From Rhizophagus irregularis (Eukaryota), in NCBI RefSeq assembly GCF_026210795.1, contig NC_089432.1, forward strand, positions 5,146,001 to 5,210,000: 64,000 bases of DNA, in the 5' to 3' direction. Positions within the stretch are counted from its first letter, which is position 1, and the number at the start of each line of letters is the position of its first letter. The translations under genes were made by a program, and so were the position numbers. Below the pieces are notes generated by a model. The model saw only the letters and a list, made by a program, of their open reading frames with translations. It did no database searches and had not been told where the DNA came from. Positions 1-64,000 of the stretch are shown here, piece by piece.

Positions 1-2332
1 TTATTTTACTTACAAAATGACGCTTCTTATATTTTGTTGCACCTGTAGTATTATTTCTTCGTTAATTTGGACATCTGAAAAAAAAATTATTCATAATTAA
101 TAAAATTTTTGTAACTGATGAATAACGATCATACATACCATGTTTTGAAGCTTTTCAATATTAAATAATTTGGAGCTACCTAAAATTATTAAAAATTTGT
201 TATTCGTTTGTCTATTTCAACTACAAAAAAAAATTTTCATGTATTACGAATAAAATTATAATAATTTTAAAATTCCGACTACTTGATTTATTAAAATCTT
301 CGACTAAAAAAAAAAAAAATTATCAACCAATTAATTTTAAAAAATATATTAAATATATTATTGTTATAAATTTAATAATTACTTACTATTATTATCAGGG
401 ATTTCAAAATCATACGGTGTACTGTGAAATGCTGTTAAAGAATTAAAGATATCGTAAAAAAAAAAATTATATACTCAATATACAACCTATGATATTTCGA
501 GACTATTACAATTAAAATATTTTCAAAATAGAAAATTTTCAATTATACCTTCTAGTTCTTATCAAATACAAAGTTAATTGTAATAACTTTAACAACTAGT
601 TCTAACTAATTAATATTGTCAGATAAAATTCTTTTGAGTAATAAAATTCTACTGCATACCATAAACTTATTTAATAAAAAGTTTAAAAAGGTTTACGATA
701 TCTTTACAATACATATTATGCAAAAAAATAACTAATTTCGGAGTTTTTTAAATTGGGAAAAGGTAATTTTGCCTTTACATATTTAGTAATATGATGAATA
801 AATTTATCTAAAAGCACATTATGACTAAATGAAAATATTAGCGTTTGATTTTAGATAAAAATTAAAATAATATAATAACATTATCAACATAATATAATTC
901 AGTATTAATTAATTGAAATTTTCAAGACATAAAATTTCAGATGATTGAAAGTCTTATCACAAAAGGCAAATTCATTTAATTTATATTGTATTTGAAATAA
1001 CCTTTGAATTCTTAATAATATTCATAAGATTTGTACAAAAAAAAAAATACATAATTATTAAAGAAATATACTATAAATTTTTAATTATTCATTCATAAAC
1101 TATTATATATTAAATTATCCAATATGTCAATATTCAATATTTCAGACATTTCTTTTTCAAATCCAAATGAGATAAATTTTTTACTGTATGAAAATAACGA
1201 CACGTTTTACAACAAAAGCATTGCAGATCGTGCAGGTCGATAATCTTGAATATCAAAAAATATCATGTGGTGCACTCACGTGTAAAGAAATTTATCAGAA
1301 CTCACCTGGAAATTTTAGCTAAAAGAAATTGTCAACATATCATATCAACAACAAAAGAAGAGTTGTAAAGGATGTCGAGCTATTTTGAATCACGCTCAAA
1401 AAAGATAACAACAGAAAAATCTGATGTAATGATTAATTAAACAGATATAAGAGAAACCATATATAATTCTTTAACTTTTTTAAGTAATATTAATAAGCTT
1501 TATGAGGGAGAAAATACTGAATTAAGCATGTGTTTTGATATTGAGTTATCAACATTAGTTAATGCGATTTTATAAAATAATGGTAGTGAAAATATTGAAA
1601 ATATTAATTCTGAAATTGGGCATTATATATTATCTCTTATATCAGAAGGTGATGGCTATATGTGGGTTTCCATTTTAGGAGTGAAAAAAAGGGCTCTCTT
1701 CTTCTTGAAAAACAAACAACAAACATTCATTGTTAGATAAACAAAGAGATACTCCTGATTATTTAAAATGATACCGGCATTGTAATAGGTCAAATAGGTC
1801 AATAAACATTGAATTAATATCATTTTTAAGCTAAATGTCATCTTTGGTTAAAAAAATATTTGGCCAAGTTTTAAATTATTGGAAAAGATGAATGATGATA
1901 TTAAAGCACTAAAAAATCGTCAAACTACACTAAAAACTTGGAGAAATTGAACCATAATGCGTTGTATTAGGAATAATATTATATCATATTTGTAAAGTAT
2001 CAAAACAAAACTACTTTAAGAAAGTCAACAATTATAATATTAACAATCTATTAGCAAAAGAAAGTAAAGTATAATACCTTAATAGTTTATTATAACAAAT
2101 AACAAATGTATAAAATAAATTTCTTTACCATTTATTTTGTCAATGAAAAAATACATTCATCATTCATATTATTTCGCGATCAAAATATAATTACCAAAAA
2201 TAATCATCCGAATCATGTGCACAGATCATGTGTAACCTGGCGGTTACCATTTTTTACATGGTGATTCTAGAGTCGTTAGGATGAATCAGATTATCAGAAC
2301 ACTCTATTTACAAAGTAAATAAAAAAAATAAT

Positions 2333-2989
2333 AGAATTGTTCAAACGACGAAGAAGAAATGCAAACTTGTGGCGTACTTTGAAAAATGGGCTGACGCTGC
2401 TAGTGTCATAGATACAACACAAATTGGGCTGGTACTTCATTTAAGTGGACTCGCCACGTATCTCCGACTTACCAAAAGAAGAAGTCTGAAAAGACTCCCT
2501 TAGAACGGTTTTCAAGAAGCGTTAATGATAAGAAGCTGAACCCAAGACAACAACCCTCTAACAGAAATAGGATGATCTCTCAGAACCTAAGAAGACCACT
2601 CACCTGCACTCCTGAGAACAGACAGAAGGCTATGGCTATAGAACTGATTGCTGTACTTAAGTAAGAGATTTCTCTAGGCTGCTTCTGTTGACCTGAAGCA
2701 GTGAGCTTAGGCAATAGGATAGGTTGTCCAGAAAGGAAACGTTGTACTAACCACGGTTTTTCTTTTGTTGTTTTTTTTTTGAGAGTATGTTTAGAGTTTT
2801 TTGTAGTTAGTACAAGAGACTGGCCAAGCCTATTTCTCTTTGGCAGGACGATTCCTGGTATTTGTCATGTACTGGTATTTGGGTTGGGTTAATTTACGCA
2901 AGTTTAGCATTTGTATTATTTTTTTTTATTTGGTAGTTTGCCTTTATGTAATTGCCTCAGTTCTCGTCTTTATGTGAAAAATAAAAATA
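2333..2989 (+). mobile_element. 5'-truncated non-LTR retrotransposon (LINE) 3' fragment
   Basis: GC-richer island ending in an (AAAAAT)n tail, flanked by a near-identical ~16-bp direct repeat AAATAAAAAAA(A)TAAT (~2317-2332 and ~2991-3005); no intact ORF. Confidence 0.5.
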
Positions 2990-3603
2990 AAAATAAAAAA
3001 ATAATGTTGTCATATCATCTGATCTCTCGGAATCTCTCCTTTTTTGAAAAATTCTTGGAGTGTTTTTCATGATCTATTAATAAATGGATTAAGAAATAAT
3101 TTGTATTACTTTCATTACTTTTTTTTTGTTTATAAGTTCTGACATATGTTTTCATCACAAAAAAAGTAAATTATTTTTCAAAAAATTGTTCGTGAAATTA
3201 ATTAATTATTCATTCTAAAACTTTTGTTCTAAACTCATTTCTCATATCATAGAATAATAACCAAATCTGATTGGTCAGTCTATTAGGATCATGACGGACT
3301 GATATTTTTTGTAAATTGATATTTTTTTTTTTATCGGTTAAATATGACTACAAATTAATCCTTTTATAAATTTACAGTTTATTAAATATTACAAAATAAT
3401 AGCATGATCTTGCGTAACTGACGCAATAACTATTATTTAAATGCATTATGAAAACATCAAAAAGTGTAATTTTAATTTTCTTTTTTATTATTCTAAAAGT
3501 TTTAATAACGTTTATTTACCTTTACAAACAAATACATCATTACTCCTAAATATGAATTATATTAATTGTAATCCAGCAATTTATGTTCCCAAAATCATAC
3601 AAA

Positions 3604-5011
3604 CCCTATGAAAAAAAATTTTTGTGCAATATTTGTTCAAGTCCGTGTGGTAATTGTACAATTATTGCAGATTTTTGGATAAAAATAGTTATGAAGTTTT
3701 TCAAAGCATATTAAAAGTATGCAATTTTTGTACAACTTAAATTTAGGATATAGAAAATGTTCAATTTTTGTGTGATTTTTATACAACTTAAATTTAGGAT
3801 ACAGAAAACATTCAATTTTTGTACAATAAAAATTGTGATTATTGTACAACTTGAAAATAGACTTAAATTTAGGATACAGAAAACAATTTTTGGGTAATCC
3901 TATTATACTACTTTCCATCTTACCTGTATGGTTACATTTGACAACTTTTAGGGTCAAATAGACCACTTTTAACCATTACAAATAGATTTTCCTAAGTAAC
4001 GTGATTTATGCAGTAAGGTTACACAAAATTCAACCGCATATTTGCTTATAAACGGGCATCTTCTGGACCCATTGGTGAAATTTTTGTATCATCTTGTAAC
4101 TAAAAAAAAGTCAAAAACTTTTTATTAGGTTACACAATTAGTTCTGACCGGAATTATAATTTGGCCAGAATTATGCGGTAAAAATCAACTCTTAAAATTA
4201 TATATGTTGGTCACGTGATCTGATCGTCAAAATAAATATGATGACGCGAAATGTTTTTATGTTTTTTTAACCTTTTAACTTTTCTTCAACTTTCTTTTAA
4301 AATATCAGGTAAGAAAAACTTGTGTTCTTTATCTTTTTATTTTCCTAACTTTTTACATTTTAATGTTACTAACTTGCTTTCTTCACTAACTTCATACTTT
4401 TTTTTATTACTAATACTAATAATTTACTTTTTAACACTACTAATTTGCTTTCTTCACTAACTTCATACTTTTTTATTACTAACACTAATAATTTACTTTT
4501 TAACACTACTAATTTGCTTTCTTCACTAACTTCATACTTTTTTATTTAATACTAATAATTTACTTACACTAATAATTTACTTTCTTCTTTGATGACACTA
4601 CTAATTTACTTTCATGTTATTAACATACTTTATTTTATTTTATTTTCTTACAAATTTTTATATTTATGATTATATCAAATTTAGTATTTTATTTATGAAA
4701 TATTGTGTATATTTTTTATATTTTAAGTCAATAAAAAAAATTCATAATTTCACTTTATAAATTGCCTGTTATTACTGTAAAATTTAACCTATAATTCCTA
4801 AAATATGGCCTAAAATTTGGCTCAAAAATCACACAATAATTGTATAAATTCAGGTCAAAAATAGGATAATTATTGAATAAATTACCATGCAATAATTGTG
4901 TGATTTATTGCAATTTTTAGCACAATTATTGTATGGTCAAATATACAGAAATTGTAGTGAATTTAATTGAATGCTTTTTCAACAAAAATCACACAGACTT
5001 TTTTCATAGGG
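3604..5011. mobile_element. Non-autonomous TIR element (CCCTAT...ATAGGG, 3-bp AAA TSD) inserted at the 3' end of an F-box/LRR pseudogene
   Basis: CCCTATGAAAAAA at 3604 and TTTTTTCATAGGG ending 5011, AAA on both sides; the flanks rejoin to sequence resembling the 3' end of the 5954-7312 gene; internal tandem repeats at ~3730-3890 and ~4360-4600. Confidence 0.7.
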
Positions 5012-5630
5012 AAATAATTAAGTTCAATAATTTCTTTCACTCTATTAAAACTTCTACTATAACAATTATGATATAAATGTAAAGTTTTTCTACCTTTATA
5101 ACTCCAATTATCAGCAAATAATGTTAAAGATTCTTTATTAAATAAATTTAAATTATTTATGTGAATTTTGTATAAAGTGGAGCTAATTCAACCAATAAAT
5201 CCAGAAATTTATCATGAAATTCGACTGGAATATCAATTACATCTATTGCTACCAAATGCTTGCATTTGATGAAAATGTTCTCTAGTTCTTTCAGGGTTTC
5301 ATCATCTCTTATAAATACTGTAACATATTTTATATTTGGGCAATATATATATATATGGATTGTCTGATTATATTCTTTTACTTGATTGAAATTTTTAGGT
5401 CTGGTTTTAATTTTCCATAGATTTCATTAGTATTTTGAATAATATTTATTGCTATATCAAGTAAAACATTACTAATTCAAGTGTTTGAAGTTCGTAATAA
5501 TTTAAATATATCTCATGTTTAAATTATAGAACTGATCACTTATCCTAATTTGTTGTAAATTTGGAAGGAGAGAATCATGTAGAAAGGGCTTATATGTTTT
5601 TATAATTAGAATGAAACAAACAATTGAATT
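5012..5630 (-). pseudogene. Degenerate 3' half of an F-box/LRR-like paralog
   Basis: Clear nucleotide similarity to ~6000-6620, with indels and no 5' half. Confidence 0.8.
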
Positions 5631-5953
5631 TGGTAAATTATTTTTCAAAAAGTTTTTGTAAATTATGATTTTATTTATTCTTAAATTTATTTTTTTCTAA
5701 ACTCATTTCTCCTTAAAAGTATAAAAGCATCAAAAAGATTTAATCATAGAATAGTAACTGAATCTTAAAAGTTTGAAAAGCATCAAGAAGATTTAATCAT
5801 AGAATAGTAACTGATTCTTAAAAGTATAAAAGCATCAAAAGGATTTAATAACTCTTTATTTATCTTATGCACACAAATACATTATTACTCCTAAATATGA
5901 ATTATATTAATTATATTCCAACAATTTATATTAATAATTATATTTAACCACTT

Positions 5954-7312
5954 TTATATATCAGTCCATGTATTTCCATACAACCAAAAATCATCACTAT
6001 AATAATTAAGTCTAATAATTTCTTTCACACCAATAAATCTTTCACGATGATATAAATATAAAGGTTTTCTACCTCTATAACTCCAATCATTAAAAAATAA
6101 TTTTAATGATTTTATATTAAATGAATCAATATTACCTATGTGAAATTTGTATAAAGTGTGTGGAGCTAATTTAACCAATAAATCTAGAAATTTATCATGA
6201 AGTTCAACTGGAATATTACTTATATCTATGGCTACCAAGTGTTGGCATTTGATGAAAATTTTCTCTAATTCTTTCAGGGTTTCATCATCTTTTAAAAATA
6301 ATGAAACATATTTTATATTTGGGCAATGTTTATGGATTGTCTGATTATATTCTTTTACTTGATTGAAATCTTTAGGTCTGATTTTAATTTTCCATAGATT
6401 TCCATTGGTATTTTGAATAATATCTATTGCTATATCAAGTAAAACATTTACTAATTCAAGTATTTGAAGTTCGTAATAATTTAAATATGATATTCCATGC
6501 TTTAGTTCATAGAAATTATCTACTATCCCCAATTGTTGTAAATTAATTAATTTTGGAAGGAGAGTATCATTTAAAAAGTGTTTATGTGTTTTTATATTGA
6601 AACTAACAATTGAATTTGCATGTTTTTCTAAAGCTTGTTCTATCTTCTCGCAATTCATATAAGATTCCTCAACATATATGTATTTAATCTGTTTTTGCAT
6701 TTCAATTAATTCAGCAGCTCCAGAAAGATCATCGCAAAGTTTTATATAAATTTTTTCTATTGATCTGCATATTTGTGCCAATTCATGATAAAAGTCATTA
6801 TAACTTGAACTTGAAACTAAACGTAACTCAGATAGATTTGAAAGAGAAATATTTGATCCTGGATATTTATATATTGGGTAACTTAACATCTCTGAACACA
6901 AACGTTTTATAGATGAGCATTCACTAATAAAAAGCTTATAAATTTCTTCATCCAATAAACTTGATGATCTTTTTGGAAAACATTTATAAATATCATTAAG
7001 ATATTGACAAAATTTAACATAGTTAAATAGAAGTTTTTGCTTTTGGAAATTTGCTTCAATAATATTTTTATCTTTTAAGAATTTAATCAAATTATCTGAT
7101 AAATGAGAAATGATGATATTGAATAATGATTCATTTTTATAAACAAATTTACTAGGATATCTCCATAAAATTGGGATCATGATTGCATACCAGTGTTTGT
7201 TAACAAACAAACAAGAATGTAGAGATTTTTTATATTTTATTTCATTATTTGTAATTAAGTAATATAAAACTTGAAAAATATATAATAGAACATCATCATT
7301 TAATTCTGTCAT
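5954..7312 (-). CDS. F-box/LRR(RNI)-like protein, Glomeromycota expanded family
   Basis: 452-aa ORF; N-terminus LNDDVLLYIF...SLHSCLFVNKHW...IPILWRYP is a typical fungal F-box-like start followed by LxxLxL repeats. Confidence 0.8.
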   Translation of the reverse strand: MTELNDDVLLYIFQVLYYLITNNEIKYKKSLHSCLFVNKHWYAIMIPILWRYPSKFVYKNESLFNIIISHLSDNLIKFLKDKNIIEANFQKQKLLFNYVKFCQYLNDIYKCFPKRSSSLLDEEIYKLFISECSSIKRLCSEMLSYPIYKYPGSNISLSNLSELRLVSSSSYNDFYHELAQICRSIEKIYIKLCDDLSGAAELIEMQKQIKYIYVEESYMNCEKIEQALEKHANSIVSFNIKTHKHFLNDTLLPKLINLQQLGIVDNFYELKHGISYLNYYELQILELVNVLLDIAIDIIQNTNGNLWKIKIRPKDFNQVKEYNQTIHKHCPNIKYVSLFLKDDETLKELEKIFIKCQHLVAIDISNIPVELHDKFLDLLVKLAPHTLYKFHIGNIDSFNIKSLKLFFNDWSYRGRKPLYLYHRERFIGVKEIIRLNYYSDDFWLYGNTWTDI

Positions 7313-8520
7313 TTTTCTTTTTTTTTTAGGAAATTAAGGGAATAAATTTTTTTTAAAAAAAAGAATGAAAAGGTGTGCAATCAATTTATTCACCATAATA
7401 AATTAAATTAACATATCATATTGAGAAATAATTGCTATAAAATTATTAATCATTAATGGTTTTATTCTCACAATAGTGCTTATTTTCATATTTGTTATTT
7501 GTTGCCGACTTCATAATAGGAATTAAAATTATAACAATATGAATGATAAATACTACAATAGACTTAATATATATTAAAATAATGCATTCATAAAAAATAC
7601 CTATTACGTAATCCTGATAAAACAGTTACTCGGCACTTCGTGCCGAGTAGCTATTAAATATTATCCTTAATTATTATACCATCCCAATTCTAAAATTCTA
7701 TCCTACTATATCAAATTCCAATTTATTAAATTTTTATACAGTAAAATTAATCAAGATGAGAATATGAACTATGAGAATAATGAGATTAATAAGGGTTTAA
7801 TAATAAAATAGTATAGTATAATCGTAAATAATATTAATTTCATATTACAAAATATTATAAAATAATATTAAGATAAAAATCTATAATCACTAGAGCAGAC
7901 ATTAATAAACATAAATTTGAATAATATTAATTGGAATAAATTTCAAATAAACAAAATAAAATAAAAATAAAATAAATTTTTTAGGTCATATTTCTACAAT
8001 GTTTTTTTTCAATTTTTAGTATAATAGTAAATTGAATTAAAACCTTGAAAACTGTGAATACAAAATTATAAATCATTATCCAACACATTATCACATTGAG
8101 AAATAATATATAAAATTATCAGTCATAATATTTGTTACGATTTCATAAGATTTCATAATAAGAATAGTTTAAAATTATAACAATAGTATTAAAACTTGAA
8201 TATAATAGAATATAATATTAGATAAAGCTTATGAAAGTATAGAATAGTTTAATTAATAGTCATTGATGGTCATTCTGATCCGTATAATAATATTGTTATT
8301 GTACGAGCGTTATACCTAATAATGATCTGATGTAGCACGATACCATTATGGAGCATGCCCGTACAATAACATTATAAAGATATTTACTTTGGTATATCCA
8401 TATTGATAAAATAATATAAGAAATATTAATAAATATTTTTCTCAAAAATAATTGCAAATTTATCCTTGTCTAAAATTTTACTTTCCGTAAAAAATTGTTC
8501 ACAAATTAATACATTAACAT

Positions 8521-10259
8521 TTAGGATACGTAATTCCAGAATCCAAATAAAAAAATTGAATTTGAATTATAATTTTGATTATCACATAACCAATTACAAA
8601 TTTCTTTTGAATTCATCTTTTGATTATTAATATAATCAAGAATTTTTTGTTTTAAATTAGATGAATTTCTCTTATTTAATACTTCAAATATAAATTCTGT
8701 AATTTTATTAACTTTTATGATTAAATCATTTTCAGATGAAATATTCTTATTATTAATAATTTCTTCACTTGTTGATGTCATGGATTCCATTATTTCTTTT
8801 GTATCCATCTTATCAAAATCTTGAACTATTCGAGATAATTCTCCGCGTGAAGATTCTTCAACATTATTCAATGTAATATTTTCATTTAATATTTGATTGA
8901 CGTCCATTTTATCAAAATCTTGGATCATTTTAGATAATTCTCCATGTGATGATACTTCAAAGTTATTACTATTTAAAATAGTATCTTTATTTTCTGTTTG
9001 ATTAGTTATCTCGCCAAGTTTTTCATCAAGATTTTCATCTTGTTTTTGATTAATTATAAAATTTAATCTTTCAACGACATCATGAGTAGATGGCCGGTTA
9101 TCTGGGTTATCATTCCAACACTCTAAAAAAAAATACATTTTTTCAATCGTATAATACTATATTAATAATAAATAAATAAAAAAAGCGTTATACCTACCGG
9201 TATAAAGCTTAACATATTCAACGGGAGTATCAGGAACAGCAGTTTCTCTAAGACCTTGTATGATCTGAATGGCTAAACTACCATCATATGATTCTCCCTC
9301 TACATAAAAAGGTGGTTCGCCACTTGATATTTCCCATAAAAGCACACCTACGCTATACTGTATACATCACTCTTCTTATTTAAAGAATATGATCTGTTAC
9401 TAAATTTTTTTGGGTCAATATAAGGAACTACACCAAATATATCTTTCTTCTTTTGAGTAGTTTCCTCAATTCTTTTTGATAGTCCAAAATCGGCTAATTT
9501 GATAATATTTTTACTTATTAATACATTATTAGAGTGCTAGAATTTTAAAAAAAAATAAATTAATGAAATATAAATTAATTGAACAATATAATATAAATTA
9601 TAAAAATAATAAATTGGTAAATTACCAAATCACGATGTATTATATCTTCATCATGTAAGCATGATACGGCACTAGCCAATTGATTCGCAAGATTAAATTT
9701 ATCTTTCCAAGTAAGGTTCTTAAAATTTTCTTTCAAATAATGACTAAGAGAACCACCATCAGCGTACTCCATCACTAAAAGATATTTCTTAATGTCGTTA
9801 CTTTGATTCTCTAAATAAAATAAAAGAATTTATTACTTTCAATTTGAATTATATTAATAATATAAACGTATTATTTTATTTACAGTATTTAATACCTTGA
9901 TCTGAAATAGTAATTCCATAAAAATTAATAATATTATCATGAAAAATAACTTCACGTTGAAGTTCAATCTAAATATTAAAAAATAAAAAATTTTAATCGG
10001 AAATAAAATAAAAATTGGTTTATAATAAGTATTATATAATCACCTCATTAACAAGTTCTTTAATGGCATCTTCATCAATATTAAGAAGAGATTTTAATGC
10101 AAAATATTTAGGTGATTTTTTCCATTTCGCACGATAAACTTTTCCAAAACCGCCGATACCAATTTCTTGAATATTTTTAAAATGGTTATATTCGTAATGC
10201 TTAATATGCTTTTTAGAAATGGCTTCAATTCATTTAGACCATTCATTTGTTTCAGACAT
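8521..10259 (-). pseudogene. TKL protein kinase (kinase-Sel1 family) pseudogene
   Basis: Exons encode IGIGGFGKVY, HRDL, KLADFGLS and CWxxxPxxRP; in-frame TGA at 10230-10232 (W>stop), frameshift near 9355 after DVY, truncated before the Sel1 repeats. Confidence 0.8.
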
Positions 10260-10570
10260 CTTCTATATATTTATAATATTGCTGTGGAAACGTTATGAGT
10301 ACGAAACAAAAAGGAAAAAAGAAAAAGCGAAAATATAAAACTGTCATTTCTAATAAATACGAATTTCATTTAAAATAATTAGATCAGCAACCTACATAAC
10401 ACGTTACATTACACAAACACAGTGCAGGGCATGCAGGTCGATAATCTAAGAAACACAAAAAATATCATGTGATTTTAATTACGTGAACGGCTTCAATTTT
10501 ACATATTAAATGATATACAATTTTTATTTATATATATAATATTTTTTACAAAATAAAAAAAAAAATAATA

Positions 10571-12954
10571 TTACACAAATAATTTTGAATTATGAAAATT
10601 CCCTTTAAACAGTATCATCTCATCTTCCTTCTTAATTTCTTCAAGCAATTTCAATCTATTTTCAGCATCCCTATCACCTTGTTCAGAAGCCTTCTTATAC
10701 CAATAAATTGCTTCATCAATATCCTTTTCAATCCCTTCACCCGCTTCATACATTAAAGCAAGATTATATTGAGCTGATATATTTCCTAATTTTACGGCTT
10801 TTTGATATGATTCAAATGCTTTCATTTTATCAATAGGCGTTCCAACTCCATTATTATAACAATATCCTAACATTGACATACCATCAGGATCTCCATTTTC
10901 GGCTGATTGTTTAAATAAGCTAAAAGCTTTTTTATAATTTTTACAAACACCTGTTCCATCTTTGTACATAAAAGCCAAATTATATTTAGCCAAATTATTT
11001 CCATTATCCGCAGCTTTTTCATACCAATTAGCGGCCTTCCTTGAATTTTTTCTAATACCTGGTATTCCCTTATCATAAATGGTACCCAACTTTAATTGTC
11101 CCATCGCATGACCTTTCTTTGCTACTCTTTTAAAATGTTCGAAAGCGATCTTTTCTTTTTTTTCGACTCCATTTCCAAGTTGGTAACATTCTCCAACGAA
11201 ATATTGTGATAAAACATGCATACTTTCCGATGCATCGAAGAATAAATCAAATGATTTCTTATGATTAATATTAGTTTCAATTCCTAAATAATAAAAATAT
11301 CCAAGTAAAAAAATATAGGTTGGTTTATTTTGATGGCATAATAACCATTTAAACAATTCCTCAGGAGCGATCGTGACCGGTACGGCGCCTTTACTTAATT
11401 CATTCTTACTAAGATAATCAAAAATATATTGCTTCCTCAAACCTAAGGTATTTTTCCCCTCATTTGTTATTTTAAATATAAATGATTCTAATTTATTAGC
11501 GACTAATTCTAAATCTGTTGCCAAAGTATCAATTATTTCTTGAGTATTCATTGCATCAAAATTATTAATTATTTGTGAGATTTGACCGTGTAATGAATTT
11601 AAAGAATTATGACTAATATTATCAATACTTGAATTGTCTTCTATAAGAAAATTCATTTCAAACTCTGGTAGTGAAAAACAATTCCCAGCTATCGAGTTTG
11701 TTTTTAATATAATTGATTTCATAAGAATCGTTTTTAACCTTTCGACCACTTGGTTTATCGTTGGACGATTACACGGTTCACCGTCCCAACATTCTAAATA
11801 AAAAGAAAAAAAAAAAGAAATAATTAATAAATTTATACCTACTGTATTAAAAAAATTTACAATTATATAATATAATTATAATTACCAATATAAAGTTTTG
11901 AATATTCTTCGGGAGTATTAGGAACAACCGTTTCTCTATGACCTTGTGAGATTTCAACGACCAAACTAACGTCATAACTTTCACCTTCAGTATAAAAAGG
12001 AGGTCTATAACTAGATATCTCCCATAATAATACGCCAACGCTATAAACATCGCTCATTTTATTTAACGTATATACTATTATTGGGTCGGTACTATTTTTT
12101 CTTTTACTAAACCTTGTGGGATCAATATACGGTATTACGCCAAAGAATGTTGATTGTGTTGTTGCATCACCTAATCTTTTTGATAAACCAAAATCTGCCA
12201 ACTTGATGTTATTTTGATGAACCAACACATTACCGGAGTGCTAATTGAAATATAAATCGTGTATGAGATTTTATAATTTGAACCTATAAAAAGTAAACAT
12301 ATATTTACCAAATCACGGTGCACAATTCCTTCATTATGCAAACATGAAACAGCACTCGCAAGTTGATATGCCAAGTTAAATTTATTATCCCAGGTGAGGT
12401 TATTAAGATATTTTTTCAAATATTGTTTAAGCGTACCTCCGTCAGCATATTCTAAAACAAATAAATATTTTTTGTTCTCATCCGCTAATGAATAAATTTA
12501 TCGTAAAAAAAAAAATGGAAGAAATTTATTATTATTACCAAATCATTTTCCGGAATAATGAAAATGCATTAAAATTAAAAAGATTACTTTACCTGTTATT
12601 CCGTAAAAGCTGATTATATTATTATGAAAATCAACGTCACGTTGTAATTTTAACTAAATTCGAGAAATAAATATAAATTAAATATGTTACGATAATCGAG
12701 TATATACAGTATATATATATATATTAAATTACCTCATGAACAACTTCTTTGGCAGTAGCATTGTTAAAATTCGAAAAAGATTTTAACGCTAAATATTTTG
12801 AATTTTTCCAATTTGCACGATAAACTTTCCCAAATCCTCCAGTCCCGATTACACTAACATCACTAAATTGTGAATAATCGTAATATTTAAAATATTCTTT
12901 GGTTATAGCTTCTTCTATCCAGTCAATCCATTCGTTTTTGATATTTTCAGACAT
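10571..12954 (-). CDS. Tyrosine-kinase-like protein kinase with C-terminal Sel1-like repeats (about 5 exons)
   Basis: GTGGFGKVY, ALK, HRDL/HSGN, KLADFGLS and SDVYSVG motifs split by GT-AG introns; last exon has several AQYNLALMYxxGxG Sel1 repeats. Confidence 0.9.
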
Positions 12955-14875
12955 ATTTATATATGGAGTAGCGTGTAATTCGTTAATTATTGTATTGATT
13001 AAATAAGAAAATAATAGTAAAAATTAATATTCTTTTTTTTTAAAAAAAAAGGAAAAAAAAGAAGGGAGAATATTTTTATTTTTTTGGAAATTGGTAAGAT
13101 TAAATAACATACTGTATTTCGTTGATTATATTCTTTTTAGATCAGTGTAACTAGAAATTTGCTTATCTCTTTCAAAAAATTTAAAATTTGAAACAGAAGT
13201 TTCGGTTTTAATTACTGAACCGATTAATATATCACATGATATATGAAAACGTGTAGGTTATTTAGGTTGATTTTGAATACCGAATTTTCGGGTAAATCAG
13301 CTGACGATCACAAAATTTCAATTTTGGATAGTGCATAATTCGGCCAAGAACCTATCAATAAAGAGAAATAATACATTCATCGTACAAATTGTATTGTTTG
13401 GATTTTTTTGGTATCGAATTAAAAATTTTGGATTCCCATAATGGTCTAAAGTTCATTCACCATTTGAAAGTGTTCTTATTTAACGCCCAGAATCTTTTCT
13501 TCATAGAAATAATTCACGGAAATATCGAATGTAAATAAACCGACTAATTTATCATATGTACCCTAAATCTTATTTTTTCATTTGTATATAACAAAGAAAA
13601 ATCAAATAGGAAAGAAATTCATAAGAAACTACGGACAATAATAATTCAGCTCAAGTATGTTCGTAAATTTATAATACCGATATCGATATACTGCTGCCGT
13701 GCTGCGGATTAGTTGTGAATTATTTCTCTGTTAGTTTTAAACATATATTGTAAAGTAGAACGATAGTGACATCCATCAAGGATATTGGAATATTTAATAA
13801 TAGTCAGAATGAATTAAAAACAAAAAAAAATTGGAAAATTACGTATGTCAAATGTACGCTCAGATTATTTATGATTATCTTGATTAATATACTGTACAAA
13901 GTAAATTGTTCGTCTAGTTGAATTTTCACTACATATACTAAATTTGGACAAAACTTAAATTGCATTATGATCGAGGATTATTTCTGCGGACGATCACTTT
14001 CCGGAGTCAGAATTAAAGAATTATCGAACTCAAATTCTTATGTTAATCGGTAAATGTTAGTAATATTTTATGATGATGTAATTCTATTGGTACACTATTA
14101 TGAATATCCAAAATCGGGTTTATTAATTTTATTAACAGAAAATTCCAAACAATATTTACGAAATTGTAATTATTATTGTTACAATTCATTAAGGAAAGAT
14201 CTACATGCTTTGTAACAATACGCGTCTAAAAATAGAAACATGGAAATTCCAAGGAAACTTTAATGACGTAAAAGTTCGTTGGGAAAAGTATTTATCGTAA
14301 GTTGTCTGTATTTTCCATTTTATTTATAAACATATTTTTAATTAAATCATTAATGAATTATTTTTTTTTTCTTTTTTTACATTAAATTCATTAAATACTT
14401 ATCAGGAATTTTATTAGATTTCATTTTTTAGATTTCATTTTTTATTAGATTTCATTTTTATTTTTTATTAGATTTCAATTTTTGGAGAATAAGGAGAAAG
14501 AATATAGTAACACAGTAACAAAAAATGATAATCATATACAAATTTATAGTAAAAGGAGTTTATGTTCCGATTTGACACATAAATATGATATAATCATTTT
14601 TTCAAAAAAATTTAAATTTAGTAAATGTGGAACAACTTTTTTTAAGTTTAATGAAACATTATTTTCATTATTTTTTTTTCCCAAGCTTTTTCTTCTTTTT
14701 TTTTTTAAAAAAAAAAAAGAAAAGAAATTAAATGAACATTTAACTTATATTAAAATTCTGTTCAAGAATTAAATATCACGTCAAAATTAACGTACCTAAT
14801 TAACGTTTAAATTAAAATATTTGACATACACTATTAAATTACGAACCACCGCTTTATCTGATATAAACAGAAAAT

Positions 14876-15331
14876 ATGAATTTAATGACGATTTTATCTA
14901 ATAATTTGCGAAATAATTTTGTTAAATATTTATTAATATCATTTTTATTGATTGCTCTTATTAATGATGATTTATTCGTATTTGGAAGAGGCAAATTTCC
15001 AGGAAAGGTTCTTAGTGAGGCTGGGGAAAATATTCATAAAAGACCTGGACATGGAAAACCTGAGCATAAAGTTATAGGGAAACCACCTAAAAATAGTGTT
15101 GCTGATAATGATTTGGGAAAAGTTAATAATGTTAATGAAATTGATTTAAAAAATGACAAATCTTATGAAGGAAATAATGAAACTGAAAAACCAAAAAGTT
15201 CTAAAAATTCTAATACACTCGTTTTAGTAACAATAGTATTACTAATTTTAATAGCAATAAGTTCAATTTATGCTTGGTTTAAACGTCGTAATAGAATCAG
15301 AAATGCTAATGGAAATAATAATTATGTATAA
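14876..15331 (+). CDS. Small membrane protein (N-terminal signal/TM, Lys/Asn-rich linker, C-terminal TM)
   Basis: 151-aa ORF with two hydrophobic segments and a basic stop-transfer KRRNR. Confidence 0.65.
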   Translation: MNLMTILSNNLRNNFVKYLLISFLLIALINDDLFVFGRGKFPGKVLSEAGENIHKRPGHGKPEHKVIGKPPKNSVADNDLGKVNNVNEIDLKNDKSYEGNNETEKPKSSKNSNTLVLVTIVLLILIAISSIYAWFKRRNRIRNANGNNNYV

Positions 15332-16757
15332 AAAAATAACAACTGTTGGTTTCTTATTATTTATTATTTATTGCTTGTACAATTAATTTTTTATCATTCA
15401 ATCAATGTATTATTAATAAATTTATTTCTCATATTTTACCAATAACAAATACTATGTAAAAATTATTTCTCGTTAATGAATTCCCTCTTGCATAGACTAC
15501 AACCTCCTTACTACTAAATATTAACATGTAAAAATTTTTGTAATAAAAATGGGGGTCGGGTTTGATTGCACAGTATTAACGTCAATCATTTACATTTTGT
15601 GATTGGCTGTTATGATATTACGTTATATTCTAGGGTGTCTAAAGCGGAGCATATTTGGCCGGAATTACGGCATTAAGAAATTACGGTTTTTACTAACCGA
15701 AAAAAATTCTGTCCTCATAAAAAAAATGAAGGTGATGCGGTTTACTAAAATCACGTGACGCTACCGCTTTAGACAATTTACCCAGTATCACCTAGGGGAT
15801 AGATAAATATACGGGGGCCAACTCAAGGTTACACACACGAAGCCTATAGTAATTTTATAAGTAACTATAAAAATACCCCATGTTTAAAGTGAGAGATGGG
15901 CCGATAATCAATATGATTCTAAAAAAAATTATCCCCCGAAAACAACAAAATCCGAAACTATACAAATCTATAATTTTTGTTGAAGTTTTGCGTTCATATC
16001 TTTCAAAAAATAGGATCAGCTATTTGGAATACCTCAAAATTATAAAAGTTTATTAAATACTTGAAAATAATGCACAACAAAGTAAGAAACGCTATTTTTA
16101 AATGTTTTTAAGCAAAAAAAATTTATAACTTTTTACTGAGATCTCAAAAGTCTGTAATTTCTAACTTTCTATCGTCAAGTAATAAAAACATATAAAATAA
16201 GAAAGAAATTAATCAGTGGCTCAATTTTGATAAAAAAACTTCGCCTATATAGAGCTAATACGAACAAACTTAACTTTTGGGATCAGCTACTTTCCTATAT
16301 GTGTGTGTCGAAAAAAATAAAAAAAAACGAAATTCTAATATGAAATTTCGTTTGTGTAACCAATTTATGGAGGCTTCAGTTCAATCGGTAATCAGTGTTG
16401 GACCATTTGTCCAATTGAGCATTTGGATATCCAATTGAATATCCAATTGGATATATGTCCACAATGTCCAATAATTTTTTTGGACATATAAGAAAATGTC
16501 CAATTGATTTTTATTTAATTTTATTTAAATTTAATGATTTAAAAAGTAAATTTTATTAATTCTTTACAAATAATTCGCAATTTTATTTAAAAAAATATTA
16601 CTAGTACGCAGTTGATCAACATTAAATCTGCCTATTTACAGTAAATACAAATTATTTCATGGGATATTTTCCTGACCAATTGTAATCAATTTATTGATTT
16701 TATTCCGTTTCATCTACAAATTAATTAAATAATTAAATAATTAAATTAAAAAAAAGA

Positions 16758-19700
16758 TTAAAAATTGAAAAAAAAATTACGTAATAATGTCAAATATGTA
16801 GGAGGCTGAATTTTTTCAAAATCAAAAATATCATCTAACTTCCACTTGGCTCTTTTACTGATAAGTGGATGTTTCTTTTGTAAAATCTCGTCTAAATCCA
16901 TAGTGCGACCAATAAGTGGTGCTATCTCACCATTTTCTTCATCCTCCTGATTTAGAATTTCTGATTCCTCATCTTCTACCATTTCAATCCATTCATTAAT
17001 TAAATTTCTCCATTCACGAGGTGATTCAATATCTTGTTCCGAATCTTCAGAAGATTGATTTAAAAAATCATCATCATTATCGGATACATTAAATTGGTCG
17101 TCATCTTGCTGTTCTTAAACAACTGGAATTGCAATGTTTGTATCTTTGAGTTTTTTATTTGCACTCATAATATTTTCCAGTCGTTTTTGCCGTTGAAATT
17201 CTCCCTTTATTTGACTCATAGCAAGAACTTTTTCTGACTGTAATAACATTATAAGTTATAACAGTTAAGAAAGCCAAATAATTAAATATGCTAAAAAAAC
17301 GTCAATAAATAAAAATTTAAGGTAAATTTCATACACCCAAGCGGTTTCTTTTATTCGTATAAAAAAAGCCCATGGAAGAAAAAAGTCTTTCAACCGAGGC
17401 AGTATTAATACAAATAGCATATATTTTAGTAGAAAATGCACTTAAATCTGGTGCATAAGCAGATGTAAAATCCCAAAACCCAAGTACACCATTACAAAAT
17501 TGTTTTAATGACATATTATTAAATGGAAAATCTTGTTTTCGATAACTCTGCAACTCTCCCAATAGTGAGGTAGGTAATCGTTTAAACCAAGCACAGAAAT
17601 AGTAAATCATCCATTCACTCAATTGAGCAAAAGAAATTGATTGATTACTTTGAATAAAAAGATTATTCCGATATTCAGGGTGGAGAAGAAAAGAAATTAA
17701 TAATAAGGGCTGTTCCCAAATATCCCATCGTTTTTCTAAACGCGCAGCCATTTTTTTACCTAAATCTTGATCGGAATATTCTTGCCACATTTTGTAAAAA
17801 TAAGCAAATCCATGAAGTACATCATGGAGACGAGCATTTTCTGCTTGTAATTTGTTTAACACTCCACAAAAAGGATATAGAAGCTTTTCTAATTGCTTAA
17901 TTTCTCTCCACCAAATATCATTATCAATAGTTTTGCAAATATCAAGCGGCAAAGTTTTATTATTTCGTGTTTCATCTTCTTCACCAGAATAGTAAATTGC
18001 TTCATCTTCTTGATCAAATTCTTCAGGAGCATATTTTGAAATAAGTACCTAAAAAAATATGCATGTGTGTAAAAAAATAAAATTAAAAGCTAATTTTATT
18101 AGGTATTTTAAATTTTACATACCTTTAAAGCTGCCTTTGTTCGTATTAAACTGAAATAGCAATGATAATGAGAATTCCAACGTGTAGCACATGGAAGAAG
18201 AAGAGCAAGATATTTATTATATTTGATTTTTTGCTCATCACGTAATCTAGCCATAAAGTAAACTGATCTGTTAAGGTATGTAATAATTTGAATGGCCTTT
18301 TCAGATGCATTAATCAAATTAGGAGATTCTTTAAAGATTTCTCCAACAATTAGGTTAGCTTGATGGGCAAAACAGGGGCCAAAAAAAACGTCTCGCCGCT
18401 CTGGTGCCAATCGTTTTCTGTAAATTATAAAAAAAAAGTTAATATTTTGCGAATTGTGATTATTAATTTAAATCATTAAGATTTACTATTAACAATTTAA
18501 CATACCTTGCAGCTTGATTTGAAGATGCAGAATCAGTAATTACAGCATTGTATTTGATATTCTGTTTATCTAAATCACTTAAAAAATTTAATGTAAATTC
18601 TTTAATTTCCTCCCATTGAACACGATTTCTGCTTATATCTTCTCCTCCCCATACTAAAACTTGTCCATCAGAAGTAATTAAAACTGATCCCATAATTTCT
18701 TGCTTTTTGACATTTTTCCATCCATCAAAACATACAGTAACTCCAAGTTCATCTTTTTGTGCAGTATCAATTAAAGTTTTTTTAATATGTTCTGAATTTG
18801 TATTCAGAATACGACCTGCTAGTACTTTCCCTATAAAAAGTATTATACTTAAAATATACTTAAAATATATTTAAAATATACTTAATTTAAAAATTGCAAA
18901 ATACTTATAATATATTTTTAATATATCTAAAATATACTTAAAATTATCTTAAAATATATGTCTAATATATTTAATTTTTGCCCATATACTTAAAATATAT
19001 TTAAATTATATTTAAATTAAAATTTAAGTATATTATAAGATTATTATAAGTATATCTTTTACATACTTAAAATATACTTAAAATATATTATGAAATATAT
19101 TATAAGAATATTTTAAGTATGTAAAAAATATATCTATAATATACTTAAATTTTAATTTAAATATAATTTAAGTATATTTTAAGTATTTGGGCAAAAATTA
19201 AATATATTAGAAATATATTTTAAGATAATTTTAAATACATTTTAAGTATATTATAAGTATTTCGCTATTTTTAAATTAAATATATTTTAAGTATATTTTA
19301 AATATATTTTAAAAAGTTTTTAATTATATTTTAAATATAAATACTTTTTATAGGGTTTTTGACTAGGTAATTTCAATCCTGGATTTGCAAAATTAATCAT
19401 TTTTTGACTTGATTGATTTTCGACCCATCTAAATAACCACCCATTATCTATAGTAGAATTCAATACTAAATCTTCCCATTGAGTATATTCTTGCTTAGAA
19501 AGAGGAGTTGGCCGAGGCATATAGTACATAATTTTTGTTTTTCTTTTTTTATTAGCAGATTCTTCTTCAGTACTAATTTCAAATTCTGAAATATAAATTT
19601 AGATTAGTATAAATTAATTAACCAAATAAATTATAAATGATTTTTTAAAAATATACCGTGTGAATGTTGTGATAAAGAGGAAGCGGAAAAAGAGGAACGG

Positions 19701-20030
19701 TGTGATAAAGAGGAAGATGAAAAAGAGGAACGGTGTGATAGAGAGGAAGAGGGAAAAGAAAAATTTTGTTCATGAGAAAAAGATGATTCTCCTTCAGTTT
19801 GATCTTTTTCTTGAATCTCTTCATATCTCTCAGGAAAAAGTATTCTATTTCTTTCATTTTCGGAATACTGTTCCTCAAATTTATTACAAGACTTTAAATG
19901 AGAAATTACTAGCCTTTTTGTGTTTGTAATTTTGGCTTTGCAATAGCAACACAAAGCAAAATAATTAAATTTATTTGCTTTTTCATTTAAAACTGTAATG
20001 TACTTAGTAGGAATGTTTTGGAGGAGGCAT
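16758..20030 (-). pseudogene. hAT transposase (BED finger, DDE core, dimerization domain), disrupted
   Basis: Exons encode CCYC...HLKSC, FDGWKN, ITDSAS, CFAHQANL, TRWNS and ASVERLFS; interrupted by a MITE at 18829-19355 and a TAA at ~17116. Confidence 0.85.
18829..19355. mobile_element. AT-rich foldback MITE (CCCTATAAAAAGTAT TIR, 3-bp TTT/AAA TSD) inside the hAT transposase
   Basis: Removing it plus 3 nt restores LPSQKVLAGRIL; same termini and TSD type as 3604-5011. Confidence 0.8.
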
Positions 20031-21629
20031 GTTTTCTAATGAGAAAAAAATAGTCAAAGTCGAAGTAGAAAAAAAACGAGATTATCATTGTTACACTATA
20101 ATTTATTAATTGGATATGTCCAATTGGATCTCCAATTGGATTTGGACATATGTCCATATGTCCAATTGGACACATTTAATCCAACGATGTCCAATTAACC
20201 AATTGGACAACTGGACATATGTCCATTTGGAAATTGTCCAAATGTCCAATTCTAGAAATTGGACATTGTCCAAATCCAACTCTGTCGGTAATTGATCAGC
20301 CTGTGTAACCTTGAGTTTGCCCCCGTATATTTGTATTATTTATTTCATGGGGAGTTGGAAATAAATGGGTAATCCCCTGGAGCGTGTCACTCATTAAATA
20401 TTAACTATTTTAACTATTTTAAACTAAAATTAGTAATTTCCCGGCTATCTATATGAGACCGGGAAATAACTAAATGAAGATTCCCGGTCATTTATAAACT
20501 CAGCTAATCACTCGCAATTTTTAAAAATTAGTATGAAGGTGATCATGAGTGACACTTAGTGCGACGGGGGATTAATCTATTTATCTATCCCCTAGGTATC
20601 ACCGTCACTTTCTGCCCCACGTGACTTTTTGGCGCAGAGGGTGTGATACTGTGTGACAAATATTACTATGATCACGTGGGGCAGAAAAGTGACGGTGATA
20701 CTGGGTAAGATGCTTTAGACGCTAAAAAAGGAAGGGAAGTTGGCCCTAATTTGGTTAAAAACATGTGGCAAATCAAGGATCGTTTTTTAACAAATATACA
20801 TAATTTCAATTTCAATTTCAATATATCAATATCAATTGATAAAATTGAACGAACAGATAAATTTTAAATGGCCATCACTTACGACACTATCAAAATTGAA
20901 TTCATATGCTAACAATGCTAACAGCCTAAGCAATAGTGAATAATTTAAGCCGCATATATACTAACTATAAATAGATTATTTCTTTATGATTATCTAATAA
21001 TGTTCGTAATTTTTTTAATAAAATTACACATATCACGGGATTGGATTGCAGTACGTGATTCCAGCAATTTGGAACCATTACTATCTACTTATTCAAGACA
21101 AACTTATCACAACACTCAGACTTAGTGATCATATACGACATTTTAAACCATATTAAGTATAATCTCATTTTTACATTAATGCTACGGCTTCACTTACTTT
21201 AGAACACTTATCCTAAAACACAAAAAACAGCACAGAAACTCCTAATAACAAAGCTATACTGATTTTTACAACACCAACCTGATGGGTTATCATCATTCTC
21301 AAATGTTTCTAGGGTGAATAACTAATTAAACTAATAGGTCCATATTAGTTAAGAAATTCTTTTTGTAAAATGAGACTCGGACCTTGATATTACAACATGG
21401 ATTATTATAGATATTGAGTAGGTACTTTTTTAATAAATTATTATATAAAAAATATTCTTATAAAGCTTTTTTTTTTCTATTGTAGGAATGCTGGTTTTTG
21501 GAATTTAACAAAACTGGATTTATATCATTGATGAATAGGCATGTAGCATATAGTGTTTTTGCATCACTTTTCTTTTTTTGTCTGTTTGGTAAAAGTGGAT
21601 ATATTAAATAATGTAATGAAATGTAATAT

Positions 21630-21850
21630 TTGAGGAATAGTGCATCCCATGCTAAACCAGGTGTTGAGTAATACCAGAGAGGGTCAAGACCATATTTACT
21701 TAGTGCTGTTTCCCGAAAACTTTGGAAAATATCTGCGAGTAGGAAGATATCAGTTTTAAGATAAATATTGTGGTAATCCCTCATGGTATTACATCTGGCT
21801 TTTTCCCAAAAATATTGCGCATACTCATACTCACTATCCGAAATATGTGT
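21630..21850 (-). pseudogene. Relic of a canonical Polinton/adintovirus-type pPolB (exonuclease III region)
   Basis: MRDYHNIYLKTDIFLLADIFQSFRETALSKYGLDPLWYYSTPGLAWDA matches the YLxxDVxLLADVFExFR...YGLDPxxYxTxPGLxWDA signature. Confidence 0.75.
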
Positions 21851-22497
21851 AATAGTACTTTTTTCATATTAATTGTGACACTATTGTAACTATGAAAATA
21901 TCAAATATTGGTATAACTAGCTACTATGAGTAATAATGAAAAATATAGAAAAGATCATATAAAATCAATATGTGTCATATTTATTATTTTTTGTAGGATT
22001 TTTTTTAGCAAAAAAAAGAATTGACAATATATGAATTAAAAATCATAATTTATTATTATTAGTATGACTTGGACTGACACATTGATGTGAATAATCCTGA
22101 ATCAAAAGTATTTATAGTTGCTTACAATGAAATATATTGCATGTTCTTCATTAATTACTGACAAATGTGTGGTAATATTGACTCATTGATAAAAAATATG
22201 TAATGCATTTTAAATGATTTTGACTGATACATTAATATTTTATTTAATTATATTATTTAAATTTGACTAATAATGTACTTCTTATTCATATCAATGTGTC
22301 AGCCTACATAATTTATATGAAATTGATAATGTAATTCAAGAACATCAATACGTCATTACAGCCTATAAATATATATATAATTAAGATACCTATCTTTATT
22401 TCACTTATATTACTTTTCCTTCTTAACTATTTATTCTTTCCTTCTTTATTAACTACTTTCATTCATTATTTACTCAACAATTTTGAATCTAATCAAT

Positions 22498-24243
22498 ATG
22501 AGCAACTATCCTGGTCAAAATAGTAAGTCCAATAAAAAGTACAGTACTTAGTTTGTAATATTTATTTTCAAAGATACTAGTTATTAACCAACTTCTATTT
22601 AGTTATAATTGAATATTTAAAAGAACGAGGTAGTAAATCAACATATTGTGGATTTTTGAATTTTAACAGTGATTTTATCACTGCTTCAATATCACCAACA
22701 GACACATGTGATAATCTTGATACTGTTTGGTTTTATCACTTTCTAAGGGAGGCAAAATCTCTGTTTAATCAGAAAACTTATATTGTAATAAAAAATAAGG
22801 TGTGTTATTTTTTATTTTGCAAATTTAGGGTAACTTCTAAGTTGGATGCGTTTTGACTTAGGAGAATTACTGATCTTGACATCTTTGGTAACCAATCCAA
22901 AGAACTCATTTTGGGCACCCTAATTTTGTAGTTGATACAAGTCTGCTAATTCTGGAGGAGGAATTGGCTATGTACCTTCTTTTATCACTAAATAAATTTT
23001 GATGCACTACTAATAATTTCTTTCTTATAATAGGTAAATGAAGAACACTCTCGTTATATAAAAAATCTGCAAAATTTCTGGCAAAGAATTATTAAGGAAT
23101 ATAAAAAAGAAAATTTAGTCCCTACTATTACATCTCACTTTAATGAGACATCTGATATAAAGTCATCTGAAATTTCTCAACCAGATAGAATTATTAAAGA
23201 ACACAAAAAGGAAAATTTAGCCCCTGCTGTTACATCTCACTTAAATAAGACATTAAATAAAACATCTGATATAAAATTATCTGAAATTTCTCAACCAGAT
23301 TCTAATGAAACTAAAAAATATGTTGAACAAAAAGGAAAGCTAAAAAGAGTAAGAGATGATAGTAATACTGATACAGAAAGTTTATCTAATGGTAGGTTAT
23401 AATATTTATACTATTTCTTTTACATTTATATAATATATATATTATATTATTATTAAATTATGTTTAATGGTTTAATCATTAGAGCACTGGAAGAAACAAA
23501 GTCAAATTTTAAAACAAAATAAGAATAATTTAGCATATGTCCAAGTTATTGACAATGCACTTCTTGTTGCTTCAGCATATGAGAGTCTTATTGAAAATAA
23601 TATCATACCTTTTATTAAAATTCTAAAAACTTCTTTGCTATCAAGATCACGAATGTCTTTATCATCAGCAAATGAACCTGTACTTCAAGCAATTGTAGAA
23701 AATCTTTTGCCATTAAAATACTGTATCCCAGAACTTGCATTAGTAACTAATGGTAAAAAGCCAAAAGGCTCAGGTCATTTTGGTTATTCAGATATTTTTA
23801 TTTTAAATAGTGAAGGAGATAATAATGTTATTTTAGAATTGAAATATATATCATTAGTTGGACTTATTAATAGTAATCAGAAAAATAATTTTGGTGCAAA
23901 TGAACTTGAAAATCTAGATAAAATACTTGAAAAGGAAAATGAAGAATCTGTATTAAAAAGATCATATACATATTGGTCAAAGGAAGAAAAAAAAACAAAT
24001 ATGACAACTATAGGTGAAACATTAAATAATGGATTGAATAAATTAAATTTATACATGGAAACAATTTCAAAAGGAAAAGCTAAAAACTATTCTAGCTCAG
24101 GAGTATTTGATGATCGTGTTAAAATAACAAAATCTAAACCTAATAAGTTAAAGGGATTTGTTATATTAGTAATTGGTTTTCGTCGTATTTTATGGAAATC
24201 TGCTAATGAAGTAACAACTAACCATATATATAATAAGATCTAA
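22498..24243 (+). CDS. Multi-exon gene with C-terminal PD-(D/E)XK nuclease-like domain
   Basis: ATG at 22498, GT-AG introns; last exon has ANEPVLQAIVE...GYSDIFIL...ILELKY; exon structure not fully resolved. Confidence 0.6.
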
Positions 24244-24492
24244 AATATTTAATTTAGCATATATTGAATTTTTATATACTACTTTCAATTTCTTTGCAGA
24301 AACCCTATCGATATAAAAAATATATTATCAATATTTTTAAAATATACAAGATATATTGATATTCATATTTATGTTATCTCTGTTATAACTATATGTTTAC
24401 AATATGTCAAAATATAATGTAGAAATCTAGTAACTGTGTCAGAGATCTGCTTAAAATATTATTTTGAGTATTTGTCAAATATGTGTCAGAGA

Positions 24493-25255
24493 TAGGGATT
24501 GGAATCAATTCTCAAAATGAGAATCGATTTTCGATTTCGATTAAATCGATTCTAATCGATTCTATGCGTCATAAAAAAAAATTGATCATCATTTGTAATT
24601 AAATTTGTGACGCAACAATTTTAATAGGTGAAAAATCTATTTTTTTTTTTACAGTAATTTTGCTTATTTTATATGGGCATTGCTGTTGGCTTAATTTTGG
24701 CCAGAATTATAATTTGGCCGGAGTTAATCATGTGACCTAATAAAAACTTTTCACAAATGGGTCCCATTTATAAGCAAATATTCTTGTGTAACTTCACTGC
24801 ATAAATCATTAAATCACTTATTTCGTAATGGTTAAAAGTGGTCTAAATGACCCAAAAGTGGGTCATTTAGACCACTTTTAACTATTAATTAAAAGTCAAA
24901 CTTTTTTTATTATGTTACATGATTAACTCCGGCCAAATTATAATTCTGGCTGAAATCAAGTGGTAAAAAACACCTGCAGTGAGATTTAGCAATGCTCTAT
25001 TTATTTATTTATTTTACGTATAAATTAAAGTAATTTACTGTGCAATAATTAAATGAAAATAATTAATTTATATAAAATAATAAAAAATAAATTAATTAAT
25101 TAAAAACTATTTCAATAAAATATTATAAATGCTAAAAAAAAATCGAATTACTGTATCACAATAAAAGATTCGATTTTTTAATTCGATTTTCAATTAATCG
25201 ATTTAGATTCAATTTTTGATTAATTCGATTTTGCTAGAATCGATTCCATTCTCTA
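24493..25255. mobile_element. hAT-type MITE
   Basis: TAGGGATTGGAATC...GATTCCATTCTCTA with 8-bp TSD GTCAGAGA (24485-24492, 25256-25263). Confidence 0.8.
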
Positions 25256-25972
25256 GTCAGAGATATGATAAAATCATTTCAAAATATTAAAATATTAACT
25301 TTATATAGCCTTATGTCAAATATATATTAGTAATATAATAGAAATTCAATTTTATATAACAATCATATATTTTTTTATTTATTTTATTTCAGGTATACTG
25401 CAGTAACAAATACATAACCAAATATGTATTACATATTCAACTAGTTATAAACAACTTCAGATCCTGTGTAACAAAGCAGGCCACATCTCATGCGAGACAA
25501 CTTTTGAAGTGATCCAGTGACATAGTTACAGTACTGATCAATATAAAGGTTAAATATTGAAGTAAAAATTAAAAGGGAAGAAATATAGAATTTTATCATG
25601 GTATATTGTCATATGTCAAAAATTATGATTCACTTGATTTTTTTTTTGTCAGCAATTTGGTGAAATTTTCCTCCAATAAAATTTATGCATGCCCTTTGCA
25701 AAATATTTAAAGAATTTTATATCCATTATAATGTTAGTAATATAGTTATATATTATTAAATAAACTGAACTAAACTGCAATATAACTTCAATTAGTCTCA
25801 TCATACCCAGTATTACATGTACAATCATGAGTAGGGATGGCAACGGTCGGTCATGGTCGGTCATCGGTCGGTTATAACCGGTCAAGAACCTTTGACCGAC
25901 TGACTGACCACTTGACCGACCGGTCTGACCAACCGGTTAACCGACCGTTTGACCGACTGGTTAACTGATCCT

Positions 25973-26488
25973 GTCGTCGGTCTGGATGTGTGTCTCGCTA
26001 CCGCTCACCCCACCTCGGCCTCACGGCCTCGCAGTACCTATATCCCCCTACGGGGGTCAGGAATCCCCATATATACTACTACCATGGCCACAGTGGCCAT
26101 GGCTGGTCACACTACTTTCCAACTCTTTTTTTTTATCCATTTTTTCTTATATATGAAACTACTATGACCACTATGACCACTATGACCAGACTACTAAAAA
26201 GTGGATAAAAACGCGAATAAAGCCAAAATCAGACAGAATATCCGGTCATAGTACTGGCCACAGTTCAAAAAACTTATGATAATACTATGGCCACCTTAGT
26301 TAGCTCCTCAGGCTCCAAAACCCGATTTAAGCTATGACCACCCTTTATCTACTTACCTGAGACACCGAACTATGCCACCGAACTATGACCGCCGAACTAT
26401 GACCACCGAACTATGACCGCCGAACTATGACCACCGAACTATGGCCACTTACCCCGTCAGAAAAAATAAGTAATTGAACAATGGGTAT
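25973..26488 (+). repeat. Left terminal inverted repeat
   Basis: Reverse complement of 39890-40406; begins GTCGTCGGTC; contains ACTATGACC x3 and 14-bp CCGAACTATGACCR tandem repeats. Confidence 0.95.
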
Positions 26489-26527
26489 TGAGAATAGAGC
26501 ATATCCAGATAAGTTTAGAAGACAGTA

Positions 26528-26848
26528 CTAATCCGTCTTCCTCTTTTTTGCCTCCTTAAGGCATTTATCAATACACTGTTTACACGCGTCATCAGAATCT
26601 AAGATTTTCTGTCCAAGTTTTTTGCACTGCCGATTGTAAGCCGTCTGCTGTCTCTTAGCAGCGGTTTCTTTCTTTTTCTCCTTAGTCTTCTTCTTGATCA
26701 CCCAGTCTATTCCAGTAAAAGTATTCTTATGCATACCACAAATTGTGCAGTCACCATGCAGCCGGTAACGCCCATTTGTAGTCATATCTTGTATTTCACT
26801 AGCCGTCTCAGTTTCCTTCTTGCACTTTAGGCAGTAAAAACGTGTCAT
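26528..26848 (-). CDS. Small zinc-ribbon protein (DUF5679-like) with basic tail
   Basis: FYCLKCK...TTNGRYRLHGDCTICG pattern. Confidence 0.7.
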   Translation of the reverse strand: MTRFYCLKCKKETETASEIQDMTTNGRYRLHGDCTICGMHKNTFTGIDWVIKKKTKEKKKETAAKRQQTAYNRQCKKLGQKILDSDDACKQCIDKCLKEAKKRKTD

Positions 26849-26892
26849 TTTAAGATTTGAAGTCTAAAACCATTCCTTTAATTTGTTGTAAT

Positions 26893-27984
26893 ATGTCACA
26901 CTTAGAGAATTACTATAAGTACTACAATCTCTCCGGAGTACCAGCACGAATTCTAAAAGGTGAAGAGCACTACAACCTATACAAAAAGCCCCTAAAGGAA
27001 AAGTCAACAGAACGCCCAAAGGTAATTGTATGGAAACCAAATGCAACACATCAGGCAGATCTTGCAGAGATGCCAGTTGACCCCAAAGGATTCCACTATT
27101 TTCTCGTAGTGGTGGAAGTTGCAGGAAAGAGAGTTGATGCAGAACCCCTAAAGGATAAGACTGCAAATAGAGTTCTAAACGGGTTTGTCAAAATCTACAG
27201 AAGAAATCGTATTAAGCCACCAACACACAGACTGGAGACAGACTCCGGATCAGAATTCACTAACGACCAGGTACGTGATTTTTTCCTGAACAGCCTAGGG
27301 GTAATGATGAGGTTCGGAGAGCCAGGAAGGCATAAACAGCAATCTTATGCTGAAAGAGCTATCCAAGCCATCCAAGAACCCCTTCTTAAACGAATGGTAG
27401 CACAGGAGTTGAAAACCGGGGTGACATCCGTGGAATGGTCAGAAGATTTCCATAATATAGTGAGTAAAGTAAATGAACTCTGGCAGAGAAATCCCCCAGA
27501 CATTCCGACAGGATCACCCAAAGTGTCAAAAAAGACGGATCTCCTCTCTGAAGGAGCACGTGTCAGAGTCAAGTTAGATGAACCTATCTCAGTACTCGGT
27601 AATAAACTTCACGGAAAATTCCGTACAGGAGACATAAGATGGAACCCAAACATTCGTGTAATCAAAAAAATGATACTCTCACCCGAACAGCCTCCTACAT
27701 ATCTCCTTAATGGACCACATGGTCGATTAGGTGTATCCAGATGTGCATATACCCGAAAGGAATTGCAAGTAGTTCCTATTAATGAAAAGCCTCCACCTGA
27801 CTCTGTGATAAGAGGACAACCTGAAAGATTTGTTCCTGAGCAGATACTTCGGCATCGCATTAGAAAAGGTCAAGACCAGTATTTGGTTAAGTGGGAGCGC
27901 TATCCAGACACTGAGGCTACTTGGGAACCTGCTGACCGGTTGAAGGAGGATGTCCCTGACTTAATTCGCAAATTTTGGGAATAA
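26893..27984 (+). CDS. Retroviral-type (rve) DDE integrase with C-terminal chromodomain
   Basis: HQADL, LETDSGSEF and AERAIQ catalytic motifs; EQILRHRIRKGQDQYLVKWERYPDTEATWEP chromodomain; first ATG at 26893. Confidence 0.93.
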   Translation: MSHLENYYKYYNLSGVPARILKGEEHYNLYKKPLKEKSTERPKVIVWKPNATHQADLAEMPVDPKGFHYFLVVVEVAGKRVDAEPLKDKTANRVLNGFVKIYRRNRIKPPTHRLETDSGSEFTNDQVRDFFLNSLGVMMRFGEPGRHKQQSYAERAIQAIQEPLLKRMVAQELKTGVTSVEWSEDFHNIVSKVNELWQRNPPDIPTGSPKVSKKTDLLSEGARVRVKLDEPISVLGNKLHGKFRTGDIRWNPNIRVIKKMILSPEQPPTYLLNGPHGRLGVSRCAYTRKELQVVPINEKPPPDSVIRGQPERFVPEQILRHRIRKGQDQYLVKWERYPDTEATWEPADRLKEDVPDLIRKFWE

Positions 27985-28008
27985 AAAAAATAGAAGAATT
28001 AAAGGGTC

Positions 28009-30174
28009 TTATTTTTTATCCCCTCGATTAGCATCAGGAACTATCGGGATAAAAACATTCTTCCCATCACAGGTAAAGGCTATATGTTCACGTGATTCAT
28101 GGACATCATAATTGTAACGTTTCAGACACGTTCGGCTTAACCCAATTTCCCTATGCTTGTAACCACTTAAGACTGCAAGGTCCTCAGTGATAGCATAATC
28201 AGGGGTAAGTTTGATTGTCACTCCCTTTACCATGCCGAATGTCCTACCTGTTCCTGAAGCACCAGATATGTTATATGTAATACTCTTGTCAATATCCAAC
28301 CCTAATTCCTCAGCAGCTTCTCTCTGAATAAAAGACGCATTAGCACAAGTGTCTGCTAAACACTGAATTGCTATTCCATTAACCTCCCCATCCAGTGCTA
28401 AAAGATCTTTAGTATTCTCTAAACGAGCTATGTCAATATCCATAGGATCATCTACCCTGATATCCTCTTCTTGTTCCTCCTCAACTAGGTCCTCCGAAAT
28501 CTCTGTGACTTTTCTAGCAGACAATAACTCCTCCTGAAGAATCTCACGGAGTAATTTCCTAAAGTCTGCAGACCTTAACAGGCTTAATAAATCATTCTTA
28601 GTAACAGCTTTTGCAGGTGTAAACTTACTACCAGTAACTTTCACAGGAATCTTAACAGGGGTTGCTTTGCCTTTCAATGGCACACTAGAAGAGTTAACTG
28701 CTGTCTTATTTGGGGACGACTTAAGAAGTTTTGAGATACTCGAACCTACTTTTTTTGACCCAACACGAACCATATAGACATCACCATCTTTTTCTCTCAA
28801 TTCTACCTTTTCACCAAAACTCGCAGTATCAATGTCCATAGCATCATCATTAAGATCGAGGTTTCTCATTGCTCGGGCCAAATCCAGATCATCACGTCTA
28901 TCTTTAGCCTTCTGAAGTTGTTTTGTAAGTATTTTAGACGTCCCACGTTTATATCCCATAATAAGATCAATAGCATTTTGATGATCATCCAAAGTCCACT
29001 CAGGAGCATCAGGGTCATCACCAACATCATGATCTACATAACCATCATCCCAATCAGGATCCTGAGGATCCTGAACAACACGTCTCTGTGGTTTTGGTCG
29101 AACAGGTTTAATCTGCTGTCTATAGACTGGTGGATTACGAACTGGCCGAGCCTGTAATTGTTTAAATTGCACCTGAAAATTCTTGGTAAGTTCCTCAGCT
29201 TGAGCCTTAAGTAACTCTTGTAATTGTTCTTGAGTAACCCCAGATGACTTTGATGTCAGTACTACAGGTTCCTGTTTTCCTAACGGAGGTTGAGTTACAT
29301 CACTGTAATCTGCTTGAAGTCGTCGATTTCTATCTTGTAACCCCAAGCGCATTTCAGCCCTTCTCCGTTCTAAATTTCTCAGATGTTTAACCAAGTCATC
29401 AGGATTAAGATTACTAAACCTTTCTGCTTCAAAAATATTATCAGCCGAAAGACCTCTAAAGAACTGGTCGATAATAAGATCATCAGTTAGTTTTAGTAAT
29501 TTTCCAGCTCTCTTTACAGTTCTATAAAATGCATCGACTGGCTCATTTTCCTGATAAAGACTGTTAAAACGGATACGTTTCTTTTCATCTAAAATAGTTG
29601 GAAATTGTGTTCTAAGCCAATAAAGCGCCTGGTTAGGTTTAATACCTGGAAAAACTATAGAACGATTATTATTAGCAGCAACACCAGCATCTGCAGTAGC
29701 TGGAGCAGCTCTATCTGTCGGACGAGCACCAGCTCTTCCCCAAGCTTTATCTCCACCTATTAAATCATGGGTAGGAATAAATGCTGCTCTAATAGTTACT
29801 AATGCATTAGCTGCATCTGTAGCATAAACATGTGCTTCAGACCCATTTACATAGGTACCTGCATTTGGTCCTCCTGCACCTTCTGGTATTACTAATGCTA
29901 CAAAAGCAGCTAAATTAGCTCCACCTCTTGAAGTGATACCAGAAAGTTCCCAATTTTTTCCTGTAATTTCTCGATCAAACCATTCAGCCGCTTCACCAGC
30001 CATGCAGCTTCTAAGTATACCCATAGCTCTTTTCCAAGACTCTGGTGGCCCTCCAGCAGCGTATGGGTTAAGATTGATAGTATCAAGATAACCCATATAA
30101 AGCCTAACAAATGTATCAATATCATCAGTAGCTTTACCCTCAAAAATTGGCAATCCTATCGCAGTGGTAGCCAT
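28009..30174 (-). CDS. Ty3/Gypsy-like Gag capsid protein fused to a retropepsin-like aspartic protease
   Basis: PIFEG...DIDTFV, GEAAEWF, LYQENEPVDAFY...IIDQFFRGL (CA/MHR-like); AMDID and PMDID motifs; C-terminal LADTCANASFI...ISGASG...IGLSRTCL retropepsin pattern. Confidence 0.78.
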   Translation of the reverse strand: MATTAIGLPIFEGKATDDIDTFVRLYMGYLDTINLNPYAAGGPPESWKRAMGILRSCMAGEAAEWFDREITGKNWELSGITSRGGANLAAFVALVIPEGAGGPNAGTYVNGSEAHVYATDAANALVTIRAAFIPTHDLIGGDKAWGRAGARPTDRAAPATADAGVAANNNRSIVFPGIKPNQALYWLRTQFPTILDEKKRIRFNSLYQENEPVDAFYRTVKRAGKLLKLTDDLIIDQFFRGLSADNIFEAERFSNLNPDDLVKHLRNLERRRAEMRLGLQDRNRRLQADYSDVTQPPLGKQEPVVLTSKSSGVTQEQLQELLKAQAEELTKNFQVQFKQLQARPVRNPPVYRQQIKPVRPKPQRRVVQDPQDPDWDDGYVDHDVGDDPDAPEWTLDDHQNAIDLIMGYKRGTSKILTKQLQKAKDRRDDLDLARAMRNLDLNDDAMDIDTASFGEKVELREKDGDVYMVRVGSKKVGSSISKLLKSSPNKTAVNSSSVPLKGKATPVKIPVKVTGSKFTPAKAVTKNDLLSLLRSADFRKLLREILQEELLSARKVTEISEDLVEEEQEEDIRVDDPMDIDIARLENTKDLLALDGEVNGIAIQCLADTCANASFIQREAAEELGLDIDKSITYNISGASGTGRTFGMVKGVTIKLTPDYAITEDLAVLSGYKHREIGLSRTCLKRYNYDVHESREHIAFTCDGKNVFIPIVPDANRGDKK

Positions 30175-30953
30175 ATCGTCTCTAGTGGATTGTTTAAAAG
30201 AGGTGGAGGAGGGTTCAATTGTCTAATTCGAAACCATTGTACCTGAATTCTAAGAGCAGCTATCTGTTGGAAAAGTCTATTCCTAAGTCTTCCTAATGTC
30301 TGAATCCCAAAACGCACCCTATTATTAGCATGTGCTAGCTGTGCATTAACCTGTCCAAGTTGCGCATTAGCCAATACAAGTTGTCCTCCAGTCCGAGTAG
30401 CCCTCAGCCGCCAATGATTTAAAAGGATATTACCACGATTCACAGCATTTTGAGCCTCATTACGATCCCTTACTGCTTGAGTATAATCTGCTTGTAATAC
30501 ATTACGTTCATGTCGTGCCTGATTACGTTCACCTATAGCCCGTCGACGAAGCTCTACCATAGTATCATAATCTCTTTGCAGGTTATGGTTTTCTTCTATG
30601 AAATTATCATTGGCAGCACGTATAATAACTAATTGACGTTCTAAATTAGTAAACGTTTCATCAAATGCATTTATCTTACCTTGTGCAAAAACTAACAAAT
30701 CTTTTGTAATACCAAGTTCTTCATATTTTGCTTTACAGCGATACATTAATATATTAATAATATGTTTGATTTGATTATTTGCCTCCTGTATCTCTGAATC
30801 AACAGTTAAACGACCCCTGGTAGTCAATAAATTTGCATGAGCCTTAAGTATTCTAACTAATTCATCATCATTTTCTTCATTGGTCAAGTGTGCAGGAGGC
30901 GGTCCAGTAGGTTCTGAAGGAGTATAAACTGGAATTGGTGTTGATGTCGACAT
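30156..30953 (-). CDS. Coiled-coil protein, probably the N-terminal part of the Gag polyprotein
   Basis: 265-aa heptad-rich ORF overlapping the Gag ATG by 19 nt in the -1 relationship. Confidence 0.7.
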   Translation of the reverse strand: MSTSTPIPVYTPSEPTGPPPAHLTNEENDDELVRILKAHANLLTTRGRLTVDSEIQEANNQIKHIINILMYRCKAKYEELGITKDLLVFAQGKINAFDETFTNLERQLVIIRAANDNFIEENHNLQRDYDTMVELRRRAIGERNQARHERNVLQADYTQAVRDRNEAQNAVNRGNILLNHWRLRATRTGGQLVLANAQLGQVNAQLAHANNRVRFGIQTLGRLRNRLFQQIAALRIQVQWFRIRQLNPPPPLLNNPLETIWLPLR

Positions 30954-30984
30954 AGTATTTAAACTAAGTTAGAATAAAATTCAA

Positions 30985-32208
30985 ATGGATCTTTATGTAT
31001 ACAATTTGGACGAGTACACGACCGACTCAAGACAAGGCAATGAGTTTGCTCCATCATGGCCCTTTCGATTAGCCGTAGCAGGTAGCTCAGACTCAGGTAA
31101 GACAACTATGATCATTAATTTGTTAATGGGTGACAAGAAAGCAAAGGAGGATGGTAATCGGTATGTACTATGTGATGCAGTACTTTTAGTTGGCAGATAT
31201 CTTGACGAGCCAAAGTGGGCAGTTGTACATGATTTTTTCGAAGAGGAGAAGATCCCATTCACTGCAGTAACCCATAGTGAGATTCCAGAGATTGATTCCT
31301 TCGACCCTACTCAAGCTACTGTGGTAATCTTCGAGGATCTGATGGATGCACCTAAAAAAATCCAGGATCTCATCACTGGTTACTTTACACATGGACGACA
31401 CAAAAATATTTCATGTATTTATGTAGCCCAAAGATTCTTTGCCATTCCTAAGGCTATTCGAGAAAATGTTAACTACATCTCACTGCATGGAGGTCATGGG
31501 AGCCTTACAGATACCAAGAGAATCATCCGCCTATATACAGAAGAATCAGAGTCATTAGCACCAGTAATTGATGATCTTACTCTGCAACGTGAATTTGTAG
31601 TGTTTGATCTTAGACGGTCCAAAAGTGATCCACTGTCCATTCGAGTAAGATGGGATACTAGTCTCAGTTCGATCACAGAGCAATCTCAGTTCAATCCTAG
31701 TTCGATCTCAGTTCAATCTCAGTTTGATCCAAGTTTGAACCCAGTTCGATCTCAGTCTGAACCCAGTTCAATCACAGTTCGATCCAAGTTTAGTCCCTAT
31801 GGTCAGAAAGCTGTATTTGAAGCAAAAAAAGGTGGACACTTGATTGAATTTGCTCGGGTATTTCCATCCCCTAAAGAACGTCAACATTTACTTGTACCTG
31901 GTGTCTTAGCCAAGAATGCAGATACCTGGATTAAATATGTCTTTCGGGAAGCTTATGGACTCTCTGGTAAGACCCTAGGAGCTGACTTTCAGGATTTCTT
32001 AGCAAAAGTACAGGGTAAGACTGCAAAGACTGAAACTCTGAAAACTGAGAATGTGAAGGAGTTATTCTCCCGATATGAAGCCCTGAAGTCTAGTCACCCT
32101 CTGGATAATAAACAAATAATAGAAGGTATTGAAGTCCTTCTACAGATCTTTTCTAAGAGCCACATGGACCGTCGAGCATTACAAGTAGGAATTAATAGTA
32201 TCTTGTGA
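30985..32208 (+). CDS. A32-like (FtsK/HerA) DNA-packaging ATPase with C-terminal extension
   Basis: Walker A GSSDSGKT, Walker B VVIFED, and FTHGRHKNISCIYVAQ arginine-finger/Q motif typical of Polinton and poxvirus A32 ATPases. Confidence 0.9.
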   Translation: MDLYVYNLDEYTTDSRQGNEFAPSWPFRLAVAGSSDSGKTTMIINLLMGDKKAKEDGNRYVLCDAVLLVGRYLDEPKWAVVHDFFEEEKIPFTAVTHSEIPEIDSFDPTQATVVIFEDLMDAPKKIQDLITGYFTHGRHKNISCIYVAQRFFAIPKAIRENVNYISLHGGHGSLTDTKRIIRLYTEESESLAPVIDDLTLQREFVVFDLRRSKSDPLSIRVRWDTSLSSITEQSQFNPSSISVQSQFDPSLNPVRSQSEPSSITVRSKFSPYGQKAVFEAKKGGHLIEFARVFPSPKERQHLLVPGVLAKNADTWIKYVFREAYGLSGKTLGADFQDFLAKVQGKTAKTETLKTENVKELFSRYEALKSSHPLDNKQIIEGIEVLLQIFSKSHMDRRALQVGINSIL

Positions 32209-32752
32209 GAATATCAAGTAATTCGTCTGCAGAAGCTTTAAGAATCATAGCACTTTTTTTACGGCCTTCAAAGTCAATCCTTAACATCTTAGCCTTCAAC
32301 CCTATTGCTCCTAAAGCACGAGAAGCAAAGTTCTTAGTCATTGGATTACTTATATGATTTACATAGTTCTCATAGAATGTAGTGAAAGGCTCGTCAATAC
32401 CATCTGGATATGTATCCCTTAGAAATTGATATAAAGCAATTTCTCCACTGTCATAACCTATGGCTATAAGCTGTTCGAGAAGCCACTTCCTAATATCTTC
32501 ATATGGCTCTCCATCCATAATATTCATATCCAGTTTTTGTGTAAACAATTGTGTAAAGTCCACATTACTTCCCCGACGAATGATCTGAACTAACTTATCC
32601 CTAGCAAGTCCCAAGGCTTGTAAAGGTTCACTCTCGTCGCCAATCTTCTTTATAATCTGTCTATACAACACGCTGGATAATCCTCTATATGCTGTTTTTG
32701 GAGTGATTACTCCACAGTTTTGGCATTGGTTTATTACGATTGATGTTGACAT
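32192..32752 (-). CDS. Hypothetical protein, possible C-terminal winged helix
   Basis: 186-aa ORF; FTTFYENY...TKNFASRAL resembles the D5 C-terminal wHTH pattern; upstream TTTTGAA motif. Confidence 0.6.
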   Translation of the reverse strand: MSTSIVINQCQNCGVITPKTAYRGLSSVLYRQIIKKIGDESEPLQALGLARDKLVQIIRRGSNVDFTQLFTQKLDMNIMDGEPYEDIRKWLLEQLIAIGYDSGEIALYQFLRDTYPDGIDEPFTTFYENYVNHISNPMTKNFASRALGAIGLKAKMLRIDFEGRKKSAMILKASADELLDILTRYY

Positions 32753-32797
32753 GGCTATCTTTCTTTATGTAAAAAAGAATTATTCAAAATTAAGTAA

Positions 32798-33379
32798 CTA
32801 TTCGGAGCAGTCCTTGCACAACTTGTCCGTTAAGTCACTTGGGCTTACAGGCATGAGACATTCCCTACACAACTCAATATTAAGCTCTGCAAGTCTCGGG
32901 GTATGGTCTTCCAAAGTTCGTGGACGACCGGAAGGACCGGAGGAAAGTGTTCCGTTAGTCGTATCTTGCTGTAAGATAAAATCATCATATTCATCTTGGT
33001 CAGCCTGAATAGCAGTCCTGATTTGTTGTATATCATTGAAAGTTAACCGCTGCCCATCAAGATTTTCCTCATTATAGCGTGTTTCATTGATGATTTCCTC
33101 TATAAGCGCCTCTTCTTCATAATGGACAAGGTAGTAATCCTCAACTACCTCATAGTCACTCTCAATCAGTCTATAATATGTTCTAGTACCACGTCGAACA
33201 TAACGTCCTGTATCTGTATTTAAATATACAGGTTGCTCTTCAGGTGGAGGTGCAGTTTGTCTACAGACAAGCCTTCCATCAATATAATCATGGGATTCCA
33301 TAACTATTCGATTAAAGGTATCTCCACCGATAATAATTGGACGTCCAGTTATAGGGTTAGCTATATAAGGGTAAGACAT
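32798..33379 (-). CDS. Protein with two NPxTGR-type (2-cysteine-adaptor-like) repeats and a C-terminal CxxC/CxxC finger
   Basis: IANPITGRPIIIGGDTFNRI, YLNTDTGRYVRRGTRTYYRL and CREC...CKDC. Confidence 0.65.
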   Translation of the reverse strand: MSYPYIANPITGRPIIIGGDTFNRIVMESHDYIDGRLVCRQTAPPPEEQPVYLNTDTGRYVRRGTRTYYRLIESDYEVVEDYYLVHYEEEALIEEIINETRYNEENLDGQRLTFNDIQQIRTAIQADQDEYDDFILQQDTTNGTLSSGPSGRPRTLEDHTPRLAELNIELCRECLMPVSPSDLTDKLCKDCSE

Positions 33380-33437
33380 GTCTTTTTTCTGTACGTGTCT
33401 ACATACCTAATAGTTTTCTTCAATTTACAATAACCAA

Positions 33438-33648
33438 GTGACACGGTCATCAGTCCTTATCAAAAAATACGAGAATACCTGATGACAAGGTTACATGGTC
33501 ATCAATCCTTATTAAAAAATGCAAGGATACCTGATGATAAGGTTACATGGTCATCAATCCTTGTCGAAAAAATGCAAGGATACCTGATGATAAGGTTACA
33601 TGGTCATCAGTCCTTGTCAAGAAATATGAGGATACCCGATAAATAAGC
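33438..33648. repeat. Four tandem ~52-bp imperfect palindromic repeats
   Basis: Unit GGTTACATGGTCATCA(A/G)TCCTT...AAAAAATGCAAGGATACCTGATGATAA. Confidence 0.9.
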
Positions 33649-33665
33649 TACTCCTGTTAGTCCAT

Positions 33666-34070
33666 TCATACCACTCCCAGTCCCCAAGGATCGCCTCCCC
33701 ATCTTTGTTCACTTAATGCATACTCTATGGTTTCCCTCTCTTGGGGGTCCACGACCATCCCATTCCTAAGCATTTTTTCCATAATATAAAGCTGATCCTC
33801 GGTAAGGCAGTTTATCCATCTTTTATAGAGGTCGTTTACATCTTCAAACGTTATCCAGTCAATTTCCCTCTTTATATAATGCTTTCCGAGAGCTCGGATT
33901 TCACAGTACACATCCCTGATCGTAGTGGCATAATTTTTCCACCTCTTATATGCCTCTCGACGAACTTCCTGCCACCACACTCTATCTACCTTACTCGCTG
34001 CAATAAGGTCAGTATCCGGGATTTTTGTGACAATGCGTTCGACTATTTCTACTGGTAACCGGTCTAACAT
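33666..34070 (-). CDS. F-box protein (element-borne)
   Basis: LDRLPVEIVERIVTKIPDTDLIAASKVDRVW is a clear F-box consensus. Confidence 0.8.
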   Translation of the reverse strand: MLDRLPVEIVERIVTKIPDTDLIAASKVDRVWWQEVRREAYKRWKNYATTIRDVYCEIRALGKHYIKREIDWITFEDVNDLYKRWINCLTEDQLYIMEKMLRNGMVVDPQERETIEYALSEQRWGGDPWGLGVV

Positions 34071-34163
34071 GATGTTATGTTACTTATACTATAGCCATCT
34101 TCAATTACTGTATGCCCATTACAAATGGATAAAAAATATAAACTAAATTCGTACAGGAGCCGC

Positions 34164-34634
34164 TTATGCAAGAAGTTCTGCTAAGGTTTTCTCAGCCTCA
34201 TTCATAGTGACAGCTCGCTTTGGGGGACCTGTTAATGAGTCCTTAGTTACATTATAATACAACTCGAAGAGGGCCTCAAGTTTGTCTAAAAGAGCTTGTT
34301 TATTCTTGTATGATTCACGAATCTTTGCTATCTTAGCAGTATATGCTGCATTATCTGGGAAGAGTTTTCTGGCCACGAACTTCACATATGATACAGGAGA
34401 CTTTGCTGTCTGGATTCTCTTGATATACTTCACATGATCCTGGACAAGGTAGCTGGTTTTGCTAAACCCAGATACTAATGCGACTACTATAGTGTCTTTC
34501 AATGCACGGATAATCTTGAGGACAGTTTCATCAGAGACAATGGTGAACTGATTGTGTGATGCATCATAAATAACTTTATCACTAATGCTGTCAGTGCTGT
34601 TAATAATGCTTGCTAATTCGGTATATGTTGACAT
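34164..34634 (-). CDS. Hypothetical protein
   Basis: 156-aa ORF co-oriented with neighbours, with upstream motif and downstream T-run. Confidence 0.65.
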   Translation of the reverse strand: MSTYTELASIINSTDSISDKVIYDASHNQFTIVSDETVLKIIRALKDTIVVALVSGFSKTSYLVQDHVKYIKRIQTAKSPVSYVKFVARKLFPDNAAYTAKIAKIRESYKNKQALLDKLEALFELYYNVTKDSLTGPPKRAVTMNEAEKTLAELLA

Positions 34635-34747
34635 GATTCCTTATACTTTTTTGTACTTTGTAATAAATAGGAATCTTCAAATTGACTTTACATTCAAGCA
34701 AGAAAAAATATATATACCTACTGTAAATCCAACCGCATTCTTGGCAA

Positions 34748-36628
34748 TCATGTCCAGATAACCTTGTTTGCATTTTTCACATGGCAGTATCCTGCGGTTT
34801 CAAACTTGAGAGCTTTCAATGCTTTGGATGCATTTTCTGGACAAGTGATAAGTGTAGGACTACTCGGCTGTTCCTCTAGAATAAATCCATCTGTATGGAT
34901 GCGTCGTACTTTATCCTTATATGGTTCTAATAACTCTGAAGTCGTCTTCCGTCCATGTGCTAATAAGAATGGAGCGATCCTAGGATACTCACCCTTGAAG
35001 GGACTACCTGGGTTTGTGAACTGGAATCGCCACTGGTCAGATCCTACTGGTACGATGGAGTCAAGTGTGTGGCCTTCTGGAAACTTGAATGGATCTGTTT
35101 GATCTGTGGTGAGTGTCTTGTAATTGCGTTTCCTCTGGCAGAGTGCTCCCCATAGTGTATTGAGAACTCTCTTTGCAACACGACCGGCCACGCCACCCTG
35201 GTTCTTTATATTGAAGAGAAAGTGGACATACTCACCAAATATTACAGTCCCAGGAATTCTTGCTTCTCTGTCATATATCAAGGCATTTGGCTTTCCATCC
35301 TGGATTAACTGTATATCGAGTCCAAGTTTCTTTGCTCGTTGTAAGTCAATGAATGTATAGACTCCCCTCTTATTCTGTCGGAAGAGAATGTCATTACCAC
35401 TTACCTTGCCCTTGGGCGCTCCCTGGGAGCTAGCACGAAATAATCCATACAAGGCATAACCTCTATGGTCTACAAAGTCTTTGAGTATTTGAAACTTACC
35501 TTGTCGGATTGGAAAGTTTGCATTTGATTGCTGAATACTTGGATACAAACTTGTCACGTCGTATTGCCTTCCATAGCCCTTCCATTCATTGTCTGCCCAG
35601 ATAAGACCTCCCATCATTGCATCACTTATCCACTCTGCTTCGACTGGGTCAAGAGGATCATTGGCTGGAACCCCTACACTAAACCGTTCAAAAAGCCAGA
35701 GTGCAGTTCTCTTGTACGACCAGTTGTGGTAAGATAAGTCGATTCCTAGACCGAACTTCTTTGTAGCCTGTAGGAAGGAATCCCGCTCTTCATGGATCCT
35801 CTGGTATGTTTTCTCAAGTGTTTCATATATTCCAGTTTTACAATTCTTCTCGATAGGGATGAAGGAGTAACTATCAGAGTTCTTACCTTTCTGAAACTGT
35901 CCAACTGTAAGAGACTTAACTGTCTTACCATTGTATATTGTTACTACATTATTAACCCCATCTTCACGATAAACAAAGGGAGACTTTTGTTTTCTATCTA
36001 ATTTGCTAGGGTGGAGTCTTCCGGGATTCAGTGCAAGAGAGTAGTGGCCTTCAGACAGGATAAGTGTTGCACGTCTGTCAGATTTGCTCTTGGAAATTCG
36101 AGTGGAATCCCCTACAATATTAAGTGCAAGGCTTCCTGCAAGTTGTTCAACCTTATCCATATATGAGACTGGAACTGGAGCATCACGATTGAGACCTAAT
36201 GCCTTTTTGATATACTCGGGCTTTTTGATTGACTTTGGCATTTTAGAGAATGTGCCGTAGATATATTTCAGGCATTCATACAGGCAATCATTTAGCTCCC
36301 CGTTGCAACCCCCTGCAACCGGTGGGGCATCTCTCACATAAATTATGAATCGTTCAAAATAATCAGGGTCTGCATCATCCGGTAGTTGTGCTTCGTCGTA
36401 GTGGTCCAAGAGTGAGAAGAGGCTGGCTGGTTGGTTTCCTGATGTCCATCCACCGGGTTTCCAGTTTTCATAGGGAAGCAGAATCTGAAATTTATGTGTC
36501 GGATACCGGGATTGGAGTTGCTGTCCAAGTCTGGCAATAGCTCCTCTAGAAAATCTTGCGCCTGAATACTGTAGTTCTTTGATATCTGGTCTTGTAGGCA
36601 AAGCACGTGCAATTTTTGAATAGGCCAT
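34748..36628 (-). CDS. Divergent protein-primed family B DNA polymerase
   Basis: MMGG, YDVTSLYPS, KRVLNTLWGAL and RIHTDG polymerase motifs; N-terminal NDCLYECL...GHY. Confidence 0.88.
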   Translation of the reverse strand: MAYSKIARALPTRPDIKELQYSGARFSRGAIARLGQQLQSRYPTHKFQILLPYENWKPGGWTSGNQPASLFSLLDHYDEAQLPDDADPDYFERFIIYVRDAPPVAGGCNGELNDCLYECLKYIYGTFSKMPKSIKKPEYIKKALGLNRDAPVPVSYMDKVEQLAGSLALNIVGDSTRISKSKSDRRATLILSEGHYSLALNPGRLHPSKLDRKQKSPFVYREDGVNNVVTIYNGKTVKSLTVGQFQKGKNSDSYSFIPIEKNCKTGIYETLEKTYQRIHEERDSFLQATKKFGLGIDLSYHNWSYKRTALWLFERFSVGVPANDPLDPVEAEWISDAMMGGLIWADNEWKGYGRQYDVTSLYPSIQQSNANFPIRQGKFQILKDFVDHRGYALYGLFRASSQGAPKGKVSGNDILFRQNKRGVYTFIDLQRAKKLGLDIQLIQDGKPNALIYDREARIPGTVIFGEYVHFLFNIKNQGGVAGRVAKRVLNTLWGALCQRKRNYKTLTTDQTDPFKFPEGHTLDSIVPVGSDQWRFQFTNPGSPFKGEYPRIAPFLLAHGRKTTSELLEPYKDKVRRIHTDGFILEEQPSSPTLITCPENASKALKALKFETAGYCHVKNANKVIWT

Positions 36629-36711
36629 TTGATATAACTATGAATTGTATTCAATTGTAATATAGGTTTTTTATATAAAAAATATAAGATAACTAAGAGG
36701 CGCTTATCTTA

Positions 36712-39200
36712 TTAAAAGGAGTCAATCATATCACAGGCCTCATCAATATCCAGCTCGTCTACAAATCCATTAGCGGCTTCCCATTCACGTTCCATATCAG
36801 TTTTTGGACGTTCCTCTGGGATTTCTCGTGCCTTACCCTTATTCATCTTCATAGTTTCATAACCGGAGGTGGTAGGGATAATCTCGGCATCATGATCCTC
36901 CTTATATGCTCTTATTAGATCTGCGAGTTCTTTACGGCTAGGTGTTTTAGGTAAGTACCCATTATATTCTATCCAGTCCTTGAAGCGGTCTACTACCTCC
37001 CTAAGGTAGTACTGGTACTCGTCCTCAATACGTGTTGTGGGACATTCCTCTACTTCAAACGCGAGTATTTTCCAGTCATAGTTGTCTGACACGTCTTGGT
37101 ACTTAGCCCATAAATCCTTACCTGTATTGTGGAGATCATTGAAGACCTGGTCCTTTGAATTCTTGACCCATGGCTTACGATCCCATCGGTGCCTTTCATG
37201 CCAAGCCCAGTGTGCTCGAGTACCTTCCTTTGGTTCAGGGTCCCAGTCAACTTCTAGTTCTGTGTCGGGTTCTGGGATAGGTTGCTCTTTAGGAGCCGGT
37301 TCTGGGTCAGGCTTAGTGACAGATGCAGAAAATTCTGCGGGAGACTCAGGTTGTTCTTCAGGAGCCGGTTCTGGGTCAGGCTTAGTGACAGATGCAGAAA
37401 ATTCTGCGGGAGACTCGGGTTGTTGTTCAGGAGCTGGGTTCACAGTTGTAAAATCTGAGTCAGATAGCAAGTCATCTAAGACGTCATAGTCATCAACAGC
37501 TTTAAGTGCAGGTTCTTCAGCAGGCGGCTCATCTTCTTGATCAGGTTCCTCATCAGATAGATAACAGTCTGAGAAGCTATCTATAGGTTCATCAGTATCT
37601 GACTCTATAGGAGCTGGAGATTCCTCAGGAATAGGATCCTCATTGATGACAGGTGCGGGTTTTACCTTCAAGCAATCGGGCTTAAGTGGTACTGGTGGTG
37701 GAGTCTTTTTGGTTTCTTCAGTAGGCTTCTTCTCGACAGAAGCGGGTTTTTCCTCAGCAGGTTTCTCAACAACTGGCTCTACTTCCTCTTGATCTACCTG
37801 TGCTTCCTGTATGTCTTGTGTCTCCTGGATTACTCTACTAAAATTCTTCGCAATTTTTGCTTTATCTAGTATGTAATAGTTTATTCTAGCACCTGAACGT
37901 CTTGGGCGAGTTTTAGGAATAAATTGCTTAATCTCCATACCAAACTTATTATCACTAAGTGTTTTGTTTTCGCCCTTCTCACTGCACCAATTCTGGTAAG
38001 TGCTATAGAAATTTGTACAAGGAATTTCAAGTGTATCACAATTGTCGGGCCACATCATTTCAAGGTAATATTGTATGAAACGCTGGGGATTTGGAATACT
38101 TGCTTCGATTAGCTCCTGTTTCATTTGAGTATCAGGAATAGATCGGGGATTGAAGCTAGTTAAGTCTCGGCTAAGTAAATAGGACATGAAGGAACTGGCT
38201 GTATCCGGATTTTCTAATACTTTTACGAGAGAACCGAAGTATTCTCTATTGCCCTTATATTTGGCTGAGACGTTGAGAGCTACAAATCTTTCATCTCCCA
38301 TTTCTATACGGATTGGCATAGCATGATTACTGAGGATCATGTAGCCAGCAAAGTCATCAATAACCTTCACATCTATCCCCTTTTCCTCGATAGAGATGTA
38401 AGGCTCGGTGATTAAACTCTTGAGTCGGTTGTTTGCCCCGTGCCATTCCTTGCCTGACATATCACATTCATTGAGGATGATAAGTTTTTTGGCACGAACA
38501 GCCGCATTGAACCTTCCCATTACATCTTCAAGACGCGTAGTGGAGAGGAAGTTTTCACGGCCGAGAATACGTTCTCCGATAAAATCGGTTAAGATATTCT
38601 TACCACATCTGGGGGACTGCGCATAATAATTGCTGTACCGGGTTTTTTGTCAGGATTTTGAACCAGAAATGCAAGCCAGTTGAGGATGTACGTGGTTAAC
38701 TGCTTGTCCTCTGCACACCATACCTTATGAACATGTCGAATGATTGGATTAACTAGGTTCGGTTTGATGTGCTCAGCGGGTTGAGCCCTGAAACCTAGAA
38801 AGAGATTGAAGAATTCAGGATTATACTTTGGCGCGTTTGGGGGATAAGGCATGAAGTTTACATCTGTATAACAGATCTTTGTGACTGAGGCTTGGATAAG
38901 AAGGTCCTTTAACTTGATGGATGTGGTCATACCATCATCTTCTCCTGCATCTGACCGAATACTTACCTTGTGCTTAGTAGAAATTCCCTTGAGATCTGCA
39001 GCAAACTCGAAGTATATGCTTCCATTATAAGCCTTCTTTTTTCTGATCCACATGCCGGACTTCGTGGTGATGAAAGCCACAGAAGCTGAGATTGCTGAAT
39101 TGATGCTTTCTTTTATGTGTGTACCTATACACTTTTTAAGAAGGTCATCGTAGAAGAAACGGTTGTTGGGGTTAAAGATTGCTGGAACTTGAGCGGCCAT
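36712..39200 (-). CDS. D5-like/SF3 helicase with long acidic Pro-rich tail; one frameshift at ~38611-38615
   Basis: Joining the two ORFs at the G5 run yields Walker A RSPPRCGKN, Walker B ILNE and motif C ILSN, plus FNLFLGF and wHTH FYSTYQNWC; ATG of MAAQ at 39200 preferred. Confidence 0.85.
37290..37425 (-). repeat. 60-bp tandem duplication in the helicase tail (QPESPAEFSASVTKPDPEPAP x2)
   Basis: Direct repeat visible in DNA and protein. Confidence 0.9.
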
Positions 39201-39434
39201 TTTTTGTTCTATCAAATCGAGTACTAATTTATAGTTACCTAATCTTCAATTGCCGAATATTTTTTCCAAAGATCTGCACTCCTACCAGGTTACCCTCCTG
39301 TAGTCCTGTGGTCCTGCGGTTCTGCGGTCCTCCGGTTATATCTGGTTATCTTTTAGGGGTAAAAAAAAACTATAAACCACGAACCTTTACGACTGCTCTA
39401 AATCTTCCCTTCCCCCTTTTCAATCCACGTATAT

Positions 39435-39872
39435 CTAGTGAAATCCACACCGCTCAAGAGCCCACCTTACCATTATTTGCTCTTTTCTAGCGTCCGTTAA
39501 CTCTTTACAAGCCTTTTGATACTCCTTCCAATTAAGCTCATGAAGTTCACGATTTCCAATACCCTCTTCCTCAAATGATTGACCAAGAGCATCCCCCGCT
39601 TTTTCCTTCTTTTCTACTGCCCTGTCGTATGCCTCCTCGGCTTTCTCATATCGCTTCCACAACTCGGCTTTACAACAGTTGTACCAGAGTCTGTTTATCT
39701 TGAGGTGCTTTCCAAATTCTTTGGCCGGAAGGTTTCTGACTATTTCTGCTACTATATCTGGGTCGTTGAGGGGCGATGCCCGCATTTGGATCCATTTACG
39801 GATTCCATAGATGTCTACAAGATCAAGTCCGAGGTCTTCGGCAAGATAAGTGGCTGCGTGTAAGTTCATCAT
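39435..39872 (-). CDS. Second F-box-like protein with coiled coil
   Basis: SPLNDPDIVAEIVRNLPAKEFGKHLKINRLW resembles an F-box and the 33666-34070 protein. Confidence 0.6.
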   Translation of the reverse strand: MMNLHAATYLAEDLGLDLVDIYGIRKWIQMRASPLNDPDIVAEIVRNLPAKEFGKHLKINRLWYNCCKAELWKRYEKAEEAYDRAVEKKEKAGDALGQSFEEEGIGNRELHELNWKEYQKACKELTDARKEQIMVRWALERCGFH

Positions 39873-39889
39873 TGTATATTACTTATGGT

Positions 39890-40406
39890 ATACCCATTGT
39901 TCAATTACTTATTTTTTCTGACGGGGTAAGTGGCCATAGTTCGGTGGTCATAGTTCAGCGGTCATAGTTCGGTGGTCATAGTTCGGCGGTCATAGTTCGG
40001 TGGCATAGTTCGGTGTCTCAGGTAAGTAGATAAAGGGTGGTCATAGCTTAAATCGGGTTTTGGAGCCTGAGGAGCTAACTAAGGTGGCCATAGTATTATC
40101 ATAAGTTTTTTGAACTGTGGCCAGTACTATGACCGGATATTCTGTCTGATTTTGGCTTTATTCGCGTTTTTATCCACTTTTTAGTAGTCTGGTCATAGTG
40201 GTCATAGTGGTCATAGTAGTTTTATATATAAGAAAAAATGGATAAAAAAAAAGAGTTGGAAAGTAGTGTGACCAGCCATGGCCACTGTGGCCATGGTAGT
40301 AGTATATATGGGGATTCCTGACCCCCGTAGGGGGGATATAGGTACTGCGAGGCCGTGAGGCCGAGGTGGGGTGAGCGGTAGCGAGACACACATCCAGACC
40401 GACGAC
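39890..40406 (-). repeat. Right terminal inverted repeat
   Basis: By eye differs from the left TIR at about 3 positions (one homopolymer indel, two transitions). Confidence 0.95.
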
Positions 40407-41488
40407 ATCCTGAAAATGTTTGCGAAACATAATTTAATTGAAATACTTAATAAAAAATGTTTTCGCAACATTTTCTATTAAAATAATTAAAAAAACGTTT
40501 GCGAAACATTTTTTTTATTAAATTAAGTTTCGCAAATGTTTTCAGGATCGGTTAAACGGTCAGTCAAACGGTCAGGATCTTTGACCGACCAATATCGGTC
40601 ACGGTCATGACCGGTCATAACCGGTTAATGACCGTGACCGTTGCCATCCCTAATCATGAGCATGTGATCAACAAAATCAATTGAAAAGATTCGAAACCAA
40701 TGTTCCTAAATACCATAAAGTAGACATCTTAATATAGAATCAATAGGGGATGAAGATAAATACATATTCGGATTCAGTTGACAGGAAGGCTTCTTGAATG
40801 GTCACATTATACAAAACAGAAAAATTTTCATTTTTGTTAGATGTGGATGGGTGTTATTTCATTAGGGTTTAAGGTTAAATTTCTTTTGGAATCATATAAG
40901 TTGTTAGATTTAAGTATATTTTTGCAGTTAACATTAACAATATATATTTGAGTTAAAGATTATGGTTTGTATTAGATTAGTTAAAATTTAGCACTTAAAA
41001 GATTCTTGTAAACTAAAAAATTTGTTAAAAATGAAAAAACTAGTTTCCTTCAGTTTGAGAGAAAAGAAAAGAGAGAAAAATGAGGTAAAGCTTCATTAAA
41101 AAGAAGTTTAAGAAGTTTTTAAAAAAAGTTTAAGCTATACTTTAAGAAAATGGTTAAAGTTTAAAAAAAAGTTTAAACTTTAAGAAAAAATTTAGTTTAA
41201 AAAAGTTTAAACTCTTAAGAAAAAGCTTATACTATATCATGTGATACATGTGATACATAATTAAATATGGGCCTTTCCGATAAAAATGTTTTCCCATTAA
41301 TTTATTTTACAATTATATTTAAAAGGTACATATATATAAATGTCACATGTATTTAACCTTATGAAAAGCCTCTACTCCATAAACAGGTAGAGGCTATTAG
41401 GTATTAGCACCTATAGAAAAAGCCATTGCTGTTCCCTCCACCTATTTATAGTGATAAAAAGAGGGAGTCTTCAGTAGTAAGGCGTAAT

Positions 41489-42173
41489 TAGGGTTGGATC
41501 AGTCCAGTCCAGTCCAGTCCAGTCCCAAAAAGACTGGTCTTTCAACCTGGACCAGACCAAACTGGGACCGGACTGATTTAAATTCAAGAAATTTGTCCCC
41601 ATGATGTTAAGACCTCTAAAACATTAAAGAACATTGTGAAACATTTCTTAATATGTAATTTAACAAATAAAAAATGTTTCGCAACATTTTTTAATTATTT
41701 TAATAGAAACATTGTGAAAACATTTTTTATTAATAAGTTCATAAAAAAACATTTTTCGCAAACGTTTTTAATTATTTTAACAAACAATGTTGCAAAAACG
41801 TTTTAATACGTTTTGCAGCATTTTTTATTAAGTAATTTAATAAAAAAACATTTTCACATGTTTTTTAATTATTTTATTAATAGGAAACGTTACAAAAACA
41901 TTTTTTATTAATAATTTCACGAAAAAAAGGTTTTCGCACATTTTTTTAATAAAAAACGTTGCAAAAATGTTAAAAATTGAACTGATAATCAGTTTTGGCA
42001 AAAACCGTGCCCTAGAAGTACATGAGCACAAAAATTTGGCTCATTTTTACTGGATATTAATAATATAAGATCGGTTCCGGTCTGGTCCAGTCCTCAGATC
42101 TCAGACCGAAGACTGTGAAGATCGGTCCCAAAACCGACGCAGGACCGGTCTTTGCTAGGACTGATCCAACCTA
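41489..42173. mobile_element. hAT-type MITE (TAGGGTTGGATCAGTCC family)
   Basis: Inverted ends; degenerate 8-bp TSD GGCGTAAT/GGTGTATT; inverted copy at 47609-48967. Confidence 0.75.
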
Positions 42174-42969
42174 GGTGTATTATAATTGCAAAAAAAAACA
42201 AAACCAAACTGACTAAAATTACACATTTTTGTGAATTTTTTTATATTAAAATTTACAATTTTAAACATAAGATAAAAAGTTAAGATTTGCAATTTTAAAC
42301 GAAATAAAAAATTAAGTCGATTGTTTCATTATTACCCAAAATGAAGTGAAAAGATAAAATTTAATAACTTACAAATACTTTTTTCAAAAAAAAAATCGTA
42401 TTTTTAAAATTATAAAAAAAATTCATATTGCTTTAATATAGCCAATATAAAGTGGTAACATAAAAAATATTTTCACTAATGTCATTATATTTCAAAAATG
42501 TTTTATTTATATTACAAAAATATTTACTTATATCATTAATTTAAGGTCATATTTTAATAAATTTCTAAAATATTTTATCCATATTACAAAAATATTTGCT
42601 ACATTGTATTAGCTTAAGTTTAAATTTCAACATGTATTAAAAATATTGTTACATTATTTTATTAATATTACGAAAATATTACATATATTAAAATATGTTA
42701 AACATATATATACTATCTGTTGTTAACATGTATTAATTATGTTTAACATACATATTTTATATATTTTATGAAAACCAGAGGTTACTGCAAAAGTTATTAT
42801 TACTATATTCTAAATACTTTATTATTTATCTTATTCCTTAACAATTTAAATTTAATCAATATAAGCAACTATCCTGAACAAAATAGTACTAGTTCAATGA
42901 AAATTACTTTAACTTTTAATATTTATTTTCAACTTGTGATATATATTTATTTACTAACATCTATTATCT

Positions 42970-43897
42970 AGATGCTCTTTCAAATCTATTTGAGTTAGAT
43001 TTCAGCATCTATTTGGGTTTAGGTTGTGTGATTCAAGATATCAAAATAATTATCATGAATTGGCACAAATATGCAGATCAATAGAAAAAATTTATATAGG
43101 CCTTAGTAGCCCTGAAATTATTGAATGCAAAAACAGATTAAATACATATATGTAAAGGAAGATGGTAATTGTGAGAAAATAAACCAAGCTTTATAAAAAC
43201 ATGCAAATTCAATTGTTCTTTTAAATTTAACAATATATACAAAAAATGGATCCTTTCTATATGATTTACTCCTTCCAAAATTAATTAATTTACAATATTT
43301 AAAGATAAATAATATGGAATCAAAATGTATACTAGAGCATGTAATATATTTAAATTATCACAACCTTCAATACTTGATTTTGTAAAAGTATCACTTGATA
43401 TAGCAATAAATATTCAAAATACCAATGGAAATCTATGGAAAATTAAAATTAGACGCACTGCTGATAATGATCATGTAAAAGAATATAATCAGACAATCCA
43501 CCAATATCGCCTAAATATAAAATATGTTTCAGTATTTTTAAATGATGATGAACCCTGAAAGAACTAGAGAATATTTTCATCAAATGCCAACATTTGGTAG
43601 CAATAGATATATTTGAAAATTTTAGTTATGAATATGCGAATAAATTGCTGAATTTTATTGGTTGATTTAGCTCCACTCACTTTATACAGACTTCACATTG
43701 ATTTTATTACTAATTTTGATAGAGAATCTTTAAAATTATTTTTTACTAATTGTAAAGGTAGAAAAACTTTATATTTATATCATCTTTATAATTACTTACG
43801 TGAAAATTTTGTAGTGAAAGATATTATAGAACTAGATTACTATGATGATGATTTTTGGAATCATGAAATTACAATGTTAAATGATGAACAAAAATGA
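42970..43897 (+). pseudogene. 5'-truncated, frameshifted F-box/LRR paralog
   Basis: High similarity to ~46305-47225 with stops and indels. Confidence 0.85.
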
Positions 43898-45830
43898 TTG
43901 AATATAAATTTTAATTATTACTAGTATGAAGTTTTTTAAATATAATTGATATAATTCATATTCTAAAGTATAACAGATAATGTATTGTGTGCATAAAATT
44001 AAAAATTGGGTTATCAAAACTTTTATCATAATAAAAGAAAATTAAAATCAAACTTATGATAGTTTTATACTTTTAAGATTCATTTAATATTATCCTACAT
44101 AACAAATGAGTTTAAAACAAAAAGTTTCAGAATTAATAAAATCAACAACTTTTCAAAATATAATATACCAGAATACAGTTTACTACATACTGCGATAGTA
44201 TAAATATACTGCGGGGCCACACGACCACGTGATATTTAACGATATGCTTCAACATGTCGCAATTGTCGCATTACTCATTTAATCACAAATGTTGAATTTA
44301 GTGCTTTACTAGTTTATATTACCCAAAACCGTTACCTAACATGGAAAATTCCCTAAAATATGGCACTGATAACGTCAAGATTGGAATATCTGAAGTAGTT
44401 ATTAATTTCTGGTATGTTTTATATAATTTCAATATTATTGGCTTTGTTAGTTCTTTCATTTTTTAAAAAAAATTAAAAAAGATCCTTTTAAAAGTAGAAG
44501 CAAAAGTACAATGGAAACAGAAAAATATATGTAATTTATATTGGCCATTTAAAAAAATTTTAGCAAGAATGAATTTTACGTTATTTCACTAACATTAATA
44601 TATTATTAATCCATTGATTTAATGGATGAAATTAGTATCACTAGAATATATTATATTGTTTTAAACATTTAAATAGTTTTAAATGAATATTTAAAGGTGA
44701 TTTATTAATATATGTTAAATTATTGGCTAAAATAAATTTGTTGGTTAAAATAAATGTACAATTCGAAAGTACACATAATAATCTTGTTTCTCATTATTAC
44801 TACAAGTAAATAAGTAAATAAAAATTTTATTAGAGATGGCCATTCAAATAGATTTTAGTAATTCTTGAATTTACTTATTAAAAAAATTTCACTAATTTTT
44901 AATTTAAGTACTACTATCACCTTAATTGAAGTTGTTTCTTTTGTAAAATTACGTCTATCTAGTGACAACAATAGATTTGTTAAAATAATAAATTTTTTTA
45001 TTAGAATCGGCTTTTTTGTAATTTACAGAAAATCTGACTGAATATCTACCATTATAACATTAAAAAATCCTTTTCTTTATGTAAATTGCTTATATTTTTG
45101 CTGTTAATATTATAATTCTCATGACCAAAAATTTTCACAGTTCTCTCCGTACTACTAGATATTGAGATTGCCGTTTGGGACATGTTTAAACAGTTCAGTA
45201 TTCATATCAATTTTCATTTACACATTCAGACTGATTATAGGTTAACTCAAGTTTTATGCTTTTACTTTATATGAGTGAGGCAATTATAATAACATAAATC
45301 CAACTTCAATATATACAAATATAATTTAGTAATTTTCTCCAAAATAGATTATTTTTCATAATTGTTAATAACAATACAGCCTAACTTTGCCAAAAATTTT
45401 GAAGACATTAATTTAATATGCTGTTAATCTGTCATATTGCTTTAATTTTAAATTAATGTAGCCCTTTCCTATTACTATTAAATTGTAACAAATAAACTTC
45501 CCTTTTAAATTTTCTCTGAACTTCTAAAGTAAAATCAACTTTTAAGCTAATTCTAAACTTCTAAATCATTAGTTTAGAAAGGCAACAAATAGAAAATCCA
45601 TTGCTATTGTGAAAGTTCATTATGACTAATAATATGATGAGCTGACTGAGCAGTTATAATTATTAATAATTTTATAGCAATTATTTCTCAATGTGATTGT
45701 TTAAAATGATGAGTTTATGTTATTATGATATAATTTATCAGTATAATTGCTCTATTCATCTTTCCATTTTTTTTCTTCTTTTTTCCTGAAAAAAAAGTTT
45801 TTATTCCTTTTATTTCCTAAAAAAAAAAAA

Positions 45831-47225
45831 ATGACAGAATTAAATGATGATGTTCTATTCTACATTTTTCAAGATTTATATTACTTAATTACTTCTAATT
45901 CAAATAATGAAAAGAAATATAAAAAATCTCTATATTTTTGTTTGTTTGTTAACAAACATTGGTATGAAATTATGGTTCCAATTTTATGGAGTTATCCTTA
46001 TAAACATGTTTATAAAAAAGAATCATTATTCAATATCATCATTTCTCATTTATCAGATAATTCAATTAAATTTTTAAAAGATAAAAATATTATTGAAGCA
46101 AATTTTCAGAAACAAAAACTTTCATTTAAATATATTAAATTTTGCCGATATCTTAATGATATTCATAAAATTTTTCCAATAAGATCATCAAATTTATTGA
46201 AAGAAAAAATTTATAAGCTTTTTATTAGTGAATGTTCATCTATAAAATCTTTGAGTTCAGAAATGGTATGTTATCCAATATTGAAATATCCAGGAGCAAA
46301 TATTTCTCTTTCCAATCTATATGAGTTAGATTTCAAATCAGGGCGATTAAATGATTATCATGAATTGGCACAAATATGCAGATCAATAGAAAAAATTTAT
46401 ATAGACCTTAGTAGACCTAACATTACTGAATTAATTGAAATGCAAAAACAGATTAAATACATATATGTAAAGGAAGATGATAATTGTGAAAAAATAGATC
46501 AAGCTCTAGAAAAACATGCAAATTCAATTGTTCTTTTAAATTTAACAATATATACAAAAAATGGATCCTTTCTATATGATTTACTCCTTCCAAAATTAAG
46601 TAATTTACAATATTTAAGGATAAATAATATGGAATCAAAATGTATACTAAAGCATGTAATACATTTAAACTATTACAACCTTCAAGTACTTGATTTGGTA
46701 GAAGTATCACTTGATATAGCAATAAATATTATTCAAAATACCAATGGAAATCTATGGAAAATTAAAATTAGATGCCATGCTGACTATGATCGTATAAAAG
46801 AATATGATCAGACAATCCACCAATATTGCCCAAATATAAAATATGTTACAGTATTTTTAAATGATGAAACCCTGAAAGAACTAGAGAAAATTTTCATCAA
46901 ATGCCAACATTTGGTAGCAATAGATGTACTTGAAAATTTTAGTAGTAGTGAATATGCAAATAAATTGCTGAATTTATTGGTTGATTTAGCTCCACTCACT
47001 TTATACAGACTTCACATTGATTTTATTACTAATTTTAATAGAGAATATTTAAAATTATTTTTTACTAATTGGAATCGTAAAGGTAGAAAAACTTTACATT
47101 TATATCATCTTTGTGATTACTTACGTGAAAGACTTGTAGTGAAAAATATTAGAGAACTAGAATATTATAATGATGATTTTTGGAATCATAGAATTACAAT
47201 GTTAAATGATGAAAAAAATGATTGA
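45831..47225 (+). CDS. F-box/LRR(RNI)-like protein
   Basis: Intact ORF from the ATG of MTELNDD; paralog of 5954-7312 and 55801-57207. Confidence 0.82.
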   Translation: MTELNDDVLFYIFQDLYYLITSNSNNEKKYKKSLYFCLFVNKHWYEIMVPILWSYPYKHVYKKESLFNIIISHLSDNSIKFLKDKNIIEANFQKQKLSFKYIKFCRYLNDIHKIFPIRSSNLLKEKIYKLFISECSSIKSLSSEMVCYPILKYPGANISLSNLYELDFKSGRLNDYHELAQICRSIEKIYIDLSRPNITELIEMQKQIKYIYVKEDDNCEKIDQALEKHANSIVLLNLTIYTKNGSFLYDLLLPKLSNLQYLRINNMESKCILKHVIHLNYYNLQVLDLVEVSLDIAINIIQNTNGNLWKIKIRCHADYDRIKEYDQTIHQYCPNIKYVTVFLNDETLKELEKIFIKCQHLVAIDVLENFSSSEYANKLLNLLVDLAPLTLYRLHIDFITNFNREYLKLFFTNWNRKGRKTLHLYHLCDYLRERLVVKNIRELEYYNDDFWNHRITMLNDEKND

Positions 47226-47608
47226 ATATAAAATTTAATTATTACTAGTATGAAGTTTTTTTAAATATAATTGATATAATTTATATTCTAAAGTATAACA
47301 GATAATGTATTTGTATGCATAAAATTAAAAATTGGATTATCAAAACTTTTATCATAATAAAAAGAAAATTAAAATCAAACTTATGATAGTTTTATACTTT
47401 TAAGATTCAGTTAATATTATCTTATATATAAACAAATAAGTTTAAAACAAAAAGTTTCAGAATTAATAAAATCAACAATTTTTTAAAATATAATATACAA
47501 GAATACAGTCTTACTAGCATGGCAGACATGCTTATATCACCTTGCTGATCATTTGCCAATTACATAATTCCAATTTTAAAATTTATTGCAAAAGCCACAA
47601 ATATTTTC

Positions 47609-48967
47609 TAGGGTTAGATCGGTCCTAGCTAGGGATGGCAACGGTCACGGTCATTAACCGATTGTGACCGGTCATGACCGTGACCGATATCGGTCGGTCA
47701 AGACTTCTGACCGACCGTTTGACCGACACAGGTCGAAATGCTAAAAATCGGCAAAAAAAATGGCGCGAAAAGCAGTAGCTATTCTTGGCTATTCTTGGCT
47801 ATTCTTGGCTGTTTTTGGCTATTTACGAATTAACCTATACTATTTGTAAATAGTTTATACAAATTTGCGAATAGTTTATGCGATTTGCGCCATTTTTTTT
47901 GCCTATTTTTTATCATTTGACGTGTGCGACCAAATTTTTTTATGAAAAATTTAATAAAAAACGTCGCGAAACGTTTTTTATTAATAATTTAATTAAAAAA
48001 AAACGTTTTTCGCAAACGTTTTTAATTATTTTAACAAAAAACGTTGCGAAAACGGTTTTATTAATAATTTAATTAAAATAAAACGTTTTCGCAACGTTTT
48101 TTCAATTATTTTAATAGAAACGTTGCGAAAACATTTTTTATTAATAATTTAATAAAAAAAACGTTTACACACATTTTTTCAATTGCCTTAATAAAAACGC
48201 TGCGAAAATATAAAAAAAATGATCGGTCAAACGGTCGGTCAAACGGTCGGTAGGTCGGTCAAAGGTTCTTGACCAGTCATGACTGACCGATGACTGACCA
48301 TGACCGACCGTTGCCATCCCTAGTCCTAGCAAAGACCAGTCCTGCATCGGTCTTGGGACCGGTCTTCACGGTCTTCAGTCCGAGATCTGAGGACCAGTCT
48401 GGACCGGACTGATCTTATATTATTAATAAAAATGAGCCAAATTTTTGTGCTCATGTACTTCTAGGGCACGGTTTTAGCTAAAACTGATTATCAGTTTGGT
48501 TTTTAACATTTTCGCAACATTTTTTATTAAAAAAATGTGCGAAAACCTTTTTTTTGTGAAATTATTAATAAAAAATGTTTTTGTAACGTTTTCTATTAAT
48601 AAAATAATTAAAAAATGTGCGAAAATGTTTTTTTATTAAATTACTTAATAAAAAATGCTGCAAAATATATAAAAACGTTTTCGCAATGTTGTTTATTAAA
48701 ATAATTAAAAACGTTTGCGAAAAACGTTTTTTTTATGAACTTATTAATAAAAAACGTTTTCACAACATTTTCTATTAAAATAATTAAAAAATGTTGCGAA
48801 ACGTTTTTTATTTGTTAAATTACATGTTAAATACGTTTTGCAATGTTCTTTAATGTTTTAGAGGTCTTAAAATCATGGGGACAAATTTCTTGAATTTAAA
48901 TCGGTCCAGTCCAGGTTGAAAGACTGGTCTTTTTGGGACCGGACCAGACCGGACTGATCCAACTTTA
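47609..48967. mobile_element. hAT-type MITE containing a nested MITE
   Basis: 8-bp TSD ATATTTTC (47601-47608, 48968-48975); reverse complement of 41489-42173. Confidence 0.85.
47630..48322. mobile_element. hAT-type MITE (TAGGGATGGCAACGGTC family)
   Basis: Perfect TIR and 8-bp TSD GTCCTAGC (47622-47629, 48323-48330). Confidence 0.9.
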
Positions 48968-49586
48968 ATATTTTCAAAATAATATGGCAAAAAAATTATG
49001 GAAATATAAGCTAAGCATTGAATTATTATATAATTTAATTATATAATTATTGGCATAATTTTTTAATATTTTTATAACACATTATTCATATGTGATAATT
49101 CATAATTTTTTGCCAATCATCAGATAAAATTTGATGGGCAGAGATGAATATACATAGGTGAAACTCAAAACTTTGCACAAATATTTTTTATATTATGTAG
49201 AATCTATAAAAAAAATAATGCAGTGATCTGATTTATAATGCAGGTTTTTTATTAGTAACATATTTAGTGAATAATTTCATAAAATGAATAAATATATGCC
49301 AAATAATAATAAAAGCTAAAAAGTTTCTAGTGAAATTTAATATATAATAAATTAAAACTAAATTTAAGTTATTTGTGAAATTTGAGCATATATTATTATG
49401 TAAATTTTTTTAGCAATAATATTATATTATGTAATAATTGAATAAATGATTGGCAAATAATCAACAAATAATCAGTAATAAAATATGGATATCATTTTTT
49501 TACTTTAATAAAACTGCAAATGCGCTGGTGAAAAAATAAAAAATAAAATAAAATAGGGATATCCGCTATGCTCTACTTACTGTAAT

Positions 49587-49864
49587 TAGGAATGGCAATG
49601 GTCGGCCATGATCAGTTATCAGTCAGTCATAACTGGTTATGGGCCTTTGACCATCCAACCATTTTGGCTGACCATAAGTATTAAATGAATAGGGTTGGTT
49701 AAATGGTCAGTTAACAGTCAGTTAAATGGTCAGTTAAATGGTTGGTCAAACAGTTGGTCAAAATGGTCAGTTAAACAGTCAGTCAGAGCCTTTGGCTGAC
49801 CAATATCAGTCACAGTTATTAACCAGTTATGACTGGTTATGACCATGACCATTGCCATCCTTTT
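49587..49864. mobile_element. Degenerate MITE of the TAGGGATGGC family
   Basis: TAGGAATGGCAATGGTCGG...GACCATTGCCATCC, with many C>T/G>A changes relative to 47630-48322. Confidence 0.7.
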
Positions 49865-50254
49865 ACTGCAATAGAATAAGTATACTGCAGCAGAGACATA
49901 GTATGCCCACATCACCACATAATATTTAATGATATACTTTACTAGTTTATATTACCCAAAACCATTACCTAGAGTTTGGAACCAGTTCTATTTCAAAAAC
50001 TGAATTTAAAACAGATGTAAAATCCAATTGAAATCAAATAACCGAATCGTATATATTTGTTAATTCTGGTCAGAATTAAATGTGATCAGCATAAATCTGG
50101 CCAAGTTATAATTCTGGCCGGAATTACAACCTTTGTGTAATACAATATGAAATTTTATGGGACACAATTATCTGTAATAAAATTTTGTGTAATATAACTT
50201 ATTACCCGGTGGCTAAACTATTTAATCTTCCCCAGTAACACCACTAAATTTTTA

Positions 50255-52052
50255 TAATGGTGTAGTTAGCCGAAAAATTCAGCCAAAGGCGCAGTAAATT
50301 TTTGGCTAACAACACCCAGCCAAAAAAAATTCATGTTGATTTTGAATATTTTATTAATTCAACATCTACTATTTTTGGCTGAATATTTTCGGCTAAATAC
50401 ACTTTTTTTAAATAATAGTGTAGTTAGCCAAAATATCCAAATAGCAGTCATTGCTCATGTTGTCACCCACGTCTGCCACCCGTGGATAAACACATTTTTC
50501 ACATTACAACTTTATTTCTCGTTATTTCGCTTGATTTAGATTTCTATTATTCTCTTAACTTCTCGCTTTCTTTCTCATATATTCATAGTATTTATTCTTT
50601 CCACTCATTCATAATATTCCCAAAATATTATTCTTCATGTAATATTTATTCTTTCAAATATTACCACTTTATTTCTTATAAACTGCGAGAGTTCTCCTAA
50701 CTTCTTATTATATTTCATACAATTAAACGAGAATAATTCCCTTTTCCTTACTTTTCTGGACTTAATATTATAATATTAATTAATTCTCAAGCATACAATG
50801 AGCATATTCAAGATAACTTTTAATAATTAATATTTATTTTATTCAATTTGAGTCAAAAACTGACTGCGGAATTCCTAACGAATCCCACCTATATTTATAC
50901 ATTTTTAAGAAAATTATTTCTACTATTTCTAACTTTTCTACTAATAAAAATTTAAGAACAATAAGAAAATAAAGATGTATTATCATATGACTATCTCGTG
51001 ACTAAACTAAACTAAACTATAAATATTATTTTATCAGTTAATTATTTATCCTTCGGCTAATTATTTATCCATTGGTTAATTATTTATCCTTATTCCATTC
51101 GGTCTTTTATTCATCCGCTCACGTGATTATCCTGATTTCTCGGGTTACAATGTAACCTCCTAATTTACTTTATTATGGCAATAGCACCTTCTTCTACATT
51201 TGCAAAGTTTAAAATCAATTTAAAATTGTTTAATTGGCTAAATTAATGATTTTCGAATCCATAATTCTGGCTGAAATTTTCTTAATTCTGGCCTAAAATT
51301 GGTTAAATTGAAAATTTCAGGTAAAATGTAACATCATATATATACAAAATAATCTCCAAACTAAATATGGAATCAAATGTTTTTTGTTTTTTGAGTTGGA
51401 TCTTAGCTAAAAATTAGTGTATTAAAAATAAAAAATAATGCAAAAAACTTATAATTTGTCAATGATAGTGAATAATATAAGACTTTAAATTAAAAATAAA
51501 AAATATTTTAAAAAAATAAAATAATGTATGTATATTTTCAAATACATTTCAAATCCCTTAAAAAAATTTCTCTTTTTTATTTTATTTGTATAATTGTATC
51601 GTTATAGTTTTAATGGTTAAATAAACTATTCATTAATTTAAAGAACAATTAAATATTAAAAATATTTCTTTTTTACAATTAAATTACTAAAAATCTAATA
51701 TTGAAGTATGATTGGACAGAAATAAATGAGTTAAAAATAACAAATAATTTGTAGTTTTATTAATAAAAATAATAATGCATTGTCCAAAAATAAGTATAGT
51801 AATGTTATGTACTTCTTGTTTTCTATAATAAATAAAATTTTGTCATTATTTCATATTGATTGCTATTTTGATATTTCGGCTAACTACACTATTATTTAAA
51901 AAAGTGTATTTAGCTGAAAATATTCAGCCAAAAATAGTTAGATGTTGAACCAATAAAATATTCTAAATCAACATGAATTTTTTTCGGCTGGGTGTTGTTA
52001 GCCAAAAATTTACTGCGCTTTCAGCTGAATTTTTCGGCTAACTACACCATTA
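50255..52052. mobile_element. Long-TIR (~180 bp) non-autonomous element
   Basis: ~50255-50440 is the reverse complement of ~51865-52052; exact ends and TSD not resolved. Confidence 0.7.
50461..51149. mobile_element. Probable solo LTR
   Basis: TGTCACCC...GGGTTACA ends with 4-bp TSD ATGT (50457-50460, 51150-51153). Confidence 0.7.
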
Positions 52053-52231
52053 TTAAATTTTTCGCCTCCACCTAATAATATTCATTACCGGCATCACATC
52101 CCACCACGTTTTCACTGTTTATATTTATCTGAGGGACTTAGTTTTTTTTTTTGCCTCCCAAAATTATTTTTTTTCACAACCCCTTAAATGTCACCGGTCA
52201 CATGGGAGGTGAAATTTTAATTATAAAATTG

Positions 52232-53377
52232 TTTTATTTTTATTTTTATTTTTAAATTCTGAAGTGATCAAGATTACAGAAAGGTAAACAAGAACTAATA
52301 TATAAAAAAGCCAAACATTACCCAAACTAGCTGTAATCAAACCGCCCAAAGACAGTGCCACCAGGGTGCTACAAAACAAACCCATGGAGGTCCAACCGAA
52401 GCTTTTCCAACCATAATCAAACCAATAGCACCACGTGAAATCAAACAAATTTAATTCTCCTAATGGCTACATACTATGGATAACTAACCTATTTCAAAAA
52501 GACTTCAGGGAACTTTTTAGTGTCGTGCAGTCCAGCCAATGGGGAACTTTTTAGTGTCATGCAATCCCCAAGGGGACACCCACCTCATTACGAACAATCC
52601 CAATGGAGGACACCCACCTCATTGCGAACAATCCTTCGGCCTAAGATCTACCTAGATAAGTCAATCCAATGATAACCCAACATGTGACCACCTTGATCGG
52701 CATACTACAAAAACTGCGGTATCCAATCTGTCACCCCCCTTATCACCCGAGTGATCATCGATTTTAAAAATGTAACACCAAACCACCATGACGATCAAAT
52801 TTTCCAGTATCCCCCCACCCCCCAAAGAAAATAAGGTTACACCGAAAAAAGCGACCAAGAAAAACAAAAAGCAAAAAATAAAAACATAAACCTCAGGAAA
52901 ACTCGAAGTGCAATGAGAAAAACCTGAGTGAAAATTACCAAGCATACACCTCAACTCTATCTCCTTATTTTAGAAGACTAACTCCCCAGTTAATAACATC
53001 AACTAGCAAGAAATACGTTGGTCAGGAGCTCCTTCCAAGAAATACTGGTCCGGCCTGCGAACCACTTGGCCAGTTAGACTTTAAAGGCGTAGGAACCAAG
53101 ACGCACTACTTTTCAACCTTTCAGAAAGCCCAGGGAACATTCGTATGGAACTGCCATCTTACAGTATTATTGGTAACTCCAAGACTCATGATAACGGTCC
53201 TAACTCAATATAAGCCGTAAGGAGTTCGGGCGAAACTAAAGACCTCGGTAATAACTTCATATAACATCGAAAAGTCCTTTTACTATCACTCAAGGCAAAA
53301 AATCCTCATATTTTTCATCCATAACTTCATGGAAAAAATGGGCAGAGCCCAACGGGAGAGAAAGTACGATGATCCTC
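52232..53377 (-). mobile_element. 5'-truncated, degenerate LINE
   Basis: GC-richer island, (AAAAAT)n tail on the minus strand, perfect 16-bp TSD TTTAATTATAAAATTG (52216-52231, 53378-53393). Confidence 0.75.
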
Positions 53378-53646
53378 TTTAATTATAAAATTGGTGGTGT
53401 TACTACGGTAAATAAACTATTTAGCCATGGTCACGTGATTTTAATTTCGTAATTTGGGCTAGCACTATAAAGTTTCAATATCAAACCGGGTTGAAAATCT
53501 GGTTGCATCCATTTTAAACGCAAACTGGTTTTCAGAATATGAATTCAGGTCAAACTGATTTTTAAACCGGTTGGTGCAATCAGTTCCAAACTCTACCATT
53601 ACCTAATATGGAAAATTCCCTAAAATATGGCACTGATAACATCAAG

Positions 53647-54354
53647 TAGAGTTCTGAATGGGTCAGATCAGGTCAGGTAAATTTATAAACCTGACCTGAA
53701 ATTTTTTTCAGGTCAGGTCAGGTCAGGTCATATCAGGTTATCTATTTGACCTGACCTGAACTGAAACCTGAAAATTTTCAGGATTTATATTAAAAATATC
53801 AAAAAAAATGGTGCAAACCATTTTTTTTTGAAATATTGCGATTCAGTTTTTTATATTAAAATCGTATAAAAAGGTGAATTGCAATACCGCAACTAACTTT
53901 TTAAATATAAAATCAATATAAAAAAGTGAATTCTGATATCGCAATTCACTTTTTATATATAAATTGATATAAAAAAAGTGAATTCCAATACCGCAATTCA
54001 TTTTTTATATATAAATCGATATAAAAAAGTGAATTCCGATACCACAATTCATTTTTATATATAAAATCATATAAAAAAGTGAATTCTGATATCACAATTC
54101 ACTTTTATTATATAAAATCAATATAAAAAAGTGAATCCCAATATCGCAATTAACTTTTATTATATAAAATCAATATAAAAAGTGAATTATAATACCATAA
54201 CTCACTTATTATATAAAATCATAGTTTCAGTCATTCAGGTTATATTGATGTTACATCCTGAACTGATGCTGAATTGCAATTGCTAAACCTGACCTGAAAA
54301 ATTCAGGTCAACCTGTCAGGATTCCTGAATTTGATCAACCTGTTCGGAACTCTA
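53647..54354. mobile_element. hAT-type MITE with internal ~45-bp palindromic minisatellite
   Basis: TAGAGTTC...GAACTCTA, TSD ACATCAAG/ACGTCAAG, GGTCA subterminal repeats, and repeats AAAAGTGAATT...AATTCACTTTT at ~53860-54220. Confidence 0.8.
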
Positions 54355-55800
54355 ACGTCAAGATTGGAATATCTGAAGTAGTTATTAATTTCTGGTATAT
54401 TTTACATAATTGAAATATTCTTGGCTTTGTTAGTTCTTTCATTTTTTTAAAAAATTAAAAAAGATCCTTTTAAAAGTAGAAGCAAAAGTACAATAGAAAC
54501 AGAAAAATATATGTCCATTTAAATAAATTTTGGCAAGAATGATTTTTTACATTGATTATTTCATTAACATTAATATATTATTAATCCATTGATTTATTGG
54601 ATGAAATTAGTATCACTAGAATATATTATATTGTTTTAAACATTTAAGTAGTTTTAAATGAATATTTAAAGGTGATTTATTAATATATGTTAAATTATTG
54701 GCTAAAATAAATTTGTTGGTTAAAATAAATGTACAACTCGAAAGTACACATAATAATCTTGTTTCTCTTTATTACTACAAGTAAATAAGTAAATAAAAAT
54801 TTTATTAGAGATGGTCATTCAAATAGATTTTAGTTATTCTTGAATTTACTTAAAAAAATTTCGCTAATTTTTAATTTAAGTACAACTATCACCTTAATTC
54901 TTTTGTAAAATTACATCTATCTAGTGACAACAATAGATTTGTTAAAATAATAAAATTTTTATTAGAATCGGCTTTTTTGTAATTTACAGAAAATCTGACT
55001 GAATATCTACCATTATAACCTTAAAAAATCTTTTTCTTTATGTAAATTACTTATATTTTTGCTGTTAATATTATAACTCTCATGATCAAAAATTTTCACA
55101 GTTCTCTCCGTACTACTAGATATTGAGATTGCCGTTTGGGACATGTTTAAACAGTTCAGTATTCATATCACTCAATTTTCATTTACACATTCAGACTGAT
55201 TATAGGTTAACTCAAGTTTTATGCTTTTACTTTATATGAGTGAGGCAATTATAATAACATAAATCCAACTTCAATATATACAAATATAATTTAGTAATTT
55301 CCTCCAAAATAGATTATTTTTCATAATTGTTAATAACAATACAGCCTAACTTTGCCAAAAATTTTGAAGACATTAATTTAATATGCTGTTAATAAAATTA
55401 TCTGTCATATTGCTTTAATTTTAAATTAATGTAGCCCTTTCCTATTACTATGAAATTGTAACAAATAAACTTCCCTTTTAAATTTTCTCTGAACTTCTAA
55501 AGTAAAATCAACTTTTAAGCTAATTCTAAACTTCTAAACTCATTAGTTTAGAAAGGAAACAAATAGAAAATCCATTGCCATTGTGAAAGTTCATTATGAC
55601 TAATAATATGATGAGCTGACTGAGCAGTTATAATTATTAATAATTTTATAGCAATTATTTCTCAATGTGATTGTTTAAATGATGAGTTTATGTTATTATG
55701 ACACAATTTATCAGTATAATTGCTCTTCATCTTTCCATTTTTTTCTTCTTTTTTTCCTGAAAAAAAGTTTTCATTCCTTTTATTTCCTAAAAAAAGAAAA

Positions 55801-57207
55801 ATGACAGAATTAAATGATGATGTTCTATTCTACATTTTTCAAGATTTATATTACTTAATTACTACTTCTAATTCAAATAATGAAAAGAAATATGAAAAAT
55901 CTCTATATTTTTGTTTGTTTGTTAACAAACATTGGTGTAAAATTATGGTTCCAATTTTATGGAGTTATCCTTATAAACATGTTTATAAAAAAGAATCATT
56001 ATTAAATATCATCATTTCTCATTTATCAGATAATTCAATTAAATTTTTGAAAGATGAAAGTATCATTGAAGCAAATTTTCAGAAGCAAAAACTTTCATTT
56101 AACTATGTTAAATTTTGCCGATATCTTGATGATATTCATAAAATTTTTCCAATAAGATCAAGTTTATTGGAAGAAGAAATTTATAAGCTTTTCATTAGTG
56201 AATGTTCATCCATAAAATCTTTGAGTTCAGAAATGGTATATTATCCAATATATAAATATCTGGGATCAAATATTTCTCTTTCAAATCTATCTGAGTTATG
56301 TTTAGTTTCAAGATCAAATTATAATGACTTTTATCATGAATTGGCACAAATATGCAGATCAATAGAAAAAATTTATATAGACCTTAGATGTGATCTTCCT
56401 GAAATTACTGAATTAATTGAAATGCAAAAACAGATTAAATACATATATGTAAAGGAATATGGTAATTGTGAGAAAATAAATCAAGCTTTAGAAAAACATG
56501 CAAATTCAATTGTTCTTTTAAATTTAACAATATATACAAAAAATGGATCCTTTCTATATGATTTACTCCTTCCAAAAGTAATTAATTTACAATATTTAAG
56601 GATAAATAATATGGAATCAGAATGTATACTAGAGCATGTAATATATTTAAGTTATCACAACCTTCAAATACTTGATTTGGTAACAGTATCACTTGATATA
56701 GCAATAAATATTATTCAAAATACCAATGGAAATCTATGGAAAATTAAAATTAGACGGTCTGATTATGATCATATAAAAGAATATGATCAAACAATTCACC
56801 AATATTGCCCAAATATAAAATATGTTTCATTATTTATAACTGATGATGAAACCCTGAAAGAACTAGAGAACATTTTCATCAAATGCCAACATTTGGTAGC
56901 AATAGATATACTTAATAGAATTAGTCATGAATATGTGAATAAATTGCTGAATTTATTTGTTGATTCAGCTCCACTTACTTTATACAAATTTCACATTGAT
57001 TTTATTACTACTGATTTTGATAGAGAATCTTTAAAATTATTTTTTACTAATTGGAATCGTAAAGGTAGAAAAACTTTACATTTATATCATATTTGTAATT
57101 CCTGGCATGGAAAATTTGTAGTGAAAGATATTATAGAACTAGATTACTATGATGACGATTTTTGGAATCATAGAATTACAATGTTAAATGATGAAAAAAA
57201 TGATTGA
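55801..57207 (+). CDS. F-box/LRR(RNI)-like protein
   Basis: Intact ORF from MTELNDD; tandem duplicate of 45831-47225 together with its flanks. Confidence 0.82.
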   Translation: MTELNDDVLFYIFQDLYYLITTSNSNNEKKYEKSLYFCLFVNKHWCKIMVPILWSYPYKHVYKKESLLNIIISHLSDNSIKFLKDESIIEANFQKQKLSFNYVKFCRYLDDIHKIFPIRSSLLEEEIYKLFISECSSIKSLSSEMVYYPIYKYLGSNISLSNLSELCLVSRSNYNDFYHELAQICRSIEKIYIDLRCDLPEITELIEMQKQIKYIYVKEYGNCEKINQALEKHANSIVLLNLTIYTKNGSFLYDLLLPKVINLQYLRINNMESECILEHVIYLSYHNLQILDLVTVSLDIAINIIQNTNGNLWKIKIRRSDYDHIKEYDQTIHQYCPNIKYVSLFITDDETLKELENIFIKCQHLVAIDILNRISHEYVNKLLNLFVDSAPLTLYKFHIDFITTDFDRESLKLFFTNWNRKGRKTLHLYHICNSWHGKFVVKDIIELDYYDDDFWNHRITMLNDEKND

Positions 57208-59599
57208 ATATAAATTTTATTATTACTAGTATGAAGTTTTTTAAATATAATTGATATAATTTATATTCCAAAGTATAACAGATAATGTATTGTGTGCATA
57301 AAATTAAAATTGGGCTATCAAAACTTTTATCATAATAAAAAGAAAATTAAAATCAAACTTATGATAGTTTTATACTTTTAAGATTCAGTTAATATTATCC
57401 TATATAACAAATGAGTTTAAAACAAAAAGTTTCAGAATTAATAAAATCAACAACTTTTTAAAATATAATGTACCAGAATACAGTCTTATAAACCTATTAA
57501 TCATCATTCTTATGATAAATATATGTCAAAACTTAAAAAGTAACATAAAAATATTTTTTGCCCCATTTATTAATAGATCATAAAAAAATATCTCTTAGAA
57601 ATTCCAATTTTTTTTTATCTGATTTGTAAATAGAGTAAGTATTCTGCTTCTTTAAGAATTATAGTTTGAGAAGTAACGTACTACTTACTACGATAGAATA
57701 AATATACTGCGGTATATGTCAGAGCTACACATCCATGTGATATTTAACGATATGCTTCAACATGTTGCAATTGTCGCATTACTCATTTAATCACAAATGT
57801 TGTATTTAGTGCTTTACTAGTTTATATTACCAAAAACCGTTACCCAACATGGAAAATTCCCTAAAATATGGCACTGATAACGTCAAGATTGGAATATCTG
57901 AAGTAGTTATTAATTTCTGGTATGTTTCACATAATTGAAATATTCTTGGCATTATTAGTCCATTCATTTCTTTTAAAAAAATGACTCTTTTAAACAAAAG
58001 TACAATTTAGATAGCAAAAATATGTATAATTTTTTAAAATGGTGGTTATTCAAATAGATTTTTTGTAAAATGCGAAAATTGACTTCTTATGGCTATCATT
58101 TACATTGATGTTGATATTAATACATCGATTTAATTAGACGAAATTATCACTAGAATATATTGTTATAAATGGTTTAAGTAGTTTTAAATAAATATTTGGA
58201 AATTAATATATATTAAGTTATTAGATAAAATAAAATTTTAAAAACTATGCTGATAATTATTGTTTTTCGATTTCTCATGCCTTCTTAAGCCCTGTATCTC
58301 TACCTTTGGTCGATAATGACCTACCTACAGAACTTGAAATCTCTTCTTCTCCGATTCAAACAGTCTTACCTTATTGTCCAGTATAGCAAGAATTTGATAG
58401 ATTTAACAAATGTACTACTCGAAAATACACCTCTCTATTTTCTATAAATAAAAATTTTATTAGAGATGGTTATTCAAATAGATTTTTGGTTATTCTTGAA
58501 TTAACTTAAAAAAAATTTCTTCAATTTTTAATAAAAGTACTACTATCATCTTAATAAAAGTTGTTTTTTTTTTTGCAATATTACATCTACTAGTAACAAC
58601 AAAATATTTATGTATTATTAGTTAAGAATTTCTTATTGAAACGTTTATTAAAACAAATAAGATTTTTTTTATTAAATCGGGTTTTACGTATTTTGCAGAA
58701 ATTTTAACTGATTAACTATCATTATCGTTATAACCTTAGATAATCTTCTTCCTCATATAAATTACGTATATTTTTGCCGTCAACATTATACTTTCGTCCT
58801 TATTTTTAAAAGGATCTCAAAAAAGCTGTATTTAAATGTATAAAAAAGGAAATTATTTTAAGTAGATAAAGATAATATGGAATGTCATTTGGATCAGCAA
58901 CTGTTAATACAATTAGCTCCTAAAGCAATTACAATAAGTAATGTCACGCGCATACCTTATCATCTTTCGCATGTACTGTATATAATATAAGCACCTAAAT
59001 ACTGATATGATAAAAATTTCACTTTAGACATTGCATCACCTAGAGTTACTTGGTGAGATATATATACAAGATTTTACAGCGGCTGGATTTTATGTATAAA
59101 AGTAACACCATATCTCCAATTTCCACATCCTCTACTTGAAGAAAGGTTCACTCACATGTTGTTATGGATCTAGATATGGAGAAGCTTATCAAATATTTGC
59201 GGAAACGAAATCTAATGTTCAAGGATTCAAAATCTTGCGGAAAGAAGAGATTACAAATCTTGCCTTTCTTTGAATTAATTAAAGAAAAATTTTGATGTAT
59301 GGATTTTGCATTTGGTTCAGCAACAACTCTTGCGAATTTCAATTTTTCTTTAAAAAAGGTTATATTTAATGCATTATATATGAATTTTAATATAACGATC
59401 TCAAACAAAAATTGAGCTATTAGATATTATGTAAAAACAAGGTTAATGTGAAGATATTACGAATATTAAGCAATTTACTCCACATCATAGCTTTGCTACT
59501 TCCAGCCGTCAGATGAATTTCAATCATCATTATAACTTACTTTCCCATAGTGTTCAAGGAAACAAATAGTAACAACAAAACTTTCAATCATTGTATGGA

Positions 59600-59860
59600 T
59601 GATATAATCCTGAAGTTATCGAATATGGAAACGATGATGAAGCAACACGATGTGAAATTATTTCAGCAATCCTACATGCATTAATCGATGTTGCCAAAAC
59701 TGTTCACTTAAAATATCTTGTAGTATTATAAATATATAAGAATGTTTCCAATGAAAAACCAATGGGGTGAATTATCTTCGCAATCAAGAGTTTGGAGGAT
59801 CTTCTTGCATTACTGAAAGAAAGCCGCTGAATATATATTAAGATTTGGTATGCTCAGAAT
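59600..59860 (+). pseudogene. Degenerate restriction-endonuclease-fold (Crinkler-associated type) gene fragment
   Basis: Fragments read EATRCEIISAILHA and AIKSLEDLLxITExK with frameshifts. Confidence 0.45.
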
Positions 59861-61307
59861 AATGTATAAAAGTATGCCGTATAATGCATTCATCCATTTA
59901 TACCAGTATGGTTAAAGCAAAAGAATAAGAAGTAACAATGGCCACACGATGGAGGGTATTGGGCGGATTACAGTGGCAACTTTTAGGATTTATCACACAT
60001 AATTGGAGAACTGAAAACATTTAATACAGACGTCGCATTCAAAATACAATTAAAATTTTTAAATGTGAAAGCCTCAATAATATCCTCGATCACTACTGAA
60101 AACAACTTGGCGTCACAATATTATTTATAGAACAAAAACAGGAAAAAGTGTTGAGGCATTACCTTTCATTCCCGAGCAATCTTGTCATTACACATAGCAG
60201 ATATTCTTTTGAACGGGATGCCATTGAAGAATAGTACATATGGATACAGAATTATTCTAATGACCCTATAATAAGACAACAACTCGACAACTACACTATG
60301 TCAACATCATCTTCGATTCTCTATTTTATGTTATCTTTATTTCTTGTTTGATCTAGCCAGAACTAAAAAAATAAAAAATATCGAATTAGATGTTTAGATA
60401 CATCAAAGAAGCGCTACGAGCCAGATCTTCCAGTTCACATTTTACTTGTGTAATTAATTGGTATTGGTACGGAATCATTTGAATAACTGACACAAGACTG
60501 ACAACAAAATATTTACAAGTCAAAATTCTGACAAATCATTATACCAACAAGTTGATTATCCTAGCAATTTTATAAAATTTACCACATTTAAACTAAAATA
60601 TTACATATTGCAACAAATTATTTTATTAGAACACACATCATTAGATTTACAAAATTGTCGATATATGACTTGTCGGATTTTGTGTTAGTCGTGCAAGTGA
60701 CTGTCGAGATTTTGATCGGATACCAATTAATTTAATCAGGCCAAAAGGTCATTTAATTTTATCATTCTATTACAAATAAGGGTCATTTAATCTTATCATT
60801 TTATTACAAATAAATCAGACAAAAATTGTCATTTATTTCATTATTAATAAATTAGACCAAAAAGTCATTTTCCCGATAATCAATTTCATGAATCGGACTA
60901 AAAGGGCCATTTTCCCGATAATTGATTTTATCATTTTAGTCGGTCAGAACACTGGATTTGCAGGAAAATCATACTTTTTACCTTTCACATGAAAATGTCA
61001 TTATGATTAACTAGTGGTTAATTAATATCCACAGTTGTATAATTGTAATTCGCGATTGAGATATGTCTGACGATCAATTTTGAATAGCGTAGCAAAAGAT
61101 GTCAACCACAAGAATAACTAATCTTATGCATTTATCTTTTTTTGTTCTTTGTATTTATCAAAAAAAATAACTCATACAATAATTATTAAACAGAAAAATA
61201 CATTTTTGTAATATATAAGTGTATCGTTTGCTATTTTTCTATAAAAAGGGTAACTTTTCAGCAATTTTCACTCGGATAATTACTAAACCGTTGATAATAA
61301 CAAAAAA

Positions 61308-61754
61308 ATGATTAAAATCAAAATATTGTTTGTATTCACCTTGTTGATTATGATCTCATTGATCGAGGCAGTTCCAAACCAACTCGTTAAAAGAACCACT
61401 GAATTCGGACAATGTGATGGCAGAATAAAGCCCCTCGATGTAACGACTTATCCATCTGACTTTGTTCCTAATAATGAGCTTGCTCTTAATATTAAAGGAG
61501 ACTTTGGAACTGAACTTACCGAAAAAGCTAAATTGTTTATTACGGTAAGTTACTCCGATTGGACGTATGACTACGGATTTAACGGCAATATTTGCAGTAT
61601 TATTAAATGTCCGGCTCCTGCAAACTTTGAAATACAAACGGCAGTCCTTTTAAAGGATCTTCCTTCAGGCTATTTATTCTCAGTAGCAATTTTCACAGAT
61701 TATGATAAGAGTCATAATCGTCCTCAAGCCTGTGCAGTGGCTAGAGAGAAATAA
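61308..61754 (+). CDS. Secreted ML-domain (MD-2/NPC2-like lipid-binding) protein
   Basis: Signal peptide, KR processing site, FGQC...PLDVTTYPSDFVP, ICSIIKCP and terminal ACA cysteine pattern. Confidence 0.8.
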   Translation: MIKIKILFVFTLLIMISLIEAVPNQLVKRTTEFGQCDGRIKPLDVTTYPSDFVPNNELALNIKGDFGTELTEKAKLFITVSYSDWTYDYGFNGNICSIIKCPAPANFEIQTAVLLKDLPSGYLFSVAIFTDYDKSHNRPQACAVAREK

Positions 61755-64000
61755 TAGAAATGCTTTATTCGCAGATTCTAATGTTTTCTTCTAATAAATG
61801 TTTTATATGCTCCTTTTCTTTTCTACCTGGCGAGAATTTAAGAAATATATACTAAAATAATTTTTATTTTTTATTTTTATATTTAAAATATTTGATAATA
61901 TTTAATAATTTTTTATTTAATTTTTATACGCAATTTTAATACACGATTAATAAATATATTACAATTCTTTAATAATGGAAGTTTGTTATTTAAAAGTATA
62001 ATAATCCAACTTATCCAATATTTTAATCTTTATTTTTAAAAAAAATTGAGAAAGTATTAATATTTTACCTAATAAAAATTTTGTGGAGCGTATAAATTAA
62101 ATTTTTACAAAATAAATAAATTTTAAAAGTATACCATTTTCTTTTTTTTTTTGTTTATTAAAATGAATGAAACCCTGTAGTGAAACCTATTCAGTGTGAT
62201 GTTAAATATTGCACTTATTTAATTTATCAATTTATTTACGTCTATCATTCACATGTTTTTGCATATCATATTATCATTTTTTTTTCGTTATCATTTCTTT
62301 AATAAAATAAATGTCATATGTGCAATAAGTAAAGTTGATCATCTAGTTCTACTCTAAAAATTCTAAAAAGGATTTATTAAATAAAGATTTTAAATAGGAA
62401 GTGCAACATAAATATTGTAGCGATCGATTGATCACGTGACCAAAATTCAACTTAATCACGAGATGACGATCAATGTTTCGAATGTTTCGAATGTTTCAAA
62501 TGTTTGATGTGTTAAATATGTCAAACATGTCCAATATGTCAAACATAGTAAATATGTATTATATATTAGATATAATTAATTAGAGTAAAATAATTATAAA
62601 TAGTGAAGCATTTGTAGCAGAACGAAAGTATTAAAGTTCAATGGAGTTTTCTAATAAAAAAGTGATTTTTGTTTAATTCTTTATTCGTGTTGGGAGTATA
62701 ATTATGCCGACGTAAAGTGCTATACCACACGTCTGATTGGATTGTTTATTAAGTATTTTTACATATAGTTTATTTATTGATTGTACACACATATCTAAAT
62801 ACCTTCTGCTTACCCTTCTCCTTTTGTTTACGTTTGTAAACGATAAAGAAGTAAAGAACTGGCTTAACAATATTGTTTATCGTGTCATTGTGTAATTTGC
62901 CGATCATTTGTTGATCATTATCAAATTTAACCCTCATATCAAATAATTCGATTATAGATTTTTTTGTACCGAAATGTTGATCATATCCTGGAATGCATTA
63001 GATCATTGACAATCATTTGTTAAAATGAAAATTTATGGATTAGATTTTGCATTTAATCTAACCACAAATTTGGATGAAAAAGTCTCAACTAATTTTATAT
63101 AATGTTAGTTAGTATTGCGAAGCTAACGTTTTTTGCCATTTTTGTTTTACCCTTTTCTCTTTTTTATTTTTGATCTACCTTTTTTTCTTTCATAAAAATA
63201 TATAATTAATAATTTAATTTTTTATTAATAATCTATATAATTAATATAAATTAATTTGAATTGGCTGATTCGTATTTTTTATGGTTAAGACCCGATTGAT
63301 TGGCAAGTCATGTTGCACATTTAATTAATCGGAATTTTTTTTTTCAAATATTTATTTTTTTTTTCAATTTCTTTGGTTTTTTCTTTTTTTCAAATTTTGT
63401 CATTTCTCTTTCGAAACACCTTTTCTTTTCCTTTTTTTTTCTTTTTTTAAAAATTTTTCGTTTTTTTTTCTCTTTTTGTTTTTTTTTTATTTTTTCTTGG
63501 TTTTTTTTCCAAAACCGAAAAATTATTATTATTTTTTTTTATTAAATAACTTGTATTATTTTTTTTGATCTTTCATTATTTTTCCCCAATTTTTTTTTCT
63601 TTTTCTTTTCAAGTTTTTTTTTTTTCTTTCCTTTTCCTTTTCGGTTCCCAATTTTTCTTTTTGCCCCTCCTCACAATTTTTTTTTTCAGTTTTTTCGAAT
63701 TCTTTAAACCTTTTTCTTTTTTCAGGTTGGCTTTGGCTTTTTTTCTAATCTGAAAAAATTTTTTCACCTTTCTTTTTTCGGGTTGGCATTTTTTTTTAAA
63801 CCGAATTTTTCACCATTAGGTTTGGATCGGGTGATCAGATCGGTGCTGCAGGCAACAGTAAGCACCTTTTTTTTGTTTCTTTTTTCTTAGCTGTTAGGAT
63901 TTTTTTTTTACTAATACTTTTTACCCTTAATGTTTTTTTTTTATTAACGAAAACTTTATTAGTACTGAACCAATTACATTGTAATCAAACCCATATTCAC

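Follow-up and report, generated by a model that had tools for sequence, protein, structure and literature searches.

An early-type TTGAA-core motif upstream of genes in a capsid-less Maverick/Polinton of Rhizophagus irregularis, and the polymerase that may read it

Which RNA polymerase transcribes a Maverick/Polinton element of Rhizophagus irregularis, most of whose ORFs have the same short motif close to the start codon? The question is raised by a window of 64,000 nt (GCF_026210795.1 NC_089432.1:5146001-5210000), in which a first-pass annotation saw AWTTGAA or a variant ahead of nine ORFs and proposed a virus-like promoter in a virophage- or transpoviron-like parasite of a fungal giant virus. 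The element (25972..40407, unstranded) is 14,436 bp long with ~41% GC, the host having ~25%. It is bounded by a left terminal inverted repeat (TIR) of 517 bp (25972..26488, + strand), which differs from the right copy (39890..40407, - strand) by 2 mismatches and 1 gap, and is flanked by a 5-bp target site duplication, ATCCT (25967..25971, + strand, second copy at 40408-40412). Besides these ends, a protein-primed family B DNA polymerase (PF03175, E=1.7e-7), an rve integrase with a chromodomain (PF00665, E=5.2e-9) and an A32-like packaging ATPase (PF04665, E=3.2e-9) mark it as a Maverick/Polinton, and its DNA polymerase shares 95% identity with proteins of Rhizophagus irregularis. It is the known capsid-less Maverick/Polinton of Glomus/Rhizophagus, not an unknown virophage; the type of element and the absence of a detectable capsid are both already known. 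Among the element ORFs there is no Pfam match to a double jelly-roll major capsid protein, a penton or a cysteine protease, and the proteins of eight free virus-like relatives match the element only at the polymerase, integrase, helicase and ATPase. The large ORFs are all otherwise assigned. As first suggested, no RNA polymerase domain is found among the 13 ORFs by domain search, and the ORFs are uninterrupted except for a single frameshift in the helicase.

At the left end, a 106-aa DUF5679 protein (26528..26848, - strand) has AATTAAA at 26877-83 and T6 on its own strand at 26461-66, and the integrase (363 aa, 26893..27984, + strand) follows ATTTGAA (26855..26861, + strand) and ends before T6 at 28012-17. 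On the minus strand lies a 721-aa Gag-like protein with a retropepsin-type aspartic protease (28009..30174; T8 on its own strand at 27983-90), of which the protease is recognized at E=4e-8 and gag at E=0.086 with a lead score of 0.94; structure predictions of the Gag-like protein are low-confidence models (pLDDT 35 and 40). AATTGAA at 30214-20 stands 39 nt ahead of its ATG; the site lies within the upstream ORF's coding sequence, and the relative L010 does not conserve it. This upstream ORF, a coiled-coil-like protein of 265 aa (30156..30953, - strand; motif 30980-86), overlaps the Gag-like ORF in another frame, as it does in L010, and is likely to share one transcript with it, since no T6 stands behind the coiled-coil-like ORF. 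The A32-like ATPase (407 aa, 30985..32208, + strand) has ATTTAAA at 30957-63 and T7 at 32254-60. The remaining ORFs are all on the minus strand. A 186-aa ORF (32192..32752; TTTTGAA 32783-89; first T7 361 nt past the stop) gives a weak hint of a D5-type winged helix (score 0.84, a lead only), a 193-aa ORF (32798..33379; motif 33419-25; T6 32771-76) a weak 2-cysteine adaptor match below the cut-off (E=0.0016), and a 134-aa ORF (33666..34070; motif 34100-06; T6 33567-72) a weak F-box match (E=0.011). They are followed by a 156-aa ORF (34164..34634; motif 34676-82; T6 34131-36), the DNA polymerase (626 aa with an HTD-type motif C, 34748..36628; motif 36650-56; T6 34703-08), the D5-like helicase (36712..39200; motif 39245-51; T6 36677-82), which in this copy is split by the frameshift near 38,600, and a 145-aa ORF (39435..39872; T9 39361-69), whose motif (39900-06) is inside the right TIR.

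The nine sites first annotated are all correct in coordinates and strand, eight of them being AWTTGAA and one TTTTGAA, with 21-44 nt from the motif end to the ATG. In 60-nt upstream windows, AWTTGAA precedes 9/13 ORFs, clearly in excess of 5000 dinucleotide shuffles (mean 0.47, maximum 4), while in 1000 shuffled sets no 7-mer found de novo scored above 7. AWTTGAA occurs 12 times in the whole element, and nine of these are inside windows spanning 1.7% of positions (P=2.6e-14). The ATTTAAA of the ATPase and the AATTAAA of the DUF5679 ORF are variants at an equal distance; when A or G and the T variant are allowed, the motif precedes all of the 11 inferred transcription units, each having a WWTTRAA whose first base is 28-51 nt upstream of the ATG. 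The host shows AWTTGAA in 88/2418 windows (3.6%) and upstream of 0/12 long ORFs, a weak control, since many of these host ORFs are probably exons. In relatives with a polymerase identity of 52-88%, AWTTGAA is found in 14/31 versus 0.9 and AWTTRAA in 23/31 versus 3.9, and the motif starts 26-30 nt before the ATG in 9/9 polymerase orthologues.

Further signals accompany the motif. A TA is often present ~14 nt past it in the element units: at +14 and +18 TA occurs in 18/34 sites each, a set that includes nine polymerase orthologues and relatives that are not independent, and 0/5000 shuffles gave 18 at any position. A run of six or more T within 100 nt past the stop is found in 10/13 element ORFs (1.2 expected) and in 33/42 ORFs of relatives (4.6 expected). 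Three ORFs of the element are exceptions, two of which are probably not unit ends. Behind the stop of the inferred units WTATTTTTT is nearly always present, in the fuller context WTATTTTTTWT. Coding strands contain 2 T-runs against 4.0 expected, a depletion that is not significant (p=0.22), and T6 stands behind 8/12 of the AT-rich host ORFs. Termination by hairpins was also considered and has no general support, a hairpin-like stretch (z -1.5 or lower) preceding only 3/10 T-runs.

Fixed spacing, conservation, TA and T-runs together support the proposal of a virus-type early promoter, whereas the Mimivirus and yeast-plasmid promoters originally offered for comparison are not the closest match. 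The early core promoter of African swine fever virus (ASFV) is AAAATTGAAT (PMC8906413), its early initiator is TA(+1)NA, its transcripts undergo poly-T termination (PMC7163114), and pacmanvirus has the 3' motif WWTTTATTTTTTAWW (PMC11788076). Judged from sequence, the grammar of asfarviruses, a AAAATTGAAT core with poly-T termination, is supported as a closer match than Mimivirus or yeast plasmids; the TTGAA core is present in the element at a fixed short distance before genes, and the WTATTTTTTWT context appears to resemble the pacmanvirus motif and ASFV poly-T termination. In 18 asfar-like contigs AWTTGAA is found at 49/238 (versus 7.0) and T6 at 127/243 (versus 41), compared with 37/628 (versus 17) and 128/639 (versus 75) in 52 other NCLDV loci; in the eight free relatives both are at background (5/103 versus 4.8 and 15/102 versus 17). 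The likeness has limits. The A-run typical of NCLDV promoters, which precedes the core in AAAATTGAAT, is absent from the element: A stands at -2 and -1 in 10/38 and 8/38 fungal motif sites versus 40/50 and 39/50 asfar contig sites, where sites that have no A prefix show hardly any enrichment (7 versus 3.7); some asfar promoters lack the A-run too, e.g. that of the polymerase gene of the ASFV-like locus L173. The central base is G in 26/38 fungal sites and A in 12/38, so that it is not invariant as described for poxvirus-type factors (PMC6211774). The base following GAA is A in 0/38.

A candidate helper is known from the same species. A region of an asfar-like giant virus with RNA polymerase and capping genes is described in R. 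irregularis 4401, and asfar-like polB copies number 15-33 in each of all five strains (PMC10640383); the large RNA polymerase subunit of 4401 is listed as a pseudogene. Among the best 120 of 912 matches to an asfar-like RPB1, none was a Rhizophagus protein. Read by eye from 60-nt rows, the 4401 virus appears to use AAAATTGAAT ahead of ATG codons, and in this comparison the element shares the core but not the A-run. AAAATTGAA followed by ATG at 19-27 nt was counted by eye in 12/21 readable rows versus 3/25 control rows, a window set after the plus strand had been viewed; on the minus strand by itself the counts are 4/13 versus 2/12 (p=0.64). Over the 4401 region as a whole AAAATTGAA is not enriched (58 versus 44 and 87 in controls), and sites that lack the A prefix occur there no more often than by chance (3/16 and 1/4 rows). 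As for genes shared with viruses, seven small ORFs of the element have no match within the compared NCLDV loci and its ATPase no relative in the viral contigs searched, while its integrase, as a single query, matched two weak loci.

The asfarvirus-like motif together with the T-runs makes it likely that the element makes use of the RNA polymerase of a giant virus of asfarvirus-like type, for which infection of this species is on record, and the reading of motif and T-run as an early promoter and terminator served by such a helper polymerase is held to be probable, if not by much. A viral early transcription factor would bind the motif, and the viral polymerase would start at the A of the TA, the A being at +15 past the motif, and stop within the T-run to give short single-gene mRNAs. 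Until the helper arrives an integrated copy would stay largely silent; the element may then excise, or copy itself, by means of its own polymerase, integrase and helicase, in the manner of mavirus with CroV. Since both the start (A at +15) and the end (T-run) are predicted, the helper-polymerase reading is directly testable. Four raw RNA-read runs labelled as the same species yielded 119, 162, 95 and 75 reads on the element per ~11 million records each, mapped to 26490 to 39960 only and thus without host-gene depth for comparison. The reads run in both directions and 52-78% of them continue into unlike sequence; the few there are run across the divergent promoter at 26848-26893, and no start peaks are seen at the motifs at this low depth and with diverged copies.

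The strongest rival, possible but less likely than not, is that the motif is an inherited early core promoter, a TATA-like box read by nuclear host RNA polymerase II, with the T-runs being U-rich polyadenylation signals; the element would then be a self-sufficient transposon and the asfarvirus likeness a relic or convergence. It draws on the eight free relatives, in which HTTAAAR occupies the motif's position and could be read by host Pol II; it stands at -28 to -50 in 28/38 ORFs of the replication block and in 12/50 of the others, the two classes having been assigned by hand once the motif had been seen. Chloroviruses rely on host Pol II. HTTAAAR resembles their ARNTTAANA at -15 to -45 (PMC5294985), and iridovirus immediate-early genes require host Pol II; moreover, TTAAA variants make up the 12/38 fungal sites without central G, the A-run is missing, and a recent expansion of Mavericks took place in a strain for which no viral RNA polymerase is reported and no helper known (PMC8647823; PMC10640383). 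On the other hand, the fungal lineage and the asfar-like contigs, but not the free relatives, combine the G form with T6 ends. The dominance of G at the centre is unlike a TATA box, from which transcription starts ~30 nt downstream, and a motif only 26-30 nt from the ATG in polymerase genes leaves little room for such a start. The 75-162 reads among ~11 million records per run also speak against ordinary host transcription, a low count that silencing would also explain.

It is improbable that the motif binds a factor encoded by the element, for instance the winged-helix-like protein of 186 aa, or that RNA polymerase III transcribes the genes and stops at the T-runs. The weak winged-helix lead is in favour of the former, but its score is below 0.9 and the motif class is also present in relatives where no such ORF was found. 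Pol III is terminated by T6, but T6 runs are contained in the integrase and ATPase coding strands, and Pol III mRNAs of 2-3 kb are very unusual; a parallel with Pol III has been noted for poly-T ends (PMC7163114). Slightly less probable still is a polymerase of the kind found with virus-like elements in yeast. Yeast elements carry ATNTGA 20-40 nt before the start codon (PMC6211774), and ATTTGA and ATCTGA variants are present in relatives, but most fungal sites are AATTGAA, with A at position 2 in 24/38. Yeast elements also end transcripts at stem-loops, whereas hairpins are weak or absent before 7/10 T-runs; the element itself has no RNA polymerase ORF, and the literature consulted, on other questions, contained no mention of a plasmid of this kind from Glomeromycota. 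Finally, a chance origin in AT-rich intergenic DNA, where the 7-mer does occur in 3.6% of host windows, is hardly credible, chance and pure composition being refuted by the shuffles, the de novo control for multiple testing, the position test and the conservation in relatives.

If helper transcription is accepted, HTTAAAR would be ancestral and restricted to replication genes, and the fungal lineage would have lost the capsid module and moved to the G form with T-run ends matching asfarviruses. The virion module of the free relatives is recognized from A32 ATPases, a protease (L162) and a penton of Sputnik type (L003); their major capsid candidates are unconfirmed by Pfam or PDB sequence search. 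On a wider and distinctly more tentative proposal, the Glomerales Maverick may be a capsid-less chromosomal hyperparasite of an asfarvirus-like fungal giant virus, in which all genes were rewired from TTAAAG to the TTGAA and poly-T of the helper, a polymerase gene was exchanged with the virus, the jelly-roll capsid was replaced by a retrotransposon Gag-protease, and bursts in mycorrhizal genomes record giant-virus infections. If this is so, what has been classed as a transposon without a capsid would be a parasite of a giant virus, the first such fungal pair found in the literature, and this could answer how capsid-less Polintons are expressed and spread. Maverick transcription would then be a read-out of active giant-virus infection in arbuscular mycorrhizal fungi, from which no giant virus has yet been isolated. 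Should host Pol II prove to be the reader, a core promoter would still be defined for a Polinton clade.

Among known systems, the element is most directly comparable with the Maverick/Polinton of Glomus intraradices (Rhizophagus irregularis), with its TIRs, 5-bp duplication, rve integrase, protein-primed polymerase, A32 ATPase and D5 helicase. According to the passages available, no capsid was detected in the latter (PMC7805220) and Maverick/Polintons are expanded in Glomerales (PMC11952901); such passages on the Glomus/Rhizophagus Maverick, exclusive of the 2006-2007 originals, describe no promoters or terminators and do not mention a Gag-like protease ORF. Mavirus and the EMALEs of Cafeteria are integrated in the nuclear genome, stay silent until a giant virus infects and share promoter motifs with the helper (PMC8547959). 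Mavirus differs in making virions and in its late TCTA motif, whereas the element has an early-type motif on all units, and neither a capsid nor a penton nor a cysteine maturation protease is detectable in it. Transpovirons, including pltv of pacmanvirus lostcity, and the PLV PgVV-14T are capsid-less or small TIR-bounded DNAs using the AAAATTGA promoter of their helper; transpovirons, however, are ~7-kb episomes carried in virions, and the element has twice their length, carries an integrase and a polymerase and exists in many chromosomal copies. The yeast cytoplasmic elements pGKL1/2 are likewise linear TIR-bounded DNAs that have a protein-primed polymerase and, 20-40 nt ahead of every ORF, a motif with a TGA core, but they rely on an RNA polymerase of their own or of a partner plasmid, their transcripts end at stem-loops, and they are not integrated by means of an rve integrase. 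Asfarviruses (ASFV, pacmanvirus) differ from the element, which is nuclear, has no RNA polymerase of its own, lacks the A-run, tolerates G-to-A and never has A after GAA, while the two share the AWTTGAA core, the TA initiator-like site, short leaders and a T-run 3' motif.

The Maverick/Polinton at 25,972-40,407 has a GC content of about 41%, against about 25% in the host, and is bounded by inverted ends of 517 bp (two mismatches and one gap between the copies) and a flanking 5-bp duplication, ATCCT. Its 13 ORFs of at least 100 aa, short overlapping frames left out, include an rve integrase with a chromodomain, an A32 ATPase, a protein-primed PolB, a D5-like helicase frameshifted near 38,600, and an aspartic protease whose front part is Gag-like. 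This type of element is already known from Glomus intraradices, where a capsid gene is reported not to have been found (PMC7805220). Mavericks/Polintons have expanded in Glomerales (PMC11952901), and in R. irregularis they are among the most recent expansions, with many copies weakly methylated (PMC8647823). The element polymerase shows 95% identity to R. irregularis proteins, with numerous copies at 80-99%. This protein (34,748-36,628, minus strand) is a member of a large family (828 clusters at E<1e-30) whose proteins measure about 600-650 aa and share an invariant HTD in motif C and an invariant Cys115/His195 pair near the N-terminus; this pair possibly marks an OTU-like protease domain. 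At 28,009-30,953 (minus strand) the Gag-like ORF with its retropepsin protease is overlapped in another frame by a coiled-coil-like ORF, and the junction is the same in a diverged relative, L010 (5995-9423). A weak Pfam match and an Atlas lead point tentatively to Gag; a retrotransposon-type Gag-protease could serve as a substitute shell or cargo in a Maverick lacking a jelly-roll capsid. Tandem repeats lie between two ORFs (33,410-33,651, units of about 52 nt, each with an A6 run) and in the ATPase linker (31,640-31,804, 11-nt units), and an acidic stretch is duplicated in the helicase tail (37,290-37,430). The Maverick itself has inserted into a small element bounded by short inverted repeats (about 25,835-40,650), probably a host MITE. 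On its flanks lie several copies, direct and inverted, of an F-box-like host gene family (5954-7312, 43,100-47,240 and 55,800-57,220).

The nine upstream AWTTGAA-type sites listed in the first-pass annotation are all present, and the observation can be extended. AWTTGAA occurs in 9 of the 13 upstream 60-mers, whereas 5000 dinucleotide shuffles averaged 0.47 and never exceeded 4; in 1000 shuffled sets the highest count for any motif of that form was 7. Nine of the 12 AWTTGAA sites of the element fall in 1.7% of its positions. An A form precedes the ATPase and DUF5679 genes at the same distance. When the two helicase halves are joined, and likewise the overlapping coiled-coil and Gag ORFs, 11 putative transcription units result, and WWTTRAA starts 28-51 nt upstream of the ATG in all 11. 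A second signal lies at the gene ends: a run of at least six T (T6) is found within 100 nt after the stop codon in 10/13 ORFs (1.2 expected), the exceptions being the first helicase half, the coiled-coil ORF and one ORF with a run at +361. T6 also lies behind 8/12 host ORFs, and T-runs are not significantly depleted in the coding strands.

Both signals are conserved in relatives, for which 31 gene starts and 44 gene ends were picked by hand from 37 loci of a metagenome scan, leaving out near-duplicates (L009, L028, L031 and L022; for starts also L004 and L008) and two ends with less than 60 nt of flank. AWTTGAA precedes 14/31 starts (0.9 expected) and AWTTRAA 23/31 (3.9 expected); T6, set in WTATTTTTTWT, follows 33 of the 42 scored ends (4.6 expected). 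Counted from the motif, TA is most frequent at +14 and +18 (18/34 each, 9 of the 34 sites belonging to polymerase orthologues), above all 5000 shuffles. No description of transcription signals of the Glomerales or R. irregularis Maverick was found in the literature searched (subscription journals fall mostly outside it, and the original descriptions of 2006 and 2007 are not covered), and the accessible parts of PMC5294986, PMC11296320, PMC13533422 and 10.64898/2026.06.19.733378 do not treat the element's promoters.

The early promoter core of ASFV is AAAATTGAAT (PMC8906413), with an initiator TA(+1)NA and a poly-T terminator (PMC7163114); pacmanvirus uses AAAATTGA and a 3' motif WWTTTATTTTTTAWW, its promoters being common to its transpoviron (PMC11788076). 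Among 18 of 21 asfar-like contigs recruited via RPB1 (three near-duplicates left out), AWTTGAA occurs in 49/238 upstream regions versus 7.0 expected, and T6 at 127/243 ends versus 41. The corresponding values in 52 other NCLDV loci are 37/628 versus 17 and 128/639 versus 75, and neither signal is enriched in eight free virus-like relatives that share the polymerase type (5/103 versus 4.8; 15/102 versus 17). In these free relatives HTTAAAR, which resembles the chlorovirus motif ARNTTAANA (PMC5294985), precedes 28/38 replication genes versus 12/50 others, the classes being assigned by hand after the motif had been seen. Taken together, this points to an early promoter that was probably inherited; the G form combined with T-run ends sets the fungal lineage apart from the others compared. 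One free relative carries a Sputnik-type penton; its group's major capsid candidates were checked and not confirmed. Free Polinton-like or virophage-like contigs (L002, L003, L037, L162-L165, L242 and L243) show a sharp early/late split, with RACTTAAAG or ATTTAAAG 32-45 nt upstream of replication genes and mostly missing before integrase and structural genes. The fungal motif differs from that of the asfar-like contigs, in which an A-run precedes the core (A in 40 and 39 of 50 sites, versus 10 and 8 of 38 fungal sites); its central G is replaced by A in 12/38 fungal sites. Asfar sites without the A prefix number only 7 (3.7 expected), one belonging to the RPB1 gene of the ASFV-like contig L173.

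A candidate helper is the 1.5-Mb asfar-like region of strain 4401, with genes for RNA polymerase, capping enzyme and late factor. The gene for the large polymerase subunit is given as a pseudogene; asfar-like polB occurs in 15-33 copies in each of five R. irregularis strains, and helper polymerase genes are reported in 4401 only (PMC10640383). The region was searched as text in 60-nt rows, with ATGs taken without ORF context. AAAATTGAA shows no global excess (58 matches over both strands, versus 44 and 87 for controls). On the plus strand T follows it in 15/22 matches versus 6/20 controls. An ATG lies 19-27 nt downstream in 12/21 readable rows versus 3/25 controls (p=0.002), a distance chosen on the plus strand (8/8 versus 1/13); the minus strand alone gives 4/13 versus 2/12, with 30 of its 36 matches viewed. 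Forms lacking the A-run are at chance level (3/16 readable rows, 30/50 viewed, and 1/4). By-eye translation of rows about 24,105-24,113 gives a diverged C-terminal piece of the same HTD-type polymerase as in the element (KRIHTDGFI), which may reflect gene exchange or later insertion; a text search with six words turned up no second, inverted copy. The start of the region (rows 1-202) recurs inverted near 1.46 Mb (rows about 24,160-24,360), as would be expected if a complete genome had integrated with terminal inverted repeats of 12 kb or more; the accessible text of PMC10640383 does not mention this repeat.

The first-pass annotation read the motif as a virus-like promoter that may be used by a helper NCLDV- or plasmid-type polymerase in a virophage- or transpoviron-like parasite of a fungal giant virus, and this interpretation is supported in part. 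Reading by a helper polymerase is somewhat favoured on the motif, its spacing, the TA peak, the T-runs, the lack of an RNA polymerase among the 13 ORFs, as had been claimed, and the agreement of both signals with those of asfar-like contigs; the missing A-run and the G-to-A replacements speak against it. The main rival, a TATA-like relic read by host Pol II, is the less probable of the two, though a serious contender. The recent Maverick expansion, the restriction of helper genes to 4401, the chlorovirus likeness of HTTAAAR and the RNA traces fit helper reading poorly: raw RNA reads on the element amount to traces, in either direction, and 9-13 per run cross the divergent promoter beyond 26,848, carrying the sequence of a diverged copy. 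Under helper reading, a viral early factor would bind the motif, transcription would start at +15 and stop in the T-run, and the element would be silent without its helper. Yeast plasmids offer a weaker parallel, since their transcripts terminate at stem-loops (PMC6211774). The models for the helper mechanism are mavirus, which integrates and is silent until CroV infection (PMC8547959), and PgVV, which has an early motif in common with its helper (10.1101/2022.07.28.501842).

Follow-up and report, generated by a model that had tools for sequence, protein, structure and literature searches.

A Polinton/Maverick element of a Rhizophagus-type fungus with a predicted retroviral-type Gag, a putative retropepsin and no double-jelly-roll capsid gene

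The Polintons described from Glomus intraradices (Rhizophagus irregularis), Polinton-1_GI, P_Gi1.1 and P_Gi1.2, are 11.0–12.0 kb long and were read as having lost the capsid (Krupovic 2014, PMC4028283). Polintons without a capsid tend, in the account given there of these elements, to lose the ATPase as well, and P_Gi1.2 is listed as MCP-, ATPase+ and protease-. In the passage on these elements in Bellas and Sommaruga 2021 (PMC7805220), the MCP of the Glomus Polintons was described as yet to be found. Gag-like genes are labelled, undiscussed, in an unnamed 'MELD-related element' in the legend to Fig. 5 of Starrett 2021 (PMC8502044), and in the text examined of that paper neither frameshifting nor an insert, selection or replacement of the capsid is analysed. 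A literature search on Polintons/Mavericks with Gag, retropepsin and Glomeromycota, performed without Pritham 2007, Kapitonov and Jurka 2006 and Repbase, returned no Gag-capsid Polinton beyond that legend.

The stretch analysed here (the window) comprises 64,000 nucleotides, and its Gag-retropepsin open reading frame (ORF) was found, by repeat, Pfam and insertion-site evidence, to be hosted by a 14.4-kb Polinton/Maverick in a Rhizophagus-type fungus. Polinton-1_GI, P_Gi1.1 and P_Gi1.2 are described in the publications above as lacking a jelly-roll capsid, a penton and a cysteine protease. The window element likewise has no double-jelly-roll capsid gene, profile searches of its ORFs gave no penton or cysteine protease, and it shares the ATPase with P_Gi1.2; unlike them, it is 14.4 kb long and has Gag, which the main texts on those elements do not name. 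Likened by the published descriptions, the window element and the P_Gi elements probably belong to the same family. The MELD-related element, as far as the legend describes it, may be the same family or its sister group, with the difference that its label includes NC and the window lineage is without NC.

The element and its gene content

The element lies between two terminal inverted repeats (TIRs) with 514 identities over 516/517 bp, flanked by a target-site duplication (TSD; Table 1), and an empty site (joint 25967->40407, 6 letters in common) was found in runs X15 and X16, two of four public runs. The marks of a Polinton/Maverick that were looked for are present: long TIRs, TSD, protein-primed family B DNA polymerase (pPolB), integrase and A32 ATPase. 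Gag lies inside the TIRs of a multicopy element for which an empty site exists, unlike a fixed single-copy host gene outside mobile DNA. Relatives were compared at the level of DNA context over 10 loci (handles beginning with L). The A32 ATPase motifs are intact (Walker A GSSDSGKT, Walker B VVIFED, GRH), with a dN of 0.29 and saturated dS against L002, and the integrase has a dN/dS of 0.10 against L010. At the break in the D5-like helicase, other copies hold one base more at 38610.

Table 1. Features of the element, with positions counted from the first letter of the window.
Feature	Positions	Strand	Remarks
Left target-site duplication, ATCCT	25968..25972	.	5 bp with symmetric ends; ATCCTG (6 letters) compatible with either flank
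Left terminal inverted repeat, 516 bp, start GTCGTCGG	25973..26488	.	Repeat units 445 nt + 77 nt at 100%
DUF5679 small cysteine-rich protein, 106 aa	26528..26848	-	PF18930 E 3.6e-17; syntenic homologue in L002
Retroviral-type integrase with C-terminal chromodomain, 363 aa	26893..27984	+	PF00665 E 5.2e-09 (above cut-off), PF00385 E 3.7e-17
Spacer and putative retropepsin, natively in -1 frame after Gag	28009..28749	-	PF13650 E 4.3e-08
Gag/protease recoding site	28749..28756	-	A9G + stop in relatives; A7 in this copy, frames fused
Gag C-terminal tail, ~180 aa, AMDID motif, native end KKK, no zinc knuckle	28750..29295	-	
Last CA N-terminal-domain helix and CA C-terminal domain (MHR-like segment), predicted	29296..29640	-	AF2 pLDDT 81
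Alpha/beta insert within CA N-terminal domain, 106 aa, predicted	29641..29958	-	Folds alone at pLDDT 82.5
CA N-terminal domain helices 1–3, own start Met, predicted	29959..30174	-	Ty3 CA-NTD 6r22 alignment
Coiled-coil ORF, 265 aa	30156..30953	-	19-nt overlap with Gag start
AATTGAA promoter-like motif	30214..30220	-	46 nt upstream of Gag ATG, within coiled-coil ORF; motif picked post hoc
A32-type genome-packaging ATPase, 407 aa	30985..32208	+	PF04665 E 3.2e-09
o186, conserved ORF, 186 aa	32192..32752	-	22% homologue in L002/L003; no Pfam/PHROG match
ORF, 193 aa	32798..33379	-	Weak 2-cysteine-adaptor match, PF08793 E 0.0016, below cut-off
F-box-like ORF, 134 aa	33666..34070	-	PF00646 E 0.011, below cut-off
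Multicopy ORF, 156 aa	34164..34634	-	Cluster of 46 members
pPolB, 626 aa	34748..36628	-	PF03175 E 1.7e-07 at 31 bits (cut-off 25.8); 46% to L003
D5-like SF3 helicase, broken at ~38610 in this copy	36712..39200	-	PF19263, PF03288; single ORF in L003
ORF, 145 aa	39435..39872	-	
Right terminal inverted repeat, end CCGACGAC	39890..40406	.	Pairs with left repeat
Right target-site duplication, ATCCT	40407..40411	.	Matches left copy

ORFs fill 92% of the space between the TIRs, and the unassigned ones are 134–265 aa long, the longest (265 aa) being the coiled coil. Comparison of the 13 element ORFs with Pfam gave no jelly-roll or cysteine-protease family at E<=0.1, and sequence profiles gave no Pfam or PHROG match to a penton single jelly roll or an adenain-type cysteine protease (ORFs of 145–193 aa). 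A double jelly roll needs more than ~300 aa; with a widest gap of 286 nt and no unassigned ORF above 265 aa, there is no room for a double-jelly-roll capsid gene, and, judged from its sequence, the element has no double-jelly-roll major capsid gene. Neither reverse transcriptase (RT) nor RNase H was found among the 13 ORFs spanning 92% of the element, and no long terminal repeats (LTRs) were found among the largest 20 of at least 60 direct-repeat families; genes flank the Gag-protease ORF directly. By computation, 14.4 kb of DNA requires a shell of 38–46 nm inner diameter, near the size of Ty3-type capsids, which have an outer diameter of ~48 nm.

Gag, protease and the junction between them

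The Gag-retropepsin ORF (28009..30174, minus strand; 721 aa in the window) is real, and its identity as Gag and retropepsin, proposed in the preliminary description, is upheld by profile, fold and sequence matches. As described there, it stands tail to tail with the integrase at a gap of 24 nt (27985-28008), and the two are not parts of one pol gene, since they lie on opposite strands and the protease stop faces the integrase. The Gag helices (residues 1-72) are parted from the LYQENEPVDAFY segment by an insert of 106 aa (residues 73-178; 35% Gly+Ala), which was correctly placed in the capsid domain and sits within its N-terminal part, the CA N-terminal domain; it is not peculiar to this gene, as a knuckle-bearing sister group has the same insert. 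The reported lack of a CCHC knuckle extends from the ORF to the close homologues (0/161). A PMDID-type motif had been said to occur twice; PMDID stands at residue 577, and the other copy reads AMDID (residue 445).

Gag and protease had been described as one ORF, and this single frame is not the state of the family: Gag ends at A9G followed by a stop in all seven related loci covering the junction, and the protease lies in the -1 frame in 6/6 of those including it. The junction in the window has 7 A (TCA AAA AAA GTA). Contigs from all four public runs have two T more than the window at 28749 (at full depth in X16, X17 and X1; 44,862/66,412 in X15), as do 6 of the 7 raw RNA reads across this position. 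Since the window is short of bases in further homopolymers (27982, 33658, 38610, 39360, 40219 and 40321), the A7 junction, and with it the in-frame fusion of this copy, is likely an assembly error, or else a recent true mutation. The exact 721-aa protein was not found in a 15-billion protein collection. After the A9 run no strong stimulatory hairpin was found (-4.6 to -8.6 kcal/mol), and a KKK-type end is common to 28 full-length Gags, a count biased by hand-picking. We also considered whether Gag might be reached from the coiled-coil ORF by a -1 frameshift, as the window, L001 and L006 have T TTA AAC in frame (3/8); the idea was dropped since the heptamer is missing in L002, L003, L004, L005 and L009. 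As a separate observation, public gene models place an intron between the coiled-coil ORF and Gag.

In a structure search of 48,161 chains with the Gag model, ranks 1-37 were all retroviral, retrotransposon or Arc/PEG10-type capsids, with a best CA fold match at Z 9.7 (rmsd 3.2, 81 aligned), RSV CA at Z 9.3 (rmsd 5.7, 176 aligned) and PEG10 CA-CTD on the Gag CA C-terminal domain at Z 9.3 (rmsd 2.6, 82 aligned), where Z below ~13 can reflect a common helical arrangement. All 74 residues of Ty3 CA-NTD 6r22 aligned over model residues 15-203 (rmsd 2.6, Z 4.5), and the Ty1 CA-CTD restriction factor and the rice tungro coat protein (caulimovirus) were also among the fold matches. PEG10 CA-CTD was both the top sequence match (E 0.02) and the top Foldseek match; Foldseek on Gag gave no match at E<=0.001 (best 6.6e-03). 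PF03732 was detected in 17/31 Gag homologues. Gag is thereby predicted to have a retroviral CA fold. For the modelled insert, no match at Z>=2 was found in the 48,161 chains and none at E<=0.001 in BFVD, so that it is predicted to be without a recognised fold, an absence of matches that does not prove a new one. A three-copy complex model of CA residues 5-282, computed with the alignment not used, scored 0.00, which is evidence neither way.

The protease is a putative one, a retropepsin predicted from its sequence, with Ddi1-type retropepsins as top PDB sequence matches (E 0.0018) and a catalytic Asp invariant in 13/13 aligned sequences. It departs from the canon at two glycines, reading DTC for D-T/S-G and GLSRT where LLG is usual. 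The DTC active site noted in the preliminary description is present here (residues 608-610; 28345-28353) and is not family-wide: Cys replaces Gly in 111 of 120 close homologues, L002 and L004 keep DSG, and P0172 has DSC, so that by these alignments DTC is lineage-specific.

Relatives, selection and transcription

Nearly all top homologues (118/120) are labelled Rhizophagus irregularis (= Glomus intraradices). L002 has the gene order of the window (ATPase<- CC-> Gag-> PR-> <-INT DUF5679) and L003 keeps the order D5, pPolB, o186, ATPase, CC, Gag, each with a Gag identity of 47%, and the L002 and L003 contigs have in common an inverted repeat of their own. For at least five R. irregularis copies, the Gag accession is 2-3 numbers from that of the integrase or o186 gene, on equally long contigs (GET55857/GET55855, GET50464/GET50461, GET60830/GET60832, GET58106/GET58108, GET54502/GET54499), and from this numbering we infer that the genes adjoin. 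No relative was found in viral contigs scanned with Gag, ATPase, pPolB, the Gag alignment and the sister Gag, nor in two scans of prokaryotic genomes.

Among 141 more distant representatives, 10 have a CCHC knuckle, and the knuckle-bearing sister group coexists with the knuckle-less lineage in R. irregularis. Since the sister group has a coiled coil joined in frame to CA, the coiled-coil ORF probably was once the N-terminal part of an ancestral Gag and became detached from it. A CA tree of 77 proteins past a full-CA filter split knuckle-less from knuckle-bearing sequences; as it is unrooted and weakly supported (85/22), no donor or direction is claimed.

The CA core has a dN/dS of 0.10-0.28 wherever dS is measurable (0 for one pair) and the protease core one of 0.13-0.23 (0.13-0.14 against L007/L010, 0.22-0.23 against L002/L004). 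The insert is near neutral in two of four comparisons (0.87 against L001, 0.98 against L005), and the value for Gag between L002 and L004, a close pair, is 0.82. Gag and protease are under purifying selection, with dN/dS mostly 0.1-0.3. The findings that the preliminary description named as refuting it did not turn up: the Gag model has structural counterparts among retroelement CA proteins, and the homologues are not neutral overall.

All six minus-strand copies of AATTGAA in the element sit 28-51 nt ahead of an ORF start, and WWTTGAA stands ahead of 9/11 element genes (0.83 in shuffles; 1/10 host ORFs), both motifs having been picked after the sequences were viewed; in the L002/L003 element the motif precedes 2/10 genes (p 0.23). 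The linear-plasmid motif ATNTGA was not enriched (3/11 genes, p 0.12). Mimiviruses and pacmanvirus have AAAATTGA as their early promoter, which their parasites use too, and R. irregularis carries an Asfarviridae-related insertion with RNA polymerase genes. RNA from the element is nearly nil, at 82-179 reads of ~11 million per run in four runs, mostly partial matches, with almost none from CA.

Possible readings and known systems

We consider it reasonably probable that Gag took the place of the jelly-roll capsid, and retropepsin that of the cysteine protease, and that the ATPase was kept and loads DNA into the Gag shell. Gag would build a retroviral-type shell, into which the ATPase would pump the linear double-stranded DNA of the element. 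Most ribosomes would end at KKK, and a minority product, arising from a ribosomal -1 slip or from polymerase slippage on A9, would add the protease as in gag-pro. The protease would mature the shell, perhaps by cleaving MD(I/T) motifs and removing the tail, and would so take over the role of the Polinton cysteine protease. The zinc knuckle would have been lost because the genome is pumped DNA and not selected RNA, the insert would be a surface domain, and transcription of Gag would start from an AATTGAA motif of its own, perhaps driven by a helper giant virus. The particle, the encapsidation of DNA, the protease activity and the Gag-ATPase contact are proposed from gene content, predicted fold and selection. 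We know of no A32-type motor that works with a retroviral capsid.

All evidence for a real capsid (the A9G junction, selection and the CA fold) would also fit a Gag particle that stays intracellular, taking up DNA by co-assembly or shuttling integration complexes between the nuclei of coenocytic hyphae, with the ATPase in another job or functionally vestigial. The link between motor and capsid is a prediction, and P_Gi1.1 is listed without ATPase in the published account of it (PMC4028283). We hold this rather unlikely, as the ATPase motifs are intact, the ATPase is 50% conserved in a distant lineage, where it adjoins CC-Gag, and in the window it lies head to head with the coiled-coil ORF, 31 nt apart; the Gag tail, moreover, is not net basic (29 K+R, 33 D+E) and so ill suited to direct DNA condensation. 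It is quite unlikely that an asfarvirus-like giant virus carries the element as a transpoviron-like hitchhiker, with Gag as inner core or decoy and no independent virion shell: the placement of AATTGAA/WWTTGAA ahead of element genes, the viral and parasite use of the early promoter, the Asfarviridae-related insertion and the near silence in four RNA runs speak for it, but the motif is post hoc and sparse in the L002/L003 element, and helper transcription also fits capsid replacement and leaves protease, frameshift and ATPase unexplained.

Gag might also be cargo of a capsid-less Polinton, kept for example because it restricts LTR retrotransposons, or the sister elements that have a knuckle, in a dominant-negative way. 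Capsid-derived restriction factors exist, the Ty1 CA-CTD factor among the fold matches being one, the sister group is at hand in R. irregularis and the fast-evolving insert could mirror conflict; such a role needs neither a protease at a -1 ratio nor a kept packaging ATPase, and we regard it as improbable. That a retrotransposon nested in a Polinton and decayed, so that Gag-protease is a remnant evolving neutrally, or that the small ORFs conceal a true capsid gene, is very improbable and largely refuted already. Retrotransposons are reported to nest in virophage-like elements (PMC8547959), and the small ORFs were judged by sequence alone; against this, no RT, RNase H or LTR was found in the element, no ORF has double-jelly-roll length, and across lineages with saturated silent sites the position is the same, the frames are intact and dN/dS is low.

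Capsid replacement, the preferred reading, offers a concrete capsid candidate for the Glomus/Rhizophagus Polintons, listed as missing in 2014 and still in 2021 in the accounts above (PMC4028283, PMC7805220), and, if true, would explain why the Polintons of this fungus are listed as capsid-less. A whole morphogenetic module, capsid and maturation protease, would then have been swapped between unrelated virus groups with the packaging motor kept, and a retroviral-type capsid would hold motor-packaged dsDNA, for which we know of no precedent. Glomerales have expanded, recently active Mavericks, and such particles could therefore carry DNA from one nucleus or strain of a major plant symbiont to another. 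A self-assembling Gag shell that holds ~14 kb of DNA and tolerates insertions at its surface would, moreover, be an attractive scaffold for delivery. The wider proposition is evenly balanced in our estimate: that arbuscular mycorrhizal fungi harbour integrating dsDNA viruses with Polinton replication and a virion of retroviral Gag, in which a frameshifted retropepsin carries out maturation and an A32 motor loads the DNA, a double-jelly-roll/reverse-transcribing chimera, possibly with an asfarvirus-like helper and with a new fold on the capsid surface.

Bidnaviridae combine a Polinton-type pPolB with the capsid of another virus group (parvovirus-like) and have ssDNA, and Caulimoviridae hold dsDNA in a Gag-related capsid, where RNA is packaged and then reverse-transcribed; to our knowledge, a Gag capsid together with a DNA-pumping ATPase occurs in neither family. 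Like Ty3/gypsy elements (Metaviridae), retroviral gag-pro and PEG10, the element has a two-domain helical CA, as predicted, a putative retropepsin and a -1 Gag/protease junction. Unlike Ty3/gypsy, it has no RT, RNase H, LTR or knuckle (the CCHC knuckle is common, not universal, in Metaviridae), its CA-NTD carries a 106-aa insert, its integrase is on the opposite strand and its replication would be by pPolB; unlike domesticated PEG10, it is a multicopy mobile element and no host gene. With canonical Polintons/Polintoviricetes (adintoviruses) it shares TIRs, TSD, pPolB, chromodomain integrase and A32 ATPase; unlike them, it has no major capsid gene and no penton or cysteine protease detected by profiles, and beside its ATPase stand Gag and a putative aspartic protease.

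A Polinton carrying a Gag and retropepsin gene

GC content rises from ~24% to ~40% between 26 and 40 kb of the window. The element located there is a Polinton, as indicated by its terminal inverted repeats (516 and 517 bp, 514 identities), an ATCCT duplication at both ends, an empty site in contigs of two of the four runs examined, and its gene set, comprising DUF5679, an rve integrase with a chromodomain, Gag-PR (Gag plus retropepsin), a coiled-coil ORF, an A32 ATPase, four small ORFs, a protein-primed PolB (pPolB), a D5-like helicase (D5) and one additional small ORF. ORFs fill 92% of the interior with a largest gap of 286 nt, so that no double-jelly-roll capsid gene fits, and neither penton nor cysteine protease was found among the ORFs by sequence search (Pfam, PHROG). 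Genes flanking the Polinton encode Sel1-repeat, F-box-like and ML-domain proteins (Pfam). Coordinates, including those of other features observed in the window, are collected in the table.

Features of the window (o193 and o145, Polinton ORFs named by length in aa; L002 and L003, overlapping metagenomic contigs of a distant relative)
Feature	Position	Strand	Remarks
Polinton	25973-40406		14.4 kb
Gag-PR ORF	28009-30174	-	721 aa
Small AT-rich inverted-repeat element, MITE-like	25829-25972, 40407-40652		Polinton nested within; more copies near 41560-42049 and 47630-48917
DUF5679/integrase spacer	26849-26892		Head-to-head, 44 nt; kept in L002
Coiled coil/ATPase spacer	30954-30984		Head-to-head, 31 nt; kept in L002
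ATPase C-terminal extension	31660-32208		~180 aa past A32 domain; conserved in L002/L003; candidate capsid adaptor
Tandem copies, 52-bp unit	33410-33651		About five, between two small ORFs of the Polinton
AATTGAA	30214, 33419, 34100, 36650, 39245, 39900	-	28-51 nt upstream of Gag, o193, F-box, pPolB, D5 and o145 starts
AATTGAA	26472	+	Mirror copy in left repeat
Short homopolymers	27982, 28749, 33658, 38610, 39360, 40219, 40321		One or two bases fewer than in public contigs
Imperfect palindrome	18849-19349		Large, AT-rich, 11-bp units
Duplicated host gene family	43101-47509, 54353-58000		~3.3-kb and 10-kb spacing; inverted copy at 5059-7324
Tandem array	53813-54207		GC-richer, ~52-bp units, outside Polinton

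Capsid fold, conservation and selection of Gag-PR

The feature named in the preliminary description is real and conserved, and that description was correct in part. The ORF is present, with Gag helices, an insert (106 aa, 35% Gly+Ala) and an MHR-like segment, DTC at residue 608, no CCHC anywhere in its 721 aa, and an end 24 nt from the integrase stop; of the two reported PMDID-type motifs, one is PMDID (577), and the other reads AMDID (445). Pfam search with the ORF detected Asp_protease_2 (E 4.3e-08) and, weakly, Retrotrans_gag (E 0.086), the latter matched by 17 of 31 homologues, with Atlas in agreement. Among the best 120 of 195 Gag homologues, 118 are labelled Rhizophagus irregularis; together with the flanking genes, this identifies a Rhizophagus-type fungus as host.

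An AlphaFold2 model of Gag residues 1-300 was generated from 31 sequences (pLDDT 81), and structure search against 48,161 chains returned only retroviral, retrotransposon, Arc, PNMA or PEG10 capsids at ranks 1-37, bearing out the suspected likeness to retroelement capsid (CA). Ty3 CA-NTD aligned over 74/74 residues to model residues 15-203 (rmsd 2.6), stepping over the insert. The top Foldseek match, PEG10 CA-CTD, was weak (E 6.6e-03). Matches in BFVD, all with E above 0.001, were to Gag and to coat proteins of caulimoviruses. Modelled alone, the insert is predicted to form helices and a three-stranded sheet (pLDDT 82.5), with no match among the 48,161 chains or in BFVD.

Across the overlapping L002 and L003, gene order is the same as in the window (D5, pPolB, the small ORF o186, ATPase in reverse, coiled coil, Gag, protease, integrase in reverse, DUF5679), at identities of 47% for Gag, 50% for ATPase, 60% for integrase and 46% for pPolB, and the two contigs have in common an inverted repeat of their own. 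Accession numbering suggests that, in both subfamilies, several R. irregularis copies have Gag next to Polinton genes. DTC is conserved in 111/120 close homologues, giving way to DSG in L002 and the related locus L004 and to DSC in an Entrophospora candida protein; the catalytic Asp is invariant (13/13 aligned). Neutral evolution, which would have spoken against the feature, was not borne out overall: pairwise dN/dS is 0-0.28 in the CA core where measurable, and 0.13-0.23 in the protease core (0.13-0.14 between DTC-bearing copies). For the insert, dN/dS is 0.22-0.24 against L002/L004, but values of 0.87 against L001 and 0.98 against L005 count against selection, as does 0.82 for Gag of the near pair L002/L004. 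It is almost certain that Gag-PR functions in the Polinton and is under selection there.

The Gag/protease junction and the wider family

Ten metagenomic loci were obtained from 90 candidate stretches. Gag ends in xxA AAA AAA AAG followed by a stop in all seven loci covering that end, and the protease lies in the -1 frame in all six of those that include it, so the single fused frame described earlier is not native. The window junction has two A fewer than related loci; the two extra bases occur in contigs of 4/4 runs (at full depth in three, two thirds in the fourth) and in 6/7 RNA reads over the junction, and public gene models bypass the junction by an apparent intron. The in-frame fusion is possibly a real mutation of the window copy, but bases are missing from several other window homopolymers, including one that splits the helicase (38610), which suggests a long-read assembly error. 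Other frameshifts in the window assembly may likewise be artefacts. No strong hairpin was found 3' of the A9 run in the related loci; polymerase slippage on A9 is thus possible, as is a ribosomal slip aided by the stop next to the run.

A profile search yielded 411 representatives at E<=0.001, and an unrooted tree of 77 full CA domains contained two weakly separated groups (split support 85/22). Members of the group with the window Gag begin CA at its own Met, lack CCHC and have a lysine end. The sister group, found in Rhizophagus, Entrophospora and Diversispora, has one ORF of ~1,050 aa with an in-frame N-terminal coiled coil, the same insert, a CCHC knuckle and a DTG protease; RT, RNase H and integrase were found in 0/31 long proteins with this protease (precomputed domains). 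Judged from this sequence arrangement, the coiled-coil ORF upstream of Gag probably once formed the front of an ancestral Gag and became detached from it, and the insert is either older than knuckle loss or inherited from the common ancestor. In four sister-group proteins (P0305, P0309, P0311, P0316), a single ORF encodes the coiled coil, CA with insert, CCHC, a helical spacer and the DTG protease. It stops ~135 aa past the catalytic Asp, close to a DLKK motif, which is a candidate for another recoding site. A Gag of the same family filed under a Nitrososphaeraceae archaeal MAG (P0399) probably reflects fungal contamination.

Proposed packaging and comparison with known elements

Beyond the anatomy, predicted fold, synteny, selection and recoding site established here, we consider it somewhat probable that Gag would build shells, that a minority Gag-PR product would mature them, and that they would be filled, ATP-driven, with the 14.4-kb linear genome, which requires a computed inner diameter of 38-46 nm; the knuckle may have been lost because RNA was no longer selected. 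If particles were shown, the element would be a chimeric virus of an altogether new kind.

Of three Glomus Polinton entries listed earlier, none has an MCP, a penton or a protease and one has an ATPase; capsid-less elements tend also to lose the ATPase (Krupovic 2014, PMC4028283). Bellas and Sommaruga (2021, PMC7805220) still found no MCP in G. intraradices. The A32 ATPases of Glomus and Rhizophagus group with Polintons in a 2026 preprint (10.64898/2026.06.19.733378), the available text of which leaves Gag unmentioned; Mavericks have expanded in Glomerales (PMC11952901), recently so in R. irregularis (PMC8647823). A figure legend marks Gag and retropepsin similarity, undiscussed, in an unnamed element (Starrett 2021, PMC8502044), so the gene content may have been drawn once already. 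The accessible parts of PMC5751038, PMC3671162, PMC10748475 and PMC11296320 add nothing on Gag, and the literature searched (for Starrett 2021, chiefly its text) gave no account of the capsid-replacement reading, the frameshift, the insert domain or the breadth of the family.

The element is near silent in four RNA runs, with 82-179 reads each of ~11 million, mostly partial matches, from samples of unspecified make-up. AATTGAA, a motif chosen post hoc after viewing the sequences, occurs in seven copies in the Polinton. WWTTGAA precedes 9/11 Polinton genes, compared with 0.83 in shuffles and 1/10 host ORFs, and only 2/10 genes in L002/L003, where it is not enriched. R. irregularis carries an Asfarviridae-related insertion, and the study describing it detected no MCP in five strains (PMC10640383). 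The Polinton motif resembles AAAATTGA, which serves mimiviruses and pacmanvirus as early promoter and is exploited by their parasites (PMC11788076; 10.1101/2022.07.28.501842), and a giant-virus-like promoter or helper connection is taken as a lead only.
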